From NCBI GenBank assembly GCA_964530095.1, contig CAZHAH010000009.1, positions 331 through 64,330 of the forward strand: 64,000 nucleotides of DNA. Direction: 5' to 3'. The notes beneath the pieces were generated by a model. It did not search any database and was not told where the DNA came from. It worked only from the letters and a program-made list of their open reading frames with translations. The translations under genes and the position numbers were made by a program. Numbering within the stretch: the stretch's first letter is position 1; every line of letters starts with the position of its first letter. This document shows, one piece after another, positions 1-64,000 of this stretch. The stretch is from an uncultured Desulfobacteraceae bacterium (GTDB lineage Bacteria > Desulfobacterota > Desulfobacteria > Desulfobacterales > CAZHA01).

Positions 1-527
1 TGCTGAAGCGCTTCGGCGATCTGCTCCCGGTTTTGGAGCAGGTCCGCCAGGTCGTGTTTGCCGATAATGTCCCGCAAACCGGTTTGAGCGATGAAAGAGA
101 CCGCTTGGACATACCGGCGGACCTCGAGGGCGGCCTTTTCGACATCCCACACCGTCCAGTAGACAACCGCATCCACATTAACCGGCACCGTATCTTTAGT
201 CAGCGTCTTCTCGGCGTTGAAATCAGTGACACGAACCCGCTGGTCAACAAACTTGTCGATACGATCAACGATCGGTATGATAAAAAAAAGTCCCGGCCCT
301 TTGAGTCCATTGAATTTTCCTAAACGCAAAACCACCGCCTTTTCCCACTGATCGGCGATTTGTATCGTCGAGGCAATGAAGGCCGCCAGAATCACGCCCA
401 ACCCGGCCACTATCGGATGAAAGGCCAGCAGCAAAAAAAGGAGGGCATCGATGGCGACCAAAAGGAGAAAGACGGAAATCGATACGGGATTGTTGATATA
501 CCGGAGTTTGTCCATTTTTTCATTCAT
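1..527 (-). CDS. SPFH/band-7 (stomatin/HflKC-like) membrane protein, N-terminal part; gene runs off window start
   Basis: My minus-strand translation from ATG 527 reads MNEKMDKLRYINNPVSISVFLLLVAIDALLFLLLAF...QIADQWEKAVVLRLGKFNGLKGPGLFFIIPIVDRIDKFVDQRVRV...DAVVYWTVWDVEKAALEV. This is a TM helix followed by a stomatin-type core. The start overlaps the GntR stop (524-526). It is absent from the ORF track because it has no stop inside the window. Confidence 0.8.
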   Translation of the reverse strand, partial: MNEKMDKLRYINNPVSISVFLLLVAIDALLFLLLAFHPIVAGLGVILAAFIASTIQIADQWEKAVVLRLGKFNGLKGPGLFFIIPIVDRIDKFVDQRVRVTDFNAEKTLTKDTVPVNVDAVVYWTVWDVEKAALEVRRYVQAVSFIAQTGLRDIIGKHDLADLLQNREQIAEALQ

Positions 528-910
528 TTTCCACCTCCCTGCCGGTTTTGAAGTTCTTGAATCAACTCGGCGATACTAAAACCGTAACTAGCCACGATAC
601 TTAAAAATTCGTTACAAATGCCGGCGAGTTTTGCCTGGCGTTCCTTGGGATTGATGTTAACTTTGGTAGAGCCGATAAAGGTACCGGTACCCTGCTGCGT
701 TTCCAGAATATTTTGAATCTCCAATTCCCGGTAGGCCTTGCTAACCGTGTTTAGATTGACTTTCAGTTGAACCGCCAGAGACCGAACTGTGGGCAGCTGT
801 TCGCCGACCTTCAAACTGCCCGAGGCGATTCCATAACGAATTTGATCGATAATTTGGCGATAAAAAGGGACACCGCTCTTTGGATCGAGTTTAAAATCAA
901 TCATAGGCAT
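524..910 (-). CDS. GntR-family transcriptional regulator, short YtrA-like subtype
   Basis: 128 aa. It has a GntR winged helix (FYRQIIDQIRYGIASGSLKVGEQLPTVRSLAVQLKVNLNTVSKAYRELE) and a short C-terminal tail. It is translationally coupled to the downstream SPFH gene. Confidence 0.85.
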   Translation of the reverse strand: MPMIDFKLDPKSGVPFYRQIIDQIRYGIASGSLKVGEQLPTVRSLAVQLKVNLNTVSKAYRELEIQNILETQQGTGTFIGSTKVNINPKERQAKLAGICNEFLSIVASYGFSIAELIQELQNRQGGGK

Positions 911-929
911 TTACCTCCAATCAGGAATT

Positions 930-974
930 AAATAGTACGATAGCAAGATATTGTAATAATAAAATAGTACAATA
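930..974. promoter_or_regulatory. Two direct copies of AAATAGTAC[G/A]ATA upstream of the GntR gene (possible operator)
   Basis: Copies are at 930-942 and 962-974, 32 bp apart, 20-65 bp upstream of the GntR start at 910. Confidence 0.3.
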
Positions 975-1230
975 ACTATATGCGTAAATAATATGCTTGT
1001 CAAGAAAAAATTTTTCGAGGGTGATCGATTTAGTGAAGGCGGCCGAGAAACAGCAATTTGGATAGATTAAGATATCCTCTTAACATTTTGAGGAAAATTG
1101 ATTCTAAGATGGGCGAAAACTTTTGGAATACCTCTTTATCTTTCAGCATCACGTCCGATTAATTGTGCCCAATAAATGCCACAAAATCAACAGGTTCTAA
1201 GAATTTCATTGTTTCTTGTTTAAAAATATC

Positions 1231-1279
1231 TTGACAGCAAAAAAAGTAAGTGTAATCATAATGGCAAATATGTAATCAT
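1231..1279 (+). promoter_or_regulatory. Putative vapBC promoter/operator
   Basis: TTGACA lies at 1231-1236. It is followed by two direct TGTAATCAT copies (1251-1259 and 1271-1279) just upstream of the antitoxin SD. This layout is typical of RHH-antitoxin autoregulation. Confidence 0.35.
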
Positions 1280-1295
1280 GATTAATGGAGGTTTT

Positions 1296-1541
1296 ATGGT
1301 TCGAACTCAGATCCAATTGACCGAAGAACAGGCCCAAAAACTCAGGGAGCTTTCAGTCGCCAGACGGGAATCCGTGGCCGCCATAATTCGAAAAGCGGTT
1401 GATCAGTTTATTGTTTCGGGGAAACCGGACCGCGCCGCTCTTTACCGTCAGGCGGATTCCCTTGTCGGCAAACACAAATCCGATACAAGTGACATTGCCG
1501 TCCATCATGATCGTTATCTTGAGGTGTCTTTTGGATCATGA
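1296..1541 (+). CDS. vapB: Ribbon-helix-helix (CopG-type) antitoxin, VapB-like
   Basis: The protein reads MVRTQIQLTEEQAQKLRELSVARRESVAAIIRKAV. GGAGG at 1287-1291 favours ATG 1296 over the track start 1278. There is a 4-nt ATGA overlap with the PIN gene. Confidence 0.75.
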   Translation: MVRTQIQLTEEQAQKLRELSVARRESVAAIIRKAVDQFIVSGKPDRAALYRQADSLVGKHKSDTSDIAVHHDRYLEVSFGS

Positions 1542-1954
1542 AAATTTTTGCCGATACGGCCGGGCTTTTTGCCTTGCTGGTAAAGAATGACTATATGCAT
1601 ATTCGGGCAAAACAAAATTTTGCGTATTTTGCCCAGCATCGTGCTCAACTGGTGACCAGTTCCTTTGTTCTGGTTGAAACCACTGCTCTTTTGCAGCGAC
1701 GTGTGGGGCTTGCAGCGGTACACGGCTTTCAATCGAAGATTATTCCGCTTTTAGAAATCATATGGGTAAATGGCGACTGGTATGCCCGGGCAATCCAACG
1801 TCTTTTCGCTCTCAGCAATCGCAACATCAGTCTTGTTGATTGCCTCAGCTTTGAAATCATGGAATCAGAGGAGATATCGACTGCTTTTTCTTTCGACAAA
1901 CACTTTACGGAAAACGGTTTTGTTATCGCCGCCTTTCATGATCTGGATCATTAA
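1538..1954 (+). CDS. vapC: PIN-domain ribonuclease toxin VapC
   Basis: 138 aa. Conserved acidic positions sit in the contexts IFADTAG, VLVETTAL, SLVDCLS and FSFDKHF. Confidence 0.8.
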   Translation: MKIFADTAGLFALLVKNDYMHIRAKQNFAYFAQHRAQLVTSSFVLVETTALLQRRVGLAAVHGFQSKIIPLLEIIWVNGDWYARAIQRLFALSNRNISLVDCLSFEIMESEEISTAFSFDKHFTENGFVIAAFHDLDH

Positions 1955-2128
1955 AAGGATCATCAAAGGGTATTGGGGAGGTTGGCCGATCACCGGCTCA
2001 ATGTCGTGGGGCTGTCCCCCATATAACATATCATATCCCGATCCGTAAATTCCACAAGGCCCCGAAACTTTCATGTTTGCCTTTACTGCTGCAGACCCGA
2101 GAGATCTTCAGAATAACCCAAGCATTGC

Positions 2129-4147
2129 CTAATTATACTGCTCCTCTAATTGGTGTATTTTTTCTATTATCTCCTGAACTGTCTGGCTCAATTCCCCACC
2201 CATTTTGCGATATTCATTCGGGTATTCATCCTGCATAAAAAACATCAAGGCATAGAAGATCGGCTTAAACCGGTCCTTTAGCTTGTGTGGGTTTTCATTA
2301 AAGATCTTTAGCGTAAGATGATATTGCTTTTTAGCGAGTAACAGCATCAGAAAAAGGCTGACATCTTCAGGAAATTCTTCAAGAGACTCCACATTTGTGA
2401 TGAAATTTTGTGCAATTCTATAAGCTTTTTCGATATTATTGTCCCATAGTAATACCATTGAATAAGTATGTGAATTAAAAATATCATTCTCTCTCTTGTA
2501 TGCCTGTTCAGCAAACCCGAGAGCCCTATTCCTATGAGTTTTTTGCTGAAAGTATAACCATGCTAAACCATCCATCGCACCCACGTGTTCTTTATCGACG
2601 GCCTTCAGGTAGAATTGTTCGGCTTTCTTAATATCCTTCTTATGTTTTGAATATAAAAGGCCTAATCTATAAAAGTCATCCGGTTCTTTATTCTTAGCCT
2701 GTTCAATATTCTTAATGGCCGTTTCTACGTCATTCGATTTCAAAGCTTCTAGCGCAGCATTTCTTAATTCAATATCGGATCTGGATAAATATGGTTTCAG
2801 GTCCGACTCTGTCCTGTCCAAATAGGTTCTTGTCTCTGATATCAATTGATGCTGCAAGTCACTTTTAATCGCGGTCCGAGCCAAGGCTTCTGTCATAAAT
2901 AAGGCCTGTCCTTCGTATAATGTGCCTTGTTTAAGCGTCCCTATGTGTTTTTTGGATCGATTTTCCAGTTCTTCTGCATCACACCAGATCTGCAGAAATT
3001 CCACAAGAAATCGGACCCTTCTCTCATCCCATTTCCTCCCAAGGCGCATCAAATACCATATATTAAAAAATCTTTCGGAAATCCTATATAAATAATTCTT
3101 GGTGACCGTTTTTTCTTTTTCGACGATTTGATCTTTCACCAGTTGTTTCAATTGGGCGGACACGGCTTTACTTTTGAGTTTGGTTTTTTTTGCTATTTCC
3201 CCGGCGCTAACGGCATCCCAGCTTAGGGCGATAAAATCAACGATCTCCTGTTTTTGTGCGGAAAGTTTATCCATTCTATGCTTATAAAGCGGTGTGACGG
3301 CATCAAGTATCTTTTCGAGATCCAGGAAGGCATTGCCGTTGGTATCATCCACAAAAATTTCAAAAAGAATGACGATGGTGCGAATAACCCCGCCTGTAAT
3401 GCGCCGTAAGGCTTCCACCCGTCCCGGTTGATTGTTTACAATATCCCTGACCCGGTCTCTTTTATAATGTTCACCCAGTTTTAAGAGCAATGTGTTTGTT
3501 TCAGTGGTTGTGAGGCTTTTAAGCTGGGGCATTTTAAAAAATTGATAAAAGGGCTTTCCATAGTCATAATGAAATTCCAGCATGACCGAAGATGCGCCGA
3601 TGATGCGAAATTCCGCTGATTCAACAAAAACTTCCCTCAATCGGTGGTGTTCTTTCTTTGAGAATTTACTCAACATCTCATCGATGTTATCGATAAATAC
3701 AACCAACTTTTTGCTGCTGTTTTTTAGAGTTGACTCAAGCAGCTGAAAACAGCGCCATTCATAATCATCATCATTTTCAAACTCCTGCATTTCCTCATAA
3801 AGCCCTTTGATCTCACCGGATTCCTCCAGATATTCAGCGATTGTCTCCCACAGTTTGAACAACCGGCTGATGTTGTATTGTTCTTCATTAAAGATTATCG
3901 GTATCAGGCGGCGCCTTAGCGCTTTATCTTTGTCCATTTCATAAGCAATCCGGAGCAGGAGCGTGGTTTTTCCCTGTCCGCGGATGCCTTGAATGATGTA
4001 ATGCTGTTCAGGATACGTCATTTCGGAATTTTTTATTTCTTCAAATATTTCCTGGAAAATCTTTGTCCTCACAACAAAATTCTCGATAAGCTCGCCTACC
4101 GTTTGATTTGCAGGATTGTAGATTTTTGGAAAATCAATTCGCGACAT
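2129..4147 (-). CDS. Large P-loop ATPase with winged-helix and C-terminal TPR/Sel1-like repeats (STAND/ORC-like)
   Basis: 672 aa. Walker A is GIRGQGKTTLLL and Walker B is LVVFIDNIDE. There is a wHTH-like block (EIVDFIALSWDAVSAGEIAKKTKLKSKAVSAQLKQL) and Sel1/TPR-like repeats (RLGLLYSKHKKDIKKAEQFYLKAVDKEHVGAMDGLAWLYF). The gene is AT-rich. Confidence 0.7.
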   Translation of the reverse strand: MSRIDFPKIYNPANQTVGELIENFVVRTKIFQEIFEEIKNSEMTYPEQHYIIQGIRGQGKTTLLLRIAYEMDKDKALRRRLIPIIFNEEQYNISRLFKLWETIAEYLEESGEIKGLYEEMQEFENDDDYEWRCFQLLESTLKNSSKKLVVFIDNIDEMLSKFSKKEHHRLREVFVESAEFRIIGASSVMLEFHYDYGKPFYQFFKMPQLKSLTTTETNTLLLKLGEHYKRDRVRDIVNNQPGRVEALRRITGGVIRTIVILFEIFVDDTNGNAFLDLEKILDAVTPLYKHRMDKLSAQKQEIVDFIALSWDAVSAGEIAKKTKLKSKAVSAQLKQLVKDQIVEKEKTVTKNYLYRISERFFNIWYLMRLGRKWDERRVRFLVEFLQIWCDAEELENRSKKHIGTLKQGTLYEGQALFMTEALARTAIKSDLQHQLISETRTYLDRTESDLKPYLSRSDIELRNAALEALKSNDVETAIKNIEQAKNKEPDDFYRLGLLYSKHKKDIKKAEQFYLKAVDKEHVGAMDGLAWLYFQQKTHRNRALGFAEQAYKRENDIFNSHTYSMVLLWDNNIEKAYRIAQNFITNVESLEEFPEDVSLFLMLLLAKKQYHLTLKIFNENPHKLKDRFKPIFYALMFFMQDEYPNEYRKMGGELSQTVQEIIEKIHQLEEQYN

Positions 4148-5294
4148 TTTGCCTCCACCATATCCTTAATATGGGCGTGTTAAAACGATATATTTGATTG
4201 TCATCATTATTGTTGACGTACCCATCGTAGACCAGGGAACCTAAAAGGTCTTTGTATGTATCTTCTAATTGATATTTTACGGCCAGATCGAAAATTTCAT
4301 TCGAAGTAATCGTATCATTTTCTGAAGCGATGTTAAGCAGCTCTTTGGCAAGATTATAATCCTTACCCTTGAAAGAGGCGCGGAGCCTTGTGTGCCAATG
4401 CTCGAAATGATGTCTTTGTGTGAGCATCTCGCCAAAGGCGCGGCCAATAACATCCTCGGTAATTCTATCGTGATTTTCATCCCTTTGAAGGTCCTTTAAC
4501 TCTCCGATTACCAATTGAATGTAAAAAGGAATCAACCATTCTATTCTTTTGAGAATCAAATCAATCATTGATCTCGAAAGATCAAAGGAAACGTTTTCTG
4601 AAAGGAGCCCAATCAGTTTTCTTGCTTCCTCACTATTAAGCGGAGGTATTTTCAGCCTTGATAGATCATTTATCGTCTTTATCGAATTTAGTTTGCCGGC
4701 AATATTCTCCAGCCCTATTGAACCTGTATATACAAATTGTATCTGGTTGCCTAATTCGGGATCATGCCTTAGCTCACGGTTGCTCTGCAAAAAATGTATG
4801 CCCGCGCTTTCTCCCTCATCTTTAATGATATTTTCAAGCGTTTCCGGAAATTCATCGAGCATGACAATCAATTTTTTATCACCTGATGAAATTGATCTCA
4901 TAATTCTTAGGAGCATTTCCATATAATTATGTTCTTCACGAACGCCAAATTCCACACCCTCCGGCCCGACTTTTTTAATCGCTGGTTTATGTATTTCTAA
5001 GAAAGTCAGCAATTTCCGTGAGTTCTTCACAAATTCAGTTTTTAATACCCGATTCACAATCTTTCTGAAGAATTCATTTTCATTGTTGATGGATTCGGTA
5101 TCGAGATAAAGAAAAGAGAAATTATCTTTCGGATTATCAAAAAGGTAATACATCAATGAAGTTTTCCCCACCCTTCTGGGTGCGGCAATCAGGATGTGAT
5201 TTCCGGACTCGATATAATCCCAGGCCTTTTCAATTAATCCTTCTCTAACAAAGAATTCTTTCCCTCTAACGGGATTACCTGTTTGTATTTTCAT
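4134..5294 (-). CDS. P-loop ATPase (archaeal-type ATPase/PF01637-like) with C-terminal wHTH-like tail
   Basis: Walker A is ILIAAPRRVGKTSLM and Walker B is LIVMLDEFPE. AGGAGAGGGG followed by ATG 5294 (MKIQTGNPVRGKEFF) is preferred over the track start 5366. There is a 14-nt overlap with the downstream ATPase gene. Confidence 0.7.
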   Translation of the reverse strand: MKIQTGNPVRGKEFFVREGLIEKAWDYIESGNHILIAAPRRVGKTSLMYYLFDNPKDNFSFLYLDTESINNENEFFRKIVNRVLKTEFVKNSRKLLTFLEIHKPAIKKVGPEGVEFGVREEHNYMEMLLRIMRSISSGDKKLIVMLDEFPETLENIIKDEGESAGIHFLQSNRELRHDPELGNQIQFVYTGSIGLENIAGKLNSIKTINDLSRLKIPPLNSEEARKLIGLLSENVSFDLSRSMIDLILKRIEWLIPFYIQLVIGELKDLQRDENHDRITEDVIGRAFGEMLTQRHHFEHWHTRLRASFKGKDYNLAKELLNIASENDTITSNEIFDLAVKYQLEDTYKDLLGSLVYDGYVNNNDDNQIYRFNTPILRIWWRQNVAN

Positions 5295-5305
5295 CCCCTC
5301 TCCTT

Positions 5306-5367
5306 TTGACAAATTGTTTGTTGTCAAATGATTTGACAATGTAATAATTGTCAATCGAAATGTCAAG
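5306..5367. promoter_or_regulatory. Tandem palindromic operators TTGACAA-N8-TTGTCAA (x2) plus a half-site
   Basis: The palindromes are at 5306-5327 and 5333-5354, and a half-site TGTCAA is at 5361-5366. They lie directly upstream (minus sense) of the SD/ATG of the 4134..5294 gene. Confidence 0.5.
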
Positions 5368-5495
5368 TCTTTTTAAAATTGATATATTAAATCGCAGAAT
5401 CCTCGCAGTGGTTCTCTTATGAGCCCAGATTAACTGGCTGGAATTAATGCGACAGGATGATATCCTGACCAATCCACAATTGTTGAAGTATTAAT

Positions 5496-5789
5496 ATTGA
5501 TGGTTTCGCGATACCGGAACGTTCGGCAGAAAATGCAGAAATAAAACATGCTTGTCGGTGTACATTTCACCAGATTCAAAGATACAAATCGAAAATATCA
5601 GGCCCGTTGATGGACAGAATCAATATTCATGTTGAAGTCACGGCTGTGCCATATAAGGACTTAATGGGTGATTCACAAGTCGAATCTTCCGCACAGACCA
5701 TTGCCCAAAGTGTTTTTGTAAATGTGTATGAGGTTCTGGAAAAAGGCCGAAATGGACTGATAAAAAAAGAGTGCAAAAGACCTCTTTGA
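5496..5789 (+). pseudogene. C-terminal remnant of a ComM/YifB Mg-chelatase-like ATPase
   Basis: The open frame reads ...[40 protein letters not shown]...ESSAQ. This matches the Cys motif and SGPLLDRIDIHVEV block near the C-terminus of ComM/YifB. The roughly 300-aa ATPase part is missing and the tail diverges. Confidence 0.5.
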
Positions 5790-5893
5790 TTTGTGAGAGC
5801 AAACTAGGAAGGATTAAAAATCGTGGCTAATCACGAATAGTTGGTAATGATATCCTACCGGGCCAATCGTCCCCGAAAAGTTCATCACAATCA

Positions 5894-6190
5894 TTAAAAT
5901 TCAATTGATCTCAGGTGCGAAGTCCCCAGCCAAGCGTTTTGAACTTTTCCTGGTCGGTTTTCCCTTCTAACCATATGGTCCAGGCCCGCCCGCCATCGGC
6001 ATCTCCCCAGGCGAATCGGGCGGGCAAGTGTATGATCCATGTTATAATGTTTAGCAATGTAACCCGTGTCCCGGCCTTGAGAGCGCAAATTATCGATTTT
6101 ACCAAATATGGTATTTTCGATAATTTGAGAAATCCTGTTTTGTCGTACTCCGATGTGAGGAAAGGCCCTAAAGGGCGCATTCTTGATCAA
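5894..6190 (-). pseudogene. Frameshifted stub of an HTH-containing gene (unknown family)
   Basis: Two overlapping frames each carry part of one reading. The first reads ...GVRQNRISQIIENTIFGKIDNLRSQGRDTGYIAKHYNMD. The second reads ...AWGDADGGRAWTIWLEGKTDQEKFKTLGW. The 5' end is overlapped by the iorB stop. Confidence 0.25.
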
Positions 6191-6746
6191 AAAGCTTCAG
6201 ATTATTCTCCAGCACCGGGCCGCTTAGCAAGTCCTCTATGGCATGACGATAATGTTCGGTTCGAATTCCGGGAATCAGACGCAGTTTATCGATGTGGGCC
6301 ATCACCACGATATTCTGCATGCGCGCGTCTTTTAGATCCGCTTTGAATATCTTAAATTCTTTAATGTTTCGCTTTTGGCACTCCTCACTGATAGTTTCTT
6401 CGCTGACTTCAGCGGTACGATTGAGTCGCACTTCCAGTGGTTGCCAGACGGTATTGTAATAAACCAGCGTGCCGCCATCGCGTAGCGCGGTGTTTAAACC
6501 CCTTAAAGCTTCATGGCGTTCGAGGGCGATAACCATATCCGCTTTATGCGCCGGTATTAGAGGTGAGAACAAATTTTCACCTATTTTTAGGCGTGAGATG
6601 ACAATTCCGCCGCGCTGGGCCAGGCCGTGGGTGTCGACCCCTTTGGCGCTAAGCCCCGCATGGTCAGCCGCCCTTATGAGGACTTCACTGAGAAGGCCTA
6701 TCCCCTGTCCTCCAACGCCAATCATAAAAATGCTGTATGAATCCAT
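6168..6746 (-). CDS. iorB: Indolepyruvate:ferredoxin oxidoreductase subunit beta
   Basis: 192 aa. MIGVGGQGIGLLSEVL...GVDTHGLAQRGG is typical of the gamma-type 2-oxoacid oxidoreductase domain. The gene lies downstream of iorA. Confidence 0.8.
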   Translation of the reverse strand: MDSYSIFMIGVGGQGIGLLSEVLIRAADHAGLSAKGVDTHGLAQRGGIVISRLKIGENLFSPLIPAHKADMVIALERHEALRGLNTALRDGGTLVYYNTVWQPLEVRLNRTAEVSEETISEECQKRNIKEFKIFKADLKDARMQNIVVMAHIDKLRLIPGIRTEHYRHAIEDLLSGPVLENNLKLFDQECAL

Positions 6747-6944
6747 ATTATGACCTCATGTTGCCTGTCTGCTGATACAATTCGACAATTTCAATCCTTC
6801 GACGTTCGCAGGTTCAGAGTTCACAGTTACCTCAATCCTTCGGGGTCCATCCTGTTTTTATCCAGCATAGCGCTTATGGTTGCGCCTTACGGCTTGAGAA
6901 AATGCACCTCGTGCCCAAAATTCCATGATTCCATTCTTTTAGCG

Positions 6945-8825
6945 TTACGCTACCGGTTTTGGCATATCAATGGCTTTGGATGGACATGTTTGAATACAAG
7001 AGCCGTCGCCGATGCAAAGATCTTTGTTAATGGTAATGCGGCCATCAATCTGTTTGGTGAAGGTCGGACACCCGAATCTTTCGACACAATCGTAAATGCG
7101 CCGGCACTTTTCCTGGTTAATATCGACTTGCCGTAATGCATAGCTCGATTTTTTGCGTTGTTCGCGGGTGAACTTGAGCATACAGGGATGCCGGGCGATG
7201 ACAACACTGAACCGATCCACTTCCAGCGCCTGTCTCAACAAGTCTGCCAATTGCGCTTGCTGATAGGTATCGGTCTCAAAAATGTGTTTGACACCGAGTC
7301 CTTCCAGCACCCGGCGAACCGGTATTTTTTGGGTAACATCGTTAAAGTTTTTACCGGAGGCGGCATGGTCCTGATGCCCGGTCATTGCCGTGGTGCCGTT
7401 TTCCATCAGAATTAGGGTGATTTTGTGTTTGTTGAAAATGGCGTTGATGATCCCCGCTAAACCCGCATGAAAAAAGGTCGAATCCCCTAAAAAAACGACC
7501 ACCTTTCTGGAATCGTTAAAAAGGGATAGCCCCGAACCCATGCCGGTTGAAGCCCCCATGCACATGAGCAGTTCTCCCATTTCATAAGGCGCAAGATAGC
7601 CAAGGGTATGGCATCCGATGTCGGCCACGGTAATATCAGTTTCTTTCAGGGCCTGTTTGATAGCATAAAAAGCGCTTCGATGACCGCAACCGGGACACAT
7701 CTGGGGAGGCCGGGCAGGTGTATAAAGAACCTTGTCGGATATTTCCTGCTTTTGGGGTAGAAGGTCGGGCCACGTTTTTCTTAAGGCCGCATAGACTTTA
7801 TCCGGTGAGTATTCCCCGACCCAATCCTCATCATCCATTTTGCCATATATTCGGGTAGTGAGTTTTTGGTCATAAGCCATCGATTTGATATCTTTTTCCA
7901 TTTCATCATCGAGTTCTTCCAGGATTTTGATTTCTTCATGGGCGCTGAGAAAATCCGTGATCAACTCTTTGGGCAACGGATAAGCCAAAGCCAGTTTTAG
8001 AATATCCGGCTTAACCGGGGTCTCCTCCAGTACGTCCATCAGCGAAAGAAAGGGCAGTCCCACGGTAATGACAGCGCGTTTTTTATTGTGGTTGTCAATT
8101 ATCTTATTGAGGGGTGTGGTATTTGCGTAGGCCTCGACTTCCCCCCTTCTTTTAAGGGCACGCCGTTTCATGGGCAGCACCTCCGCTGCAATAGGGATGT
8201 AGGGTCCGTTGCGGCGATCAAACCGGGGTGTGGGATCGAGTGTCTTGGGAGTCCATCGGCCAAAAGAAACTTTTTCCTTGGCATGACATACGTGAGTAGT
8301 GAGACGAACAATCACGGGCATGTGTTTTTGGCGCGAAAGCTGAGCCGCTTCAAGATAAAAAGCGTAAGCCTCCTGGGCGGAGGCAGGTTCAAAGACCGGC
8401 GTATAGCTTAAGTAAGCGAAGTGCAAATTGTCTTGTTCGTTTTGCGAAGAATTGGCACCCGGATCATCCCCGAGGATTATGATCATACCGCCGATGATAT
8501 TCATATGGTTCAGTTGGACAAAGGTGTCTGCAGCAACATTAAGGCCCACGCTTTTAAAAAAGACCGTCGCCAGATGACCGTTAACAGCTGCGCCATAGGC
8601 CACTTCAGTGGCCACCTTCTCGTTGGTGGAAAACTCAAAATAGAAGGGTCTTTTTTCTTTGGGGATGCTGTTAATTGCGGTGGCGATTTCAGGCGTCGGC
8701 GATCCTGGGTAGGATGAAACCACACGCGTGCCGGCCTCGATCATGGCCCGCACCAAAGCCGTATTGCCGATCACAATTTCTGAAAACGGGTCCTGTTGTA
8801 GCAAGACATCACCGAGTTTTTTCAT
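6945..8825 (-). CDS. iorA: Indolepyruvate:ferredoxin oxidoreductase subunit alpha
   Basis: 626 aa. It has a TPP-binding GDSTFFHAG block and a C-terminal Cys-rich ferredoxin-like segment (CIGDGSCIQTCP). Confidence 0.85.
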   Translation of the reverse strand: MKKLGDVLLQQDPFSEIVIGNTALVRAMIEAGTRVVSSYPGSPTPEIATAINSIPKEKRPFYFEFSTNEKVATEVAYGAAVNGHLATVFFKSVGLNVAADTFVQLNHMNIIGGMIIILGDDPGANSSQNEQDNLHFAYLSYTPVFEPASAQEAYAFYLEAAQLSRQKHMPVIVRLTTHVCHAKEKVSFGRWTPKTLDPTPRFDRRNGPYIPIAAEVLPMKRRALKRRGEVEAYANTTPLNKIIDNHNKKRAVITVGLPFLSLMDVLEETPVKPDILKLALAYPLPKELITDFLSAHEEIKILEELDDEMEKDIKSMAYDQKLTTRIYGKMDDEDWVGEYSPDKVYAALRKTWPDLLPQKQEISDKVLYTPARPPQMCPGCGHRSAFYAIKQALKETDITVADIGCHTLGYLAPYEMGELLMCMGASTGMGSGLSLFNDSRKVVVFLGDSTFFHAGLAGIINAIFNKHKITLILMENGTTAMTGHQDHAASGKNFNDVTQKIPVRRVLEGLGVKHIFETDTYQQAQLADLLRQALEVDRFSVVIARHPCMLKFTREQRKKSSYALRQVDINQEKCRRIYDCVERFGCPTFTKQIDGRITINKDLCIGDGSCIQTCPSKAIDMPKPVA

Positions 8826-8983
8826 GATGGGGCTCCCTTGTCGTGTTTGGCTATTTTAGTAAAAACAAGTTAACACAACGCGAAGGGTGATGTAAAGAAA
8901 ATGATCTAATAACATATGATTACAATTGGTTACAAAGAAGTCACGGAATTACATATAATAAAAAGGAATGTGGATTTCAGTGT

Positions 8984-9931
8984 TTATTGACGGGCAATAT
9001 TTTCTGCGATTTCACCCAACTGTTTTTGAGCGTCTTTAAAGGCGGCGTGGGCTTTTTCTAATGTAATCTTTTCGAAATGAATCGTATCGCCGGGGGTCGC
9101 CTGAGCGACCTTGGGGAGGTCGCTGGAGATAACCGTGGCAATTTTATTATACCCGCCTACGGTCTGTTCGACCAGCAGGATAATCGGTTGCTGGTCGGCC
9201 GGGATCTGAATCCCGCCCGGCATGGTTGGTTCGGAAATGATGCTTTTGGGCATATCTTCACGAACGGAGATTGACGGTCCCTGGAGGCGGTATCCCATGC
9301 GATCGGCTTTGGCGGTGACCATAAAGGCGGACTCAAATAAAACGTCCAAGCCTTTCCGGAAAAAATTGTCTTGCGGCCCCGGTATGGCACAAAGCGTGAT
9401 TTCAGTAGGATAATGCGGGGTGTATTTCTGCGGGAGCTGTTTTGGGGATTTCAGCAGTCGGGCAGGATTGGATTCAATCAAATCTCCGGCTTGCAGGGGG
9501 CGGCCCTTAAAGCCTCCGATTTTGCCACCGACATAGGTGCAGCGACTCCCCATCACCACCGGGACATCGATACCACCGGATACAGCAAGATAAGCCCGGC
9601 ACCCTGTTTTAATTTGATGGATTTCGAGTATATCGTCTTGTTTAACGCGCAAAGATTGCCAGCCGGTCACAGGGGCTTCATTGAGGGTCATGGACATTTC
9701 GGCCCCGGTCACGGCAATATCGGCTTTGGCTAAAAATTTTAGACGTGGGCCCATAACGGTAATTTCCAGCATAGCGCAATTGTCTGGATTCCCGACCATA
9801 AGATTGGCCAGGCGAAAAGCGTATGAGTCCAGAGCACCGCAGATGGGTAGGCCCATTTTTTGAAAACCATAGCGGCCCAGATCCTGCACCGTGGTAAACG
9901 CGCCGGGCGTGATGACTTCAAAAAGTGTCAT
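8984..9931 (-). CDS. pxpC: KipA/AHS2-type carboxyltransferase subunit (5-oxoprolinase PxpC-like)
   Basis: 315 aa. The N-terminus (FTTVQDLGRYGFQKMGLPICGALDSYAFRLANLMVGN) is typical of the family. There is a 4-nt overlap with pxpB. Confidence 0.8.
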   Translation of the reverse strand: MTLFEVITPGAFTTVQDLGRYGFQKMGLPICGALDSYAFRLANLMVGNPDNCAMLEITVMGPRLKFLAKADIAVTGAEMSMTLNEAPVTGWQSLRVKQDDILEIHQIKTGCRAYLAVSGGIDVPVVMGSRCTYVGGKIGGFKGRPLQAGDLIESNPARLLKSPKQLPQKYTPHYPTEITLCAIPGPQDNFFRKGLDVLFESAFMVTAKADRMGYRLQGPSISVREDMPKSIISEPTMPGGIQIPADQQPIILLVEQTVGGYNKIATVISSDLPKVAQATPGDTIHFEKITLEKAHAAFKDAQKQLGEIAENIARQ

Positions 9932-10635
9932 TCGCCCCCCCTTTTGTCCAGTTCCATATATTCTTGCGCTGAAATGGGTTTGAATTTGAGATAATCCCCG
10001 GCTTTATAAAGAAGCGGATTGGATTTTTCCGGTGCAAACAGGCGCAGGGGGGTACGGCCGATCAGTCTCCAGCCGCCGGGGCTCGCCACGGGGTAGATTC
10101 CGGTCTGGTTGTTGGCAACCCCCACCGAACCCGCGGGTACAAGAATACGGGGCGTTTTGAGCCGAGGGGTGTGTAATTTTTCGGGGAGTCCCCCCAAAAA
10201 GGGAAAACCGGGCGAAAATCCGAGCGTGTAAATAAGATATTTCTGCCGGGCATGCAGCTCGATAACTTCTTCGGTTGTCAAATGGTGATTTTGGGCCACA
10301 AAATCGATATCCGGACCGTATTCCCCGCCATAGCAAACCGGTATTTCAACTGTATGCGGCGATGGTATCGTAATTTGGGATAGCTTGTCTTCCATCGCCG
10401 CTAGTGAAGTTTGAATTTCGGGCGGGGTTGTTCGGACAGGATCATAAATGATGAGAAGCGAGTGATAAGTAGGCGCAATTTCCATCACACCTTGAATCGG
10501 ATCAATTTCCAGCAAGGCCGCCATGGAGCGGACTTTATTGTTTACCACCGGATCGATGACATCTCCATACTCGACCAAAAGGCCGCGATCTCCGGCAATG
10601 CGAAGTTGGGCTTGGGGGAAAAGTCCAATCGTCAT
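9928..10635 (-). CDS. pxpB: KipI/AHS1-type subunit (5-oxoprolinase PxpB-like)
   Basis: 235 aa with LRIAGDRGLLVEYGDVIDPVVNNKV...GFSPGFPFLGGLPEKL. Confidence 0.8.
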   Translation of the reverse strand: MTIGLFPQAQLRIAGDRGLLVEYGDVIDPVVNNKVRSMAALLEIDPIQGVMEIAPTYHSLLIIYDPVRTTPPEIQTSLAAMEDKLSQITIPSPHTVEIPVCYGGEYGPDIDFVAQNHHLTTEEVIELHARQKYLIYTLGFSPGFPFLGGLPEKLHTPRLKTPRILVPAGSVGVANNQTGIYPVASPGGWRLIGRTPLRLFAPEKSNPLLYKAGDYLKFKPISAQEYMELDKRGGE

Positions 10636-10651
10636 GAGCCCGCATCTCCTT

Positions 10652-11425
10652 TCAGGAGGCCGTCATCGGCGCCAGTGAAACACCATGGGCTTCCAAAGTT
10701 TGGCGAATGGTTTTTACCAAATCCACGGCCGTCGGCGTATCACCATGAACGCACAAGGTTTCGGCTTCTAAAGGAATGACGGTGCCGTCGACGGCAATCA
10801 CGGTGCCTTCGGTGGCCATCCGCAGGGCACGCTCCGAAACCGCCTGGGGGTCCTTGATGACTGCGCCGGAAAGTTTGCGTGAAACCAGATTTCCCTCAGG
10901 CGTATAGGCGCGATCGGCAAAGGCCTCATAGACAACCTTCAAACCCAACTCTTGGCCGATACGCTGCATCAGCTTGCCCTTGGCGCCGGCCAGGGCCACA
11001 TACATCAGGTCGGCATCGACACTGACGATGGCTTCCGCCACGGCACGGGCCACATCTTCGTTTTCAACTGCCGTCAAATACAGAGCGCCATGCGGTTTTA
11101 CATGTCGCAAACGGGTGTTGTTGGCCTTGCAAACAGCCTTCAAGGCACCGATCTGATAGATAAGGTAACTGCGGATTTCATCCATCGTACAGTCCATGTT
11201 GCGGCGACCGAATCCCAAAAGGTCGGGGTAGCCGGGATGGGCGCCTGCGCCTACGCCGTGGTTGACCGCCAACTTGACTGTGGTATCCATCACCATCGGA
11301 TCTCCGGCATGCCACCCGCAGGCGATGTTGGCCGAGGTGATATGCTGAATAACGGCTTCATCCATACCGATTCGGTAGGCCCCGAAGCTTTCACCCATGT
11401 CAGAGTTCAAATCGATCGTTTTCAA
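10652..11425 (-). CDS. pxpA: LamB/YcsF family protein (5-oxoprolinase PxpA-like)
   Basis: 257 aa with IDLNSDMGESFGAYRIGMDEAVIQHITSANIACGWHAGDP. Confidence 0.85.
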   Translation of the reverse strand: MKTIDLNSDMGESFGAYRIGMDEAVIQHITSANIACGWHAGDPMVMDTTVKLAVNHGVGAGAHPGYPDLLGFGRRNMDCTMDEIRSYLIYQIGALKAVCKANNTRLRHVKPHGALYLTAVENEDVARAVAEAIVSVDADLMYVALAGAKGKLMQRIGQELGLKVVYEAFADRAYTPEGNLVSRKLSGAVIKDPQAVSERALRMATEGTVIAVDGTVIPLEAETLCVHGDTPTAVDLVKTIRQTLEAHGVSLAPMTAS

Positions 11426-11487
11426 AAAAGACCTCCTTTCGGGATCTGGTTCTTCTTCCTTTTACCTCCTATAGATGATGCCGTTCA

Positions 11488-12786
11488 CTATTTAGCAATC
11501 ATTATTTGGGGGAGGTACAGGGCAATTTGCGGAAACAGAGTCAATATGGCCGTGGTCAAAAGCATCAGAAAAAAGAAAGGTAAAGCATATTTGGCGATCT
11601 GCAGAATCGGCTCCCCGGTCAATCCCTGGATAACAAACAAGTTGAATCCAACCGGTGGGGTAATTTGGCTGACTTCGACCATGAGTATCAGATAAATGCC
11701 GAACCAGATCGGATCAAATCCGGCCAAAGTGACCATTGGCAAGGCGATAGGCAGGGTCATCACCACGATGGAGAAACCATCCAGAAGGCAGCCCAGTATG
11801 ATATAGAAGACACCCAGAAGCAACATCAGCATGTAAGGCGAAAGATCCAACTGCGTGATCGCCTGGGTGATGGCCGCAGGAATTCCCAAAAACCCCATGA
11901 CGCGCGAGAGGAAGCCGGCCCCCACGACGATCATCATGATCATGGCGTTGGTTTTAACTGCGCCGATCAGACATTCAAACAGTATTTTTAAGTTCATCTG
12001 CCGGTTGATAAACGCAAAGGCGGTCGCCCCAAATACACCCAGCGCGGCGGCTTCCGTCGGGGTGGCGATTCCGGCGTAAATGCTCCCCAGGACCATGAGA
12101 ATCAGAATCAACGTCGGGAGCAGGTCTTTGAGTGCCAGCACGCGTTCGCCCCAGCTGTAACTGTCCTGGGTTTTGGGGGCGATCTCCGGGTTACGGATCC
12201 CGCGATAGATGATGTAGCTTGAGTAGATCCCGGAAAGGAGCAGTCCCGGCAGGATCCCGGCCATGAACATCTTGCCGATCGAGACCTCGGCCAGGATCGC
12301 ATAGACAATCATGATTAAGGAAGGCGGAATAAGAAATCCCAAAGTGCCCGCCCCGGCCAGTGATCCCATGGCCAGACGCCGGTCGTAACCCAACTTGTCA
12401 AATTCGGCCAGCGTGATTCGGCCGACCGTGGCCGTGGTGGCGGCACTGGAGCCGGAAACAGCGGCAAACAGGGTGCAGGAAATGATATTCATCAGTAGAA
12501 GACCGCCGGGAAGACGGTGAAGCCAGGGAACCAGCGATTTGAACAGCTTTTCAGAGATTCCGGACCGATAGAGAATTTCGCCCATGAGGATAAAGAGCGG
12601 CAGGGCAACGTATTCCCATTTTTCAACCGTGGACCACAGCGAAGAGGCCATGTTGTTTCCGGCCGGGAGCGTGCCGAAAAAAATCATGCCGATAAAGCCG
12701 ACGATATAAAGCGAGAAGCCAACCCAGATTCCGGCACTCAAGGCGAGAAACAGTACTCCGAAAACGACCACAGCCATGGTTGCCAT
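11488..12786 (-). CDS. dctM: TRAP transporter large permease
   Basis: Polytopic membrane protein of the DctM type. The start is moved to ATG 12786 (MATMAVVVFGVLFL). The 41 upstream codons of the track ORF are basic, not membrane-like, and overlap dctQ. Confidence 0.85.
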   Translation of the reverse strand: MATMAVVVFGVLFLALSAGIWVGFSLYIVGFIGMIFFGTLPAGNNMASSLWSTVEKWEYVALPLFILMGEILYRSGISEKLFKSLVPWLHRLPGGLLLMNIISCTLFAAVSGSSAATTATVGRITLAEFDKLGYDRRLAMGSLAGAGTLGFLIPPSLIMIVYAILAEVSIGKMFMAGILPGLLLSGIYSSYIIYRGIRNPEIAPKTQDSYSWGERVLALKDLLPTLILILMVLGSIYAGIATPTEAAALGVFGATAFAFINRQMNLKILFECLIGAVKTNAMIMMIVVGAGFLSRVMGFLGIPAAITQAITQLDLSPYMLMLLLGVFYIILGCLLDGFSIVVMTLPIALPMVTLAGFDPIWFGIYLILMVEVSQITPPVGFNLFVIQGLTGEPILQIAKYALPFFFLMLLTTAILTLFPQIALYLPQIMIAK

Positions 12787-12797
12787 GCTTGCATCCA

Positions 12798-13301
12798 CTA
12801 GACGACTTCCTCTCCGCTTTTTATGGCCTGATAGGTTTTGATCGTGGTTGCCACAAACTGGATTGTAAAACAGGCCGCGCCGATCAGCATCACGGTTTGG
12901 GGGATCCATAAAGGCGTATTGGTCAGGGTGCCCGAAGTGGAGTTGTAGCGCACGGCAGCTGCGACCATTTTATAAAGGTACCACCAGAGATATCCCATAA
13001 AAACAGTGGTGATGCCGGTGGCTATAAAGGTGATGATGCGGGAGAGTTTTTCGGGCAGGAATCCCAGCACCAGGGTGATTCGGATATGCCCCTTTTCTTT
13101 AAGACAATATCCGGCACCCAAAAAAATGATCGCCGCCAACCCGTAAGCGCTATACTCATCCGTGATAAGGGTGGTTTTATCGAGAACATTCCAAAGAAAG
13201 ATTTCGACCAGGATCAGAAGGGTCAATAGCCCCAACATGACGGCTGAAACAGCGGCCATCCAATCGCTTAACCGGTCGATCCATCTGGTAAATATGTTCA
13301 T
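12798..13301 (-). CDS. dctQ: TRAP transporter small permease
   Basis: About 167 aa with four hydrophobic helices. ATG 13301 (MNIFTRWIDRLSDW) is chosen, and TTG 13316 is also possible. Confidence 0.75.
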   Translation of the reverse strand: MNIFTRWIDRLSDWMAAVSAVMLGLLTLLILVEIFLWNVLDKTTLITDEYSAYGLAAIIFLGAGYCLKEKGHIRITLVLGFLPEKLSRIITFIATGITTVFMGYLWWYLYKMVAAAVRYNSTSGTLTNTPLWIPQTVMLIGAACFTIQFVATTIKTYQAIKSGEEVV

Positions 13302-13450
13302 TGACCACAACCCCAAAATGAGGTGAAGCTCCCCACCCTAAGGGCGGGGTTAAGGAAAGCAAACCGGTCAAAGAGCGAGATCACAGTTGATGCAGCCATT
13401 CTCGCCCTTTGACTCTCAAGCGTTAGGGAAACGATAAAAAATGCTTACGG

Positions 13451-14440
13451 TTAGCGCCCCGTGATGCGAGCATATTCATCCAGGAGCTTCTGGGCATCGG
13501 CGCCGGCCTTGCCCGCCCATTTGCCACGAAGCTTTTGGCCGATTGCATTCAACTCAGCCCGGAAGTCTTTGTTTACCGTGCTGACGGTCATGCCTTTATT
13601 CTTCAATGTGGCGCGGCTTTTGCTGTCCATGTCGCCGGCCAGATTCCACATTTCATCTTCGAGTTCGGCAGCGATCTCCAGAACCTTGGATCTGATATCG
13701 GCGGGGAGCTTGTTCCAGGCATCGAGGTTCACATTGATCATATTGACCGGACCGACAATATTGATGGGGGTGAAATATTTGAGCACTTCCCAGGCTTTGG
13801 CATCCACGCCGGAAACGGAAGATGTATACATAGAGTCCAGGAGCCCGGCTTTCATGGCGGGGTATACTTCGCTGAAAGCCATTTTGCGCGCTGCAATACC
13901 GGTTTCCTTTCCGAAGTTAAGCCCCAGGCCGTCATAAACCCGCATTTTTAGTCCCTTTAAATCCGCGGCGGAGTTGATGGGTCGCTGGGTGTAGATTCCC
14001 GAAAAGGGCCATACCCCGGTGTAAAGGGTCATCTGGTTGAATTTTTTCAACACCTTGGCATAAGTCGATTTGGCAAGCCAATAGAGAAGCCGCTGTTCAA
14101 AAGCGTTGGTCGAGATAAAGGGTTGGGCCGTCAGTGCCATGATCGGGGCGTCTCCCTCAACCATACCGGTTGGAACTTCGGCGATGGCAAGCTGTCCTTC
14201 AGCTACGGCGCGCAACAATTCCGGTCCTTTAAATCCCAGAGCGGAGCCGGGATGCAGAACAATTTTGAGCTCTCCATTGGTTGCTGCCTCGACCCGGTCA
14301 GCAAAGCGCTGGGCGCCCTTTGAATGAAAATTGCCGGCGGGATAATTCAGGTGCATGTCCCATTTGGTTTTGGCCCAGGCACTGGATAACGATATCACGG
14401 TAAATATTAAACAGATGGTGATGATAAGCGCCTTTTTCAT
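13451..14440 (-). CDS. dctP: TRAP transporter substrate-binding protein
   Basis: 329 aa. It has a signal peptide (MKKALIITICLIFTVISLSSAWA) and a DctP-family body. Confidence 0.85.
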   Translation of the reverse strand: MKKALIITICLIFTVISLSSAWAKTKWDMHLNYPAGNFHSKGAQRFADRVEAATNGELKIVLHPGSALGFKGPELLRAVAEGQLAIAEVPTGMVEGDAPIMALTAQPFISTNAFEQRLLYWLAKSTYAKVLKKFNQMTLYTGVWPFSGIYTQRPINSAADLKGLKMRVYDGLGLNFGKETGIAARKMAFSEVYPAMKAGLLDSMYTSSVSGVDAKAWEVLKYFTPINIVGPVNMINVNLDAWNKLPADIRSKVLEIAAELEDEMWNLAGDMDSKSRATLKNKGMTVSTVNKDFRAELNAIGQKLRGKWAGKAGADAQKLLDEYARITGR

Positions 14441-14785
14441 TTTTTTAGCCTCCTTTTGCTGTGAATGATTAATGACACAAAGTGTCAGCTTCCATAGCCC
14501 ATAAAATATTCATGGATGGGCAATATATAGAAACTCACAAATTCCCGAACAATTACGAGAACAACCTGCTTCCACTTATATTAGAAAAAGCGTAAACGTC
14601 AAGATATCTTACAGAAAAACAGAGTCCATTGCCAAATCTGTCCGTATTTTATAGGAATAACGCCCAGTTCTCTAAGGTGTTGGCGGAAAATGAGCTTGAC
14701 AGAGGTAAGCCATCTGTTTAGGTATTGCTTGGCTCCAAACGAGCTGATCAAATGTATGACCCGATAAAGCGAAAGGAGCAAACAG

Positions 14786-15037
14786 ATGTCATCCGAGATA
14801 TACAAGGTCACATCTCCTTTGATGGGAACTTTCTACAGGGCTTCGGCGCCGGGCGCAAAGCCGTTGGTGGAAGTCGGGCAGCGGGTGAATCCTTCCGATG
14901 TGGTGGGCATCATTGAATCCATGAAAATATTTACCGAACTAAGGACGGAAAAAGGGGGAATCGTAAAAAAGATCCTCCTGGAAGATGAAGATCCGGTTAT
15001 GAAGAATCAAGAATTGATGGAAATCGAAATCGATTAG
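14786..15037 (+). CDS. accB: Small biotin carboxyl carrier protein (single biotinyl domain)
   Basis: 83 aa. The ESMKI motif sits at the position of the canonical EAMKM biotinylation site. An AAGGAG SD precedes the start. Confidence 0.75.
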   Translation: MSSEIYKVTSPLMGTFYRASAPGAKPLVEVGQRVNPSDVVGIIESMKIFTELRTEKGGIVKKILLEDEDPVMKNQELMEIEID

Positions 15038-15083
15038 AAGCCATTCCAAAGCCGGCAGACAAAAACTTCAAGGACCAAAACAG

Positions 15084-16436
15084 ATGCAAATAAAAAAAAT
15101 ATTAATCGCCAATCGGGGAGAAATCGCCATACGGATCATACGCACCTGCCAAAAGATGGGCATCAGGACGGTGGCGGTTTTTTCGGATGCCGACGAAAAC
15201 TCCCTGCATGTCAAAGATGCAGATGAAGCGATCAATATCGGCCCGCCCATCAGCCGCAAGAGCTACCTGAATATCGAAAATATCATGCGCGCTACCACGC
15301 AGACCGAGGTCGATGCGGTTCATCCGGGATATGGTTTTCTATCTGAAAACGAAACCTTTGCCAAGGCCTGCGCCGATCGACAGATCACATTTATCGGTCC
15401 CCGGGCGGAATGTATTGCCAAGGCCGGCAACAAGTCGGCGGCCCGAAAGACGTTGAGCCGGATGGGCATTCCCATAATCCCCGGAAGCGAAGGCGTTATC
15501 GGATCGCCCGAGGAGGCTTTGACAGTGGCCGAAACGGTGGGGTATCCGGTAATCCTGAAAGCCTCCGGCGGCGGCGGCGGCCGGGGCATGCGTATCGCGC
15601 ATAACCGCACGGAACTGTCAGAAGAGTTGAATATCGCTTCCGGGGAGGCCTCGGCCGCCTTTGGAAACCCGGATATCTATCTTGAAAAATATATTCAAAA
15701 GCCGCGTCACATCGAGATCCAGATCTTGGGGGATCATGATGGAAATTATATCCACCTCAATGAACGCGAATGCAGCATCCAGATGCGCTATCAGAAATTG
15801 ATCGAAGAATCGCCATCTCCCTTTGTGGATGAGGCCCTGCGCAGAAAGCTGGGTGAGACAGCGATTACAGTGGCCCGTTCCATCGATTACACCAACGCTG
15901 GTACCATGGAGTTTCTGGTGGACAAGGACAAAAACTTTTACTTCATGGAGGTCAATGCCCGCATTCAGGTAGAGCATCCCGTCACCGAACTGGTCAGCGG
16001 CATGGATATCGTTGAGCAGCAAATTCGTATTGCCTGCGGAGAAAGACTGACGTTGAAACAGGCCGATGTCAACCTGAACGGATGGTCGATGGAATGCCGG
16101 ATCAACGCCGCCGATCCGGCCGACAACTTCATGCCTTCACCTGGTGAAATTACCGACCTTACCCTACCCGATGGACCGGGAGTAAGGGTCGATACGCACA
16201 TTTTCACGCATTATGAGGTATCACCTTTTTATGATTCCCTGATTGGTAAATTAATCGTGTGGGGGGAGGACAGGCAAGCAGCGATAAAGAGAATGCAAAA
16301 AGCCCTCTCCGAATTTCAAATAAGCGGGATCAAGGTAACGATTCCGTTCCATCAGCAGGTCTTCCAACACCCGGATTTTATCCGTGGTGATTTCGACACC
16401 CATTTTATCAGCCGGCTCACCGGTAAAAAAAGCTAA
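15084..16436 (+). CDS. accC: Biotin carboxylase (ATP-grasp)
   Basis: 450 aa with KILIANRGEIAIRIIRTC, a GGGGRGMR loop and FMEVNARIQVEHPVTE. Confidence 0.9.
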   Translation: MQIKKILIANRGEIAIRIIRTCQKMGIRTVAVFSDADENSLHVKDADEAINIGPPISRKSYLNIENIMRATTQTEVDAVHPGYGFLSENETFAKACADRQITFIGPRAECIAKAGNKSAARKTLSRMGIPIIPGSEGVIGSPEEALTVAETVGYPVILKASGGGGGRGMRIAHNRTELSEELNIASGEASAAFGNPDIYLEKYIQKPRHIEIQILGDHDGNYIHLNERECSIQMRYQKLIEESPSPFVDEALRRKLGETAITVARSIDYTNAGTMEFLVDKDKNFYFMEVNARIQVEHPVTELVSGMDIVEQQIRIACGERLTLKQADVNLNGWSMECRINAADPADNFMPSPGEITDLTLPDGPGVRVDTHIFTHYEVSPFYDSLIGKLIVWGEDRQAAIKRMQKALSEFQISGIKVTIPFHQQVFQHPDFIRGDFDTHFISRLTGKKS

Positions 16437-17206
16437 GCCTGCAAAAAAGCGATCGCCTCAACCATTCTTGCGACCAGATATTCGTGATATTTGCGGCCTC
16501 CATCGGGTGAGGCCTTGCTCGGCTCTCCGGAGGTTCCGCCTGCAGCAGCAGCCAGTTTTTCCATCTCAGCAGGGCTGCTGGGGACATAGCACAACGTGTC
16601 GCCGGGGTATTTGGGATCGACATGATAAAGGGGATGGTTCTGATGGGGATTGTCTTTGGCCCGGTCCATTTTTACCAGATCGGGATAGCAGTGCCACATA
16701 TGCGAACCTTCGATCTCTTCGGCATGTCCGACTTCGCCCCAACCCAAATCGGTCGTGAACGCTTTGGACATATAGGCCGGATCAAAAATTACCGCTTTAA
16801 CCCCCAGTTCTCTTTTGGCCCTTTCGCCTGCGATCTGCAGCCATGTCACGTTCACAATCCGGTGGCCGTTGAGTAAAACAAATTTATTAAAGCCGTGGTG
16901 ATGCAGCGATTTTAAAACATCAAAAACGAGTTCCATCAATATTTCCGGCCGAATGGTGATGGTACCGGGAAGCACCATGTGATGCGGACTCCAACCGAAC
17001 CAAAGGGGCGGGGCTACCAGCACATTGGCTTCGCGAGCCGCCGCTTCGGCCAGGGCGATGGCTACCATTGTGTCGGTGCCGACAGGCAAATGGGGGCCAT
17101 GCTGCTCAGTGCTTCCCACCGGCAAAATAATGGTGCCGCCGCATGTCTCGACTTTATCCTGCACCTCTGCCCAGGTTAAGTTCTGTAGCCAAACATGTTC
17201 TGACAT
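16433..17206 (-). CDS. Creatininase-family amidohydrolase
   Basis: 257 aa with the GSTEQHGPHLPVGTD motif. A GGGGAGG SD precedes the start. The 3' end has a convergent 4-nt overlap with accC. Confidence 0.75.
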   Translation of the reverse strand: MSEHVWLQNLTWAEVQDKVETCGGTIILPVGSTEQHGPHLPVGTDTMVAIALAEAAAREANVLVAPPLWFGWSPHHMVLPGTITIRPEILMELVFDVLKSLHHHGFNKFVLLNGHRIVNVTWLQIAGERAKRELGVKAVIFDPAYMSKAFTTDLGWGEVGHAEEIEGSHMWHCYPDLVKMDRAKDNPHQNHPLYHVDPKYPGDTLCYVPSSPAEMEKLAAAAGGTSGEPSKASPDGGRKYHEYLVARMVEAIAFLQA

Positions 17207-17324
17207 TGGATATACCTCCCCATAACGGTCTTATTTAGTGTCTTATATCTGATTTTTTGCGTTTCTATTTCAAAAGACAATAACGCATAGCATGAAATCC
17301 CAATAATCAAAAACCAAATAGCAA

Positions 17325-17429
17325 ACAAATCACAATGTCCAAAATTCCAAATTCCAAACAATGTCGCAATTGAGTGGTTTTGGCCATTGAGTATTGGAAT
17401 TTACATGGAATTTGGTGCTTGTAATTTGT
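17325..17429. repeat. Long imperfect inverted repeat rich in AATTCCAA words (terminator-like)
   Basis: The left arm is ACAAATCACAATGTCCAAAATTCCAAATTCCAA (17325-17357). The reverse complement of the right arm is ACAAATTACAAGCACCAAATTCCATGTAAATTCCAA (17394-17429). A T-rich tract follows on the minus strand, downstream of the ybaK-like stop. Confidence 0.5.
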
Positions 17430-17454
17430 TATTTCCGGTTTGTCCGGGTTAGGG

Positions 17455-17946
17455 TTAGGTTGCCGACGGGACCGTAATAAGGCGGTAAGCATGGCCTTCT
17501 TTTTCAAGAGATGGGTTCGGTGCATCTTTCTTAAGGGTGAGGGTGATCGTGTTGAGCAGCGGGTGATACTGAAACGCATCGGCTTTCCAGGTCTCTTTAT
17601 CAACGAATACTTCGACCGCCCCCTCGGAGTCGTTAATAATCGCAAGCAGCGAAACCGCTCCGGGATCGATCCCCAGATATTTCTTGAGGCGATCCGGAGA
17701 GCCAAAGCTTAATTTGGTTGATTCAAGGGCCTCTGCCATCCGCTTCAAATCGACACGTTTTTCAGCCGGTACGGATACCAAAAAATGCCGTTGCCCTTTC
17801 TTATCTCTTAAAAAGAGGTTTTTGGTCTTTACTCCGGGCAAATCGGATGCTAATCGCTTGACGTCATTTACCGTATAAACGGGAGGATGGTCAAAGCGTT
17901 CGAATTCGATCTCGTTATCATTCAGAAACTGATAAATGTCGGTCAT
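17455..17946 (-). CDS. YbaK/ProX-type aminoacyl-tRNA deacylase domain protein
   Basis: 163 aa with KNLFLRDKKGQRHFLVSVPAEKRVDLKRM...GIDPGAVSLLA. Confidence 0.7.
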   Translation of the reverse strand: MTDIYQFLNDNEIEFERFDHPPVYTVNDVKRLASDLPGVKTKNLFLRDKKGQRHFLVSVPAEKRVDLKRMAEALESTKLSFGSPDRLKKYLGIDPGAVSLLAIINDSEGAVEVFVDKETWKADAFQYHPLLNTITLTLKKDAPNPSLEKEGHAYRLITVPSAT

Positions 17947-18187
17947 GGCATAAATCCTTTCCGTAATTTTCTTAGCAAAGCCAACAATGATGAACTCGTA
18001 AGTCGCGAATTCAAATAAAGATGGCTAAGTAAAAAGGTTCATATATAAGGCGTAATGTTTTTTCAGGAACGAGGCCATACATGTAGTATGTCGAGTGTAT
18101 GGAAAAATATTACAACGCAGTAGATGGGACTTTTTACGACGCCATCAACAATCGACTTGCTGAAACCGGTGGGTATCTATAGGATTA

Positions 18188-19441
18188 ATGACAATCAGTG
18201 TCAAGGTGAAGGGAGGTTGTGTGAGATCAAAGTACTTCTACGGCTACAATATCGTTGCAGCCGGTTTTATTATCCAGGCGGTGTGCATCGGAGCGTTGTT
18301 CACCTACGGGGTCTTTTTCGGAGTATTTCTAACCGAGTTCGGCTGGTCGCGAACGACAATATCGGGGGCCTCGTCATTGGCCTTCTTGATGATGGGGGCC
18401 ACCGGGATTCTGGCCGGCAGACTGAACGACAAAATTGGCCCGCGGATCCTTATTGTCGTGTCCGGCATTTCGCTTGGACTTGGGTACATGCTCATGTCGC
18501 GGATGCAGGCACCGTGGCAACTCTACCTGCTGTACGGGGCGCTGGTGAGTGTTGGATTCAGCACGCATGACGTCATAACGCTGTCGACAATAGCGCGCTG
18601 GTTCGAGAAGCATCGGGGCATGATGTCCGGCATTGCCAAGGTCGGCACGGGTGCCGGCCAGCTCGTGGGGCCGCTGGTTGCCACGGCCCTGATAGCGGCT
18701 TACGGCTGGCGCAACGCCTATCTCATCATGGGTGCGGTTATCCTGATTGTCATCGTGGCAACCGCACAGATTCTGCGACGTGATCCGCAGGGGATGGGTC
18801 TGCAGCTCGATGGTGTCAGTGGCGGATCCGGCCATGCCCGGGCCGGATCATTCCAAACGGACGTCCCCTTGAGGGTTGCTCTACGGACAAAGCAATTATG
18901 GATTATTTGCATGGCGGAGTTCACCATCTTTTTCTGCCTGTTGACAATTATCGTGCATATCGTGCCGCATGCCATCGATCAGGGCCTTTCGCCGGCGAAA
19001 GCAGCAGGCGTCCTTTCGACGATTGGAGGTGTGAGCATGCTGGGTCGGATTGTGATGGGCACGGCCAATGACAGGATCGGCGGGAAACATTCGATGATGA
19101 TGTGCTTCATCGTGTTGTTCTGTAGCCTTCTTTGGTTGCAAGTCGCCAAAGAGGCGTGGATGCTGTTTCTTTTCGCCGCCATCTACGGATTTACACACGG
19201 CGGCTTCTTCACCGTCGTGTCGCCCATGGTGGCTGAGTTTTTCGGCATCGGATCGCACGGCGCGCTGTTCGGTATCGTACTCTTCAGCGGCACGATTGGC
19301 GGGTCCATCGGTCCCCTTCTGGCCGGTCGCACATTCGACATCACCGGAAGCTACCAGATCGTCTTTCTCGTGCTTGCCGGAGCTGCTTTGATCGGTTTGG
19401 TGCTGATCACGCTGCTGCGACCGTTTGGAAACAAAGCATAA
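18188..19441 (+). CDS. MFS transporter (oxalate/formate antiporter-like)
   Basis: About 12 TM helices, typical OFA-like N-terminus (YGYNIVAAGFIIQAVCIGALFTYGVF). An alternative GTG start at 18221 follows AAGGGAGG. Confidence 0.8.
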   Translation: MTISVKVKGGCVRSKYFYGYNIVAAGFIIQAVCIGALFTYGVFFGVFLTEFGWSRTTISGASSLAFLMMGATGILAGRLNDKIGPRILIVVSGISLGLGYMLMSRMQAPWQLYLLYGALVSVGFSTHDVITLSTIARWFEKHRGMMSGIAKVGTGAGQLVGPLVATALIAAYGWRNAYLIMGAVILIVIVATAQILRRDPQGMGLQLDGVSGGSGHARAGSFQTDVPLRVALRTKQLWIICMAEFTIFFCLLTIIVHIVPHAIDQGLSPAKAAGVLSTIGGVSMLGRIVMGTANDRIGGKHSMMMCFIVLFCSLLWLQVAKEAWMLFLFAAIYGFTHGGFFTVVSPMVAEFFGIGSHGALFGIVLFSGTIGGSIGPLLAGRTFDITGSYQIVFLVLAGAALIGLVLITLLRPFGNKA

Positions 19442-19502
19442 TGGGAAGTATTGCAGACATCCGCACACATCGGTGCATTATCTTAAATCGGGAGGAGAAA
19501 TC

Positions 19503-20615
19503 ATGATTATAGGCATTTTAAAGGAAATTAAAGCGGAAGAAAACCGGGTTGCCATGAGTCCCGGAGGCGTGGAGGTCCTGATTCAAAATGGCCATACGGT
19601 CCTGGTTGAAAAAAATGCCGGGCAAAGGAGCGGTTGGACCGACGATGCCTATACCGTCGCCGGTGCGCAAATTGTGGACATTCCCCAGAAAATATTTGGG
19701 CAGTCTGAAATGATCGTGCGTGTTAAAGAACCGCAACCATCGGAGTTTGACCTCATACAAGAAGGCCAGATCCTTTTTAATTTTTTTCATCTGGCGGCAT
19801 CAGAAAAATTGACCAAGGCATTAATTCAAAGCGGTGCCATCTGTATCGCTTACGAAACGATTCAGAAGGCCGATGGTTCCCTGCCCTTGCTTATCCCCAT
19901 GAGTGAAGTGGCGGGACCCATGGCAATTCATGAAGGTGCCAAATATCTTGAAATGGCCCAAGGAGGCTTTGGCGTCCTGTTGGGAGGGGTACCCGGGGTC
20001 GATCCCGGGACGGTGGTGATTATCGGCGGCGGAATGGTCGGAATCAACGCCGCCAAAATGGCATGCGGGGTGGGTGCCAAAGTATATGTGTTCGAGATAG
20101 ATCTGGAACGCATGCGTTATTTGAGCGATGTCATGCCAAGTAATTGCTTCCTGCACATGTCGAGTCCCAAGGCCATTCGAGAGCTCTTGCCCACTGCGGA
20201 TTTGGTCGTCGGGGCGGTACTGATTCCAGGCAGCAAAACTCCTCAAGTGGTCACACATGAAATGGTCACAACAATGAAAGCCGGATCGGTATTGGTGGAT
20301 GTTTCCATTGATCAAGGCGGATGCTTTGAAACCTCAAAAGAGACGACCCATTCGGATCCAACCTATATTCTCGACGGTATTGTACACTATGCGGTCAGCA
20401 ACATGCCGGGAGCGGTCCCCAAAACATCATCCGTCGCCCTGACCAATGCTTCACGCCATTATGCGGTTGAAATCGCAAATAAAGGTTGGAAGCAGGCCAT
20501 GAGGGAGAATCCGGAAATCAAACACGGCGCCAATGTGGTCAACGGCAAGGTAACCTATAAAGGCGTTGCGGATGCTCTAGGGCTTGAGCATAGGCCCATC
20601 GACAGCCTCTTATAG
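19503..20615 (+). CDS. ald: Alanine dehydrogenase
   Basis: MIIGILKEIKAEENRVAMSPGGV with an NAD fold (IIGGGMVGINAA). The start is set to ATG 19503. The 26 upstream codons of the track ORF overlap the MFS gene. Confidence 0.9.
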   Translation: MIIGILKEIKAEENRVAMSPGGVEVLIQNGHTVLVEKNAGQRSGWTDDAYTVAGAQIVDIPQKIFGQSEMIVRVKEPQPSEFDLIQEGQILFNFFHLAASEKLTKALIQSGAICIAYETIQKADGSLPLLIPMSEVAGPMAIHEGAKYLEMAQGGFGVLLGGVPGVDPGTVVIIGGGMVGINAAKMACGVGAKVYVFEIDLERMRYLSDVMPSNCFLHMSSPKAIRELLPTADLVVGAVLIPGSKTPQVVTHEMVTTMKAGSVLVDVSIDQGGCFETSKETTHSDPTYILDGIVHYAVSNMPGAVPKTSSVALTNASRHYAVEIANKGWKQAMRENPEIKHGANVVNGKVTYKGVADALGLEHRPIDSLL

Positions 20616-21542
20616 ATACTTATTCTCAATCGCCTTGACCAGGTTGCTCAGGGCCGAGTGAAACGGGGTGGGGATCCCATTGACGGACCCATATTCAACG
20701 ATTTTACCCCCCAAGAAAGCAATTTCCGTCGGGGCTTTCTTTGCGATATCATAGCACATGGAATCTTTGTGCGCGCCTACCTTTTCCAGATAGCCCATGG
20801 CCTGTATAAGGTAATCTTCACCGAAGTCGTAGCCCACCGCCTTTGCCACGGCAAGAGCCTCTTTAAAGCAGGCATCCGCGATTTCTCTGGTGGGTGGAAA
20901 ATCGAGGGCTTCTTTGATGGTCCGGTCCGTGACGGCGCAAATTGAGGCCATGGTGCATTTCATAATCATTTTTTTCCAGACATAGCGTTTGATGTCATCG
21001 ACGAATTCGGTTTCCAGATGACAATCGGTAAGCATGCGGGCGATTTCCAATCCAAAGTCACGATTCTTTTGATTTAATCCACCCAGATGGTTCGGTCGGT
21101 TGAAAAATGTGACTTCCACTTCACCCGGATTTTTCAATGAAGCCCCGAAATTGAGGGACATGCGTAAGGTCGCATCGGTTCCGAAATGATCCGCAACGAA
21201 ATCCTCTGTCCCCAAGCCGTTTTGGGTGGAGACAATTATTGTACCCGGCTGATACACGCCTCTAAACTCTTCCAGAACCCGCTCTAGATGAAAGGTTTTG
21301 GTGGCAAGAAAAATAAGGGCAGGGTTGAACGCTTTGAGCTCTTCAATTCGGGTGACTACATTTTTGACGGATGTCCGGAAGTTGACGATCCCGGAAATCC
21401 GGATTCCCTTTTTCCTCAGGGCATTGCCGAAGTCCGGGTTCCGAACGACGAGAACTGTTTCAGGATATTTGCTGAGGATGGCGGCTGCCAGTACCGATCC
21501 TGTAGCCCCGATCCCGACAATGGCAATTTTAAGACCTTGCAT
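20610..21542 (-). CDS. Ketopantoate reductase (PanE/ApbA) family oxidoreductase
   Basis: 310 aa with an N-terminal Rossmann fold (KIAIVGIGATGS) and an ApbA-family C-terminal domain. Confidence 0.75.
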   Translation of the reverse strand: MQGLKIAIVGIGATGSVLAAAILSKYPETVLVVRNPDFGNALRKKGIRISGIVNFRTSVKNVVTRIEELKAFNPALIFLATKTFHLERVLEEFRGVYQPGTIIVSTQNGLGTEDFVADHFGTDATLRMSLNFGASLKNPGEVEVTFFNRPNHLGGLNQKNRDFGLEIARMLTDCHLETEFVDDIKRYVWKKMIMKCTMASICAVTDRTIKEALDFPPTREIADACFKEALAVAKAVGYDFGEDYLIQAMGYLEKVGAHKDSMCYDIAKKAPTEIAFLGGKIVEYGSVNGIPTPFHSALSNLVKAIENKYL

Positions 21543-21794
21543 TGCCTTTTCCTTTTAGCGTCTGACGTATTGAGACATGGATTCAATCACATTTAGTATC
21601 GGGTATTAGAGCATGACCGAACCTGAAAGTCAATTATGGGGCGATAGCTATTTTACGTAATGTTTTGAAATTTTAGTATTTTTAAATAGGGAGATTGGAG
21701 AAGGGCAACATATCGAAAATCTAAATTTGACTTTACAGGTCGCCGAAAATGAATCATACCTAATTGGACTAAAATAGAGAAAGGGAAAAAGAAT

Positions 21795-23078
21795 ATGTCA
21801 AAGTTTAAAATTACGAAAGTATGCGCCAGAGAAATCATCGACTGTCGCGGCTGGCCAACGGTGCAGGCCGACGTATGGGTGAATGAAGAATTTAAGGGCC
21901 GGGCCGATGTACCGGCGGGACGATCAACCGGCGCGCACGAGGCCCATGAACTTCGGGACGGTGATCAAAGCCGTTATCGAGGTCTTGGCGTATTAAAAGC
22001 GGTGGCCAATATTAATAACGAACTCCATCAGGCCCTGGTTGACATGGATGTTACCGAACAACGCAAAATTGATATGACCATGCAGGAACTGGATGGCACT
22101 CCCAACAAGAGCCGTCTGGGAGCCAACGCCATTTTGGGAGTTTCGCTGGCTGTGGCCCGGGCGGGCGCCAATGTGTGCGGGCTGCCCTTATTCCGTTATC
22201 TCAACCCCACCGCCCATGTGCTCCCGGTACCGTTGATGAATTTTCTTAACGGCGGCAAACTGACGGCTAACGATCTTGAAATTCAAGAATTTATCATCAT
22301 GCCGGTGAAAGCCGGTTCGTACACGGAGGCCCTGCGAATCACCACGGAGATCAACGAAGTATTGCGCGATTTAATAATTGCGAAATATGGCATCTTGGCA
22401 ACCAATACCGGGGATGAGGGCGGATTCGCCACCCCGATGCGCGGGATCTGGGAGCCGTTTGAATTTTTATCCAGGGCGGTTGAAAAAGCGGGTTATATGG
22501 AAGGGGAAGATATCCTATACGCAATGGATCTGGCTTCCAATTCATGGTTCGACAAAGAAAAAAACGTCTACGAACTGGACGAAAGAGCCTATGACTGCGA
22601 TGCGTTGATCGAACTTTATCAAGCGGTGGCTGCTAAATATCCCATCGCGTCCATGGAGGATCCCCTGCATGAAGAAGATTTCGAGGGCTTTGCCAAATTA
22701 ACCCGAGCGTTTGACGGGCAAATCGTCGGTGATGATCTTTTCGTCACCAATATTGAGCGGTTGAGAAAAGGGATTCAGATGGGTGCTGCCAATGCCATGC
22801 TCTTTAAGGTCAATCAAATAGGGACCCTGTCCGAGGCTTTGGATGCCGCGCAATTTGCCTACCGCAACAATTACGGCGTGCAGGTATCGGAAAGATCGGG
22901 CGAAACCGAAGATCCGATCATATCCGATCTGGTGGTGGCCTTAAACAGCGGCCAAATTAAAACGGGCATGACGGTGCGCGGTGAAAGAACATCCAAACAC
23001 AACCGGCTTATCCAGATTGAAGAGGAACTCGGCGATACGGCGATCTATGCCGGAAAGAATTTTGCGCGACCCAGGTGA
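21795..23078 (+). CDS. eno: Enolase-family protein, divergent paralogue
   Basis: 427 aa. Enolase blocks present are REIIDCRGWPTVQADV, ELRDGD, LGANAILGVSLA, GDEGGF, SMEDPL, VGDDLFVTN, KVNQIGT, SGETED and GQIKTG. NGGKLTAN replaces NGGxHAxN, and SERSGETED replaces SHRSGETED. Confidence 0.8.
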   Translation: MSKFKITKVCAREIIDCRGWPTVQADVWVNEEFKGRADVPAGRSTGAHEAHELRDGDQSRYRGLGVLKAVANINNELHQALVDMDVTEQRKIDMTMQELDGTPNKSRLGANAILGVSLAVARAGANVCGLPLFRYLNPTAHVLPVPLMNFLNGGKLTANDLEIQEFIIMPVKAGSYTEALRITTEINEVLRDLIIAKYGILATNTGDEGGFATPMRGIWEPFEFLSRAVEKAGYMEGEDILYAMDLASNSWFDKEKNVYELDERAYDCDALIELYQAVAAKYPIASMEDPLHEEDFEGFAKLTRAFDGQIVGDDLFVTNIERLRKGIQMGAANAMLFKVNQIGTLSEALDAAQFAYRNNYGVQVSERSGETEDPIISDLVVALNSGQIKTGMTVRGERTSKHNRLIQIEEELGDTAIYAGKNFARPR

Positions 23079-23140
23079 TGGCAGCGTCAATGTATTGGCA
23101 AACAACTTGTTTGACCGCCGTCGATTAACGGGGGCAGGCA

Positions 23141-24511
23141 ATGGCTTATGTTAAGAATGTGGATCGGCTTCTTTCGCACGGAAACGCCGACCTGCGCAGA
23201 GCCGCTTTGGACATCATTGAGTATGCATTAGCGGTAGCGGACCCGTATCGTGCTGTCAAAGATCATGTTTCGGTTGAGGGTGACGCCCTTTGGGTGGAAG
23301 ATCTCCGATTTAGCCTCAACCCGGACATGCGCATTTTTCTTCTGGGGGCCGGAAAAGCCACCTTCCCGATTGCCAAAGCACTGGAAGATATTCTGGGGGA
23401 CCGGATTACGGATGGGGTTATCGTCTGCAAATACGGTCAGCAGGGAAACCTGTCACGTACCAAACTGCATCTGGCCGGCCATCCGATACCCGACGAATCC
23501 GGTTGGGAAGCTTCACACAAGGCGCTTGCATTGGCCCGACAAACCAAGCCGGGAGACATCGTATTGGGTTGCGTGACGGGGGGAAGCTCGGCCCTTTTGC
23601 CGCTTCCGGTTCCGGGGGTATCTTTAGATGATAAGAAACAGGCAAATAGAATTCTTCTGACCTGCGGCGCTAATATTATTGAAATCAACTCGGTAAGAAA
23701 GCATCTCAGCCGGATAAAAGGCGGACGTTTGGCTGCGGCCATTCATCCCCAGGCCCATTTGATTAATTTAACGGTTTCGGATGTGATCGGAGATCCGTTG
23801 GACTATATCACCGATCCCACGGTGCCGGACACGTCCACATTCGGAGACGCAAGGGCGACCCTGACAAAATATGATCTTTGGGAGAAGGTTCCCGCCACCG
23901 TGGCCGAATTTCTAAAAACAGCCGGCCCTGAGCAGGAAACCCCTAAAAAAGCGGATCTGGCCGATCACAACCGTCATGACTTTGTGATTGTAAAGGGAGA
24001 TGCAGCCTGTGAGGGGGCTGCCCAAAAGGCGAAAGCACTCGGATTCAATACGATGATATTATCAACAATGCTGGAGGGCGAAAGCAGCGAACTGGGGCGT
24101 ACTTTTGCCGCCATTGCCGGTGAGATATTGCGAAACCAGAGACCCCTGACACCGCCGTGTGCCATGATCGGCGGCGGCGAGACAACCGTAAAAATCGATG
24201 GAAATGCCGGTGAAGGCGGTCCGAATCAGGAATTTGCGTGCCGTACGTCTTTGGAAATCGATGGGATCGGAAATGTCGTCGTTGTCGGTCTTGACACGGA
24301 TGGCACGGATGGCCCCACAGATGTGGCCGGCGCCGTGGTGGATAACCTGACGGTTTCAAGAGCCCGGACGGAGGGAGTTGATGTGTTTGCCTGCCTGAAA
24401 CAACACGATGTAACGCCTGCGTTTCAAAAATTGGGAGATACCATCGACACCGGTGCCACCGGGACAAATGTTAATGATCTAAAATTTATGATAGTTTCTA
24501 AAGGTCAGTAA
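23141..24511 (+). CDS. Glycerate 2-kinase (DUF4147 + MOFRL, TtuD family)
   Basis: 456 aa with LLGAGKATFPIAKAL and GGGETTVKIDGNAGEGGPNQEF. Confidence 0.8.
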   Translation: MAYVKNVDRLLSHGNADLRRAALDIIEYALAVADPYRAVKDHVSVEGDALWVEDLRFSLNPDMRIFLLGAGKATFPIAKALEDILGDRITDGVIVCKYGQQGNLSRTKLHLAGHPIPDESGWEASHKALALARQTKPGDIVLGCVTGGSSALLPLPVPGVSLDDKKQANRILLTCGANIIEINSVRKHLSRIKGGRLAAAIHPQAHLINLTVSDVIGDPLDYITDPTVPDTSTFGDARATLTKYDLWEKVPATVAEFLKTAGPEQETPKKADLADHNRHDFVIVKGDAACEGAAQKAKALGFNTMILSTMLEGESSELGRTFAAIAGEILRNQRPLTPPCAMIGGGETTVKIDGNAGEGGPNQEFACRTSLEIDGIGNVVVVGLDTDGTDGPTDVAGAVVDNLTVSRARTEGVDVFACLKQHDVTPAFQKLGDTIDTGATGTNVNDLKFMIVSKGQ

Positions 24512-24707
24512 TCGCATTAAATTTTTTATTATAACCTTCTTCAAGATTCATCAGCAATTGCCCCTCACTTAAGCGAATATGGAGGTAGTTGAGGACTCTG
24601 CTATGTGCGAAATAGGTTTCCGTGGCCTTGATATACCGCTTTGTGAGGCCGTACAGATAGGGCTAAATCAGTTTCGGCTTTGCATGGTTGCAGTTCAATG
24701 ACTTCCA

Positions 24708-25898
24708 TCAGACAAGCTGAGATAGCAATGTGCGGGCGGGAACGTGGACCGGATAATCATATTTGAAACAATCGCTATTCTCAAATCCGGCATCGATGAT
24801 CAGTTGAAATGCGTGTTTAGCACCGATTCGATCTTGGAAATAGGCTAAATTTTTATTTAAATGACGTGAACCTGATGATTTTGCTTCAAGCATGAACCAG
24901 GGTTGCCGATTCTTGGTAACCAGGAAATCTATTTCTCTTTTATCTTTTGTTCTCAAAAAATGAAGGCCATATTCATCAAACCCCAGATCTTGCCACCAAG
25001 CGACAGCTTTTAACAATTGGCAGGCGATAAAATTTTCATTTTTGGCGCCCACATCATCAACCAGTGACCAATCTGTAAGATATAATTTGGGCTCTTTTAA
25101 AAGACTTCTTGCGATATTTTGGGACCACGGTCGAATAGAGAAGCAATAATAAAGCGATTCCAGAATTGTTGTCCACCGTCTGACTGAATCCTGAGAAGCC
25201 CTGATCTTTCTGGATAGGGCCGCATAGTTCACCAGTTGACCTGCCTGCTGTCGTAATAGCTCAGCCAGCAACTCGACCTGAGCAATCTCATAAACCCTGG
25301 CTGAGTCTCTTAAATCTTCACGAAATAGCAGTTTTAGTCGTGTCCTTTTCCATCTGTTATAAAACCGAGGGTTACGTTTGAGGTAGGGTTCAGGAAAGCC
25401 TCCATATCTTAAGAGTGCTGCGAAATCATCGTCATCAATGGGTCGGGGTGGAGATAGTTCATCTTGATTAAAATCTTGTTTAATAATTTCTGCAACGGAT
25501 AACGGATGCATGTGATACATAAAATAGCGACCCATCAGGCTGTCGGCGCCTTTACGGTATATATCCAATCTTGAGCTTCCGGTGACAACGACATTGAAAC
25601 GACTTCGGGCATACGTGTCATAGAATCCTTTAAGAAAATTTTTCCAGTGTGGGAACTTATGCAGTTCGTCAAAAATAATTGTTCTTTGGTCCGATGCGCC
25701 AATGGAATCCGCAACTGCCTTCGGCCCTGCTATCACTAACCTCCGATGGTCTTCGTTATCCCAGTTATAATAATGGTGGCGTTTTATAAAGGCCGTACAC
25801 GATGTCGTCTTGCCTACCTGCCTCGGACCGGCAATAAATGCCATCTGATTATCATGCGCAAAATGTTCTAAAAGAAGTGATTCATATTTCCTTTTCAT
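24708..25898 (-). CDS. AAA_14/DUF4143-type ATPase
   Basis: Walker A is IAGPRQVGKTT and Walker B is IIFDELHK. ATG 25898 (MKRKYESLLLEHF) is preferred to TTG 25919. Confidence 0.75.
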   Translation of the reverse strand: MKRKYESLLLEHFAHDNQMAFIAGPRQVGKTTSCTAFIKRHHYYNWDNEDHRRLVIAGPKAVADSIGASDQRTIIFDELHKFPHWKNFLKGFYDTYARSRFNVVVTGSSRLDIYRKGADSLMGRYFMYHMHPLSVAEIIKQDFNQDELSPPRPIDDDDFAALLRYGGFPEPYLKRNPRFYNRWKRTRLKLLFREDLRDSARVYEIAQVELLAELLRQQAGQLVNYAALSRKIRASQDSVRRWTTILESLYYCFSIRPWSQNIARSLLKEPKLYLTDWSLVDDVGAKNENFIACQLLKAVAWWQDLGFDEYGLHFLRTKDKREIDFLVTKNRQPWFMLEAKSSGSRHLNKNLAYFQDRIGAKHAFQLIIDAGFENSDCFKYDYPVHVPARTLLSQLV

Positions 25899-26114
25899 AG
25901 CCCGATTATATACCAACAAATGAACAAGTCAAGACTATTCCGCGGCATATCGTGTAATAGTCATGACCATACCACGATTTTATCTGAAATTGACCGAAAT
26001 TTATCAAAGTTTATTCCCTTGACACCTAAATTAATCTGCCATTATACCTCGGTCATAAGAGAGACTTTTAGATAATACTTTTGATTGAATGAATTCTTAA
26101 AAATGGGAGGTAAT

Positions 26115-27095
26115 ATGCAAGGAAATCAAATACTTTATTTGTCCAATGCGGAAGTCAAAGAAGTCGGGCTGACAATGGCTGAAATTATTGATGCACTTGA
26201 GATTGCTTTCAAAGAGAAGGGTGCCGGGCGGACGGAAATCCCGCCCAAACCGGGTGTTCACCCCGGTGATGGGGACAATTTTATCCACGCCATGCCGGCC
26301 TATATTCCGGCATTAAAATCGACCGGAATAAAGTGGGTCAGTGGATTTCCCGAAAATAGTAAAAAAGGGCTTCCCTATATTTCAGGGTTGTTGATTTTTA
26401 ATGATGTCGATACCGGCATTCCCCTGGCAGTCATGGATTGCATCTGGATCACCGCCGTGCGGACAGGGGCTGCCACGGCGTTATCGGCACGCTATCTGGC
26501 TCGATCCGATTCGTCGATTGTGGGGGTGTTGGGATGCGGCGTTCAGGGGCGGACCAACGTCGAAGCCTTAAACGTTTTCTTTCCGCTTAAAAAAGTCGTG
26601 GCTTACGATGTCAGCCATGAAGCGGCGACGGCGTATGCGGCTGAGATCGAATCACGCTTCGGGCTCGAAGTGACAGTTGTCGCCGATCCACGTAAGGCGG
26701 TAGAGGTCAGTGATATCGTCGTCACAGCCGGCCCGATCCTAAAAAAGCCGCATGCCACGATTCAGGCCGGTTGGTTGAAGGAAGGGGCATTTGCCTCTTT
26801 GGTCGACTATGATTCTTATTGGCAGCCGGCGGCGATGAAGGAGACCGATAAATTCTGCACCGATGATACGCCTCAACTGATGTTTGCCAAGGAAAAAGGG
26901 GGCTATTTCAAGGATATTCCGCCGATTCATGCGGATCTGGGGGAACTCGCCACCGAGCAAAAACCGGGCCGGGAATCTGAATCCGAACGGACCATGACCG
27001 CCAATTTAGGATTGGCTATCGATGATTTTGCCGTGGCACCCTTGCTCTATAAAAAAGCATTGGAAAAAGGAATCGGCACTAAGTTACCATTATGA
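26115..27095 (+). CDS. Ornithine cyclodeaminase/mu-crystallin family protein
   Basis: It has a Rossmann fold (GVLGCGVQGRTN). GGGAGG SD followed by ATG 26115 (MQGNQILYLSNAEVKE). Confidence 0.8.
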   Translation: MQGNQILYLSNAEVKEVGLTMAEIIDALEIAFKEKGAGRTEIPPKPGVHPGDGDNFIHAMPAYIPALKSTGIKWVSGFPENSKKGLPYISGLLIFNDVDTGIPLAVMDCIWITAVRTGAATALSARYLARSDSSIVGVLGCGVQGRTNVEALNVFFPLKKVVAYDVSHEAATAYAAEIESRFGLEVTVVADPRKAVEVSDIVVTAGPILKKPHATIQAGWLKEGAFASLVDYDSYWQPAAMKETDKFCTDDTPQLMFAKEKGGYFKDIPPIHADLGELATEQKPGRESESERTMTANLGLAIDDFAVAPLLYKKALEKGIGTKLPL

Positions 27096-27132
27096 AATGA
27101 TGGTCATAGGTGAAATAATAACCCCCTATATA

Positions 27133-27157
27133 AACATGTCGACGGCATCGACACATT
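27133..27157. repeat. Palindrome-containing 25-mer, left copy of an inverted pair
   Basis: AACATGTCGACGGCATCGACACATT matches the reverse complement of 37331-37355 at 21 of 25 positions. The match includes the asymmetric loop CGGCA. Confidence 0.6.
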
Positions 27158-27277
27158 GGCGCTTGACTGTCGAAATTAAGGAAACCTTTCTACACAACGG
27201 GCTGTGTCTGTCGAAATCGTATTCATGGCCCATCAAGGAAAGTCATTTTGAGCCGGTATAGGAATGAAAGCTGTTTA

Positions 27278-27287
27278 CCCCCCCCCC
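27278..27287. repeat. Homopolymeric C10 tract
   Basis: ctgtttaCCCCCCCCCCaat, intergenic at the left island edge. Confidence 0.9.
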
Positions 27288-27319
27288 AATCAGTACATCA
27301 ATATTGATGTTGACTTGTT

Positions 27320-27391
27320 ATGAAATTTACCATACAATTTTATGAAACCAGTTCAGGGCGATGTCCTGTACGGGATTTTCTCGACGGATAG
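27320..27391 (+). pseudogene. Truncated HigB/Gp49-type (DUF891-like) toxin remnant
   Basis: MKFTIQFYETSSGRCPVRDFLDG followed by TAG. This matches the conserved N-terminus of phage Gp49-like RelE/HigB toxins. Only 23 codons remain, directly upstream of the XRE antitoxin. Confidence 0.5.
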
Positions 27392-27421
27392 AAAACGTGA
27401 TTGGCTGGAAAGGTTTCAAGC

Positions 27422-27763
27422 ATGAGCCAGCAAACAAATTTCGATGAATATCTTGAAAAACAGTTGCAGGATTCCGATTTTGCAAAACGCTTCAAAAAGG
27501 CCGGCCGGGCCTGGGATGTGGCCTTGCAATTAGCCTCTCTGCGCAAAGACGCCGGTTTGTCCCAAAAAGAGCTGGCCCGAAAGGTGGGGACGTCTCAGCA
27601 ACAAATTAGCCGCCTTGAATCCCCATCTTACGAGGGTCATTCCCTGAGCATGCTACGCCGAGTCGCCGAAATCTTTGGTGCGACTCTTAGTGTGGAGATT
27701 AAACGCAAAAGGCACACAAATCAGGCTGCTGTTGCTGAAAGCAAAGCCAATTACGAAGCCTAA
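27422..27763 (+). CDS. XRE-family HTH antitoxin (HigA-like)
   Basis: HTH reads LASLRKDAGLSQKELARKVGTSQQQISRLESPS. ATG 27422 (MSQQTNFDEYLEK). Confidence 0.75.
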   Translation: MSQQTNFDEYLEKQLQDSDFAKRFKKAGRAWDVALQLASLRKDAGLSQKELARKVGTSQQQISRLESPSYEGHSLSMLRRVAEIFGATLSVEIKRKRHTNQAAVAESKANYEA

Positions 27764-27797
27764 TATTAGATCACACATTATAAATAATTCTGCTCAA

Positions 27798-28004
27798 TTT
27801 CCGCGGCATGATGGAATATCAATTTGGGTTTTTTTCACGAAGCCGGCAATGTTTTGTAGGACAGCAAGAAGGATCTTTCTATCAACGACGGAAGTATAGA
27901 TGATCCGCGTGAACAGAAAAGCAAATGAATTTGCTGCAGAAATGTTTACATTCTGCCAGCGAGATCCGGAAATTGTTATGCTACAGTCAAAATATGAAAG
28001 CTAA
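27798..28004 (+). pseudogene. Degraded BrnT-like toxin remnant
   Basis: The reading ...FPRHDGISIWVFFTKPAMF...STTEV is followed by a stop. It then continues MIRVNRKANEFAAEMF...SKYES. It is reminiscent of the KHGISF..VF and IRVISxRKAxxxE blocks of BrnT. It is interrupted by an in-frame TAG and shortened. Its end overlaps the brnA start as in intact brnTA pairs. Confidence 0.3.
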
Positions 28005-28227
28005 AGAATTCGATAAAAAATTTGATAGAGGGGAGGGGATTTCGGAATTCCTTGACTTGTCGAAAGCAAGAAGACCCGGACAAGAGCAGAAGCGGGTAAA
28101 TGTTGATTTTCCTATTTGGATGATCCACCGCCTGGACAAAGAAGCCAAACGTCTGGGCGTGCCCCGGCAATCACTTATCAAAGTCTGGATCGCGGATAAA
28201 CTGCAAAAACTGACCCAATTACCTTAA
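27994..28227 (+). CDS. brnA: BrnA-type (CopG/RHH) antitoxin
   Basis: MKAKEFDKKFDRGEGISEFLDLSKARRP...KRVNVDFPIWMIHRLDKEAKRLGVPRQSLIKVWIADKL. Confidence 0.65.
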   Translation: MKAKEFDKKFDRGEGISEFLDLSKARRPGQEQKRVNVDFPIWMIHRLDKEAKRLGVPRQSLIKVWIADKLQKLTQLP

Positions 28228-28596
28228 TTGTGGCTGGAAGAACTCCGGACGGATATCCTTATTCGGAATTGGAATGAGAATGTTGATATGGATACAGATG
28301 ATCTTACACCGATGGCCTATGAAAGCATTATTATTGCAAACGGGATAACGGATTTTCTGAAATGTGATTTAGGGGTACGCAGTGGAGATTATACTAACGA
28401 AGATGAATACCTCAATAGGATATTGGATTTCGTCCGAAAAATAAAGTATGATCCAGAAGATTATTTGGATTACTGGAATCTTTGGAATGAATTGGACCTA
28501 ACGGCTTTTGTAAAAGGATTAAAAGAGCTGGAGAAACATATCTTAAAGACCATTGAAACACCGTTTGATCAGAGAGTGGATGTCCCCGTTTATTGA
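28228..28596 (+). CDS. Hypothetical acidic protein
   Basis: 122-aa ORF with a TTG start; an internal ATG is possible. No recognisable motif. AT-rich. Confidence 0.35.
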   Translation: MWLEELRTDILIRNWNENVDMDTDDLTPMAYESIIIANGITDFLKCDLGVRSGDYTNEDEYLNRILDFVRKIKYDPEDYLDYWNLWNELDLTAFVKGLKELEKHILKTIETPFDQRVDVPVY

Positions 28597-28712
28597 AACA
28601 TGTTGAGGATTGGTTTCTCGCTGTTTAGAATAATCCCCAACCGGCACATAGCAGCAAAAAAGATCGTGGGTACCCGGAGTGCCGAGTCGCTGAAAATCTT
28701 GGAGATGCAATA

Positions 28713-28949
28713 ATGGCTGGTAAATGGAAAGAGGTTGTAAGGCTGATCTTTAAAGGTAAACGCCTGCGGGCTCTGCAGGTGGAGGAATTAAAGCTTACTA
28801 ATTCCGAGACACATTATGATAAGTCGGCACGTCCAATTGAAGATTTGTTGCAAGAGCTTGCGAAAGAAGTTCCCAACGAAGAATGGGAAAAACTCCCTAA
28901 TGATTTAAATGATAATCTGGATCATTATCTGTACTGGTTATCCAAGTAA
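28713..28949 (+). CDS. Putative orphan antitoxin (C-terminal EEWEKLPxDL..LDHYLY motif)
   Basis: 78 aa. The tail (VPNEEWEKLPNDLNDNLDHYLYWLSK) resembles antitoxins usually paired with PIN toxins. Only a 7-codon ORF (MKMYLKY) follows. Confidence 0.4.
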   Translation: MAGKWKEVVRLIFKGKRLRALQVEELKLTNSETHYDKSARPIEDLLQELAKEVPNEEWEKLPNDLNDNLDHYLYWLSK

Positions 28950-29174
28950 TGAAAATGTATCTTAAATATTAAGGATTCCGGAAGGCAACCAAACAGATTT
29001 CATCCAAACGGCAGACAGTGGGCCTGATTGCTGATTATATGGATTCCCCTCTCGCTCTTCATCAGAATCAAAATACACATTGAATTTCAACATATTAGAT
29101 AGTATAACCGTAACCCACAATAAATTCTGAGCAGCCCGCGGGATTGAAGGTTTTAGACCCTCTTTGGTGGATAA

Positions 29175-29423
29175 ATGGCAACATTATCCAGCGGCATACG
29201 GGACAATCACCAACGCGGGTCAGTTGGTGATTTCCTGAAGGAAAAGATTCGGGCCAAGACCGATCTATCGTTTGTTTCCGCATACTTTACCATTTATGCA
29301 TTTGAAGCGCTAAAACAGCAGCTTTTGAACATTGATCATCTTGATTTTCTTTTCGGTGAACCGAAATTCATCCGCAGCCTGGATCCCGATAAAACAGATA
29401 AATTATTTTTGATTGTTGATTAA
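29175..29423 (+). pseudogene. N-terminal stub resembling PLD-domain/helicase defence proteins
   Basis: The 82 aa read ...RGSVGDFLKEKIRAKTDLSFVSAYFTIYAFEALKQQLLNIDHLDFLFGEPKF.... It stops before any HKD motif, 14 nt upstream of the methyltransferase gene. Confidence 0.35.
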
Positions 29424-29437
29424 ATTAATACAATTAG

Positions 29438-30556
29438 ATGAAATTATTGCAAAAAAGTGTTGAATCGGTACCGCATCATTGGGGGGAGTCCTGCACAGGA
29501 ACAGAGTGCACCTTTCATCAACTTTCACCATATATTGGAAAACTAAAAAGCTCCATTGCTCGCGATCTGGTTGCTACTTATTCAAAACCAGGCGGTCTTA
29601 TTGCAGACCCTTTTTCAGGATCTGGAACTATACCTCTGGAAGCTTTATTGCAGGAACGAAGAGCCTTTGCCGCTGACATTAGTCCATATGCAAAGGTTTT
29701 GTGCCAAGCTAAACTTAAGGCACCACCGTCACTTGAGGATGCGTTGAAGCAAGCGGAAGAAGCCTTAAATCTATCATTTGCTCTTCGGAGTCCCGATTTG
29801 AGGAGAGTCCCCCTTTGGGTTAGACAGTTTTTCCACCCTCGAACACTTAAAGAAGCAATCAAATTTGCAACAATTTGTAAAAGAAACAAATACCATTTCT
29901 TGCTTGCCTGTTTTCTTGGAATATTGCACCATCAGCGCCCGGGCTTTTTATCATATCCGAGCAGCCATTTGGTCCCTTATCTCAGAGAAAAGAAATATCC
30001 GCGTGACCAATTTCCAGAGCTATATAAGTATCGAGAAATACGTACCCGTCTAATAGCCAAGATCCGAAGGGCATACAGGAGGGGACCTGCAATACGCATA
30101 AATGGAAATTCAACATACAAACATTGCTCTATAAAAAAGTTGAACCTGCCGGAATCTTTTGACTGTTTGATAACCAGCCCTCCTTATATGAACGCCCTAG
30201 ACTATAATAGAGACAATCGTTTAAGACTATGGTTTATAAATCCTGGTTATTCGATTCCTGAAGAGGACGAAGTAATTCGACAACAAGAATCTTTCAAAGA
30301 AGCTATGGCTTTATTAGCCCAAAAAGTGAATAAATCTTTAAAATCAAAAGGATATTGTGTAATTATTGTGGGAGAACACATAGCAATCAAGCCTCGTACG
30401 CATCTGTCAAATTTCGTTTGTAAAACAATTGGCGATAATGCTCCCTTACTGAAACTTCAGATGATTATAGAAGATGATATTCCAGATGTCCGAAGATCGC
30501 GACGTGATTACAGAGGTACAAAAACCGAACATTTTTTAATATTCCAAAAGGCATAG
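29438..30556 (+). CDS. Amino-methyltransferase (N4-C/N6-A type), motif I before motif IV
   Basis: 372 aa. The AdoMet motif I is DPFSGSGT (aa 57-64, context HQLSPYIGKLKSSIARDLVATYSKPGGLIADPFSGSGTIPLEALL). Catalytic motif IV is SPPY (aa 247-250, context LITSPPYMNALDY). About 180 mostly helical residues lie between them. Confidence 0.75.
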   Translation: MKLLQKSVESVPHHWGESCTGTECTFHQLSPYIGKLKSSIARDLVATYSKPGGLIADPFSGSGTIPLEALLQERRAFAADISPYAKVLCQAKLKAPPSLEDALKQAEEALNLSFALRSPDLRRVPLWVRQFFHPRTLKEAIKFATICKRNKYHFLLACFLGILHHQRPGFLSYPSSHLVPYLREKKYPRDQFPELYKYREIRTRLIAKIRRAYRRGPAIRINGNSTYKHCSIKKLNLPESFDCLITSPPYMNALDYNRDNRLRLWFINPGYSIPEEDEVIRQQESFKEAMALLAQKVNKSLKSKGYCVIIVGEHIAIKPRTHLSNFVCKTIGDNAPLLKLQMIIEDDIPDVRRSRRDYRGTKTEHFLIFQKA

Positions 30557-30557
30557 A

Positions 30558-33026
30558 ATGCGAAAAAATTTACCGGATAAAGATATTTTTATAAGAAAGA
30601 AGGTGCCAGGCCAACCGGGTGAGTACATAATAGTTGAACACAAGGGCACTGGAATGAATGGCCATGTCTTTCGAGCTCATTCTGATGAACTCAAACGAGA
30701 TATTGCTGTAAAAATTATACCAAAACAAAACCTGGGGCCAAACTGGAAACAAGAATTCCAAAAAGCTAATATTTTGCGCACAACAGCGGTCGTTAAGTTT
30801 TTCAGCGTCAATGAATGGGATGACCTCGAACATGATTGCGTTGTACTATTATCGGAATACATATATGGAAATTCACTTCGTGAATATATTCAAAAAAATA
30901 AGAATAATCTATTTATTGATTTTATAGTGGCTTTTTTAAAAGAGATTTTTTCTTTTTTCCATGAATTAACTGAAATAGGAGATCAACATGGGGATTTGCA
31001 TTCCGGAAACATCTTGGTTGAAGATCGATCCACATTATTATTAACTGGGCCACCATATGCCTTCAGGATAACCGATTTTGGCGTCACTTCAGCGGCAGAA
31101 CATGGAGATGTAAAAGACGATTATGAACACCTTGCCATTGTTCTTAAAGAACTTTTAGAAAATGTTGATTACCAGAACGCCGACTCTCAGGGAAAATATA
31201 CTTTTAATATCCTTAACGATCATTTTCTTGCAAAACATTTAATGGAAAAAGATACGTCGATTGATCCTTATGCACGGCGCCCAAAAAAACTTTTTGAACT
31301 ACTTGATGAAATTGAATCTGATTTTGAAAAAAATATAGCCGACAGAACTTTCAACAAAATAAAAGATCCCTTTGAATACCTCAGTTGTGAGCATTTTGGA
31401 GATTCACACAGTTTACTAAGGACCCTTTATTCCGATCGTTTTCTTGGACTATCTTCTATCGAAACAAGAAATAACCTAGTGCTTACGGGTCCTCGAGGTT
31501 GTGGTAAAAGCACAGTATTTAAAAGCCTTAGTCTTCAGCACAGTTTTATCATTGATGACGACAGCCCAAACAAACGATCATATATTGGTATTTACTACAG
31601 ATGTGATGATTTGTATTTCGCTTTTCCGCGGTACAGGATTCCTGATAGGCCAGAGGCATTTAATGTTCCGATGCATTTCATAATTTCTACGCTTATCAGT
31701 GAACTTTTCGATTCAATAAAAAAATGGGCATTACGATATTTTAAGAATGAGTTCGAAAAGAAGGAGGAAAAAATTTCAAAATCCGCTTGGGATTTGTTGG
31801 AGCTCAATCGTCCTCCTGAACCAGGGATTGACAGCTTTAAGGCACTTTCAGCTATGCTGCAAAAAGAAAGGATCAGAGCAGCCAACAAACAACGCTTCGT
31901 AAATGATCCAAAGCATAGTTTTGGTTTCTACTTCGGCCCTGAAATACTTATTAAAATCTGTAACATGCTTACTGAAATATTTTCCTTTCTTCAAAATCGT
32001 CCTTTCTACTTTTTTATTGATGACTACTCTTCCCCAAAGATTACTATTGATCTTCAGCAGAATCTAAATCGACTTTTTATGCAGCGGACATCCTCGTGCT
32101 TTTTTAAGCTTTCCACCGAAAGCACCGTTAGTTATACACGTTGCGATATTGATACCAAAGCTTACGTAGAAGGTAGAGAATTTACGCTTATGAATCTTGG
32201 GTTAAATTACATCCACGCGGAAGAAAAGGAAAAGCTCCGATTTATTGAAGATGTATTTAAAAGAAGATTAAAGGCGATTGACAACTATCCAGTTTCTGAT
32301 CTTGATGCGCTGTTAGGATCTTATGAGGGTCCAAATCACACACAAGCTGCGAAAATTATCCGAAAAGGGGAAAGAGTAGAGATTTGGGGAAAGGAGTCGC
32401 TTTGCAAACTGTGCTGTGGTGATATTTATCATATTATTGATTTAGTAAAACAAATGGTTGACAATATAGGTGGCTCTGAAGGACTTGCTCAAATTGAAGA
32501 CTCTCAAAAAATCTCATCTAAAGATCAAACAAAAGCTATAAGAGATCAGGCAGGCAACTTTTTAAAAGGTTTGCGCATTTTACCTAATGGGTCTCAACTG
32601 GTTGAAATTGTAAGTTCATTTGGTAACGTCGCACATTCTTATCTTAAGCATAGAAATTCTAAGAATGTAAAAACAAACCCTCCATGGCAGGCACATCGAA
32701 TTGAACCGTATGATCAATTGGCACTTTCTGATGAAGCACAAAAAATATACGATGAGCTTTTAAGGTATTCGGTATTTATTGAAGATGTCAGAGGAAAAAG
32801 CAGGCGGGGAAAAGTTGTACCCAGGCTTTATCTCAGACGGCTTCTCATTCCACATTTTAATCTTACATTCAGCATGCGTGATTCAGTTGAGCTCGAACCA
32901 GATGAAATTCAGGAACTGCTACTGACACCTAAAGAATTTGAAAAAAGACATTTAATTAAAAAAGGATTAATTGAAAACCCTGATCAATTAAAATTTCCTG
33001 GGTTTGAAAAGGAGGAACTTTGTTAA
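30558..33026 (+). CDS. Protein-kinase-like domain fused to a P-loop NTPase and a large C-terminal region
   Basis: 822 aa. Kinase signatures are a Gly-rich loop GTGMNGHVF, Lys52 in IAVKII, a catalytic loop HGDLHSGNIL (D146, N151) and ITDFG (D173). Walker A is GPRGCGKST (aa 311-319) and Walker B is FYFFIDDYS (D488, D489). The start lies 1 nt after the methyltransferase stop. Confidence 0.75.
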   Translation: MRKNLPDKDIFIRKKVPGQPGEYIIVEHKGTGMNGHVFRAHSDELKRDIAVKIIPKQNLGPNWKQEFQKANILRTTAVVKFFSVNEWDDLEHDCVVLLSEYIYGNSLREYIQKNKNNLFIDFIVAFLKEIFSFFHELTEIGDQHGDLHSGNILVEDRSTLLLTGPPYAFRITDFGVTSAAEHGDVKDDYEHLAIVLKELLENVDYQNADSQGKYTFNILNDHFLAKHLMEKDTSIDPYARRPKKLFELLDEIESDFEKNIADRTFNKIKDPFEYLSCEHFGDSHSLLRTLYSDRFLGLSSIETRNNLVLTGPRGCGKSTVFKSLSLQHSFIIDDDSPNKRSYIGIYYRCDDLYFAFPRYRIPDRPEAFNVPMHFIISTLISELFDSIKKWALRYFKNEFEKKEEKISKSAWDLLELNRPPEPGIDSFKALSAMLQKERIRAANKQRFVNDPKHSFGFYFGPEILIKICNMLTEIFSFLQNRPFYFFIDDYSSPKITIDLQQNLNRLFMQRTSSCFFKLSTESTVSYTRCDIDTKAYVEGREFTLMNLGLNYIHAEEKEKLRFIEDVFKRRLKAIDNYPVSDLDALLGSYEGPNHTQAAKIIRKGERVEIWGKESLCKLCCGDIYHIIDLVKQMVDNIGGSEGLAQIEDSQKISSKDQTKAIRDQAGNFLKGLRILPNGSQLVEIVSSFGNVAHSYLKHRNSKNVKTNPPWQAHRIEPYDQLALSDEAQKIYDELLRYSVFIEDVRGKSRRGKVVPRLYLRRLLIPHFNLTFSMRDSVELEPDEIQELLLTPKEFEKRHLIKKGLIENPDQLKFPGFEKEELC

Positions 33027-34069
33027 AGGTTCTTAGAATTGATAGAAAATTGGAGAAACTCGACAAGCCATCCATGCTGCCCACTGACACTGGGCCTGTA
33101 AATAAAGATGATACACTAATTGTGTGTGCAGGATTTGAAGATAGAGCAATAAAAGCGTTGAATTTGGTAATAGAATCGGGACAAATTGGATTTTCTTTAG
33201 TTATTATAGAGTATCTGCCAGAAGTGCGCGAAAACAAAATTGACGAGATTATGAACAAATGCAAAGAGTGCGGTATATCATTTAATCGTTTGCGCTATGA
33301 TCGAGCAAACCCTTCAGGTTTTGGAGACAAATTATTAAGTATCCTGGATCCGGATAGCGGCCGAATTTTTGTTGATATTTCAGGCATGTCTAGATTGCTT
33401 ATAGTGCAGGTGTTGAGTACATTGGGGAAATCTCCTTTTAATTTTTCTAAGGTCTCACTTTTATTTACAGTTGCTTTAGAATATCCTCCAAGTGAAAAAG
33501 AAGTTAATGAAGCTATTATAAAGATGGAAGAAAATTCATTTTATTCCGTCATGTTCCTATCTTCAGGAATATTTGAGTTAACAGTTGTACCGGAGTTATC
33601 TTCTGTATCATTAGAAGGTCAGCCCATTAGAGTGGTTGCATTTCCATCCTTCAACCCACACCAGCTTGCTGCTTTGCGAACCGAAGTCCAGGCATCTTTT
33701 TTTACCTTAATTCATGGAATACCGCCCTTAAAAGAAAACACATGGAGGCCTCAAAAAATCAAGGCGCTGAACCGAACAGAGGAGATTACTAACCGAGAAG
33801 ATATTGAGGCAAGCACATTAGAATACCAGGAAACTTTAACGATTTTGCTCGACATTTATGATAAATATGGTGTGATGGAAAGGATAGTCATTGCACCTAC
33901 CGGTAGTAAAATGCAGGCTGTGGCTGTAGGCATCTTCAGAGCCTTTATGGACGATATTCAAATAGTTTATCCAACACCACGTCTTTTCCCAGAACCCAAG
34001 AAATATACAAAAGGATCAAGGCAGTTGTACCTCCTACACCTCGATTCTTTCTCAGAGATAAGACAGTAA
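33020..34069 (+). CDS. Hypothetical protein with two CARF-like Rossmann halves
   Basis: 349 aa. A TTG start follows AAGGAGGAA and overlaps the kinase gene stop by 7 nt. There is an internal repeat. LIVCAGFEDRAIKAL...RIFVDISGMSRLLIV corresponds to RVVAFPSFNPHQLAAL...RIVIAPTGSKMQAVAV. These motifs recall the Csa3-type GF[DE]/SGGMR and Can/Card1-type TGGTK CARF signatures. Confidence 0.5.
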   Translation: MLKVLRIDRKLEKLDKPSMLPTDTGPVNKDDTLIVCAGFEDRAIKALNLVIESGQIGFSLVIIEYLPEVRENKIDEIMNKCKECGISFNRLRYDRANPSGFGDKLLSILDPDSGRIFVDISGMSRLLIVQVLSTLGKSPFNFSKVSLLFTVALEYPPSEKEVNEAIIKMEENSFYSVMFLSSGIFELTVVPELSSVSLEGQPIRVVAFPSFNPHQLAALRTEVQASFFTLIHGIPPLKENTWRPQKIKALNRTEEITNREDIEASTLEYQETLTILLDIYDKYGVMERIVIAPTGSKMQAVAVGIFRAFMDDIQIVYPTPRLFPEPKKYTKGSRQLYLLHLDSFSEIRQ

Positions 34070-34383
34070 TAAGCACAAACAACAGATTGAAGAGGGCTAA
34101 GATACGCTATAGGGACGATACAAGGAAAGCTAAACAACTGTTGTGTCTAAACCTGTGGGAAAAAGAAACGTATTTTAAAATGAAAATCTTGAAAAGAACG
34201 AACCGATTAGTGAAATTGTTTAAAAGACATACCCCCCATTGAAGCGGGAACCGAGAGTAGCGTAGCTTATCTTGCCAAACTATTTACAGATAGAACTCAC
34301 TGATTTTAAAAGGAACAACTGCCCGGATCCGTTTCGCGTATCAGCGCTAAATATTTATCTTGATATTGCCAGGAAAAAATAAA

Positions 34384-34569
34384 ATGAAATCGAAACTGCC
34401 TTTATCATCTTTTTGCCTAAAAAATTTTAAGGCCATACAGAACAGTAAAACCATAAGGTTTACACAACTGACTGTTTTTATAGGCAACAACGGATCAGGA
34501 AAAAGCAGTATTGTCGTGGGCTGGAAACATTTCAATCCGTTATCCGGGTTGCTGTGCGCAACGGCATAA
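34384..34569 (+). pseudogene. N-terminal stub of an OLD/ABC-type (AAA_15/21-like) ATPase
   Basis: MKSKLPLSSFCLKNFKAIQNSKTIRFTQLTVFIGNNGSGKSSIV is followed by unrelated sequence and a stop after about 60 codons. Confidence 0.5.
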
Positions 34570-34686
34570 TTGATAGTGAGAAGCAGGGATTCAACAAACT
34601 GTGAAATATGTTGAATAGCGTGATATAATTTATGCTTTTAGCTTTTCAAAAAAAATATCAACCAACAAAAAATCAAAGGGAAGAAA

Positions 34687-34908
34687 ATGGAAGACCTTTT
34701 TATTTCAGACCCGACTATCATGATCGGAAAGCCTGTAATCATCGGTACGCGTATTACAGTCGAATCAATTATTGAAAAATTGGCTGCCGGGGAGACCATT
34801 GAACAGAGCCTTGAAGCGCATCCTCGATTAACAAAAAATTCAATGGATGGTTTAAGGGACATCCTTACTTTTATTGATAGCAATGGAGAGGAAAGCCATG
34901 CCACGTGA
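34687..34908 (+). CDS. DUF433 domain protein (antitoxin-like)
   Basis: IMIGKPVIIGTRITVESIIEKLAAGETIEQSLEAHPRLT. Confidence 0.7.
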   Translation: MEDLFISDPTIMIGKPVIIGTRITVESIIEKLAAGETIEQSLEAHPRLTKNSMDGLRDILTFIDSNGEESHAT

Positions 34909-35233
34909 TTATGAGGACTATTTGAACGATATTCTCGATGCGATCCTGAAAATAGAGGATTTTACCAAGGGGATGACGCTTGAAACCTTCAAGGAAGATG
35001 ATAAAACAGTTTTCGCGGTCATCCGCGCCATGGAAATCATCGGTGAAGCTGCCAAGCATATTCCGGATGATGTCCGCTCGCAACATCCGCAAGTGCCCTG
35101 GAAAGCCATGACCGGCATGCGGGACATTTTGGCCCACGATTACTTCGGTGTTAATTTGAATACTATATGGATGACAGCAAGGGAGAAAATACCCTTGTTA
35201 GAGGCTTCGCTGAAACAAATGCTTGGGAAATAA
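34895..35233 (+). CDS. hepT: HepT-like HEPN toxin (DUF86)
   Basis: The RX4HXY motif reads MRDILAHDY. ATG 34895 (MPRDYEDYLNDILDA) overlaps the DUF433 3' end. Confidence 0.8.
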   Translation, partial: AMPRDYEDYLNDILDAILKIEDFTKGMTLETFKEDDKTVFAVIRAMEIIGEAAKHIPDDVRSQHPQVPWKAMTGMRDILAHDYFGVNLNTIWMTAREKIPLLEASLKQMLGK

Positions 35234-35237
35234 TGCA

Positions 35238-35531
35238 ATGAAGAAATTATCTTTGATTAAAAAGACATTACAAAAACAAAAAGATACTTTGTCCGCTAAC
35301 TACGGCGTCAAAGAAATCGGTCTGTTCGGCTCTGTGACCAAAAGGGCGGCAGCGCCGTCAAGCGACATCGACATCCTGATAGATTTTCATAAAACGGTCG
35401 ATCTGTTCACCTTCATTGATTTGAAGCATCATTTGTCGGAACTTCTCGACGCCGAAGTCGATCTTGTGATGAAGGATGGGTTGAAGCCGACGATTGGGAA
35501 ACGGATATTGAAAGAAGTTGAGTATATTTAA
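35238..35531 (+). CDS. mntA: MNT-type minimal nucleotidyltransferase antitoxin
   Basis: GLFGSVTKRAAAPSSDIDILIDF (GS...DxD). ATG 35238 lies 4 nt after the hepT stop. Confidence 0.8.
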   Translation: MKKLSLIKKTLQKQKDTLSANYGVKEIGLFGSVTKRAAAPSSDIDILIDFHKTVDLFTFIDLKHHLSELLDAEVDLVMKDGLKPTIGKRILKEVEYI

Positions 35532-35538
35532 AGTGGTG

Positions 35539-35605
35539 ACATTATATTTAATCGAAAAAATTATTATAGTTTCCTGGAAAACGGGGACATATAAACGTGA
35601 AGGAA
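35539..35605 (+). repeat. 67-bp direct repeat, copy A (orphan duplicate of the radC 3' end)
   Basis: It has 3 mismatches in 67 nt against 37795-37861. It would encode DIIFNRKNYYSFLENGDI followed by a stop. Confidence 0.85.
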
Positions 35606-35612
35606 TACGATT

Positions 35613-35969
35613 TTGACAACAGACAACAACATCTATGACATTGTTATAGTGGGTGGTGGGATTATGGGAAGTTCCACCGCCTATCATCTCCTTCATGACG
35701 ATGGGCGCCTGGAAATCGCCGTCATCGAGCCGGACCCGACCTACGAGCGGGCTTCCTCAACGCTCTCATTGGCAAACGTTCGCATTCAATACAGTTTGAA
35801 GCAGAACGTGCAGATATCACAACATACCTTTGAGGTTTTGGGAAAATTCAATGCGGAGATGGAAGTCGCTGGACAAAGACCCAACATCAATTTTCGATCA
35901 GAAGGAAATCTCTTTTTGACCGATGCCGGCACCCGTGAGGTGTTTGACTTTCAGGAGGCCAATGCATGA
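35613..35969 (+). pseudogene. N-terminal fragment of an FAD-dependent (DAO-type) oxidoreductase
   Basis: The dinucleotide fold reads YDIVIVGGGIMGSSTAYHL. It has only 118 aa where the family has about 380-400. Its stop overlaps the Fic start (ATGA). Confidence 0.55.
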
Positions 35970-37066
35970 GCTTTGATCCGGAAAAGCCCTATAACGATCT
36001 TCCCCTGTTGCCACCAAAGGCAGAGATCGAAACCAAAGCAGTATTAAAAAAGCTGGTGGCCGCCGGCCAATTCCTTGCGGAGTTGAAAGGGTATGTTGAA
36101 CTCCTGCCTAACAAAGCCATTATTCTTAATTCTATCATACTGCAGGAAGCAAAAGACAGCTCGGAAATAGAAAATATCGTGACAACCCATGATCAACTGT
36201 TCCGGGCAATAGCGGCCAGTAAAAAAATCGTGGAACCGGCGGTAAAAGAAGTCCTGAATTATCGCAGCGCCCTTTACAAAGGCTTTTATCTGGTAAAGGA
36301 ACGCAATCTGTTAACCACCAATACGATTGTCGACGTCCAGGAAGAGCTGGAACAAAACAGAGCGGGTATCAGGAAGCTTCCCGGGACAAAGTTGGTTAAC
36401 GACAAGACCGGTGAGGTGATGTATACCCCGCCGGAAAATGAAAAAACAATCCGGAACTTGCTTGCAAATCTTGAGGCATATATCAATACAGACCCGGAAA
36501 CCCTCCATCCATTGATCAAGCTGGCCATTATTCATTATCAGTTTGAATCCATTCATCCTTTTTATGACGGAAACGGAAGAACCGGACGGATCATCAATGT
36601 GCTCTATCTAGTGATGAAAGGGTTACTTTCCGAACCGCTTTTGTATTTAAGCCGGTATATCATTCAGCATAAATCCGATTATTACGGGTTACTGAGAAAG
36701 GTAACCGTCGAGAATGCCTGGGAAGGGTGGATATGCTTTATGCTTACGGCAGTAGAGAAAACAGCCGGCTATACCCTGGCTTTAAGCAAAGGGATCGTCG
36801 CGCTCATGGAAAACGTCCGCAAATCCCTGCAGAACGAACGGCCCAAAATATATTCCCATGAACTTGTGGAAACACTTTTTACCAACGTATATACGAGAAT
36901 AGACCATTTGGTGGAAAAGAATATCGCCTCCCGTAATGTGGCTGGAAGATACCTTAAGGAACTGGAGTCAATTGGTATCTTGAAAAGAGAAAAGGTCGGG
37001 CGGGATGTTTTTTATATAAATTTCGGACTGTATGATTTGTTTAAAAGCTTTCCAAATATACACTGA
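35966..37066 (+). CDS. Fic-family AMPylase-type protein, class II (internal inhibitory helix)
   Basis: 366 aa. The Fic motif is HPFYDGNGRTGRI. The N-terminal SSEIEN fits [ST]xxxE[GN]. There is a C-terminal wHTH (RYLKELESIGILKREKVGRDVFY). Confidence 0.85.
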   Translation: MSFDPEKPYNDLPLLPPKAEIETKAVLKKLVAAGQFLAELKGYVELLPNKAIILNSIILQEAKDSSEIENIVTTHDQLFRAIAASKKIVEPAVKEVLNYRSALYKGFYLVKERNLLTTNTIVDVQEELEQNRAGIRKLPGTKLVNDKTGEVMYTPPENEKTIRNLLANLEAYINTDPETLHPLIKLAIIHYQFESIHPFYDGNGRTGRIINVLYLVMKGLLSEPLLYLSRYIIQHKSDYYGLLRKVTVENAWEGWICFMLTAVEKTAGYTLALSKGIVALMENVRKSLQNERPKIYSHELVETLFTNVYTRIDHLVEKNIASRNVAGRYLKELESIGILKREKVGRDVFYINFGLYDLFKSFPNIH

Positions 37067-37228
37067 TTTCAATGGATTTAGTGCATATTTGGAGGATGTG
37101 CACCGGTGCAGTGCATGTTTTAAAACCGGCCTAATCAATGTACGCATAAAATGATAATTTCCGACCGGCATAAAAATCCCCAATGAACAGGCCATTAAAC
37201 GGAAAATACCGGGAAGGAAACAACGGCT

Positions 37229-37332
37229 AATTATCTGGAAAATATTGAGAAAAAAGGCGTTCTCAGCGCCACGAGGTCGGGGGAAAAAATCTTTATCTGA
37301 ATACGAAACTCTATGAGATTCTTTCAAAATAA
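37229..37332 (+). pseudogene. Frameshifted C-terminal remnant of a second Fic-type wHTH
   Basis: NYLENIEKKGVLSATRSGEKIFI is followed by a stop. The adjacent frame reads KNLYLNTKLYEILSK. Compare RYLKELESIGILKREKVGRDVFYINFGLYDLF in the intact Fic protein. Confidence 0.4.
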
Positions 37333-37355
37333 CGTGTCGATGCCGGCGACATGAA
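37331..37355. repeat. Right, inverted copy of the 27133-27157 motif
   Basis: AACGTGTCGATGCCGGCGACATGAA. Its reverse complement matches the left copy at 21 of 25 positions. Confidence 0.6.
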
Positions 37356-37358
37356 ATA

Positions 37359-37397
37359 AAAACGTGTCGATAATATGGTCATGCATCGACACGTTTT
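37359..37397. terminator. Perfect 13-bp stem hairpin, bidirectional terminator-like
   Basis: Arm AAAACGTGTCGAT (37359-37371), a 13-nt loop, then arm ATCGACACGTTTT (37385-37397). A/T runs lie on both sides. Confidence 0.45.
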
Positions 37398-37556
37398 AAA
37401 AGCCTGTTCGTAAAAGCGACATGTTCCTGACTTGGATAATGTGTCCAAATTTTATTGTTTTATGGGCACGTTATTTAGATGTGGGCATGATTTGGACATG
37501 AAAAAAGGGGGCCGCTGTTTCACTGTCTCAAAAAAACCATAGTATCATTTTTTTGT

Positions 37557-37856
37557 GTGTCACTCGACGGTGCGAATGAGGTCATAACTACCCGCATCGT
37601 TTCCGTCGTACTCGTAAACAAAACCCAGGTCCATCCCAGAGAAGTTTTTGCCGACCCCATTACTGACCGGGCATCGGCCATCATAGTCGTTCACAATCAT
37701 CCTTCGGGGAAATTGGTACCAAGCAAAGAAGATATTGAGATGACCTCGCAATTGAAAGCCGGGGGAGAAACACTGGGGATCAGACTGCTGGATCACATTA
37801 TATTTAATCGAAAAGATTATTACAGTTTCCTGGAAAACGGGGACATACAAACGTGA
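37557..37856 (+). CDS. radC: RadC-like JAB/MPN domain protein, N-terminally truncated
   Basis: VVHNHPSGKLVPSKEDIEMT and LLDHIIF. It has only 99 aa and a GTG start. The frame is open upstream only back to a TGA at about 37487, with no ATG. Confidence 0.6.
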   Translation: MSLDGANEVITTRIVSVVLVNKTQVHPREVFADPITDRASAIIVVHNHPSGKLVPSKEDIEMTSQLKAGGETLGIRLLDHIIFNRKDYYSFLENGDIQT

Positions 37857-37861
37857 AGGAA
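37795..37861 (+). repeat. 67-bp direct repeat, copy B (3' end of radC plus 5 nt)
   Basis: Pairs with 35539-35605. Confidence 0.85.
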
Positions 37862-37920
37862 AATGAAAACCAGAAGAAGATACAGCGGAAGATAATTACG
37901 CTTTGCTAATGGACGACATC

Positions 37921-37949
37921 TTTGTCCTGGCCACGTCGGCCAGGACAAA
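37921..37949. other. 12-bp perfect stem-loop at the right island edge
   Basis: TTTGTCCTGGCC, loop acgtc, then GGCCAGGACAAA. No U-tract follows on either strand. Confidence 0.5.
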
Positions 37950-38024
37950 AAACTTGTCTGTGTAAGTCTGTGTGTGTCTATGGTTATTTTCTAAAAGCTT
38001 TTCAAGAAAGCCTATCCGATCACT

Positions 38025-39773
38025 CTATCTCCTTACCGCCGGTGCGAGTTGCCCGGTAACCCCTCGAATGCCGGGGGTTGCGGTTTTGGGATGAGCTGAA
38101 GCCGAATGCGCCAAGGCAAGGGCGGCGGCGTTTTTCTCATAAAATGAGGCCGGTTCATAAGTCCATCCCCTTGCCAGGCGTTTTTCTTCTCTTTTGAGCA
38201 TGATGTATAGGTATTGCCCAGACAGGGCGGCGATGATGCGCGTTGTCCAGCCAAACTCTTTATAGAACTTTTTAAGGAGCGTATCCATTTTGGGGGCAAT
38301 GCCCGCATTGCCCCGATACCATTTACGCATGGCCCAAACCGCCCCGGCATAAGTTGTCCTAAGCGTCCTGGCCTCTCTATTAAAGCGGTTTCGAATGCGC
38401 TTATCGGGATGGTTTTTATATCTTTGCCACCCCTTTAGGGTTGTCCCAATAAGCCGTGCCAGGCTGGGTCCGTTGATCTCAAAATCCCGGCGAAAGGCAT
38501 TGAGCAGAAAATGCTCTTCGCGACCGTTGTGAATGTGTTTGTGCCGATAATTGAAGCGGTATTGTCCATGGCTGTCGGCGATCGGAGATTCCGATTCGGA
38601 AAGCAGCGTCTCCTCCCTTTGGTGATGCGCATATAAAGGTGTGCCCGGAACCGGGGTATAGAGCATAAATTGATGAAAATCCGTCTCATGGCCGATGGCA
38701 TAGTCGATGATCTGATCGATATTTTCAGGGGTATGGTTTTCGAGGCCGATGATCGAAGATCCCAAGACGCGAATGCCGTGTGATTGAAGCGTTTTGACAA
38801 GCAGGCGGGTGTCAATTTTGCGAAGCTTTGAATATTGGCTGTTTTCGCCTTCCAGTCCCATCCAGACCCAGGCGATTCCCAGACCCACCAATTGCTCAAG
38901 GGTATACGATTGCAGAACGCGGGCGGAGCTGAAAACATACAAATCCCAGCTTTTTTGGTGTTGTGCCATCAGTTCCAGGAGTCGTAATGCTCTTTGGCGA
39001 TGGATTAGGAAATTCTCATCCAACACGAAAAAGGATCGAACCTTGAGTTCGGTTTCAATCTTGCGCATTACAGCGAACAGCTCGTCCCCTGTTTTGTAGA
39101 AATTGATAAATTTCCCTTTGCCTCCGAACATGGCGGAGGTGGAACAGAAATTGCAACCCAAAGGGCAGCCCACAGAGGGGATCAGGATGGCGGCCGTTGA
39201 ACCGGTCGTCTCCGGAACGCTAATCCCCAGAATCCGGGTGCCGAACCCGGAATAGACCAACGGATGTCTTACGGGTGCCTTTGTGTCCTGTCCCAATAAT
39301 TTCCGGAACCACTTGATACCATCGCCTTTGACGATATGGTCCGCGTCGATGATTTGAGGCAGATCTTCCTTGTTGGCGATGTGTCCGCCAACTGCGATGA
39401 TAGCGTGGGGCAGGTATTTTCTGACAAGGGCACACATTTTGCGAACCTTGCCAATATTGGTGACAATCGAGCTGATCCCCACAATATCATAGGAATTATG
39501 CTGGATTTCGTCGCTAAAACGATCCAGGGAAGGAAAATCCAAAAGCGTGCAGGGCGCCTCGATATTGGCCTGAAGCAGCATCAATCCAAAGGATCGATGA
39601 AACATGCGCAGGGAAAATCCCCCCTGGACTCTTGTAACCTGGTTTTGATAAAGCTCCATGGGGTTGGCGGCCCGGCTTCCATATTCGTCGTCTTGCGCAT
39701 AAGGACCAAAGGTGCTGGATAATAAAATTTTGGCCTCGGCTCCAAGGTTGCTGACCGGTGGCTTTTGCGTCAT
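38025..39773 (-). CDS. B12-binding domain radical SAM protein
   Basis: 582 aa. It has an N-terminal B12-type Rossmann fold (DIVGISSIVTNIGKV...AIIAVGGHIA) and a radical SAM CxxxCxxC in VGCPLGCNFCS. Confidence 0.85.
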   Translation of the reverse strand: MTQKPPVSNLGAEAKILLSSTFGPYAQDDEYGSRAANPMELYQNQVTRVQGGFSLRMFHRSFGLMLLQANIEAPCTLLDFPSLDRFSDEIQHNSYDIVGISSIVTNIGKVRKMCALVRKYLPHAIIAVGGHIANKEDLPQIIDADHIVKGDGIKWFRKLLGQDTKAPVRHPLVYSGFGTRILGISVPETTGSTAAILIPSVGCPLGCNFCSTSAMFGGKGKFINFYKTGDELFAVMRKIETELKVRSFFVLDENFLIHRQRALRLLELMAQHQKSWDLYVFSSARVLQSYTLEQLVGLGIAWVWMGLEGENSQYSKLRKIDTRLLVKTLQSHGIRVLGSSIIGLENHTPENIDQIIDYAIGHETDFHQFMLYTPVPGTPLYAHHQREETLLSESESPIADSHGQYRFNYRHKHIHNGREEHFLLNAFRRDFEINGPSLARLIGTTLKGWQRYKNHPDKRIRNRFNREARTLRTTYAGAVWAMRKWYRGNAGIAPKMDTLLKKFYKEFGWTTRIIAALSGQYLYIMLKREEKRLARGWTYEPASFYEKNAAALALAHSASAHPKTATPGIRGVTGQLAPAVRR

Positions 39774-39910
39774 AAATATCTCTCCATGTGTTGATAGATT
39801 TTCACGGTTGAATTAGTGGCGCAAAGCTAATAGAATCAATTCAAGATTGAAAGACCGATGTGTCCGCTTTACAAAAGTTTTACAAATGACAAATAAGGGG
39901 GTATTTGGCG

Positions 39911-40879
39911 ATGAGCCGGTTTAAGTGGATCATTCATCCGATCCTTATCTTTATCTTCTCCATTGTGGCCGTGGCCATGTCGCTGGTTCTGTATATCTAC
40001 TGGTATGTTGAAGTCAGCACAGGGCTAGAGGCGGTCATTCAAAAGGCCAACATCGATCCGGAACAGATCTTGGCGTCTCAGACATGGGTGGTTATTCTGG
40101 TCCTCTCGATTCTGGTGGGGATCATTCTGGTGGGGATTTTCATTATTTTTGTTTATAACCAAAAAACACTTCAGCTCTACCGGCTGCAGCGCAACTTTAT
40201 CAACAATTTTACGCACGAACTGAAAACTCCTGTTACTTCCTTGAAGTTATATCTGGAAACATTTCAAAAACACATCCTTTCCCGCACAGATCAGCATAAA
40301 TATATCGGCTACATGATTCAGGATGCCGATCGGTTGACGAACAACATCAACCGCATCCTGAACCTTGCCAAAATCGAAAGCAAAACCTATGCTGGGGAGT
40401 TTGTTATCGAGAATCTGGTCGACTTCCTGGAGCAGTTTCATAAACAGAACAAACACCTTTTTAAAGGGTGTCAGATTAAGATTCATAACCCTTCGGGCCG
40501 GTCCTTTAACTATGGGATCGATATTTCCTTGTTTGAAATTTTGTTGATGAACCTGATCACCAACGCCATCAAGTATAACGAGTCCAGTGTGCCTAGCATG
40601 GATATTACCTTTGCGCCCAAAGGCCGGGGGTTGCACATCCGTTTTGAGGATAACGGGATCGGGTTGCCAAAGTCGGAAATCAAAAAGATTTTTCGGAAAT
40701 TTTATCAAATCGGCCGATCGGACAATATGTCCGCCAAAGGAAGCGGTCTGGGTTTATACCTGGTGGACAGTATCGCCCGGCTGCATAAGGGCCGAATCAC
40801 AGCCAAAAGCAAAGGCCGCGGAAATGGGGCTGCCTTTTCCTTAATTCTCCCCTCAAACCTTTTGGCACCGGCCCAATGA
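39911..40879 (+). CDS. Sensor histidine kinase
   Basis: Two TM helices, H-box FTHELKTPVTSL, N-box LITNAIKYN, G-boxes FEDNGIGL and GSGLGLYLV. ATG 39911 follows AAGGGGG. Confidence 0.85.
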   Translation: MSRFKWIIHPILIFIFSIVAVAMSLVLYIYWYVEVSTGLEAVIQKANIDPEQILASQTWVVILVLSILVGIILVGIFIIFVYNQKTLQLYRLQRNFINNFTHELKTPVTSLKLYLETFQKHILSRTDQHKYIGYMIQDADRLTNNINRILNLAKIESKTYAGEFVIENLVDFLEQFHKQNKHLFKGCQIKIHNPSGRSFNYGIDISLFEILLMNLITNAIKYNESSVPSMDITFAPKGRGLHIRFEDNGIGLPKSEIKKIFRKFYQIGRSDNMSAKGSGLGLYLVDSIARLHKGRITAKSKGRGNGAAFSLILPSNLLAPAQ

Positions 40880-41625
40880 GAGCACGCATGGCCAACTTCG
40901 AAGAAAAACGTATTCTGGTCATCGAAGATGAAGAACACATCGCCGAAGGCCTGAAGTTGAACCTTACGCTAAAAGGCTATAAAGTGCGTATCGCGCTCAC
41001 CGGGGTTGCAGGCCTTCAAAAATGGAAGGAATGGCAGCCGGATCTGGTCGTTTTGGATATCATGCTCCCCGGCATTGATGGCCTATCCGTGCTTCGCCAT
41101 ATTCGTCTTGAGGATGAGCGCATTCCGGTTTTGATTCTTTCGGCCAAGGGGGATTCCGAGGACAAGGTAAAGGGCTTTTCTTACGGGGTGGACGACTATC
41201 TCTCAAAACCGTTCAATTTGGAAGAGTTCCTGCTCCGAGTGGAGCGGCTTTTGATCCGGGCGCCCCGCCCCGAAGAGGCGGAATGGTTAAACGGGGATAA
41301 ACTTTCATCTTCGATCCAGATCTACCAATTTGGTCACAATCGGATCGATTTTGAATCCTTAACCGCTCAGGGCCAGTCCGGAAAAATACACCTGACCGAG
41401 CAGGAAGCCAGGCTTTTAAAGCTCTTTATTGCCAATCGGGGCAGGCCTGTTTCCCGCAGCAAGCTTTTGCAAATTGGTTGGGGATATACGCGGGGCACCA
41501 AAACGCGAACGGTGGATAATTTTATTGTGCGGTTCCGCAAATACTTTGAAAGCAATCCTAAAAAGCCGGTCTATTTCAGAAGCCTACGTTCGGTGGGGTA
41601 TGTCTTCGACCATGAAGCGGATTAG
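40876..41625 (+). CDS. OmpR-family response regulator
   Basis: The receiver domain reads ILVIEDEEHIAEGL...DLVVLDIMLPGIDG, followed by a winged-helix output domain. There is an ATGA overlap with the kinase gene. Confidence 0.85.
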   Translation: MRARMANFEEKRILVIEDEEHIAEGLKLNLTLKGYKVRIALTGVAGLQKWKEWQPDLVVLDIMLPGIDGLSVLRHIRLEDERIPVLILSAKGDSEDKVKGFSYGVDDYLSKPFNLEEFLLRVERLLIRAPRPEEAEWLNGDKLSSSIQIYQFGHNRIDFESLTAQGQSGKIHLTEQEARLLKLFIANRGRPVSRSKLLQIGWGYTRGTKTRTVDNFIVRFRKYFESNPKKPVYFRSLRSVGYVFDHEAD

Positions 41626-41690
41626 AATCTATTTCAGATTCCCTACTACCGGTGCGCTGATCTCCACTATCGGAAACTGATCTATAATGC

Positions 41691-42659
41691 CTACCAGATG
41701 TATTTTTTAATGCTGGAGATGCCTTTGGGCGCGTAGATCATAACACCGATCAGCAGGGCACCGTACATGACGAGTCGCCAGGCACCCAGTCCGCGGAAGT
41801 ATTCCTGGAACCCGATGAGTAGAAAACCGGCCAGAATTGACCCCCACAAAGTACCCCTGCCGCCGACATAGGCCACGGTCAGAACCTCAACGGTTCTGGG
41901 GACCCCGAATTCGGTGGAATCGGGGGTGAGAATGCCGATGTAATGGGCATAAAATGCGCCGATGAGACCTGTGAAGAAACAGGCCGTGGTGAAATTGATC
42001 AGTTTGTATTTTGTGGCGCTGAGTCCCAGTGTCTCCGTGGCCAGCTGATCCTCGCGGATTGCTTTGAAGGAGAGTCCAACCCTGGAGTTGACCATCATCG
42101 CGGCCAGAGCATAGATGACGATGACCATAATCAAAATGAGATAATAATAGGGGAGCAACTCAGCCCGGGAGTAGTCCAAATTAAATATGTCCGGAAGCGG
42201 TTTGACAGACAGACCGAGCATGCCGCGAGTATAGCCGGGTGTGTTTGAGATGGTCAGCCGCAGCACTTCAGCCATAAACCATGTGGCCAGTCCCACAAAA
42301 ATTCCTCGAAGTCTAAGCGTGACCACGCCCGTCAGAAATCCCAGAATACCGGAGATAGTCGCCCCGATGAGCAGGCAAAACCAGGGATTGATTTCATAGT
42401 GATGCGCCGCCAGGGCAGATCCATAGGCCCCGGCACAAATAAATCCGGCAAATCCGAAATTGATAAGGCCGCCGTAGCCGATCTGAAGATCATACATGAC
42501 CCCCCAGGCGCCAAACATCAGGGCGGAAATAAAGATGGTCGTTATAAACCGGTTTTCCCTGCAAATAAATGGGGTTGCGATCAGAAAGGCCAGAACCAGA
42601 GCCACCTTGATGTAGCGGGAAAAATTCATTCCGCTTTGTGGACTCGCCAAAATGCTCAC
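41691..42659 (-). CDS. livM: Branched-chain amino acid ABC transporter permease
   Basis: 322-aa polytopic LivM-type protein. Confidence 0.8.
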   Translation of the reverse strand: MSILASPQSGMNFSRYIKVALVLAFLIATPFICRENRFITTIFISALMFGAWGVMYDLQIGYGGLINFGFAGFICAGAYGSALAAHHYEINPWFCLLIGATISGILGFLTGVVTLRLRGIFVGLATWFMAEVLRLTISNTPGYTRGMLGLSVKPLPDIFNLDYSRAELLPYYYLILIMVIVIYALAAMMVNSRVGLSFKAIREDQLATETLGLSATKYKLINFTTACFFTGLIGAFYAHYIGILTPDSTEFGVPRTVEVLTVAYVGGRGTLWGSILAGFLLIGFQEYFRGLGAWRLVMYGALLIGVMIYAPKGISSIKKYIW

Positions 42660-43543
42660 GGTCGCTCTCCTGCCGTGGCAAAGAGTCCGGCCGGCTTAAA
42701 GACGAGGACGGCGATGACAATAGAAAAGACAATTACATTCTGCCAGCCTCCGGCCAGAAAAAACATGGCATAGGCTTCCAGAAGCCCCACAAAAATACCT
42801 GCCGCGATGGCCCCTTTGATATTTCCGAGGCCACCCAAAATGACCACCACAAAGCTTTTCAGAACCGGTCCCATTCCGGCATTGGGATTGGCAGGGAATA
42901 GCGTAATCAAAAGCGCCCCGGCGATTCCGGCCAGGGCCGCTCCAATGCCAAAGGCAACCGAATACATGCGGCTGATATCGATCCCCAGCGTCTGGGCCGC
43001 CTCGGAATGTTGAGAGGTCGCACGGATGGCCTTACCCAGAGCGGTATTCTTAATGAAGTACCACAGGATGCCGACCGTAAGTAGGGCCAAGCCCAAGATT
43101 ACCATGTGGTCATGGATAAAGACCACCTCTCTAAGAATTGTCTGGCCTGAAACAAGATTGGGGATTCCCCGCTGAACCGCTCCAAAGATGATAAGCGCCA
43201 GGTTTTGAAAGATCACCATGAGGCCGATGGTCAACACAAAGGAATCCATAAGCCATTCCCGACCTGCTTTTTTGCGAAGGGTGGAGATGAGGCCCTTTTC
43301 CAGAATGACCCCCACGATCAACAACCCGGCCCCTGATGCCAAGATGCCCAGGGGAAACGGGAGTCCCAACATTGCGGTTACAAAGTACATGATGTAACAG
43401 CCGATCATAAAGAGTTCACCGTGGGCAAAATTGACAATCTCCATAATACCGAAGATAAGAGAGAGTCCCACTCCCATCAGGGCGTACATCGATCCCCGCA
43501 CCAGACCGAGAACTGCAAGTTGAACAAAGATACTGAATTCCAT
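42656..43543 (-). CDS. livH: Branched-chain amino acid ABC transporter permease
   Basis: LivH-type. The start is set to ATG 43543 (MEFSIFVQLAVLGLVRGSMYAL). Confidence 0.8.
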   Translation of the reverse strand: MEFSIFVQLAVLGLVRGSMYALMGVGLSLIFGIMEIVNFAHGELFMIGCYIMYFVTAMLGLPFPLGILASGAGLLIVGVILEKGLISTLRKKAGREWLMDSFVLTIGLMVIFQNLALIIFGAVQRGIPNLVSGQTILREVVFIHDHMVILGLALLTVGILWYFIKNTALGKAIRATSQHSEAAQTLGIDISRMYSVAFGIGAALAGIAGALLITLFPANPNAGMGPVLKSFVVVILGGLGNIKGAIAAGIFVGLLEAYAMFFLAGGWQNVIVFSIVIAVLVFKPAGLFATAGERP

Positions 43544-43544
43544 A

Positions 43545-44255
43545 TTAAATCCATTCTTTGATGATGTCTTCGATGGTGTCGACAAACTCTTCCTTAGGGC
43601 CATGGTGGCTATTTTGACCGAGACGAAGCACATAGATATAGTCGGCCACCTCCACGCATTTATGGACCTTTTGATCCACGATCAAGATGGTGAACCCCTC
43701 TTCCTTTAAGTTGACAATCGCATCATAAACCGTATCCACCAGCTTGGGCATCAAGCCCACAGAGGGTTCATCGATCAGGATGGTTCGCGGTTTGGTCATG
43801 GTCAGCCGGGCGATCTCAAGGGTACGCTGTTCACCGCCGGAAAGAGAGCCGGCCATCATCTTGCGTTTATTTTTTAAGATGGGGTAGTGCGTATAAACTT
43901 CCTCAAGCGCCAGATTGAGCGCCTTGCGATCATGTTTGATAATCCAGCCACCCAGTTCCAGATTCTCCTCCACCGTCATGGCCGGGAATACGCTATGCCC
44001 TTGAATCAGATGGGCAATTCCCTCCCCCAACATTTGTTCGGGTTTTAGCCCCTTTATCGATTGTCCGTGGTGATGAACATCGCCTTGGGTGGGGCGAAGG
44101 TAACCGTAAATAGTCTTCAGAAGGGTTGACTTTCCGGCCCCATTGGGACCGATGATGCCTGTCAGGACACCTTCTTTGGCAACAACATTGACGTCACTCA
44201 AAATGGGGACTTCTTTTATGTAGCCCGAAGTAATATTTTTAACTTCCAGCGTCAT
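43545..44255 (-). CDS. livF: ABC transporter ATP-binding protein
   Basis: Walker A GPNGAGKST, signature LSGGEQ, Walker B ILIDEP. Confidence 0.85.
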   Translation of the reverse strand: MTLEVKNITSGYIKEVPILSDVNVVAKEGVLTGIIGPNGAGKSTLLKTIYGYLRPTQGDVHHHGQSIKGLKPEQMLGEGIAHLIQGHSVFPAMTVEENLELGGWIIKHDRKALNLALEEVYTHYPILKNKRKMMAGSLSGGEQRTLEIARLTMTKPRTILIDEPSVGLMPKLVDTVYDAIVNLKEEGFTILIVDQKVHKCVEVADYIYVLRLGQNSHHGPKEEFVDTIEDIIKEWI

Positions 44256-44257
44256 GA

Positions 44258-44974
44258 TTAGTGCCCCAGATATGCGTCAATGACCGCGGGGTCGTGACGA
44301 ACCTTTTCAGCTTCTCCTTCGGCAATCGTCATTCCGGCCGATAGGACGGTTAGATTTTTGCAAAGTTTCATTACGGAAGGAATGTCATGGCTGATGAGGA
44401 TAAATGTTTTTTTCCGAGTTTGATTCAACTCAAAGGTGATCTCGATCAACCGTTCGATTAAAGCCGGGTTGACCCCTGCAAAGGGTTCATCCAAAAGGAT
44501 CACATCAGGGTCGGCCATCATCGTCCGCATGAATTCCAGCAGCTTTTTCTGGCCTCCGGATATTTCCACAGCCAGTTGGTCCTTAAGACTGGTGAGGCCC
44601 GCCATATCCAGAAATTCAAGGGCTCGCTTTTGGCCTTTGGCTTTCGATATCCTCATGGGGATAAGGGGAACCATCAAGTTTTCCATAAGGGTCATTTCAT
44701 TGAAAACTCTGGCCACCTGAAAAGTTCGGCCGATCCCCCTCGCGGCGATTCGATTCGGTTTGAATCCCGTGATATCCCTGCCCTTGAACCTGACCGTCCC
44801 CTCATTCGGGCTGTAGACCCCGTTGATTACATTGAATATAGTGGTCTTGCCGGCGCCATTGGGCCCGATAACCCCGTGGATCTTCCCTTCTTCTACTTTC
44901 AGGGAGACGCCGTGCAGGGCAGGGATACCGCCGAAATTTTTATATACCTGATCGACTTCGAGATACTGCATCAT
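44258..44974 (-). CDS. livG: ABC transporter ATP-binding protein
   Basis: Walker A GPNGAGKTT, signature ISGGQKK, Walker B ILLDEP. Confidence 0.85.
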   Translation of the reverse strand: MMQYLEVDQVYKNFGGIPALHGVSLKVEEGKIHGVIGPNGAGKTTIFNVINGVYSPNEGTVRFKGRDITGFKPNRIAARGIGRTFQVARVFNEMTLMENLMVPLIPMRISKAKGQKRALEFLDMAGLTSLKDQLAVEISGGQKKLLEFMRTMMADPDVILLDEPFAGVNPALIERLIEITFELNQTRKKTFILISHDIPSVMKLCKNLTVLSAGMTIAEGEAEKVRHDPAVIDAYLGH

Positions 44975-45067
44975 TTGCCTTTAAAAAAGCCGCAAGCCCT
45001 GTAAAAAAAGGGCTTGCGGATGCAAAAAATTTCCATCATCTTCATCAAGATGATTTAAAAAAAACGG

Positions 45068-46405
45068 CTATACCCACGGCGGCGCCTTAAATTCGCCCTC
45101 GGCAAGATCGAGAGGCCATAAAATTTTTGGCTTTCCACCGAACATTTGGACCAGCGGGAAAAAGAAACCTTCCATAAAATTGCCTGTGCGGACGTCGTTT
45201 CGCGAGAGCTGATGGAGGGTGCCTTCCTGGGAAAAGTCATTCCAGAAATCGTTGTAGGTGGCAAAGTCGTACATCTGCCAGACGCCCTTGTATTTTACCT
45301 TCTCTCTGATATGCGTTACCAGTTTCTCGAATTTGAGACTCCCCACATCATTAAGGACCTGGATGGCAAGCCGGGTATGGTCATAAGGTTGACCGCAAGG
45401 CGCAATCCCGGCCGCAATCCCATATTTGTCCTTAAACCGCTTCATCCAGTTCTTTTGTTCCGTTGAAATCGGATAGGGCGAGTCCATAGCCAAAGCAAAG
45501 TCTGAGGCCGCCTTGGTGTTTTCGTACCACTCTCCGGTCCAGGTAAGTCCGTGCGCAAGAAACAGCGCCTTGAGCCCCATGGCACGAACCTGTTTGACAA
45601 AGTTGTACATGGGAACGCCACCGGTCTGGGTTGCCGCCACCACCGAGACTTTGGCGGCTTTATACTTGGTGATGATGGGAGTGAATTCAGTCTCATCAAT
45701 GGCATTTACATCATAGGGCATCACATCAAAGCCGGCCGTTCTCAGGCTGACCATCAAAGCTTCGCCCCATCCGCGGCCGTAGTCGGTGTCCTCAACGATG
45801 ACAGCCGCCTTTTTGTTGGCCGGTTTCCAGAGACCTTTTTCCATAAAATGCACGAGCGGGGGACCATAGAGTCCCGCGAAAACCGGAGGAGATGCCCATC
45901 CCTTAAACCAGCCCTGGTATTTTTCAGGATGGTCGTTAATCTTAAAGTTTATGTACTGGGACTCTCCCTGATGTCCGATATGAACGATCTTCAGAGGAGA
46001 TTCTGCATCCATGCAGGCCATGGCCACAGAAGAATGCCACCCGGTGACCATCATTTTTACGCCTCTATTGACGGCGTCGGTTATGGCCTTTACTGCCTTT
46101 TCCGGGCTCGACTGGCTGTCCACCCAAACCGGCTCGATATCCAGGGTTTTACCATCTACCTTTACCGGGATCTGGCCGGCCGCGCGAGCTTCTTCTAGAG
46201 CCATATTAATGCCCCGTTTGAATTGGTCCCCGGTGCGGCTGGCGGGTCCCGTAAAGGGCCCCATAAATCCGATCTTCAGTTTCTTGGCCGCAAGCGCATC
46301 TTTTGGAAGGGACGCGGATAGGGCACTGCTTGCAGCTGCCGCCATGCCCACCGTCTTCATAAAGTCACGTCTGGATATTCCATTTTCTTTTTTTTCTTCT
46401 GTCAT
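45068..46405 (-). CDS. ABC transporter substrate-binding protein (LIV family), Tat-type signal
   Basis: It carries SRRDFMKTVGMAAAASSALSA. AAGGAGG SD followed by ATG 46405 is preferred to 46423. Confidence 0.8.
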   Translation of the reverse strand: MTEEKKENGISRRDFMKTVGMAAAASSALSASLPKDALAAKKLKIGFMGPFTGPASRTGDQFKRGINMALEEARAAGQIPVKVDGKTLDIEPVWVDSQSSPEKAVKAITDAVNRGVKMMVTGWHSSVAMACMDAESPLKIVHIGHQGESQYINFKINDHPEKYQGWFKGWASPPVFAGLYGPPLVHFMEKGLWKPANKKAAVIVEDTDYGRGWGEALMVSLRTAGFDVMPYDVNAIDETEFTPIITKYKAAKVSVVAATQTGGVPMYNFVKQVRAMGLKALFLAHGLTWTGEWYENTKAASDFALAMDSPYPISTEQKNWMKRFKDKYGIAAGIAPCGQPYDHTRLAIQVLNDVGSLKFEKLVTHIREKVKYKGVWQMYDFATYNDFWNDFSQEGTLHQLSRNDVRTGNFMEGFFFPLVQMFGGKPKILWPLDLAEGEFKAPPWV

Positions 46406-46788
46406 GACACGCCTCCTTTTCATTACATTAATTGAAAGAAGTTATGGCGTTAATTTTCCTCTTGATAACACCTCCTTTGATGTAAAAGATTGGAAAACCT
46501 TAGGTTTACCTAATAGACCTGATCACAAATTGTCAAGAATTTTTCCGATGAGATAAAGCCGCACAAATAATGAATTCATTTTTTTGTCACTAATCTCACC
46601 TTGTGGACGGTAAGGAATATAATTATTTAAAATTACAATGTTTATTTATACCGGCAAATTATTTAAAAGGTCATTGTTAGAGACTTGACTAAGATGGAGA
46701 TATCTTATATAGCACGCGTAAAAAAATGAATTGGGTTCAAATTGGCGCATCAAACTTATTGTATAGGGTGAATTGGGCGCTTTTTTAT

Positions 46789-46956
46789 TAGTGTCTGTCC
46801 GAAAATGGCCAATTTCCCCAATTTGCGCTAAAGCTTCACTAAAGTGCCAGCGTCAGGCTCAAATTTTAATCCTCAAAATACTCAATGTATTCCTGTGGCT
46901 AAAATTTTCGCCTTCCTTGAACTTGAACAAATTTTCTCATTTTCGGACGGACACTA
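46789..46956. repeat. 19-bp inverted repeat pair flanking about 130 bp in the divergent LIV promoter region
   Basis: TAGTGTCTGTCCGAAAATG (46789-46807) pairs with CATTTTCGGACGGACACTA (46938-46956), with 1 mismatch. Confidence 0.6.
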
Positions 46957-46989
46957 AATCTGAATGGAGATACAATAGTACAGGAATCT

Positions 46990-47778
46990 ATGGCGACGGT
47001 TCTGGAACTTGAAAATGTTTCGCGGAGATTTGGTGGGCTTTTAGCAGTTGATAGCCTTGACCTTGAAGTACCGGAAGGAAAAATTCTAAGCCTCATCGGT
47101 CCCAACGGCGCAGGGAAGACGACCGTTTTTAATATGGCGACCGGTGTTTATCCCCCCAGTGACGGCACTATCGTTTATAAAGGCCACAAACTTAACAACC
47201 TGCGCAGTAACAAAATCATTTCCCAGGGGATCGCCCGAACCTTCCAAAACATCCGTCTTTTTAAATCCATGACGGTATTAGAAAATGTACAAGTCGGCAT
47301 GCACTGCCAAACGAAGAGCGGACCTGTGCGGGCGCTTTTCAAAACTCCCTATGAAAAGCATGAAGAGGACGACATCGTCGCAAAATCTCTGGAAATCCTC
47401 GAGTTTCTAGGCCTGATTGAATTCAGCAACGATTATGCCTCCAATTTGCCCTATGGGGGGCAGCGACGGCTTGAAATCGCCCGTGCCCTGGCCAGCAAAC
47501 CGGATCTGTTGTTACTGGATGAACCGGCTGCCGGTATGAATCCCAGCGAGACGGCAGAGCTGATGGCGTTGATCCAGAAACTGCGTGATAGCGGTTTGAC
47601 GATCTTTCTGGTGGAACACGATATGAAACTGGTGATGGGTATTTCGGAAATTGTATGTGTCCTCGATCATGGGCAGAAGATTGCCGAAGGAACGCCCAAA
47701 GAGATTCAGGCAAACGAAAAAGTAATCGAAGCCTACCTGGGAACAGGCGTTAAACACAAGCGTTCAACCAAGGACTAA
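46990..47778 (+). CDS. livG: ABC transporter ATP-binding protein
   Basis: Walker A GPNGAGKTT, signature LPYGGQRRL, Walker B LLLDEP. Confidence 0.85.
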   Translation: MATVLELENVSRRFGGLLAVDSLDLEVPEGKILSLIGPNGAGKTTVFNMATGVYPPSDGTIVYKGHKLNNLRSNKIISQGIARTFQNIRLFKSMTVLENVQVGMHCQTKSGPVRALFKTPYEKHEEDDIVAKSLEILEFLGLIEFSNDYASNLPYGGQRRLEIARALASKPDLLLLDEPAAGMNPSETAELMALIQKLRDSGLTIFLVEHDMKLVMGISEIVCVLDHGQKIAEGTPKEIQANEKVIEAYLGTGVKHKRSTKD

Positions 47779-47821
47779 ATTTACGTTAGCTTTATTAACC
47801 CCAAAGAGAAGGAGGTCATCA

Positions 47822-48946
47822 ATGAAAAAGTTTGGAATTATTTTGCTATGTCTATCCATGGTATTGGCCCTTTTTGGCATGGCCGGCGCCAAAACCCTTA
47901 AACTCGGCACACTGAGCCCGCTGACCGGTCCCTATGCCCAGGATGGCGTGGACATTGCTCAGGGTGTGAAGACGGCTGTGGCTGTTTTCGGCGCAGTTCC
48001 CGGATATGACAAGGTTGAAGTAATGCCGGGAGATAGTGCCTGTGATGGCGGTAAAGCAACTATGGCGGCCAACAAACTCATCAACAGCGGTGTCAATGTG
48101 GTGATCGGTGCCTACTGCTCTTCGGCCACGGAGCCGGCTCAGATCCCGATCATGGAGGCCAAAATTGTTCAGATTACGCCGGCATCCACCAACGAGCGGT
48201 TGACGGCCAAGGGCTATAAGTATTTCTTCCGTATGCCGCCGCGGGATGATGTCCAAGCCTGGTCGACAGTGCAGTTTCTGGAAAACAAGCTCAAGGCCAA
48301 GACGATCGCCCTGATCGATGACAAGCAGACCTATACGGCCGGATTGACTGCCAACATTGAAAAATTTGCCAAGGAGAAAAATCTGGTAAAAGTCGTCGCG
48401 CACGAATATATCACCCCTGGTGACAGTGACTTCACGGCTGTTTTAACCAAACTGAAGCGGGTCAATCCGGATGTAATCTACATGAGCGTCTATCAACCCG
48501 AAGGCTCCAAAATGATCCAGCAGGTGCGCAAGCTTGATCTCAGCTCCGACTTCGTTAGTGAAGACGCGGTCTTTCACCCCAAGTTCTTGGAGGTCGGCGG
48601 AGCGGCGGCCGAGGGCGTATATCTGACATTTGCCAAAGCCCCGGATACCCCCCAGCGGGCGGAATTCGAAAAAACCTACAAAAAAATGTGGAATGTGAAA
48701 AACGTAGGGTCTTACGCCTATTATGCTTATGATGCCGGCATGATGGCTCTGGCGGCGATCAAGAAGTGCGGCACCACCCAAGCCGACACGCTGCAAACAA
48801 CGATTCGCGACAACACCTGGTCGGGTATCACCGGCGATATCAAATTTGATGCCCATGGCGATCGTAAATTAGCGCATATCGTCTGGATCGTTAAAGGCAA
48901 CAAGTTTGTTCCTTATTGGGATCCGCTAACCGGCGAAGATCTGTAA
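47822..48946 (+). CDS. LIV-family substrate-binding protein
   Basis: 374 aa with a signal peptide (MKKFGIILLCLSMVLALFGMAGA) and LGTLSPLTGPYA. Confidence 0.85.
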   Translation: MKKFGIILLCLSMVLALFGMAGAKTLKLGTLSPLTGPYAQDGVDIAQGVKTAVAVFGAVPGYDKVEVMPGDSACDGGKATMAANKLINSGVNVVIGAYCSSATEPAQIPIMEAKIVQITPASTNERLTAKGYKYFFRMPPRDDVQAWSTVQFLENKLKAKTIALIDDKQTYTAGLTANIEKFAKEKNLVKVVAHEYITPGDSDFTAVLTKLKRVNPDVIYMSVYQPEGSKMIQQVRKLDLSSDFVSEDAVFHPKFLEVGGAAAEGVYLTFAKAPDTPQRAEFEKTYKKMWNVKNVGSYAYYAYDAGMMALAAIKKCGTTQADTLQTTIRDNTWSGITGDIKFDAHGDRKLAHIVWIVKGNKFVPYWDPLTGEDL

Positions 48947-49011
48947 TATGTTATTGGACCGGGCGAAGTAGCGCCCGGTCCAATTTTTTGTTTGTTGAGG
49001 ATTATCACTGA

Positions 49012-49932
49012 ATGGAACTATCGGCGTTTCTTTTACAACAGACGATCAATGCGATTTTTTTGGGGAGTATTTATTCCCTGATTGCCCTGGGCTATACCAT
49101 GGTTTACGGTATCATCGAGCTGATTAATTTTGCCCACGGCGAACTGTTTACCGCCGGAGCGTTTATCGGAGTTATCGTTCTGACGGCCCTACAGCAGGCC
49201 GGTTGGGTGGAAAGTCATTTTATCCTGACCCTGTTTATCGTCTTCGGGTTGGCCATGGCCTATGTGGCCGTCCTGGGTGTAGCCGTAGAGCATGTGGCCT
49301 ACAAGCCGTTGCGAAATTCCTCTCGTTTGGCAGCCCTGTTGAGCGCCCTGGGAATGTCGATCTTTTTATCCAATGGCATGATGCTCAGCCAGGGAGTGTC
49401 CGATCGAGCCTACCCCCAAGTTTTCGGCATGGAAGGACTCGAAATTTTCGGCGCCCGGATTAGCAACGGTCAAATCTTTATTATTTTCCTCGCGCTGGCA
49501 CTCATGATCGGGTTGAATCTGTTTGTCCATCGCAGCCGTTTAGGAAAAGCCATGCGGGCCACAGCCCAAAACCGTATGATGGCGCGCATGTTGGGCATCG
49601 ATATCGACCAGACGATTCGGATTACATTCATGATCGGTCCGGCCTTAGGCGCCGCAGCGGGCGTAATGGTGGGTCTCCATTACGGTGCGGTGCGGTTCGA
49701 TATGGGTTTTATTTTCATGATCAAGGCATTTGCGGCCGCCATTTTGGGCGGCATCGGGTCCATTCCCGGGGCCATGCTGGGGGGTATGATTATCGGCGGC
49801 ATCGAAGTGGGATGGGCGGCCTTCCTCCCCAGCGCCTGGAAGGATGTTACCACTTTTGTCGTCCTAATCCTGGTGCTTTATTTGCGCCCCAGTGGCATTT
49901 TAGGTGAAAGCGAAAGCGCGGTGCGCGTCTAA
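49012..49932 (+). CDS. livH: Branched-chain amino acid ABC transporter permease
   Basis: 306 aa, LivH-type. Confidence 0.8.
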   Translation: MELSAFLLQQTINAIFLGSIYSLIALGYTMVYGIIELINFAHGELFTAGAFIGVIVLTALQQAGWVESHFILTLFIVFGLAMAYVAVLGVAVEHVAYKPLRNSSRLAALLSALGMSIFLSNGMMLSQGVSDRAYPQVFGMEGLEIFGARISNGQIFIIFLALALMIGLNLFVHRSRLGKAMRATAQNRMMARMLGIDIDQTIRITFMIGPALGAAAGVMVGLHYGAVRFDMGFIFMIKAFAAAILGGIGSIPGAMLGGMIIGGIEVGWAAFLPSAWKDVTTFVVLILVLYLRPSGILGESESAVRV

Positions 49933-51158
49933 TGATACGACGAGAAATCAAGAAACTGGTCACGTACACCTTTTTCCTGGCCATTATCCTCATACCCATG
50001 CTGGGGTTTAGGAGCACGAGTTTCGAAGGCGGTCGGGTGATAAAAACCCTGGGGGTTTTTGTGGCGATCATTGTTTTGAATTCTATTGTTACCATGATCC
50101 GCAGCCGCCGTAAAGTGAGCGAAATCCAAAAAAATCCTTTAACGGAACGTATCGGCGAACAGATTAATCGGGTTCCGAGAATATACACACTTGGCGGATT
50201 ATTTGTGCTGGCAGCGCTGTTTCCCATGTTTGCCAACAATTACATGGTCGATGTAGGCATTACCTGCCTGATATATGTGTCACTGGGACTGGGACTCAAT
50301 ATTGTGGTCGGGTTGTGCGGACTCCTCGACCTCGGCTATATCGCTTTTTATGCGGTGGGCGCCTACACCTATTCCTTGCTGAATCTCAAATTTGGCTTGG
50401 GATTCTGGTCGGCCCTTCCCCTGGGCGTTGTTTTAGGCATGGTTGCCGGGTGCATCATCGGATATCCTACCCTGAAGATGCGCGGTGATTACCTGGCTAT
50501 CGTCACGCTGGGATTCGGAGAAATTGTGCGCCTGGTCTTAAATAACTGGGATTCGTTGACAGCCGGGCCCAACGGTCTTTTTGGAATGAAACGTCCCGCG
50601 TTGTATTATCCGAATTTCGAAGAGGGGGGCATTACCTGGATCACCTATTATCTAAAATCATTGCCGGCATTGTATTATTTTATTTTGGGCATTGCGATAG
50701 TGACGATTATCGGCGTGCGACGCCTGGACAACTCCCGTATCGGCAGGGCCTGGATTGCCATCCGTGAAGATGAAACCGCGGCCGAATTGAGCGGTGTGCC
50801 GACAACTTGGATCAAATTGCTGGCCTATGCCCTGGGTGCAGCCTTCGCTTCTGTGGCGGGCGCTTTTTTTGCAGCCAAACTGAGCTACACCAACCCAAAC
50901 TTTTTCCTCTTTATGGAATCTTGTATTGTGCTGTGCATCGTAGTCCTTGGAGGTGTCGGCAGTATTCCGGGGATTGTTGTGGCGGGATTTGTTCTGATCG
51001 CGGCTCCGGAAGTTTTTCGGGGGCTGGAAAGTTACCGTATGCTGGCCTTTGGCGCCATCATGACCACAATGATGATCCTCAAGCCGGAAGGCTTGATACC
51101 CGCCTCCCGCCGCCGGCGTGAACTGCATGAAGCGAATCAACGCAACAAAAGAGATTAG
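49932..51158 (+). CDS. livM: Branched-chain amino acid ABC transporter permease with about 100-aa N-terminal extension
   Basis: 408 aa, LivM-type core from about aa 100. Confidence 0.8.
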   Translation: MIRREIKKLVTYTFFLAIILIPMLGFRSTSFEGGRVIKTLGVFVAIIVLNSIVTMIRSRRKVSEIQKNPLTERIGEQINRVPRIYTLGGLFVLAALFPMFANNYMVDVGITCLIYVSLGLGLNIVVGLCGLLDLGYIAFYAVGAYTYSLLNLKFGLGFWSALPLGVVLGMVAGCIIGYPTLKMRGDYLAIVTLGFGEIVRLVLNNWDSLTAGPNGLFGMKRPALYYPNFEEGGITWITYYLKSLPALYYFILGIAIVTIIGVRRLDNSRIGRAWIAIREDETAAELSGVPTTWIKLLAYALGAAFASVAGAFFAAKLSYTNPNFFLFMESCIVLCIVVLGGVGSIPGIVVAGFVLIAAPEVFRGLESYRMLAFGAIMTTMMILKPEGLIPASRRRRELHEANQRNKRD

Positions 51159-51162
51159 GAAA

Positions 51163-51888
51163 ATGGCGGATTTCGACACGATTCTTGAGCTCAAAGACGT
51201 CCATACATACTACGATAATATTCATGCCTTGAAAGGGATTTCACTCGCCATCCCTAAAGGGAATATCGCCTGTTTGATCGGGGCCAACGGTGCCGGCAAA
51301 TCGACAACCCTTTTGACCGTTTTTGGGGTTCAGCCGGCGCGCTCGGGTGAAATCAAATATAAAAACAAACCGATTCACAAATTGCGCCCCGAGCAGGTAG
51401 CGGCCTTGGGTATGGCCCAAGCGCCGGAAGGACGGCAGTTGTTTCCCCGTATGAGTACCGGTGAAAACCTGGAGATGGGCGCCTTTTTGAGAAGAGATAA
51501 AGCGAGTGTGGCCGAGGATATGGAGTGGGCCTTCAGCCTGTTTCCGGCCTTAAAAGATCGGCGAGCTCAGCTGGCCGGTACATTAAGCGGCGGTGAGCAG
51601 CAGATGCTGGCCATCGCGCGTTCACTGATGGCCAAACCCGAGCTTTTGCTCCTGGATGAACCTTCCCTTGGGCTTGCTCCCAAGCTGGTGGAAACCATCT
51701 TTGAAACCATCCTGCAGATCAACCAGAGCGGAACCACCATTTTCCTGGTAGAACAAAATGCCCATATGGCCTTGAGTATTTCAACCACCGGATATGTGAT
51801 GGAAACCGGTCGGATTGTGCTAATGGACAAAGCTGAGGCGCTTCTGGAAAATGAGAAAGTGCGCAAAGCCTACCTGGGCGAAGCCTAA
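51163..51888 (+). CDS. livF: ABC transporter ATP-binding protein
   Basis: ATG 51163 (MADFDTILELKDV). Walker A GANGAGKST, signature LSGGEQQ. Confidence 0.85.
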   Translation: MADFDTILELKDVHTYYDNIHALKGISLAIPKGNIACLIGANGAGKSTTLLTVFGVQPARSGEIKYKNKPIHKLRPEQVAALGMAQAPEGRQLFPRMSTGENLEMGAFLRRDKASVAEDMEWAFSLFPALKDRRAQLAGTLSGGEQQMLAIARSLMAKPELLLLDEPSLGLAPKLVETIFETILQINQSGTTIFLVEQNAHMALSISTTGYVMETGRIVLMDKAEALLENEKVRKAYLGEA

Positions 51889-52087
51889 TTGCCCAACGCC
51901 AACTATGAGGAAGGAAGTTCTTCGGCAAAAAACCCGCATTTAATGGTTAGACAAGACTTCAATCTTTGCGTTAAAATCCATTCTGAGTTATTGATTCTAT
52001 TATACCGGCAATTAAACCTATGAATACAAGTCTCATCTTTATGCATCATCGGTATGGAAATCTCGGGAGGCGAGGGCTTCCCGGCGA

Positions 52088-52585
52088 TTAATTGGAGAGT
52101 ATTTTGCGTGAAACAAAGGAGCGTTTGCGAAGAATTTTGACTCTGAGTCTCTTTTTGCCGAATACTTTGGCTTTTTTGAGTTCATCGAGCTTCATGGCAA
52201 TATCGACTCGATTATTAAAACGTCGATGCATTCTATCGCTAACTCGGTAAATACCGAAATTTTCAATGTAAAGTTCGGTACCAATTGGAACGAAATTGGC
52301 CGCACAGCGTTTTTTGCCTGCATTGAGCGCATTGCATAAATCTTCACCGCTGGCGGATATGCAGGGGTCGCCTGAAGTTTGATTTGGATCGCCAACATTG
52401 TAGGCGGTCACAACCCTTATTTTTTCATTGATCACTTCGTAAATGACGGCTTCGGGGAGAGTTAAGTTGTCCGACGAAGTTATCCGTGCTATAGACAATT
52501 GCTCCTCGGCCGCAGCTTCGGGGACAACGCAACACATGATGACTAATGAAAAATAAACTAATAATTTAAATAGATTATTCAACAT
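52088..52585 (-). CDS. Secreted 3D-domain protein (MltA/RlpA-like fold)
   Basis: It has a signal peptide and VTAYNVGDPNQTSGDPCISASGEDLC...IYRVSDRMHRRFNNRVDIAM. Confidence 0.65.
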   Translation of the reverse strand: MLNNLFKLLVYFSLVIMCCVVPEAAAEEQLSIARITSSDNLTLPEAVIYEVINEKIRVVTAYNVGDPNQTSGDPCISASGEDLCNALNAGKKRCAANFVPIGTELYIENFGIYRVSDRMHRRFNNRVDIAMKLDELKKAKVFGKKRLRVKILRKRSFVSRKILSN

Positions 52586-52670
52586 TTTTTTGAATCTACC
52601 TTTGATTCGATCAAATTTTAAGGGCTAAAATAACTACGAATTCGGGTATGTAAACCCCATTGGAGAGAAA

Positions 52671-54020
52671 ATGGCCGACATATTAAATTTTATGAAAGCC
52701 AGAGACGCGGGTGAAAAAGAATATTACCAGGCGGTAAGTGAAATCATCCAAAGCGTGCGACCCGTCCTGGATCGAAGCCCGCATTACCGTAAGTCCGCTA
52801 TTTTAGAACGGATCACCGAGCCGGAACGGGTGATTTCGTTTCGCATTCCATGGTTGGATGATGAGGGAGGCGTGAAGGTTAACCGCGGGTTTAGCATCGA
52901 AATGAACAGCGCCATCGGCCCTTTTAAGAGCGGGCTCCGATTTCATCCTTCCGTAAACCAGAGTATCCTAAAATTCTTGGCATTTGAGCAGGTTTTTAAG
53001 AGTGCTTTGACCACTTTACCGTTGGGCGGCGGGGCCGGCGGTTCCGACTTTGATCCGAAAGGCAAATCGGATGATGAAGTCATGCGGTTTTGCCAAAGTT
53101 TTATGAGCGAGCTCTTTCACCATATCGGCGCCAATACGGACATTCCCGGACGCGATATCGGAGTTGGCACCCGCGAAATCGGATTCCTTTTTGGAATGTA
53201 TAAAAAATTATGCAATGAATTTAGCGGGGCTTTGACCGGGAAAGCCATCAATTGGGGCGGCAGCCTTTTTCGGCCGGAAGCTGCCGGATTCGGATGTGTT
53301 TACTTTGCGGCTGAAATGCTGGCCACCCGCAATATGTCCTTTGATCATAAAGTTTGTCTGGTATCGGGATCAGGGAACGTCGCCCAATACACCGCCGAAA
53401 AGCTGATCGACCTGGGGGCAAGCGTCGTCACCCTCTCGGATTCTTCGGGCTATATATTCGACCCTGACGGGATCGACCGTAAGAAGCTGGCCTTTCTAAG
53501 GCAAATTAAAAATATCAGACGGGGGCGGATCGAAGAATATTCCGAGAAATTTACAAGTGCGATCTATACCCAGACGGATTACACCCTCGACTATAGCCCG
53601 CTATGGAGTCATCGTGCCGATTGTGCTTTTCCCTGCGCCACGCAAAATGAAATCAATGAAAAAGATGCCTATAATTTGATCAACAACAACATCCGGCTGG
53701 TTTGCGAAGGGGCCAATATGCCCTGCACACCTGAAGCGATCGATATTTTCAACGCAAAAAAGATCCTGTATGCGCCGGGAAAAGCGGCCAATGCCGGAGG
53801 CGTAGCGGTCTCAGGGCTGGAAACAGTACAAAACAACATGCGTATTCAGTGGCTTGGAGAAGAGGTGGATCAGCGGCTTAAAATCATAATGCATGGCATA
53901 CATAAAACCTGTCTGGAAGCGGCGGAAGAATATGGGATGCCCGGAAATTATCTTAGTGGAGCCAATATCGCCGGTTTTGTAAAAGTGGTGGATGCCATGC
54001 TCGATCAGGGATTGGTTTAA
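52671..54020 (+). CDS. gdhA: NAD(P)-specific glutamate dehydrogenase
   Basis: 449 aa with LPLGGGAGGSDFDPKGKSDDEVMRFCQSFM and VSGSGNVAQY. Confidence 0.9.
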   Translation: MADILNFMKARDAGEKEYYQAVSEIIQSVRPVLDRSPHYRKSAILERITEPERVISFRIPWLDDEGGVKVNRGFSIEMNSAIGPFKSGLRFHPSVNQSILKFLAFEQVFKSALTTLPLGGGAGGSDFDPKGKSDDEVMRFCQSFMSELFHHIGANTDIPGRDIGVGTREIGFLFGMYKKLCNEFSGALTGKAINWGGSLFRPEAAGFGCVYFAAEMLATRNMSFDHKVCLVSGSGNVAQYTAEKLIDLGASVVTLSDSSGYIFDPDGIDRKKLAFLRQIKNIRRGRIEEYSEKFTSAIYTQTDYTLDYSPLWSHRADCAFPCATQNEINEKDAYNLINNNIRLVCEGANMPCTPEAIDIFNAKKILYAPGKAANAGGVAVSGLETVQNNMRIQWLGEEVDQRLKIIMHGIHKTCLEAAEEYGMPGNYLSGANIAGFVKVVDAMLDQGLV

Positions 54021-54125
54021 CAGCTGCGTGATCGGGGCGGGTGGCATTCCTCGGAGTCTCGGCAGATCTGAAAAACAATCAGGCTCCTAACAAAATTGAG
54101 CCTTTGAAATAAGGGAGGTGGAATT

Positions 54126-54437
54126 ATGCTAAAAGATGTAATCTCAGCCAGTTATAAGGGCGGGTATAAAATTGCAGTGACATTCGAGGACGATGCCGCG
54201 GGGATTGTTGACTTTTCAAAGTATTTGGGAAAAGGCGGTGTATTTAAAAAATTTAAGGACATAGAATTTTTTAAAAATTTCAACATTAATGAAGAGCTTG
54301 GAGTGCTGACTTGGGGGGGCGAAATAGATATTGCACCGGAGACGCTTTATGCCGAAGCAACGAGCTCTCCATTGCCGGACTGGGTAGATTTGCGGCAAGA
54401 TTCTTCGGCAAACATGTCGGTTCAGCCGACCGCGTAA
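54126..54437 (+). CDS. DUF2442 domain protein
   Basis: YKIAVTFEDDAAGIVDFSKYL..GVFKKFKD...GVLTWGGEIDIAPETLY. Confidence 0.65.
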   Translation: MLKDVISASYKGGYKIAVTFEDDAAGIVDFSKYLGKGGVFKKFKDIEFFKNFNINEELGVLTWGGEIDIAPETLYAEATSSPLPDWVDLRQDSSANMSVQPTA

Positions 54438-55459
54438 ACTAAGCGGCCGAGCTCTATACTCAACAATAATTATCCGAAAGTTGACTATTCAGGAGATTGG
54501 ATAATCAAAGATACCAGAAAAATGCGTCAATAAGATTTTGGTCAAAGATGTTTTATGAAAATGCAAGAATCCTTAATGATAAATCCTTGTCAATTGGTGA
54601 ACAATACCTTTGGAATTCTGAAATTAATTTGGCTGATCCTAGAGGGAACAGCTATCTATTTGGGTATAGGCGTTATCTTCAAAAACGTTTCTTTTGCCCT
54701 AATTTCCCTCTGCAAAAATTAATCCTTCCGCCCCCCTTCTCTCCGCAAATCGCCGACAAGCCCTCGGATTCTGTTTTCGTTTGATTCATTAACAAGTGAA
54801 AATTGAAAGACATTCTGGAAACAAAAGACCCACCATAATCAAAAAGTATACTTTAGCAGTATTGAAGAGGAACGCTTCTAAACAGAACCGTGCTTTTCCA
54901 GCTCAAATTAGGCAAAACCGCACTGGAGGAATCATTTAGAAGTATGAAGTTATGAAATCAATATCGTAACAGTTTGGTTTTATTCCAAAAATCAAGATAT
55001 AGGCAGTTGTCTTTATAAAAAGCAACGGGGAATTTAGGTGGAAAATGGACTTTTTTAGTAGCCTCGATAAAATGAAGATAATTAACGTCAATCTTACATG
55101 ACGATTTTGATTTTGAAATGCGGGTTGAGTTAAAAATCGCCACAACGGTTTGCTATTTTGCCTGGTATTAGTCCCCACAAGATCTTGATGAGCGAAATCA
55201 GTTTGATTTTTCCTAATATCGCTTGATCTGAAAGCTTCTACATGATCAGATAAAAATTCATTATTTTTTCAATCTCGCCACAGACAATCACCTAAAGCAT
55301 TAATTGATCCGCCCGCTGCTCCCACAGAAGAAGGCGGAGAAGGCCATCTATCCATATACGCTATGATGGCCAAATCCGCGATAAGGGTGCCGCCTTAAAT
55401 TATTAAGAAGGTTATGTGTAAATGATATGGGGTAAATGATTCGGGCTGTTTGCACCGGT

Positions 55460-56239
55460 TCATCCACGCAAGGTTTCTGTGTAGCCATCAACACTGAGAG
55501 CTTGGCCTGAGATTTTGCTCCCCGCCTTTGAACACAAAAACAGAATCATGTTGGCAACATCATTTGTAGTGACAAAGGTTCGCATGGATGTGCCCTGAAC
55601 CAACCTTTGGTAGACCTCTTTTTCTGATATTCCTTTAGCCTTTGCTTCGGCAGAGATTACAGCATCCATGCGTGGCCCTTCAACTGCATTGGGGCAAACT
55701 GTATTTACCCGGATACCATATTCCCCGAGTTCCATGGCCATTGTTTTGGTTAGACCAATGACCGCCCATTTTGAAGCGGCATACGGTGATCGCATCGGAT
55801 ACCCGAGCAATCCGGCCGAAGAAGACATATTTATTATAGAACCGCCGCCAGCGGCCTTTAGAATTGGTACGGCCAGGCGGGCACAATAAAACTGGCTATT
55901 AATGTTCACCGCCATGGTACGATCCCATTCTTCAGGAGAAACATCCTCAACGGCAGCGGTAGGTCCTGCTATGCCTGCATTGTTTATTAATACATTCAAT
56001 CCGTCTAGGTGGGAATGCGCTTTTTCAAACAAACTGGCCACCTGAACTGGATCTGATACATCGGCGCGTGTCACGCCGACACCCGGCAATGATCTGGAGC
56101 ACGCTGCAAGCTGATCCTCGTTAATGTCACAAATGTAAACCTCCGAGCCGTTTGTTAGAAAAGCCTCGGCAACAGCACAGCCAATACCCGATGCGGCTGC
56201 CGTTATTAGTATCTTCAGTCCTTTGACAGATATCTCCAC
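55460..56239 (-). CDS. SDR-family oxidoreductase
   Basis: TAAASGIG cofactor motif and YAASKWAV (YxxxK). Confidence 0.85.
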   Translation of the reverse strand: MEISVKGLKILITAAASGIGCAVAEAFLTNGSEVYICDINEDQLAACSRSLPGVGVTRADVSDPVQVASLFEKAHSHLDGLNVLINNAGIAGPTAAVEDVSPEEWDRTMAVNINSQFYCARLAVPILKAAGGGSIINMSSSAGLLGYPMRSPYAASKWAVIGLTKTMAMELGEYGIRVNTVCPNAVEGPRMDAVISAEAKAKGISEKEVYQRLVQGTSMRTFVTTNDVANMILFLCSKAGSKISGQALSVDGYTETLRG

Positions 56240-56318
56240 GAGATCAGCCTCCTTTCAGAACAATGAACATTTATGAAAAGGGGAGTCCACTTTCACCCCC
56301 AAGGCTTTAGAATCCATA

Positions 56319-57275
56319 TCATGGTTTTTCGGATTTCACGAAAGCAACCAGGCCTTTTAGTACTTTTTTACGCCATTCTTCTGTGAATTCGGGTGTCCAC
56401 TCGTAAAAACCCTTACCTGTTTTTGCCCCCAACTCACCTCTCTCCACTTTTTCGAGAAGCAGCGGGTAAGGTTCGTTAGAGGTGTCCATATCCGGAAGAA
56501 TATATTTTTCACATTGAAGGGTTAAATCATAGCCATCAATATATTCATAGAGTTCGAACGGCCCGACCATGCCGAGTCGTCGACCGAAACTGTTTTTTAC
56601 CGCCAGATCCACATCCTGGGGCGATGCAATCCCGCGCTGTACTATATTGAATGCCTCACGCCACAGTACCAGCTGCAGCCTGTTGCCGATAAATCCTGGA
56701 GCCTCCTTCTGACAAATGATGGGACTTTTGCCCATGCCTTCGTAAATCTCGTATATGGCTTCAACTATCTCGTCTTTTGTATCCTTGCCGCGTACAATTT
56801 CAACCAGGGGCATCAGGTAAGGCGGGTTGAAATAGTGCGCCACCAGAAACCTGTCCCCCCGCTGAGTAGCCTCAGCAAGTATGCTGGGCATCAGACTGGA
56901 TGTATTGCTGGCAAAGATGGTGTGTTGTGGGCAGACAGCATCCAACTTTGAAAATAGATCTTTTTTTACCTCAAGGACCTCTACAATCGACTCGACGATG
57001 AAATCCGCCTGCGCTCCGGTAGCTTCGAGATCGGTGGTCGTTGTCAGCCGGTCAAGGGCAGGATCCACATCAGTTGCAGATATCAATTCCCAACTGGCAA
57101 GTTCGTTCAGGCTTTCTTCAATTTTGACATGGGCCTCTTCCAGACGTTTTTCGTTACGCCCGCATAGGGTTACCTCATATCCTGCCACTGCAAATTCCTG
57201 AGCAATGGCATGCCCCATCATTCCCGGCCCGATGACACCTATCCTTTTGATTTCATTTTCTCCTACCACGATCAC
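56319..57275 (-). CDS. 3-hydroxyacyl-CoA dehydrogenase family protein
   Basis: IGVIGPGMMGHAIAQEF and a C-terminal GELGAKTGKGFYEW. Confidence 0.8.
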   Translation of the reverse strand: MIVVGENEIKRIGVIGPGMMGHAIAQEFAVAGYEVTLCGRNEKRLEEAHVKIEESLNELASWELISATDVDPALDRLTTTTDLEATGAQADFIVESIVEVLEVKKDLFSKLDAVCPQHTIFASNTSSLMPSILAEATQRGDRFLVAHYFNPPYLMPLVEIVRGKDTKDEIVEAIYEIYEGMGKSPIICQKEAPGFIGNRLQLVLWREAFNIVQRGIASPQDVDLAVKNSFGRRLGMVGPFELYEYIDGYDLTLQCEKYILPDMDTSNEPYPLLLEKVERGELGAKTGKGFYEWTPEFTEEWRKKVLKGLVAFVKSEKP

Positions 57276-57328
57276 CCCCAGTAATTTGGAATCAATTAAC
57301 GCAGCGTTATGATGAAAATCGAGGTGTA

Positions 57329-58752
57329 TTATATTATTTCCCGATCAGCAGCCTTTAAAATTCTTTCAAACTCTTTGATGACGGCATCCTCAAGCGGTGG
57401 CACTTCATGTTTATTCAATATTTCGGTAACCTTATTCTTTGCTCGTTCATGCACGCCCCTGGAGTCTTTGACCCATTCCGAATAGGTACTAAAGTCGAAT
57501 ATTGTTGGATAAAAACGGATTTCATCCCGAAAATGGTTGTAGGTATGATCGTCGGCAATGAAATGCCCTTTTGGGCCAGCGCGATACACAGCATCGAGTC
57601 CGATTTTTTCCTCGTTGACGTCAAACTTGGCCCACATCCGCCGCGTGATTTGCACTATTTCATCGTCGATGGCAAGTTGCGTCAAACTGGACCCCATCCC
57701 CCCGTCCAGAGTGCCGGCACCGGAAAGGATGGAGGCTCCAGATGCTGCAGCCATCAATGTCCCCATACCCTTCTGAAACAATAGCTGCTCGAAGATGAAA
57801 CCATCGGACACCAAAGCAGGGCATTCGGCGGGCATTTTATAATATCTCGTACCCAGCTGCGCCAGGGCACCATATAACAACAGATTCTCCGGCCCGCCGG
57901 TAATGGAGTTGCCAGTCCGCATTTCCACCGCGCTCGGATAGCAATAATAAACGGTAGCTGTGCCGGGATAAAGGTTTTGGAGCAGCGTGAAAGCCCCTAA
58001 AACCTCTGCATTGCCTTGCGCAATGGTTCCAACAAGGGTAACCGGAGCACTGACGCCGAGCATTGGCTCCACGGCTACTTTAACAGGCAATCCATATTCA
58101 CCGCACACTTTCAGCCGTTCGATCTCGTCTTCCGGATAATAAAGCGGTGACATAGGACAAACAATGGCATGAAAGAGAGGGCGCTGGATCATGGCCTCTT
58201 TGGTGCCCCTGACGGCAAGCTGCATCTCGACAAGGTATTTCATATTTATCGAGCCCATGGTAAGGCCCATGAAGTGCTTTCGCGAATTTTCCAACAGTAT
58301 TTTGGTTGCATAAAGATCAGCGGATTTCGAAGGAACATCCTGGATGCTCATGAGCCCGGAAAAGCCGATATCACCTAAACCATCGGAAACAATGCCCGCC
58401 GCTTTTTGATCCTTCATGGTTGCCGCTCTAAACCCACCCCCTCTTTCTGCCGGCACCAAAGTGTCTCCCGATCCACAACGCACCAGAAAATCGCTGTCAC
58501 AACTCAGATCGTAATCATATTCCGGATCCCTTCCCGCCAAGCATATGGTTCGGGGGGCCTTAGCCACACTACGCTCGACCAAATCCGCCGGAAATCGAAC
58601 AAGATTTTTTTTATATCGATCATTGCTCCGGCGTCTGCCAACTTTTCCAGCGTCTCTTTATGGTCGATGCGTATGCCGGTGTTCTCCAGGATAGCAAGTG
58701 AAGCCTCATGGATTTTCTTCATATCCTCATTGCTCAAGATCTCAATTCGCAT
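57329..58752 (-). pseudogene. MttB-superfamily (non-Pyl) methyltransferase interrupted by a 1-nt frameshift in an A8 run
   Basis: The N-terminal ORF 58504..58752 reads MRIEILSNEDMKKIHEASLAILENTGIRIDHKETLEKLADAGAMIDIKK. The main ORF 57329..58582 reads ..VERSVAKAPRTICLAGRD... One extra A at 58605-58612 would fuse them into DIKKNLVRFPADLVERSVAKAP. Confidence 0.7.
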
Positions 58753-58770
58753 AATAATTATTCACCATGG

Positions 58771-60345
58771 TCATGTACGCAGAAGGTTGCGACCCGGGCG
58801 CTCACCGGTGTGTTCTGAATGATTGATTACCAGTCGGCCGTTCACGATCACATGTTCCACTCCTCGGGCATAAGCAAAAGGCTTGGAATCGGTGACCCCA
58901 TCATCTAGCTTTTCATAGTCCAGCACAACCACGTCGGCAAAATATCCTTTGCGAAGCAAACCACGATTACGGAGTCCAAAATGAGTCGCCGGCATGCTGG
59001 TCATTTTTCGAACAGCATCTTCCAGATGCAACGTTTTTCTCTGGCGTACATGGCATGTAAGAAAATGAATCATACCGGCATAGCTGGCTTTGAAAGGCAG
59101 GCTATCACGAACCGGACTGTCTAAATCGCTGCTGATGATGTCTGCTTCTAAATTGAATAAAGGATGAGAAACCATTTCAGCAACATGCTCTTGGGTGAAC
59201 AGTATGCCCAAGGCGATCAAATCATCCATGCCGGCACCGGCGGCGGCCATGATGTCAAAATAGCAATCCCACGGGTCTTTTCTCCAGAATTCAGCAATTT
59301 CTTCAAAATTTTTACCGACGATTTCCGGAAAAGGCTTTTCTTGTATGATACGCACCCGGTACCAATCGCCGCGGTGGATGAATCGCCAGTAACGGTCACA
59401 TTCCGTACGCAAGCGTTTGCGCACAGCAGTATCTTTCAATCTCAGGGCGGCCTGTTCAGCCCCTCCCTCCAGTAGCCAGGGCGGTAGGATTGAGGCCAGT
59501 TTTCCGAAACCGTTTTTATAACCTACGCAGTCAGTCTGAATGTCAAATCCCTTTTCACGGGTTTGCTCCAAGGTCTCCACAGCCCTTAACCAGGCCCCTT
59601 GAGGAGCGTTTGTGTTTTCCCGCACGTTAAGGTGAGAGAGTTGGCCCCTCGTATTGCTTTCCATGACGATTTGAACGAATTCCTCCACAGCCGGCTGCAG
59701 ATGCTCGTCATAGTTACGGATATGACTGGCATACATGCCACCATAAGCCCCTGCTATTTTAGCCAGTTGCGTCACCTCGTCCGTTGAAGCCAGGCGCCCG
59801 GGTTCATATTCAAGTCCCGTAGACAGACCCAGAGCGCCTGCATCCATGGCCTCCCTAACATGGTTTTCCATGGCCTTCATTTGATCAGCAGTAACTTCAT
59901 TACTTGGGATAGCAACCCCAGCTGCTGCCCGGATAGTACTGTGGCCCACGAACCACGCTAAATTCTCAGCGGTTTTCATTTGGGCGACTGTGTCCAAATA
60001 CTCAGCAAAACTTGACCAGGTAACCGGTCCATTGTATGCGAAGTCTTTTAAAACTTCTTTACAGTAGATTCGAGAAATGTCACTCAACGGTGCCATACTA
60101 AATCCGCAATTGCCGATTATTTCTGTGGTCACGCCCTGTCGAACTGTACTTTGCATGGCTGGATTGGTGTGAATGCTCCAATCCGTATGACTATGACAAT
60201 CAATAAATCCCGGACAGACGACCTTCCCTTTGGCTTCGATGATATGCTCGGCCTGAGCTTCGGGCAGACGCTCCACAGCCACGATGCGATCCCCCTCAAT
60301 CATCACGTCAGCAGGGTAAAGAGGATTGCCGGTACCATCGGCCAA
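58771..60345 (-). CDS. N-acyl-D-amino-acid deacylase (D-aminoacylase) family amidohydrolase
   Basis: GFIDCHSHTD metal motif. Family-typical N-terminal residues continue upstream of the TTG at 60345 (see finding). Confidence 0.8.
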   Translation of the reverse strand: MADGTGNPLYPADVMIEGDRIVAVERLPEAQAEHIIEAKGKVVCPGFIDCHSHTDWSIHTNPAMQSTVRQGVTTEIIGNCGFSMAPLSDISRIYCKEVLKDFAYNGPVTWSSFAEYLDTVAQMKTAENLAWFVGHSTIRAAAGVAIPSNEVTADQMKAMENHVREAMDAGALGLSTGLEYEPGRLASTDEVTQLAKIAGAYGGMYASHIRNYDEHLQPAVEEFVQIVMESNTRGQLSHLNVRENTNAPQGAWLRAVETLEQTREKGFDIQTDCVGYKNGFGKLASILPPWLLEGGAEQAALRLKDTAVRKRLRTECDRYWRFIHRGDWYRVRIIQEKPFPEIVGKNFEEIAEFWRKDPWDCYFDIMAAAGAGMDDLIALGILFTQEHVAEMVSHPLFNLEADIISSDLDSPVRDSLPFKASYAGMIHFLTCHVRQRKTLHLEDAVRKMTSMPATHFGLRNRGLLRKGYFADVVVLDYEKLDDGVTDSKPFAYARGVEHVIVNGRLVINHSEHTGERPGRNLLRT

Positions 60346-60381
60346 CCAACCATTGCGGATTAAAATATTTATAATCCCTCC

Positions 60382-61974
60382 TTATGACTCAAACCACCAG
60401 CGTTCGGGAAGTTTACAGCCGTCCATTTCAATATTGGCTGCGACATTATCAAATTTCAATTTGGTCGTTGCGGCCATAATGTCGCTCGGGAACAGAGGAA
60501 TGACGGAACCACCTTCATCGCGGCAAAGGCGCTGCATTTCGACATACATTTCACGCCGCTTTTTCTCATCAAGTTCGGCACGAGCTGCTACTAACAGTTC
60601 ATTGAAGCGCTCGTTTTTCCAAAAACCCTCATTCCAGTTTGTATCGGCCGCATAAGCTGTGGCAAACATCCAATCTTCTGTCGGTCGGCCCCACCAATAG
60701 GAAAAGCACCACTCTTTCTTCATCCAGACATCACTCCAATAACCGTCATTGGCCTCCTTCACGACCTTGATGTTGATGCCTGCTTTTTTTGCGTGTTCTT
60801 TGTAAAGAACGGCCACGTCTACAGCACCTGGAAATGCCGCATCGGCGGTATGAAGGTTAAACGTGTGGCCCGCCAAATCAGCTTTCTTTAAATAATATCG
60901 CGCTTTGTCCGGATCGTATTCCCTCTGTGGCAATTCGGATGCGTAATATCGGTTGGCCGGTGAAATTGGGTGATCGTTTCCGATGATTCCCTGGCCTCGC
61001 AACACTGTTTCTAACAAATGCTCCCGGTCGACGGCATATTTTAGGGCTAACCTAACATTATTATCAGTGTAGGGTTTTAAATCGCTGCGCATGGGAACGG
61101 TAAAATGTTTCGTGCCGTTGGTTTTGATCACCTGAATTCCTGAGGTTTTTTCCAACAAGTGAACGGTTTTTCGATCGCAACGGGGAATAACATCGACTTC
61201 GCCAGTTTTCAGAGCACTGGTCCGTGTGTTGGGGTCGTTAATTCCGATCATCTCCACCTCATCGAAGTGGGCCCGGTCTGCCTTCCAGTAGTTCGGGTTG
61301 CGTGTGGCAAGTGAACGAACGCCGGGCTCCCAGATCTTCAGGATGTATCCGCCGCTCCCGATTCCCTTTTCCCATTCCGCTTTTTCAGTCCCGTTTGGTA
61401 CGATTGCTAGATGATAGTCACTCATGAGATATGGAAAGTCGGCATTACCTTCCCGAAGTGTGATGATGATGGTATGCTTGCCGTCAGCTTTGATCTCGGT
61501 AATCGGCTCCACAAGGACTTTTACAGGCGATTTGGAATCTTTTCCCCCGTGATGATTGATGGAAAAGATTACGTCCTCCGCTTCTAAATTTTTACCGTTA
61601 TGAAATTCAACACCTTTTCTGAGTGAAAAAATCCATTTTGTTGCATCGGGGGTCGATTCCCAGCTTTCAGCCAGTTCAGGAATCGCCTCAGACTTATGGT
61701 CGATTTCAACCAGACAGTTCCTGAGTTGCCATGAAAGTGTTTCCGGCACAAGGTTTGTAATTGTTGCTGTATCAAGCGAATCGGAAGTCTGAGCGCCAGG
61801 AGCCCCTATACGAAGGCGGCCACCTTTTTGGGGCGTGGCCGCGTTGGCTGTTCCTTTTAAAAATGACGGCGACAAGGTTGCCGTCAGTCCCAAGGCCGCC
61901 ATCCGGGTTATAAAATCCCGACGTGAAATCTTTCCGCTGGCAAACAACTTTTCAAGCAAATTTTTTTCTAACAT
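60382..61974 (-). CDS. ABC transporter substrate-binding protein, family 5 (peptide/nickel type), Tat signal
   Basis: SRRDFITRMAALGLTATLS. AAAGGAGGA SD followed by ATG 61974 (MLEKNLLEK). Confidence 0.8.
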   Translation of the reverse strand: MLEKNLLEKLFASGKISRRDFITRMAALGLTATLSPSFLKGTANAATPQKGGRLRIGAPGAQTSDSLDTATITNLVPETLSWQLRNCLVEIDHKSEAIPELAESWESTPDATKWIFSLRKGVEFHNGKNLEAEDVIFSINHHGGKDSKSPVKVLVEPITEIKADGKHTIIITLREGNADFPYLMSDYHLAIVPNGTEKAEWEKGIGSGGYILKIWEPGVRSLATRNPNYWKADRAHFDEVEMIGINDPNTRTSALKTGEVDVIPRCDRKTVHLLEKTSGIQVIKTNGTKHFTVPMRSDLKPYTDNNVRLALKYAVDREHLLETVLRGQGIIGNDHPISPANRYYASELPQREYDPDKARYYLKKADLAGHTFNLHTADAAFPGAVDVAVLYKEHAKKAGINIKVVKEANDGYWSDVWMKKEWCFSYWWGRPTEDWMFATAYAADTNWNEGFWKNERFNELLVAARAELDEKKRREMYVEMQRLCRDEGGSVIPLFPSDIMAATTKLKFDNVAANIEMDGCKLPERWWFES

Positions 61975-62033
61975 AATAAATCCTCCTTTCTTATGTTTCA
62001 ATGCATTTCTTGTTTTCATTAAGAGAAATGCTG

Positions 62034-63386
62034 TTATAAAAACTCATTTTCCACATCGGAAAATGAGCGATCGAGTATTGAAACCATCTCATCGATCTCT
62101 TGTTTCTCAATAATAAAAGGCGGCGCTACTAATGTGTGATCGCCTAGAATGCCGTCCACGCATCCGCCACCGGGGTACAATATTAATCCGTTTTTGAAAG
62201 CTGTTTTTGCAATTGAATCAGCAAAGCCTCCATCCTGGTTTCCGGAAAAAGGTTCTTTGGTTTTTTTATCTTTGACAAATTCGATACCCCACAAAAATCC
62301 CCGGCCGCGGATGTCTCCTACAATTTTGTGGGAATACAAGGTTTCCAATCGCTCCCGAAGATAGCCGCTGATGTTCTTGATATTATCTATCAAGCGGTGC
62401 TTCTGCATGTATTCGATCACACTGCATCCCACTACGCCTGCCATGGGAGTCCCTGAATAGGTGTGTCCGGGTGCGAATATCCCCTTTTTCCCGTTCTTGA
62501 GAACATTAAAAATTTTATCAGAAATAATGACGCCCGCCAGAGGGTAGTAGCCGGCACTGGCCCCTTTGGCAAAAACGATCATGTCCGGCGTGACATCCCA
62601 GTGCTCGATCCCAAAATTCAATCCGGTTCTGCCGAAGCCGGTCATCACCTCGTCGGCAATGAACAAAATATCGAACTCATCACAAATCTCTCTTATGATT
62701 TTGTAATATTCCGGTGGCGGCACCACGGCACCGGCGGCGGCACCGACAATCGGTTCTGCAAGAAAAGCACTGATGTATTCTTCACCAATCATCTGGATGG
62801 TTTCTTTAAGACGGTAAGCGCAGGCAAGGTTACAGGCGGGATATTGATTGTTTTCAGGGCAACGATAGCAATTGGGAATAGGTATCTTTGGATAGGGCAG
62901 GAGGGAGCTCACAAAATTCTTCCTGCGCTGAACATGCCCGCTCATGGATAGTGCCCCCATGGTGATGCCGTGGTAGCTCAACCAACGTGAGACGATCAGT
63001 TCCTTTCTGACCTTGTCTTGTTCCAGATAATATTGGTGAGCTATCTTGGCGGCCATTTCAGTGCCTTCAGAACCGCTGGATACAAAAAAGACACCTTCAA
63101 GGCTTTTTGGCGCCATTTCAGCTATGAGTGCTGCCAGCTTTTCACTGGGTTCGCTGGTGAAATGGGATCTAAAAACATAGGCCACCTTCTCTGCTTGGGC
63201 GGCATATGCCTCGCCGATTTCCTTGACCCCATGACCGATGTTGCACACCACAGGGCCGGAGGTCCCATCGATGTAGCGCTTGCCGGAGCTGTCGTATAAA
63301 TAAATCCCTTCTCCCTTCTCTATCATGGGTGCGACAGACCGCAGGTTATAGTGCAAGAAATGACTGTTTTCGATGTCGTAGGCCAT
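62034..63386 (-). CDS. Class III (omega-type) aminotransferase
   Basis: AGGAGAA SD followed by ATG 63386 (MAYDIENSHFLHY). It has SGSEGTE and a DEVMTGFGRTG PLP-region block. Confidence 0.85.
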   Translation of the reverse strand: MAYDIENSHFLHYNLRSVAPMIEKGEGIYLYDSSGKRYIDGTSGPVVCNIGHGVKEIGEAYAAQAEKVAYVFRSHFTSEPSEKLAALIAEMAPKSLEGVFFVSSGSEGTEMAAKIAHQYYLEQDKVRKELIVSRWLSYHGITMGALSMSGHVQRRKNFVSSLLPYPKIPIPNCYRCPENNQYPACNLACAYRLKETIQMIGEEYISAFLAEPIVGAAAGAVVPPPEYYKIIREICDEFDILFIADEVMTGFGRTGLNFGIEHWDVTPDMIVFAKGASAGYYPLAGVIISDKIFNVLKNGKKGIFAPGHTYSGTPMAGVVGCSVIEYMQKHRLIDNIKNISGYLRERLETLYSHKIVGDIRGRGFLWGIEFVKDKKTKEPFSGNQDGGFADSIAKTAFKNGLILYPGGGCVDGILGDHTLVAPPFIIEKQEIDEMVSILDRSFSDVENEFL

Positions 63387-63480
63387 GATGCATTCTCCTG
63401 AAAATAGCAGAAAATTAACGGTTAAATACTGAAACGTTTCAGTAGATTCTAAAAAAAATATTTCATTTCCCTTCAAATTG

Positions 63481-64000
63481 TTAGCGGATATATCCGGAAT
63501 TTCCATACCCACACGATTTTCGAATAATGAGTTCTGCATCCAAGACAATCTTTTCCACCATATGAGGAACCCTTTCTTCGATTCGGTTTACAAGGATTTT
63601 TACACCCATAGCACCCATTTCATATTTTTGTTGGCTTATGGTAGTGAGTTCAATGCCTGACAAAGCCCCTGTTTTTATGTTATCAATACCCATTAAGGCA
63701 ATATCTTTTGGAATCTCAAATCCTAAACGCAATATGGCCTCACGGGCACCAAGTGCCATATTATCATCGTGAGCGAAAATCGCAGTCGGTGGATTTTTGC
63801 TTTTCATCAGCCGTTCACAAACTAGAAATGCTTCCCGATTTGAATATTTTCCTACTCTGATGTATCGCTTCGGTATTTTCAGGCCGTAATCTTTTAATGC
63901 AGCTTTGCTGCCTTTTAGGCTGTCTATGGCATTGGACGCATTCAGATCTCCCGTGATTATCGCAATTTTGTTGTGGCCAAGCTTCCAAAGGTGCTCTATT
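63481..64000 (-). CDS. LacI/PurR-family regulator, C-terminal part; gene runs off window end
   Basis: My translation upstream of the track ORF reads IEHLWKLGHNKIAIITGDLNASNAIDSLKGSKAALKDYGLKIP...PTAIFAHDDNMALGA. This is a periplasmic-binding-fold effector domain. Confidence 0.75.
   Translation of the reverse strand, partial: IEHLWKLGHNKIAIITGDLNASNAIDSLKGSKAALKDYGLKIPKRYIRVGKYSNREAFLVCERLMKSKNPPTAIFAHDDNMALGAREAILRLGFEIPKDIALMGIDNIKTGALSGIELTTISQQKYEMGAMGVKILVNRIEERVPHMVEKIVLDAELIIRKSCGYGNSGYIR

Follow-up and report, generated by a model that had tools for sequence, protein, structure and literature searches.

A three-gene cassette of an amino-methyltransferase, a kinase-AAA+ ATPase fusion and a tandem CARF-type protein as a candidate methylation-associated defence system

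Analysis of a 64,000-nucleotide stretch of DNA from an uncultured Desulfobacteraceae bacterium (the window) identified three genes on one strand as an intact, horizontally acquired cassette, whose order and close spacing are found again in other genomes, more than chance would produce. Genes 1, 2 and 3 are predicted to encode an amino-methyltransferase, a protein kinase fused to an ORC/Cdc6-like AAA+ ATPase and a tandem CARF-type sensor, respectively. The genomic context suggests a function in defence, and we tentatively read the trio, at somewhat less than even likelihood, as a self-contained and horizontally mobile immune (conflict) module that would be methylation-linked, phosphorylation-based, gated by a ligand sensor and free of any nuclease.

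Layout, conservation and distribution of the cassette

The three open reading frames and both junctions (a 1-nt gap and a 7-nt overlap) are exactly as given in an earlier sequence-only reading of this DNA, and the features referred to throughout are as follows.

29438..30556, + strand: gene 1, SAM-dependent amino-methyltransferase; intact ORF, 372 aa
29606..29629, + strand: gene 1 motif I DPFSGSGT (aa 57-64), SAM binding; D57, P58, F59, G61 and T64 invariant, G63 nearly so
30176..30187, + strand: gene 1 motif IV SPPY, catalytic; S247, P248, P249 and Y250 invariant in 38 sequences
30554..30560, + strand: gene 1/gene 2 junction; TAG at 30554-30556, 1 nt, ATG at 30558
30558..33026, + strand: gene 2, kinase, AAA+ ATPase and C-terminal domain; intact ORF, 822 aa
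30615..31352, + strand: protein-kinase-like domain of gene 2 (aa ~20-265); Pfam Pkinase 45 bits against a cut-off of 31.7
31422..32327, + strand: ORC/Cdc6-like AAA+ ATPase of gene 2 (aa ~289-590); P-loop GPRGCGKS, Walker B DD488-489
32328..32957, + strand: C-terminal helical bundle and basic winged-helix-like domain of gene 2 (aa ~591-800), containing RGKSRRGKVVPRLYLRR
33009..33026, + strand: gene 2/gene 3 junction; AAGGAGGAA at 33009-17, then TTGTTAA, with TTG start and TAA stop overlapping by 7 nt
33020..34069, + strand: gene 3, tandem CARF-type protein (CARF6 clade); intact ORF, 349 aa, TTG start
33092..33553, + strand: N-terminal Rossmann-like half of gene 3 (aa 25-178), with a strand at aa 116-119
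33374-33394, + strand: CARF signature of gene 3, D119-I-S121-G-M-S-R125; D119 and S121 invariant, R125 nearly so
33620..34066, + strand: C-terminal Rossmann-like half of gene 3 (aa 201-349); S210 after its strand 1, T294-G-S-K297

The GC content of the trio was 38.0% in comparison to 47.6% in the remaining window. This agrees with the AT-richness noted earlier, for which one 60-nt count of G/C was reproduced (42/60) and the other was corrected on recount from 11/60 to 12/60. The toxin-antitoxin genes and gene fragments that make up the island around the trio were also borne out within the window; the right-hand stub (34360-34569) is, as proposed, the Walker-A N-terminus of an AAA_15/PtuA/GajA/OLD-type ATPase, and the left-hand stub (29175-29423) corresponds to the N-terminal part of 'helicase-related/SNF2-related' proteins. 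A promoter and terminator scan was uninformative, as its counts equalled the shuffled expectation.

Synteny was counted over 80 species-genome loci, only where the contig reached far enough, and showed gene 1 directly upstream and gene 3 directly downstream of gene 2 in essentially all of them, with each of the three genes at a coverage of at least 90% in 64 of the 80. The expectation that the trio would be syntenic in other genomes was thereby upheld, its order and tight spacing recurring in about 80 independent genomes. Family-wide, the commonest gaps were +1 nt between genes 1 and 2 and -4 nt between genes 2 and 3, and the order persisted where gene 2 identity fell to 24-28%, as well as in a Bradyrhizobium plasmid and in IMG/VR contigs. 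Pairwise identities among the three genes were correlated (0.58-0.72), and no fourth recurrent gene was detected, the commonest flank family occurring in 10 of about 80 loci.

The family comprises more than 850 gene 2 relatives, and the cassette was found in 179 stretches among 185,579 species genomes, distributed over many bacterial phyla, with the closest labelled relative in a Thermodesulfobacteriota MAG (88% gene 2 identity). Kinase and ATPase are encoded as separate genes in Bradyrhizobium, and other lineages have kinase, ATPase and sensor either split or fused. The PADLOC profile PDLC01925 (1187 positions) spans both gene 2 (35-718) and gene 3 (889-1184), and this span, the fused family of Makarova 2014 and the split variants suggest that the products of genes 2 and 3 act together. 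The possibility that the trio is a phage gene set was rejected, as none of 50,697 phage genomes contained a match to the cassette and IMG/VR yielded only three, all distant.

Predicted activities of the three gene products

Gene 2 is predicted from its motifs to be a Hanks-type kinase fused to an ORC/Cdc6-like AAA+ ATPase, with both parts active. The kinase part displays the catalytic lysine, HxD...N loop, DFG and kinase fold of the Hanks-type signature, with K52, H144, D146, N151, D173 and F174 invariant in homologues, and a Foldseek search with the gene 2 model identified Stk1/PknB (E 6.5e-9, target-normalised TM about 0.6). The Pfam kinase matches end at about aa 186 and the APE motif is absent. 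The catalytic loop HGDLHxGN (here HGDLHSGN) and the short C-lobe are atypical-kinase-like, with weak matches to ABC1 and Bud32, which leaves room for a substrate other than protein. The ATPase part scored well above the gathering cut-off of Pfam PF24389 (ORC/Cdc6-like AAA+; E 2.6e-44, 152.4 bits against 27) and has intact Walker A and B motifs, which places it in this family; residues G311, R313, G314, G316, K317, D488, D489 and R540 are invariant in homologues. An arginine inside the P-loop (here GPRGCGKS) is a distinctive trait of the AAA+ ATPase described in the accessible text of PMC4012209. The gene 2 motifs K52, HGD146, DFG173 and GKS317 named in the sequence-only reading are thus present and invariant or nearly so across homologues, and with all kinase, Walker A/B and methyltransferase motifs invariant, the enzymes of the trio are probably active.

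AF2 secondary structure of gene 2 placed helices at aa 350-474 between strands 343-348 and 483-488, the invariant R540 ahead of strand 542-546, and a helix-helix-strand-strand arrangement (helices and a hairpin) at aa 725-759. The latter lies in the putative C-terminal winged-helix-like domain, the segment of gene 2 with the highest conservation (0.80), which may bind nucleic acid. Foldseek with the whole model returned kinases only, so the ATPase and C-terminal folds were not comparable by this route and no ORC/Cdc6 structure was recovered; a PDB sequence search with the ATPase part gave P-loop matches only, likewise with no ORC/Cdc6 structure.

The assignment of gene 1 as an amino-methyltransferase with DPFSGSGT and SPPY motifs was confirmed, the family-wide forms being DPFxGxGT and SPPY, in agreement with the FxGxG and (D/N/S)PP(Y/F) signature of DNA amino-methyltransferases (N6A/N4C). 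Gene 1 scored above the Pfam cut-offs for both N6_N4_Mtase (39.8 bits) and UPF0020 (43.1 bits), and matched only generic MTase_II models in PADLOC (E 1.2e-20) and 'DNA methyltransferase' in PHROG (E 1.2e-17); its closest PDB, PHROG and PADLOC relatives are DNA methyltransferases (N4C/N6A enzymes). It is the most conserved gene of the trio. The inter-motif region of restriction-type methyltransferases is usually diversified, and in gene 1, where motifs I and IV are about 185 aa apart, this region had a conservation of 0.70 across phyla, so that the site it targets seems to be the same throughout the family. Only one locus (L029) was without gene 1, and it possessed another DNA methyltransferase instead, a divergently adjacent, full-length beta-class N6_N4 enzyme (E 1.4e-52); this replacement suggests DNA as the substrate of gene 1. 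A housekeeping role is contradicted by the strict linkage of gene 1 to genes 2 and 3 and by the occurrence of the cassette in only the 179 stretches given above.

Since UPF0020, an RNA methylase family (RMKL-like), was above cut-off, gene 1 could alternatively modify RNA, protein or a small molecule, or be itself a regulated output. The trio would then be a stress-signalling, abortive-infection or toxin-antitoxin-like module, in which the kinase/ATPase is switched on by the CARF sensor, with methylation as output or safeguard. Weak NCBIfam Trm14 matches, an inter-motif conservation across phyla that is atypical for restriction-type enzymes, and a cassette without a nuclease are all consistent with such a module, as is the reported toxicity of PglX without PglZ in the Pgl system. 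We nevertheless consider it unlikely, given the classical beta-class DNA methyltransferase that stands in for gene 1 at L029, the DNA N4C/N6A enzymes that are its nearest solved, phage-family and PADLOC relatives, and neighbours that are mostly DNA restriction-modification genes.

Gene 3 is a putative ligand sensor. It was matched by five CARF6 '--CARF_CARF_CARF' models of PADLOC (E 2.8e-14 to 1.5e-5), two of them full-length, as well as by the C-terminal part of PDLC01925 (E 1.2e-9) and by CARF3 (E 0.003), placing it in the CARF6 clade of the CARF superfamily. The AF2 model (pTM 0.88) has two Rossmann-like halves and agrees with the CARF6 profiles on the two CARF-like halves originally proposed. 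Foldseek identified the CARF domains of Csa3-cA4, Csm6 and Card1 at a probability of 1.0, with E-values of only 2e-4 to 5e-3. Gene 3 has, after strand 4 in its N-terminal half, the CARF signature [DN]x[ST]xxx[RK] as defined in the accessible text of PMC4012209; in its C-terminal half a polar residue, S210, comes after strand 1, and G295, S296 and K297 are invariant across homologues. Internal duplication is without sequence support, as the hhalign comparison of the halves was not significant (E 0.057) and only a P-x-x-x-E-N motif was common to both. A PDB sequence search gave no matches and a BFVD search generic Rossmann matches only. Elsewhere, sensors of this type are fused to histidine-kinase, TIR and calcineurin-like phosphoesterase outputs.

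This canonical CARF signature and the fold matches to cA4-bound Csa3, Csm6 and Card1 would also suit an ancillary effector of type III CRISPR-Cas or CBASS, where gene 3 would bind a cyclic oligonucleotide from a Cas10 or CD-NTase encoded elsewhere and turn on the kinase/ATPase, and CRISPR-Cas co-occurs with most CARF proteins according to the accessible text of PMC4012209. We regard such a role as quite improbable, because no cas or cyclase families occurred among the recurrent flank clusters or the 25 commonest nearest-neighbour Pfam and PADLOC families, nor was a CRISPR array detected in the window. Moreover, the cassette always has its own methyltransferase, which would be superfluous for an effector of this kind, and it travels alone on plasmid and viral contigs.

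Genomic neighbourhood and proposed mechanism

The association of the cassette with defence islands is moderate and short of universal. A recurrent restriction-modification, BREX-related or helicase family was located within 7 kb in 21 of 56 long loci, and nearest neighbours include type III Mod/Res, PbeA, DrmD, BrxH and DUF1156/HmaB. No nuclease domain was found within the trio, its flanks had no recurrent nuclease gene, and among the recurrent flank clusters and commonest nearest-neighbour families no signal synthase was linked to the cassette.

The trio could also have no immune role and instead serve mobile elements as an epigenetic module or as one for replication control or maintenance (addiction), with the ORC/Cdc6-like DNA-binding ATPase and a fixed-site methyltransferase controlling replication or expression together with kinase signalling. 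The pairing of such an ATPase with a methyltransferase of apparently fixed specificity points in this direction, as do the plasmid copy in Bradyrhizobium, which a recombinase adjoins, and a low GC content and patchy distribution that fit mobile DNA. However, we assign this only a small probability, as restriction, BREX-related and helicase genes prevail in the flanks, not genes for replication or partition, integrase families account for only 2 of 136 nearest neighbours, and the cassette of the window lies in a chromosomal island without replication genes.

If the trio is an immune module, gene 1 would place an m4C or m6A mark on an exocyclic amino group of the host DNA, labelling it as self. 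Gene 2 would be both reader and effector, its AAA+ ATPase and basic winged-helix-like C-terminus engaging unmarked DNA, where ATP-dependent assembly would switch on the N-terminal kinase; phosphorylation of host or phage proteins would then block replication or bring about abortive infection without a nuclease. Gene 3 may be complexed with gene 2 and gate it on a nucleotide-like ligand made outside the cassette. As the cassette has neither nuclease nor signal synthase, what the effector does and where the CARF ligand comes from are guesswork. With a methyltransferase whose specificity seems fixed and a gene 2 end that is DNA-binding-like and highly conserved, the trio suggests a simple reader-writer pair. 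Whether the trio amounts to a nuclease-free analogue of restriction-modification, with an ORC/Cdc6-like ATPase reading DNA methylation, a CARF protein sensing a phage or damage nucleotide without Cas10 or CD-NTase, and phosphorylation as output, is somewhat doubtful; if true, CARF function outside cyclic-oligonucleotide signalling would be seen here for the first time, as would a kinase under CARF control.

Relation to known systems

The PADLOC and NCBIfam profile libraries did not assign the trio to any named system, in line with the sequence-only reading; PADLOC gave generic MTase_II, PD-T4-6/mad6 kinase-domain and 'CARF6' labels. No description of the trio was found in the full-text literature, a coverage outside which the 2020 CARF classification (PMC7498327) falls, and the kinase and 2xCARF mentions in the CoCoNuT paper refer to other systems. 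The term 'undescribed' therefore holds in part: the kinase-AAA+-CARF link had been noted computationally in 2014 and is represented in PADLOC profiles ('CARF6--CARF_STK_AAA', PDLC01925, and 'CARF6--CARF_CARF_CARF'), whereas the trio matched no named system and a methyltransferase is not mentioned in the accessible 2014 text. In that text, Makarova et al. 2014 (PMC4012209) describe a fusion family of kinase, AAA+ ATPase with an arginine in the P-loop, CARF and wHTH, which has in common with the trio the S/T/Y kinase, the Arg-P-loop AAA+ ATPase and a CARF6-type module. In contrast to this family as described there, the trio encodes its sensor in a gene of its own that is translationally coupled, its gene 2 lacks an N-terminal Zn-ribbon, and an obligately linked methyltransferase, absent from the accessible text, is included; with more than 850 gene 2 relatives, the trio family is also not small.

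Pgl/BREX type 2 likewise possesses a methyltransferase, a protein kinase and an ATPase without a dedicated nuclease as main effector, and in its PglW a kinase is combined with wHTH domains and a module of the ORC/Cdc6-like type, the full architecture being NERD, pseudokinase, kinase, three wHTH and an inactive ORC/Cdc6-like module (PMC12839542). Gene 2, by comparison, has one kinase and an ATPase with intact, invariant Walker A/B and neither NERD nor pseudokinase, gene 1 (372 aa) is unrelated to the large PglX, and the trio has three genes, without PglZ, BrxC/PglY, BrxHI or BrxD and with a CARF sensor added. PglZ was found neither in the trio nor among the recurrent clusters of the flanks or the commonest families of nearest neighbours, and PADLOC BREX models, including BrxC/PglY/PglX, gave no significant match to the trio. 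Membership in BREX type 2/Pgl was rejected, as PglZ, BrxC/PglY, PglX and the PglW architecture are all missing. A reversed logic of the Pgl type, in which a methyltransferase silent in uninfected cells marks invading or progeny phage DNA and the gene 2 ATPase/winged-helix recognises the marked DNA in the next infected cell and turns the kinase on, would share the Pgl repertoire of methyltransferase, kinase and ATPase, the PglW-like joining of kinase, wHTH and ORC/Cdc6-like module, and a conserved methyltransferase specificity suited to a fixed 'foreign' tag, but is the least probable of these readings, as direct evidence for the Pgl model itself is lacking (PMC12839542), the trio has no PglZ, PglY or PglX homologues and the sequence data fit self-marking equally.

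MADS (mad1-8) resembles the trio in its methyltransferase, kinase and ATPases and has eight genes in comparison to three. To our knowledge MADS has no CARF component. Weak domain-level PADLOC matches to mad2 (E 1.2e-7), mad6 (E 6.2e-13) and mad8 (E 0.0036) were limited to the SAM motif, kinase N-lobe and P-loop. The best NCBIfam match, MAD6, reached 40.7 bits against a cut-off of 460, which together with the gene number led us to reject MADS membership, and MAD3 matched only a stub beside the trio (14.7 bits against 420). The likeness to Pgl/BREX-2 and MADS is thus one of resemblance, as the earlier reading had held. Both share these enzyme types and have an unclear mechanism, so the trio, should it protect against phages, could help explain them.

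Among single-gene kinase defences, Stk2 and PD-T4-6 also have a Hanks-type kinase as the presumed immune effector, and PD-T4-6 models matched the gene 2 kinase domain (E 3.4e-15); these are stand-alone kinases, whereas in the trio the kinase shares a polypeptide with an AAA+ ATPase and is tied to a methyltransferase and a CARF sensor. Gene 3 has the Rossmann-like CARF fold, the post-strand-4 signature and the sensor-plus-output logic of the type III CRISPR-Cas effectors Csa3, Csm6 and Card1. It differs from them in carrying two CARF domains within a single chain in place of a homodimer, in having no linkage to Cas10 or any cyclase, and in an output, the kinase/ATPase, that comes from the neighbouring gene. 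Type II restriction-modification was rejected, as no cognate restriction endonuclease was found beside the methyltransferase.

Should the trio protect against phages, it would represent methylation-linked immunity with phosphorylation, not DNA cleavage, as its output. The role of CARF domains without a cyclic-oligoadenylate synthase has been a standing question since their definition in 2014, for which this cassette offers a test case that is compact, strictly conserved and widespread. Cultured carriers include Citreicoccus inhibens M34, Ferriphaselus sp. R-1 and Bradyrhizobium quebecense 66S1MB, the last with the cassette on a plasmid.

Layout and conservation of the three-gene operon

The trio consists of three plus-strand ORFs at exactly the positions assigned to them in the sequence-only reading.

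Genes of the trio in the window
29438-30556, plus strand: gene 1, methyltransferase, ORF of 372 aa
30558-33026, plus strand: gene 2, kinase-AAA+ ATPase, ORF of 822 aa
33020-34069, plus strand: gene 3, tandem CARF-type protein, ORF of 349 aa with a TTG start

A single base separates the TAG stop of gene 1 from the ATG of gene 2, and the TTG of gene 3, preceded on its 5' side by AAGGAGGAA, overlaps the TAA of gene 2 by 7 nt. The commonest intergenic gaps across the family were +1 nt and -4 nt, indicating that translational coupling is a family property. The GC content of the trio was 38.0% in comparison to 47.6% in the remainder of the window, and was also lowered over a wider segment at ~27-38 kb; for the two 60-nt G/C counts proposed earlier, 42/60 was reproduced and the figure of 11 became 12/60 on recount. 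The same arrangement, including the 82-aa stub upstream, recurs in contigs of at least 10 independent sequencing runs and is therefore not an assembly artefact.

The architecture of gene 2 is common to >850 proteins, and when 185,579 species genomes were scanned by pattern, 179 stretches proved to encode a relative, of which 80 loci carrying labels from >15 phyla were kept. Wherever the contig reaches, gene 1 was located directly upstream and gene 3 directly downstream, with one locus (L029) as the single case lacking a gene 1 orthologue, and all three genes were present at ≥90% coverage in 64 of the 80 loci, so that the trio is syntenic in other genomes. Pairwise identities of the three genes correlated at 0.58-0.72, with gene 2 and gene 3 forming the tightest pair, and gene 1 was the most conserved, followed by gene 2 and then gene 3. 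No fourth gene recurred in the flanks of the loci compared. Gene order was also kept on a Bradyrhizobium quebecense plasmid, where the kinase and ATPase are encoded by two separate genes, and in two IMG/VR contigs (L089 and L090; gene 2 ~27% identical, gene 1 E 1e-168). These two divergent full trios lie on contigs classed as viral, for which prophage and mis-binned host DNA are both possible; the phage genomes searched gave no match to the trio.

Domain content of the three proteins

Gene 2 contains a Pkinase domain (aa 26-184) above the Pfam cut-off and matches Pfam PF24389 'ORC-CDC6-like' (E 2.6e-44). Kinase residues K52, H144, D146, N151 and D173-F174 were invariant among 57 homologues, as were the P-loop G311-P-R313-G-C-G-K317, the Walker B pair D488-D489 and R540 of the ATPase. 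The AF2 model (pLDDT 85.6; pTM 0.70) falls into three parts. The kinase is followed by an ATPase core, in which a large insert of helices comes after strand two, and by a helical C-terminal region. The latter closes with a helix-helix-hairpin unit bearing the basic stretch RGKSRRGKVVPRLYLRR, and this last domain is the best-conserved segment of gene 2. Foldseek matched this model to Stk1/PknB-type kinases. With its catalytic loop HGDLHSGN and short C-lobe the kinase is nearer to atypical kinases, so that its substrate is probably, though not certainly, a protein.

Gene 1 scored above the Pfam cut-offs for both N6_N4_Mtase and UPF0020, and was matched by PADLOC type II methyltransferase models (E 1.2e-20) and by phage 'DNA methyltransferase' families. 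Across 38 homologues, D57, P58, F59, G61 and T64 of motif I and the SPPY of motif IV were invariant, G63 was nearly so, and a long block between the two motifs (H164-R183) was likewise invariant or nearly invariant. The closest solved relatives by sequence were DNA N4-cytosine and beta-class methyltransferases, aligned over motif I only. The N-terminus (aa 15-28; window 29480-29520) carries a conserved W15...C19...C24...H27-Q28 motif, possibly a small element for metal binding or recognition. In another locus (L052:2896-6993, plus strand) gene 1 has an apparent N-terminal extension of ~1,000 aa that matches nothing in Pfam. This could be a genuine fusion or, the genome being GC-rich, an ORF called too long.

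At L029, gene 2 is adjoined by a divergent, full-length classical beta-class N6_N4 DNA methyltransferase (L029:5147-6262, minus strand; E 1.4e-52), which we read as a non-orthologous replacement of gene 1. Of all the evidence gathered, this swap speaks most strongly for DNA methylation as the activity needed; the alternative that gene 1 acts on a target other than DNA appears unlikely.

Profile scans matched no Pfam or NCBIfam family to gene 3, which over its full length matched the PADLOC 'CARF6--CARF_CARF_CARF' models (E 2.8e-14) and also matched the C-terminal third of 'CARF6--CARF_STK_AAA'. Its structure model comprises two Rossmann-like halves (pTM 0.88), whose kinship was not shown by profile comparison. 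The first has D119-x-S121-x-x-x-R125 directly after the fourth strand, the CARF signature as defined by Makarova et al. 2014 (PMC4012209), and the second has a conserved serine after the first strand and an invariant T-G-S-K. Fold matches included Csa3-cA4, Csm6 and Card1, with a probability of 1.0 but weak E-values. Gene 3 is a member of the CARF6 clade.

The PADLOC fused model places the gene 2 and gene 3 parts in one polypeptide and a kinase-AAA+ (arginine in P-loop)-CARF-wHTH family is described in the same paper (PMC4012209), showing that the two can be a single protein. An exhaustive profile search returned ~1,100 cluster representatives of gene 3, nearly all stand-alone and 340-380 aa in length, and a few relatives (P0438, P0478, P0506) fused to output domains, namely a calcineurin-like phosphoesterase, HisKA/HATPase_c (histidine kinase) and TIR. 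Such sensor-plus-output fusions, the usual CARF protein arrangement, argue for gene 3 as the regulatory sensor of gene 2.

Relation to known systems and proposed mechanism

Tests for membership did not place the trio in BREX-2/Pgl, MADS or type II restriction-modification, and none of the three proteins has a model in NCBIfam release 20.0 (June 2026). To this extent the earlier description of the locus as an undescribed system stands; however, gene 2 belongs to a kinase-AAA+ family whose link to CARF6 was already noted in 2014 (PMC4012209). The literature searched does not appear to report that a methyltransferase is an obligate partner, that a three-gene operon is the usual form, or how broadly it is distributed. 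The trio would combine methylation-linked multi-enzyme defence with CARF sensor-effector logic.

The anatomy and linkage of the trio are observed, while each biochemical step of its mechanism is one that we infer. We tentatively favour, at somewhat short of even confidence, a four-part reading in which gene 1 would mark self DNA, the AAA+ and winged-helix-like module of gene 2 would engage unmarked DNA and then assemble, the kinase would next phosphorylate targets to stop infection, and gene 3 would gate gene 2 on a nucleotide-like ligand supplied from outside the cassette. It is rather improbable that the trio depends on a synthase of cyclic oligonucleotides acting in trans; no cas or cyclase family was found among the frequent neighbour families of trio loci, and no CRISPR array in the window. 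We give equally little credence to a non-immune role, epigenetic or in maintenance; a recurring family of restriction-modification, BREX-related or helicase genes lies ≤7 kb away in 21 of the 56 long loci, and the nearest neighbours include type III Mod/Res, PbeA, DrmD, BrxH and DUF1156/HmaB. A Pgl-type reversal, with gene 1 marking in the opposite sense to the self-marking favoured here, is the least probable alternative.

Genomic surroundings

The trio was intact and the neighbouring genes were decayed.

Features flanking the trio in the window
24708-25919, minus strand: AAA_14 + DUF4143 ATPase gene, just outside the low-GC island
29175-29423, plus strand: left stub, N-terminus of a helicase-related/SNF2-related protein
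34360-34569, plus strand: right stub, Walker-A end of an AAA_15/PtuA/GajA/OLD-type ATPase
34687-37856, plus strand: toxin-antitoxin-type run of DUF433, HepT-like, MNT nucleotidyltransferase, 118-aa DAO fragment, Fic/SoFic and C-terminal RadC/JAB fragment

Truncated defence-type stubs do bracket the trio, as had been suggested, both being N-terminal remnants. The left stub ends 14 nt 5' of the gene 1 ATG, and the cassette may therefore use the promoter of the stub. The wider island, recognized earlier as one of decayed toxin-antitoxin and defence genes, also contains an XRE regulator, a CopG antitoxin, DUF433-HepT-MNT, the DAO fragment, Fic/SoFic and the RadC fragment.

In other genomes, type III restriction-modification Mod and Res adjoin the trio in six loci from Nitrospirota, Binatia and other MAGs (L046, L048, L074, L075, L077, L083). 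In four further loci (L042, L050, L069, L081) a DUF1156 methyltransferase gene begins immediately 3' of gene 3 in the same orientation, and an SNF2 helicase is encoded nearby; three of these loci also carry DUF499. This group is the Hma/BREX-related set and might make up, with the trio, a super-operon that joins two methylation-linked systems. A gene for ThyX (FAD-dependent thymidylate synthase) adjoins the trio in six loci (L001, L014, L022, L036, L063, L064), mostly in the branch with more divergent gene 1, and is also found beside it on the Bradyrhizobium plasmid (L088:10867-11790). Its place beside the trio could reflect a connection to the metabolism of pyrimidines or modified bases.

Follow-up and report, generated by a model that had tools for sequence, protein, structure and literature searches.

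In 2014, Makarova et al. described a 'small family' of proteins that join a Zn ribbon, an S/T/Y kinase, an AAA+ domain with an arginine in the P-loop, a CARF domain and a wHTH (PMC4012209); this family is PADLOC model PDLC01925, CARF6--CARF_STK_AAA, and thus the fused architecture has already been noted computationally. By definition, CARF domains have a Rossmann-like core with motifs after strands 1 and 4, including [DN]x[ST]xxx[RK]; for the fused family a role of CARF in kinase-mediated signalling was proposed, CARF domains were suggested to sense modified nucleotides, and the sole mention of a methylase in the main text is unrelated to the kinase-AAA+-CARF family (PMC4012209). Experimental work on any member of the family was not found in the literature.

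Pgl (BREX type 2) is composed of a kinase (PglW), a methyltransferase (PglX), an ATPase of the ORC-Cdc6 clade (BrxC/PglY) and PglZ. In MANTIS, it is an ORC/Cdc6-clade ATPase that both activates the methyltransferase and loads it on DNA; the role of BrxC in BREX is a related one. MADS, which we take to consist of eight genes (mad1-8), is linked to methylation and contains a kinase, and PD-T4-6 and Stk2 are defence kinases that work as single genes and have a complete C-lobe. Phosphorylation as the output of abortive infection reportedly has precedents in Depardieu 2016 and Vassallo 2022.

The locus studied here lies in a stretch of 64,000 nucleotides (the window) from an uncultured Desulfobacteraceae bacterium. 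It looks like an anti-phage defence system made of three genes, in the order amino-methyltransferase, kinase-ATPase and tandem CARF-like protein, and its standing as an autonomous, horizontally mobile operon is well supported. The genes and one ribosome-binding signal are as follows:

29438..30556, + strand: gene 1, amino-methyltransferase of 372 aa (Pfam, PADLOC)
30558..33026, + strand: gene 2, the feature under study, kinase-ATPase fusion of 822 aa
33009..33015, + strand: Shine-Dalgarno AAGGAGG, lying within the 3' end of gene 2 and 4 nt before the TTG of gene 3 (read from the sequence)
33020..34069, + strand: gene 3, 349 aa, two tandem Rossmann-like (CARF-like) domains (PADLOC, AF2, Foldseek)

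Gene 2 starts after a 1-nt gap behind gene 1 and shares 7 nt with gene 3, which starts at TTG; with this overlap and the perfect Shine-Dalgarno inside gene 2, genes 2 and 3 are translationally coupled, and the coupling extends to gene 1 as well. The open reading frame of gene 2 begins with ATG and ends with TAA at 33024-33026, and its start codon is supported by the conserved N-terminus of the product (M1, P6 and F11). More than 850 homologues of equal length were present in 90%-identity clusters, and among 50%-identity clusters there were 178 representatives at E<=1e-30; all residue conservation given below was counted over 83 diverse homologues, down to about 20% identity. It is well supported, by profile matches and an AF2 model (pLDDT 87.5), that the product unites a minimal, catalytically intact eukaryotic-like kinase and an ORC/Cdc6-like AAA+ ATPase in one polypeptide. 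An earlier sequence-only reading, whose motifs are all found at the residues it gave within 30558-33026, had called such fusions unusual, which is overstated given a large family with this exact architecture, known since 2014 (PMC4012209) and modelled in PADLOC as CARF6--CARF_STK_AAA. Its view of the protein as the hub of its operon has been borne out; gene 2 is the middle gene of a recurring three-gene operon.

The N-terminal part of the protein is the following domain:

30615..31352, + strand: protein-kinase-like domain, aa ~20-265 (Pfam Pkinase, AF2, Foldseek)

Pfam Pkinase (PF00069) matches the whole protein with E 1.2e-11 (45.0 bits) and the kinase fragment with E 1e-12 (48.4 bits), in both cases against a cut-off of 31.7. 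The motifs are GTGMNGHVF (30-38), IAVKII (49-54), HGDLHSGNIL (144-153) and ITDFG (171-175), so that the complete set of elements consists of the glycine loop G30-x-G32-x-x-G35, K52, alphaC E66, the catalytic loop H144-G-D146-L-H-S-G-N151, D173-F-G and alphaF D188. H144 and N151 are kept in 83/83 homologues and K52, E66, D146 and D173 in 82/83; the flanking residues of the glycine loop are weaker (G30 54/83, G35 60/83), unlike the other kinase elements (82-83/83). Judged by these retained residues, the kinase is apparently active. AF2 predicts a bilobal kinase fold for aa 20-260 (pLDDT about 90). A Foldseek run with the full-length protein gave an output saturated by kinases: PknB, Stk1 and WNK appear at probability 1.0 (TMt 0.5-0.62), and the best matches are PknB 1mru (E 8.5e-9) and Stk1 9ymt/4eqm (TMt 0.54-0.62). 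By sequence, too, the best solved match is Stk1 4eqm/9ymt (E 2.6e-6), and many PD-T4-6 models of PADLOC match, the best with E 3.4e-15 over aa 19-181.

In canonical kinases about 36 residues separate the Asp of DFG from the Asp of alphaF, while here D173 and D188 are only 15 residues apart, which leaves no activation segment; neither an APE motif nor a P+1 loop was found in this kinase when the sequence was read and the AF2 model inspected. As the Pkinase match (aa 26-184) also ends early, at profile position 152 of 263, the domain is an atypical, minimal member of Pkinase. The lysine of the Hanks catalytic loop is replaced by His148, and histidine stands there in 77/83 homologues, as in UbiB/ABC1. 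The ABC1 profile gives a partial match to aa 96-187 (E 5e-6, 23.4-26.4 bits, cut-off 22.9), Bud32 (TIGR03724) reaches 17.4 bits of the 125 required, UbiB (TIGR01982) 15.3 of 487, and APH has E of about 0.2. Membership of RIO, Bud32, UbiB (ABC1), APH or Kdo was therefore rejected, no profile exceeding its cut-off across most of the domain, and the resemblance to UbiB/ABC1 is confined to the HGDLHxGN loop. The sequence-only reading was thus right to see a true protein-kinase-like core lacking APE and activation segment, as the Lys and Asp residues are conserved and the predicted fold is of PknB/Stk1 type, and wrong to place it nearer to RIO/Kdo/APH/UbiB than to Hanks kinases.

The remainder of the protein contains these features:

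31458..32222, + strand: AAA+ nucleotide-binding core, aa ~301-555 (PF24389, AF2)
31488..31511, + strand: Walker A, G311-P-R313-G-C-G-K317-S (conserved residues)
31638..31991, + strand: helical insert of about 118 aa between strands 2 and 3 (AF2)
32004..32024, + strand: Walker B strand, F483-Y-F-F-I-D488-D489 (conserved acidic pair)
32223..32657, + strand: helical lid region, aa ~556-700 (AF2, conservation)
32658..32957, + strand: compact C-terminal alpha/beta domain, aa ~701-800 (PF24389, AF2, conservation)

All residues after the kinase read as a single ORC-CDC6-like AAA+ module, judging by Pfam PF24389 (ORC-CDC6-like), which matches with E 2.6e-44 (152.4 bits, cut-off 27) and is collinear from aa 289-588 (profile 18-317) to aa 611-779 (profile 415-571 of 571). 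Taken separately, the AAA+ core aligns over aa 295-577 with profile positions 24-308, and the family profile finds RAD17 (1.2e-5) and ORC4 (5e-3) in the PDB. The strands predicted by AF2 are b1 307-310, b2 343-348, b3 483-488, b4 514-519 and b5 542-546. GPRGCGKST (aa 311-319) carries K317 (81/83) and, inside the P-loop, the near-invariant R313 (82/83), while D488 and D489 of FYFFIDDYS (aa 483-491) are kept in 83/83. The wide spacing of the Walker motifs (~170 residues) is explained by the four-helix insert within the core (369-394, 396-414, 427-447 and 462-474 in the AF2 model), and nowhere in the protein is conservation lower than in this insert (1.15 bits per column vs 2.1 in the flanking core). 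Candidate arginine-finger or sensor residues are R540 (62/83), which precedes strand 5, S519/T520/E521, which follow strand 4, and, in the lid, the invariant R570 and the C-S-G-D622 motif, whose SGD622 aligns weakly and with a non-significant score to the 'SGDIR' of the Rad17 sensor-2 region.

The C-terminal alpha/beta domain is confidently predicted and has many conserved basic residues (R714, K747, R756 and R760 among them), and we infer that it is a candidate nucleic-acid-binding module; a profile search for this domain (A5) gave no match in the PDB. Of what had been proposed for this half from sequence, a genuine P-loop NTPase with distant Walker motifs and an inserted domain both stood, the conservation of K317 and D488/D489 showing that the motifs are not fortuitous. 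The ABC/KAP-like topology did not: no LSGGQ-like ABC signature is present in the protein, its Pfam search gave no KAP match, and ABC_tran covers only the P-loop (aa 301-327, E 0.015). Likewise, the C-terminal ~330 residues are not motif-less as supposed, since aa 611-779 match the C-terminal part of PF24389.

The product of gene 3 is predicted to consist of two domains (aa ~30-172 and ~185-345; pLDDT 88.8, pTM 0.91). The CARF signature D119-I-S121-G-M-S-R125 directly follows strand 4 (116-119) of domain 1, G38-F-E40-D-R42 follows the strand at 32-36, and T294-G-S-K297 follows strand 4 of domain 2; D119, S121, E40 and R42 are invariant, and the protein fits the motif definition of CARF at both strand positions. 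PADLOC CARF6--CARF_CARF_CARF matches aa 29-344 with E 2.8e-14, four more CARF6 models match as well, and searches against Pfam and NCBIfam gave no match. Foldseek finds Csa3-cA4 6w11, Csm6 5fsh/8jbb and Cad1 9c67 with probability 0.92-1.0 and a TM of only 0.26-0.43, and KCC C-terminal domains, RCK rings and methyltransferases appear among the matches at similar E-values. We therefore call the protein CARF-like, an assignment based on the PADLOC profile, the signature motif and low-TM fold matches, where generic Rossmann folds score similarly. The window contains no cas genes, CRISPR array or cyclase, nor do the eight loci (nine records) whose genes were called and annotated with Pfam; in none of them does a synthase of cOA or cyclic nucleotides (Cas10 or CD-NTase) accompany the CARF-like gene.

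In gene 1, the SAM motif I DPFSGSGT (aa 57-64) stands upstream of motif IV SPPY (aa 247-250). Pfam assigns N6_N4_Mtase (6e-10) and UPF0020 (5e-11), PADLOC assigns MTase_II (1.2e-20), and the nearest solved relative, a weak one, is the DNA N4-cytosine methyltransferase 8s9m, which has a permuted motif order; there is also weak similarity to the N2-guanine tRNA methyltransferase Trm14 and to UPF0020/RlmKL. Across loci this enzyme is the most conserved partner and the slowest-evolving component, in contrast to the fast-evolving sensor and effector parts, and comparison of its homologues revealed no variable or hypervariable target-recognition region, which is atypical for specificity of the R-M or BREX style. 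Such an invariant enzyme could act on RNA or on a target of fixed structure, or might do no self-marking at all.

About 25 loci, spread over many phyla of bacteria and archaea, carry the triad, which stands between differing flanks in 3 metagenomic loci and 5 more. Among 17 loci in GTDB genomes (Bacteroidota, Verrucomicrobiota, Acidobacteriota, Nitrospira, Burkholderiales, Methanoperedens and others) it is complete in 13; in the other four the methyltransferase gene was undetected, in two of them the CARF-like gene as well, and three of these four run up to the end of a contig, beyond which a gene may lie, while the fourth is a decayed copy in Halosimplex (L013). The triad is present on one Bradyrhizobium plasmid, the plasmid search gave 1 full match in 72,556, and the cassette was absent from the phage collection searched. 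In two loci (L026, L027) kinase and ATPase are separate genes, and in P0377, P0390 and L020 kinase, ATPase and CARF are fused; these split and fused (Rosetta-stone) variants link the three modules with one another. Genes of defence or toxin-antitoxin systems usually surround the cassette: here, in a low-GC island (38% for the locus vs 47% for the window), the neighbours are SoFic (2.8e-112), HepT/MNT, BrnA and PDC-S01, and in other loci they include AIPR, Schlafen/AlbA_2, MmeI-like R-M, DruA, PIN, M78/HTH and transposases. A nuclease or other classical effector was not detected in the cassette.

With the 2014 family the locus shares the kinase and the AAA+ core with its Walker A arginine (R313 here). 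CARF6--CARF_STK_AAA runs collinearly along gene 2 (model positions 35-718 on aa 14-699, E 6e-21) and has a C-terminal third that matches gene 3 (positions 889-1184, E 1.2e-9), and fused relatives exist (P0377, P0390, L020). In contrast to it, the CARF-like part in the window is a separate gene, the N-terminal Zn ribbon is missing (it occurs in 2/83 homologues of gene 2), and the second half of gene 3 is a predicted Rossmann-like domain instead of a wHTH. Common to Pgl/BREX type 2 and the cassette are a kinase, a DNA methyltransferase and an ORC/Cdc6-clade ATPase, linked to methylation and lacking a dedicated classical restriction enzyme. Unlike there, kinase and ATPase here are one polypeptide, the methyltransferase is a small one (372 aa) that lacks a variable recognition domain, and the CARF-like partner stands in place of PglZ and the helicase. 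As PADLOC (E<=0.01) found no homologues of PglZ, BrxC, PglX or PglW among the three proteins, nor was one of PglY found, membership of BREX type 2/Pgl was rejected.

MADS, also methylation-linked and kinase-containing, differs in architecture and in having eight genes to the three found here. The PADLOC matches to it are at domain level only (kinase to mad6 6e-13, methyltransferase to mad2 1e-7, P-loop to mad8 4e-3), and with NCBIfam MAD6 at 40.7 bits against a cut-off of 460 membership was rejected. In MANTIS/DUF499 BREX-related systems an ORC/Cdc6-clade AAA+ ATPase is encoded together with a methyltransferase, as here, and MANTIS is a working precedent for this pairing; those systems differ in carrying a PLD-helicase nuclease effector and DUF3870 and in having neither kinase nor CARF, and no MANTIS, DUF499 or BrxC model of PADLOC matched the cassette proteins. 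PD-T4-6 and Stk2 have no AAA+, methyltransferase or CARF partners. PknB and Stk1, the nearest solved relatives in both sequence and fold, possess the activation loop, P+1 loop, APE and catalytic-loop lysine (His148 here) which are missing from the gene 2 kinase, as well as PASTA and transmembrane parts which are missing from the gene 2 protein.

To hypothesize, with a probability of roughly 0.55, the cassette would defend the cell in the manner of BREX/Pgl/MADS, in association with methylation and without a nuclease; the AAA+ module would act as the sensor and the kinase as the output, and the CARF-like protein would supply the ligand input. Host nucleic acid would carry the mark of the methyltransferase at a fixed target, and the AAA+ module, bound to nucleic acid through its C-terminal domain, would probe the invader by means of its fast-evolving helical insert. 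An unmarked or foreign target may then cause ATP-dependent assembly of the AAA+ module, and this assembly would switch on the attached kinase. Since the kinase lacks a generic peptide-binding platform, its targets are probably restricted, so that it would phosphorylate itself, the CARF-like protein docked to it or a small number of particular proteins of host or phage, with arrest of the infection as the result. Through the tandem CARF-like protein, a small molecule (a nucleotide) may also gate the kinase-ATPase.

It is unlikely, though it deserves serious thought, that the cassette works as a ligand-triggered abortive-infection kinase. A nucleotide made by the phage or induced by infection would then be sensed primarily by the CARF-like protein, which activates the kinase-ATPase, and the methyltransferase would serve as antidote, as regulator or as a further effector (e.g., on RNA) instead of marking self and non-self. 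The CARF signature and CARF6 profile of gene 3 would suit this, as would a methyltransferase that is invariant, without a variable recognition domain and weakly similar to Trm14 and UPF0020/RlmKL, the nucleotide-methylating enzyme ThyX which adjoins the cassette in 5 loci, and the suggestion that CARF senses modified nucleotides (PMC4012209). However, the top methyltransferase profiles are DNA N6/N4 methylases, with PADLOC Type II methyltransferases at 1e-20, no messenger synthase lies nearby, and an ORC-like AAA+ together with a methyltransferase is typical of DNA-surveillance systems. We consider quite improbable a selfish module of the addiction or toxin-antitoxin kind, as proposed for Pgl, in which the kinase-ATPase or the methyltransferase is toxic unless balanced and which persists by post-segregational killing. 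Tight gene coupling, patchy horizontal distribution, the low-GC island, the surrounding toxin-antitoxin modules and the decayed Halosimplex copy are what one would expect of it, and Pgl has been described as a methyltransferase/kinase/ATPase toxin/antitoxin system; yet an 822-aa protein with two enzymes, accompanied by a ligand sensor, far exceeds typical toxin-antitoxin complexity, the rapid evolution of the insert hints at an arms race with a partner from outside, and the near absence from plasmids and absence from the phage collection also speak against it.

It is very improbable that the kinase-like domain is something other than a protein kinase in vivo, namely an ATPase or switch of Bud32/RIO type or a kinase of small molecules or nucleic acids, and regulates the AAA+ module. 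The missing activation segment, P+1 loop and APE, the HGDLHxGN loop with its UbiB/ABC1-like histidine and the borderline ABC1 match would agree with that, but the nearest relatives in sequence and fold are the genuine Ser/Thr kinases PknB/Stk1, and the defence kinases of PADLOC match (PD-T4-6 at 3e-15, mad6). Lys-Glu, HxD, N and DFG are complete, which is what phosphotransfer needs, although the acceptor is not identified thereby. Practically untenable, and already contradicted, is the structure first put forward from sequence, a RIO/Kdo/APH-type kinase followed by an ABC/KAP-like NTPase and an unrelated C-terminal region: a catalytic-loop motif like that of atypical kinases, the Walker spacing and the P-loop-only ABC_tran match spoke for it, while Bud32, UbiB and APH models stay far under their cut-offs, an LSGGQ-type signature is lacking, PF24389 covers both the NTPase and the C-terminal stretch, the family profile leads to RAD17 and ORC4, and the helical insert in the AAA+ core accounts for the spacing.

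The kinase-ATPase gene, 30558..33026 (+), is an open reading frame of 822 codons with an ATG start and a TAA stop, and computation shows that its single chain carries a kinase and an AAA+ nucleotide site, both intact. All motifs listed in the sequence-only reading, namely GTGMNGHVF (residues 30-38), K52 in IAVKII, HGDLHSGNIL (144-153), ITDFG (171-175), GPRGCGKST (311-319) and FYFFIDDYS (483-491), were found by script at the residue numbers given there. They are also beyond chance: the Pfam Pkinase model scores 45 bits (cut-off 31.7, E 1.2e-11), and the NTPase motifs, whose fortuitous origin had been considered, lie in a protein that scores 152 bits (cut-off 27, E 2.6e-44) against Pfam PF24389 'ORC-CDC6-like'.

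The fusion of kinase and ATPase is catalogued and not new, because the family was noted by Makarova et al. 2014 (PMC4012209), who suggested kinase signalling under CARF control, and because PADLOC and Pfam models exist for parts of it. Two features tie the window protein to that family: R313, and the Zn ribbon that 2 of the 83 homologues carry. Far from being small, the family counts more than 850 homologues (90%-identity clusters) of equal length and architecture; a search among 50%-identity representatives, 1.84 billion in all, gave 1,287 matches (178 at E<=1e-30), among which full-length collinear relatives reach about 24% identity. RefSeq labels the family genes as 'protein kinase' or 'hypothetical protein'.

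Conservation was read from an alignment of 83 diverse homologues with 81% to about 20% identity to the query. The catalytic Lys and Asp residues are conserved in it (K52, D146 and D173, each in 82 of 83), together with G32 and the alphaC residue E66 (both 82/83), while H144, N151 and the alphaF residue D188 are present in all 83. In the AlphaFold2 model (mean pLDDT 87.5), residues ~20-265 form a bilobal kinase fold, as had been proposed for the N-terminal region. When the full-length model was compared with the PDB by Foldseek, every one of the 50 matches listed was a kinase, the best being the Hanks kinases PknB (1mru, E 8.5e-9) and Stk1 (9ymt, 4eqm) with target TM of 0.54-0.62; the closest solved sequence relative is likewise Stk1/PknB (E 2.6e-6). 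With kinases filling that list, the fold comparison speaks for the kinase part alone and not for the ATPase or C-terminal parts. The Bud32, UbiB and APH models are far under their cut-offs, and the domain is therefore an atypical, minimal member of the eukaryotic-like kinase fold and no RIO, Kdo or APH enzyme, near which its catalytic loop had been placed. A borderline partial ABC1 match is explained by His148 (77/83), which occupies the Hanks Lys position of the catalytic loop, as in UbiB/ABC1. The suspected lack of an activation segment was borne out by script, with only 15 residues from the DFG Asp173 to the alphaF Asp188 and no APE motif, and the Pfam Pkinase match stops at profile position 152 of 263. 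The loss of the peptide-binding platform suggests that the substrate is restricted: the kinase may act on its own chain, on a partner docked to it, or possibly on an acceptor other than protein.

A fragment scan aligned PF24389 with residues 295-577 (profile 24-308) and again with residues 611-779 (profile 415-571), so the C-terminal part, previously described as some 330 residues without motifs, belongs to the same ORC/Cdc6-like family. The profile of residues 285-822 found RAD17 (E 1.2e-5) and ORC4 (5e-3) in the PDB, the remaining matches being P-loop only, while the profile of residues 590-822 returned a designed helical repeat and Hsh49 alone, which we judged to be noise; the ATPase-only profile, used in a protein search for relatives that carry other effector domains at the N-terminus, recovered the kinase-fused family again among the matches listed, with no domain swaps visible there. 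Walker A reads G-P-R313-G-C-G-K317-[ST] (R313 82/83, K317 81/83), and the Walker B residues D488/D489 are found in all 83. The ABC or KAP topology offered for the wide Walker A-B spacing was rejected, as the ABC signature motif is absent, and the other suggestion, an inserted domain, agrees with the AlphaFold2 model, where four long helices (369-474) between strand 2 (343-348) and Walker B strand 3 (483-488) would account for the spacing. This helical insert is the least conserved region of the protein. After strands 4 and 5 the model has a helical lid (556-700), with an invariant R570 and an SGD622 motif, followed by a compact alpha/beta domain (~701-800) in which basic residues are conserved. 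The Arg finger, the sensors and the DNA-binding module are candidate assignments.

The kinase-ATPase is the middle gene of a tight operon. A gene for a 372-aa amino-methyltransferase (29438-30556, +) ends 1 nt upstream of it, and a 349-aa gene (33020-34069, +), with a perfect AAGGAGG Shine-Dalgarno sequence ahead, overlaps its 3' end by 7 nt. In the methyltransferase, SAM motif I (residues 57-64) is N-terminal to the SPPY motif IV (247-250), and the nearest solved relative, a weak one, is a DNA N4-cytosine methyltransferase with the reversed motif order. Fast evolution was seen in the kinase and ATPase parts, in the helical insert and in the CARF-like protein, and the methyltransferase is the slowest-evolving partner, keeping 43-58% identity where the ATPase has 24-30% (57% and 24% in the Stahlbacteria locus L020); its residues 161-183, GILHHQRPGFLSYPSSHLVPYLR, are nearly invariant among the methyltransferases of the window and of the homologous loci L001-L027. 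A variable target-recognition domain, expected of R-M-like specificity, was looked for in the methyltransferase and none was found, the whole protein being conserved. This is unusual for an R-M-like specificity subunit, and a fixed or non-DNA target fits the invariance better than R-M-style specificity.

The 349-aa protein has zero Pfam or NCBIfam matches, and it matches the PADLOC 'CARF6' models with E 2.8e-14. In the model CARF6--CARF_STK_AAA (1,187 positions), the C-terminal third corresponds to this protein and the first two thirds to the kinase-ATPase (E 6e-21). Its AlphaFold2 model (pLDDT 88.8, pTM 0.91) consists of two tandem Rossmann-like domains, and strand 4 is directly followed by an invariant D119-x-S121-x-x-x-R125, in agreement with the signature [DN]x[ST]xxx[RK] that Makarova et al. 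2014 (PMC4012209) give for CARF domains. Foldseek matched the model to Csa3-cA4, Csm6 and Cad1 with high probability; the TM values are low and other Rossmann folds are intermixed, for which reason the CARF identity is reasonable but not proven. The family profile found nothing in the PDB, and against viral structures the model gave generic Rossmann folds only.

An apparently obligatory genetic linkage of the kinase-ATPase to the methyltransferase and the CARF-like protein was shown computationally. The cassette recurs in about 25 sampled loci from many bacterial and archaeal phyla. Protein identity led to eight loci, metagenomic or genomic, that share the gene order methyltransferase, kinase-ATPase, CARF-like protein and differ in their flanks. 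Among 17 GTDB genome loci, 13 have the complete cassette; the methyltransferase gene was undetected in the other four, and in two of these the CARF-like gene was undetected as well, although three of the four run to a contig end, beyond which a gene could lie, and one is decayed. Hosts include Bacteroidota, Verrucomicrobiota, Victivallales, Acidobacteriota, Nitrospira, Burkholderiales and Methanoperedens, and incomplete copies occur in Thermoplasmatales, Nevskiales and Halosimplex. A Bradyrhizobium plasmid also carries the cassette, under the RefSeq names 'DNA methyltransferase' and 'hypothetical protein'. The fission and fusion variants tie the kinase, ATPase and CARF-like modules together.

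Variant copies of the cassette
L013, Halosimplex aquaticum chromosome NZ_CP118158.1, 6800-11655: decayed-looking copy, kinase N-terminus missing, methyltransferase undetected, CARF-like gene in two pieces with about 1.6 kb between them
L026:5992-8687 and L027:5172-7695 (a Bradyrhizobium plasmid and a metagenomic contig): kinase and ATPase split into adjacent genes
L020:2429-6097 (Stahlbacteria MAG): kinase, ATPase and CARF-like parts fused into a single chain of about 1,220 aa, as also in the relatives P0377 and P0390

A gene for ThyX (FAD-dependent thymidylate synthase, Pfam Thy1), absent from the window, directly adjoins the cassette in 5 of the roughly 25 loci, which belong to close and distant subclades alike. 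The four that were compared, those of L001, L016, L017 and L026, are mutually close (phmmer E 1e-112 to 1e-139). It is possible that ThyX is an accessory fourth gene, linking the system to nucleotide methylation.

ThyX genes adjoining the cassette
L001:5685-6668
L016:10823-11836
L017:10873-11904
L026:9867-10790
L027:8839-9765

The horizontal mobility and the defence-island context of the cassette were likewise shown computationally. The locus has a GC content of 38% against 47% for the chromosomal window, which otherwise holds ordinary metabolic genes, and the immediate neighbours (BrnA antitoxin, HTH protein, HepT/MNT pair, SoFic, RadC fragment and PDC-S01 ATPase) are listed below. Elsewhere, neighbours of the cassette include AIPR, Schlafen/AlbA_2, MmeI-like R-M with PD-(D/E)xK, DruA, PIN toxins and transposases.

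Island genes around the cassette
24708-25919: AAA_14/DUF4143 ATPase, upstream (PADLOC candidate PDC-S01, E 4e-58)
27401-27763: HTH_3-type regulator, upstream
27675-27899: small ORF, upstream
27925-28227: BrnA-family antitoxin, upstream (NCBIfam E 2.8e-37)
34874-35531: HepT-like HEPN RNase (119 aa) and MNT nucleotidyltransferase (102 aa; PADLOC PDC-S09), an overlapping toxin-antitoxin pair
35966-37066: Fic protein of the SoFic type, whose gene family is known from defence, 1.9 kb past the downstream end of the cassette (PADLOC SoFic E 2.8e-112; Pfam Fic_N, Fic, SoFic-like_C)
37557-37856: ORF of 99 aa with a RadC-like JAB domain (profile positions 27-120 only), probably a fragment at the island edge

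Within the window there are no cas genes, CRISPR arrays, cyclase, tRNA or Rfam families, and a type III CRISPR link was rejected on the lack of cas genes, arrays, tRNAs and Rfam families. A phage or plasmid origin was rejected too, with 0 matches in the phage collection and one full match only among plasmids. Membership in BREX, Pgl, MADS or MANTIS was rejected from PADLOC and NCBIfam scores, and we rate the cassette as a putative variant akin to methylation-associated multi-enzyme defence systems.

By analogy with BrxC/MtsA, Pgl/BREX-2 and Stk2/PD-T4-6, we infer a mechanism in which the methyltransferase would mark self, the AAA+ module would survey nucleic acid and assemble at unmarked or foreign targets, assembly would turn on the kinase, whose phosphorylation output would halt infection, and the tandem CARF-like protein would supply a nucleotide-ligand input. 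BrxC and MtsA, both ATPases of the ORC/Cdc6 clade, act as scaffolds or loaders for methyltransferases, Pgl/BREX-2 uses a kinase, a methyltransferase and an ATPase, and Stk2 and PD-T4-6 are defence kinases. Against this mechanism stand the invariant methyltransferase, the lack of a nuclease in the cassette, and the lack of a messenger synthase in the window and in eight annotated cassette loci. Its rivals are an abortive-infection system in which the CARF-like protein would come first, an addiction module, and a kinase domain with a role other than that of a protein kinase.

To hypothesize further, these observations could be joined in a new nuclease-free immune class, where a CARF-type sensor unlinked to CRISPR/CBASS would gate ORC-like AAA+ DNA surveillance and the minimal kinase would be the sole output. 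The methyltransferase and the recurrent ThyX would then write no sequence-specific self marks, and would instead produce or erase a methylated signal, in the form of a nucleotide or nucleic acid, that the tandem CARF reads; the kinase could even phosphorylate nucleotide or nucleic acid, not protein. Taken jointly, this reading is unlikely, with roughly one chance in eight.

Nearly all that is understood of CARF domains concerns their sensing of cyclic oligoadenylates made by Cas10 and the activation of nucleases or similar effectors that follows. In this cassette, the CARF-like tandem is coupled to protein-kinase and ORC-like ATPase modules, with a methyltransferase in the operon and far from any CRISPR locus. 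If the cassette is a defence system, it would extend the methylation-based defences (R-M, BREX, DISARM, MADS, MANTIS) by a branch whose output is phosphorylation, offer a compact three-gene model (~4.6 kb) for the coupling of methylation status to immunity by an ORC/Cdc6-clade ATPase, and raise the question of which ligand a CRISPR-independent CARF senses. In the literature searched (CARF6, ORC-CDC6-like, kinase + CARF, MADS) there is no paper describing the three-gene cassette; the strict cassette containing a conserved SPPY methyltransferase, its wide spread in bacteria and archaea, the variants with split or fused genes and the ThyX accessory all appear to be undescribed there.

Two other places in the window deserve a remark. 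A second low-GC stretch (2129-5366, 39-41% GC) encodes an AAA_14-like protein and a 672-aa protein with weak matches to STAND NTPases (nSTAND5, NPHP3_N) and to PADLOC Csa3, and may be another defence locus. At 57326-58900 (-), an ORF of the MttB family (trimethylamine methyltransferase-like) begins at Pfam profile position 84 with in-frame stops just upstream, and may be frameshifted or a pseudogene.
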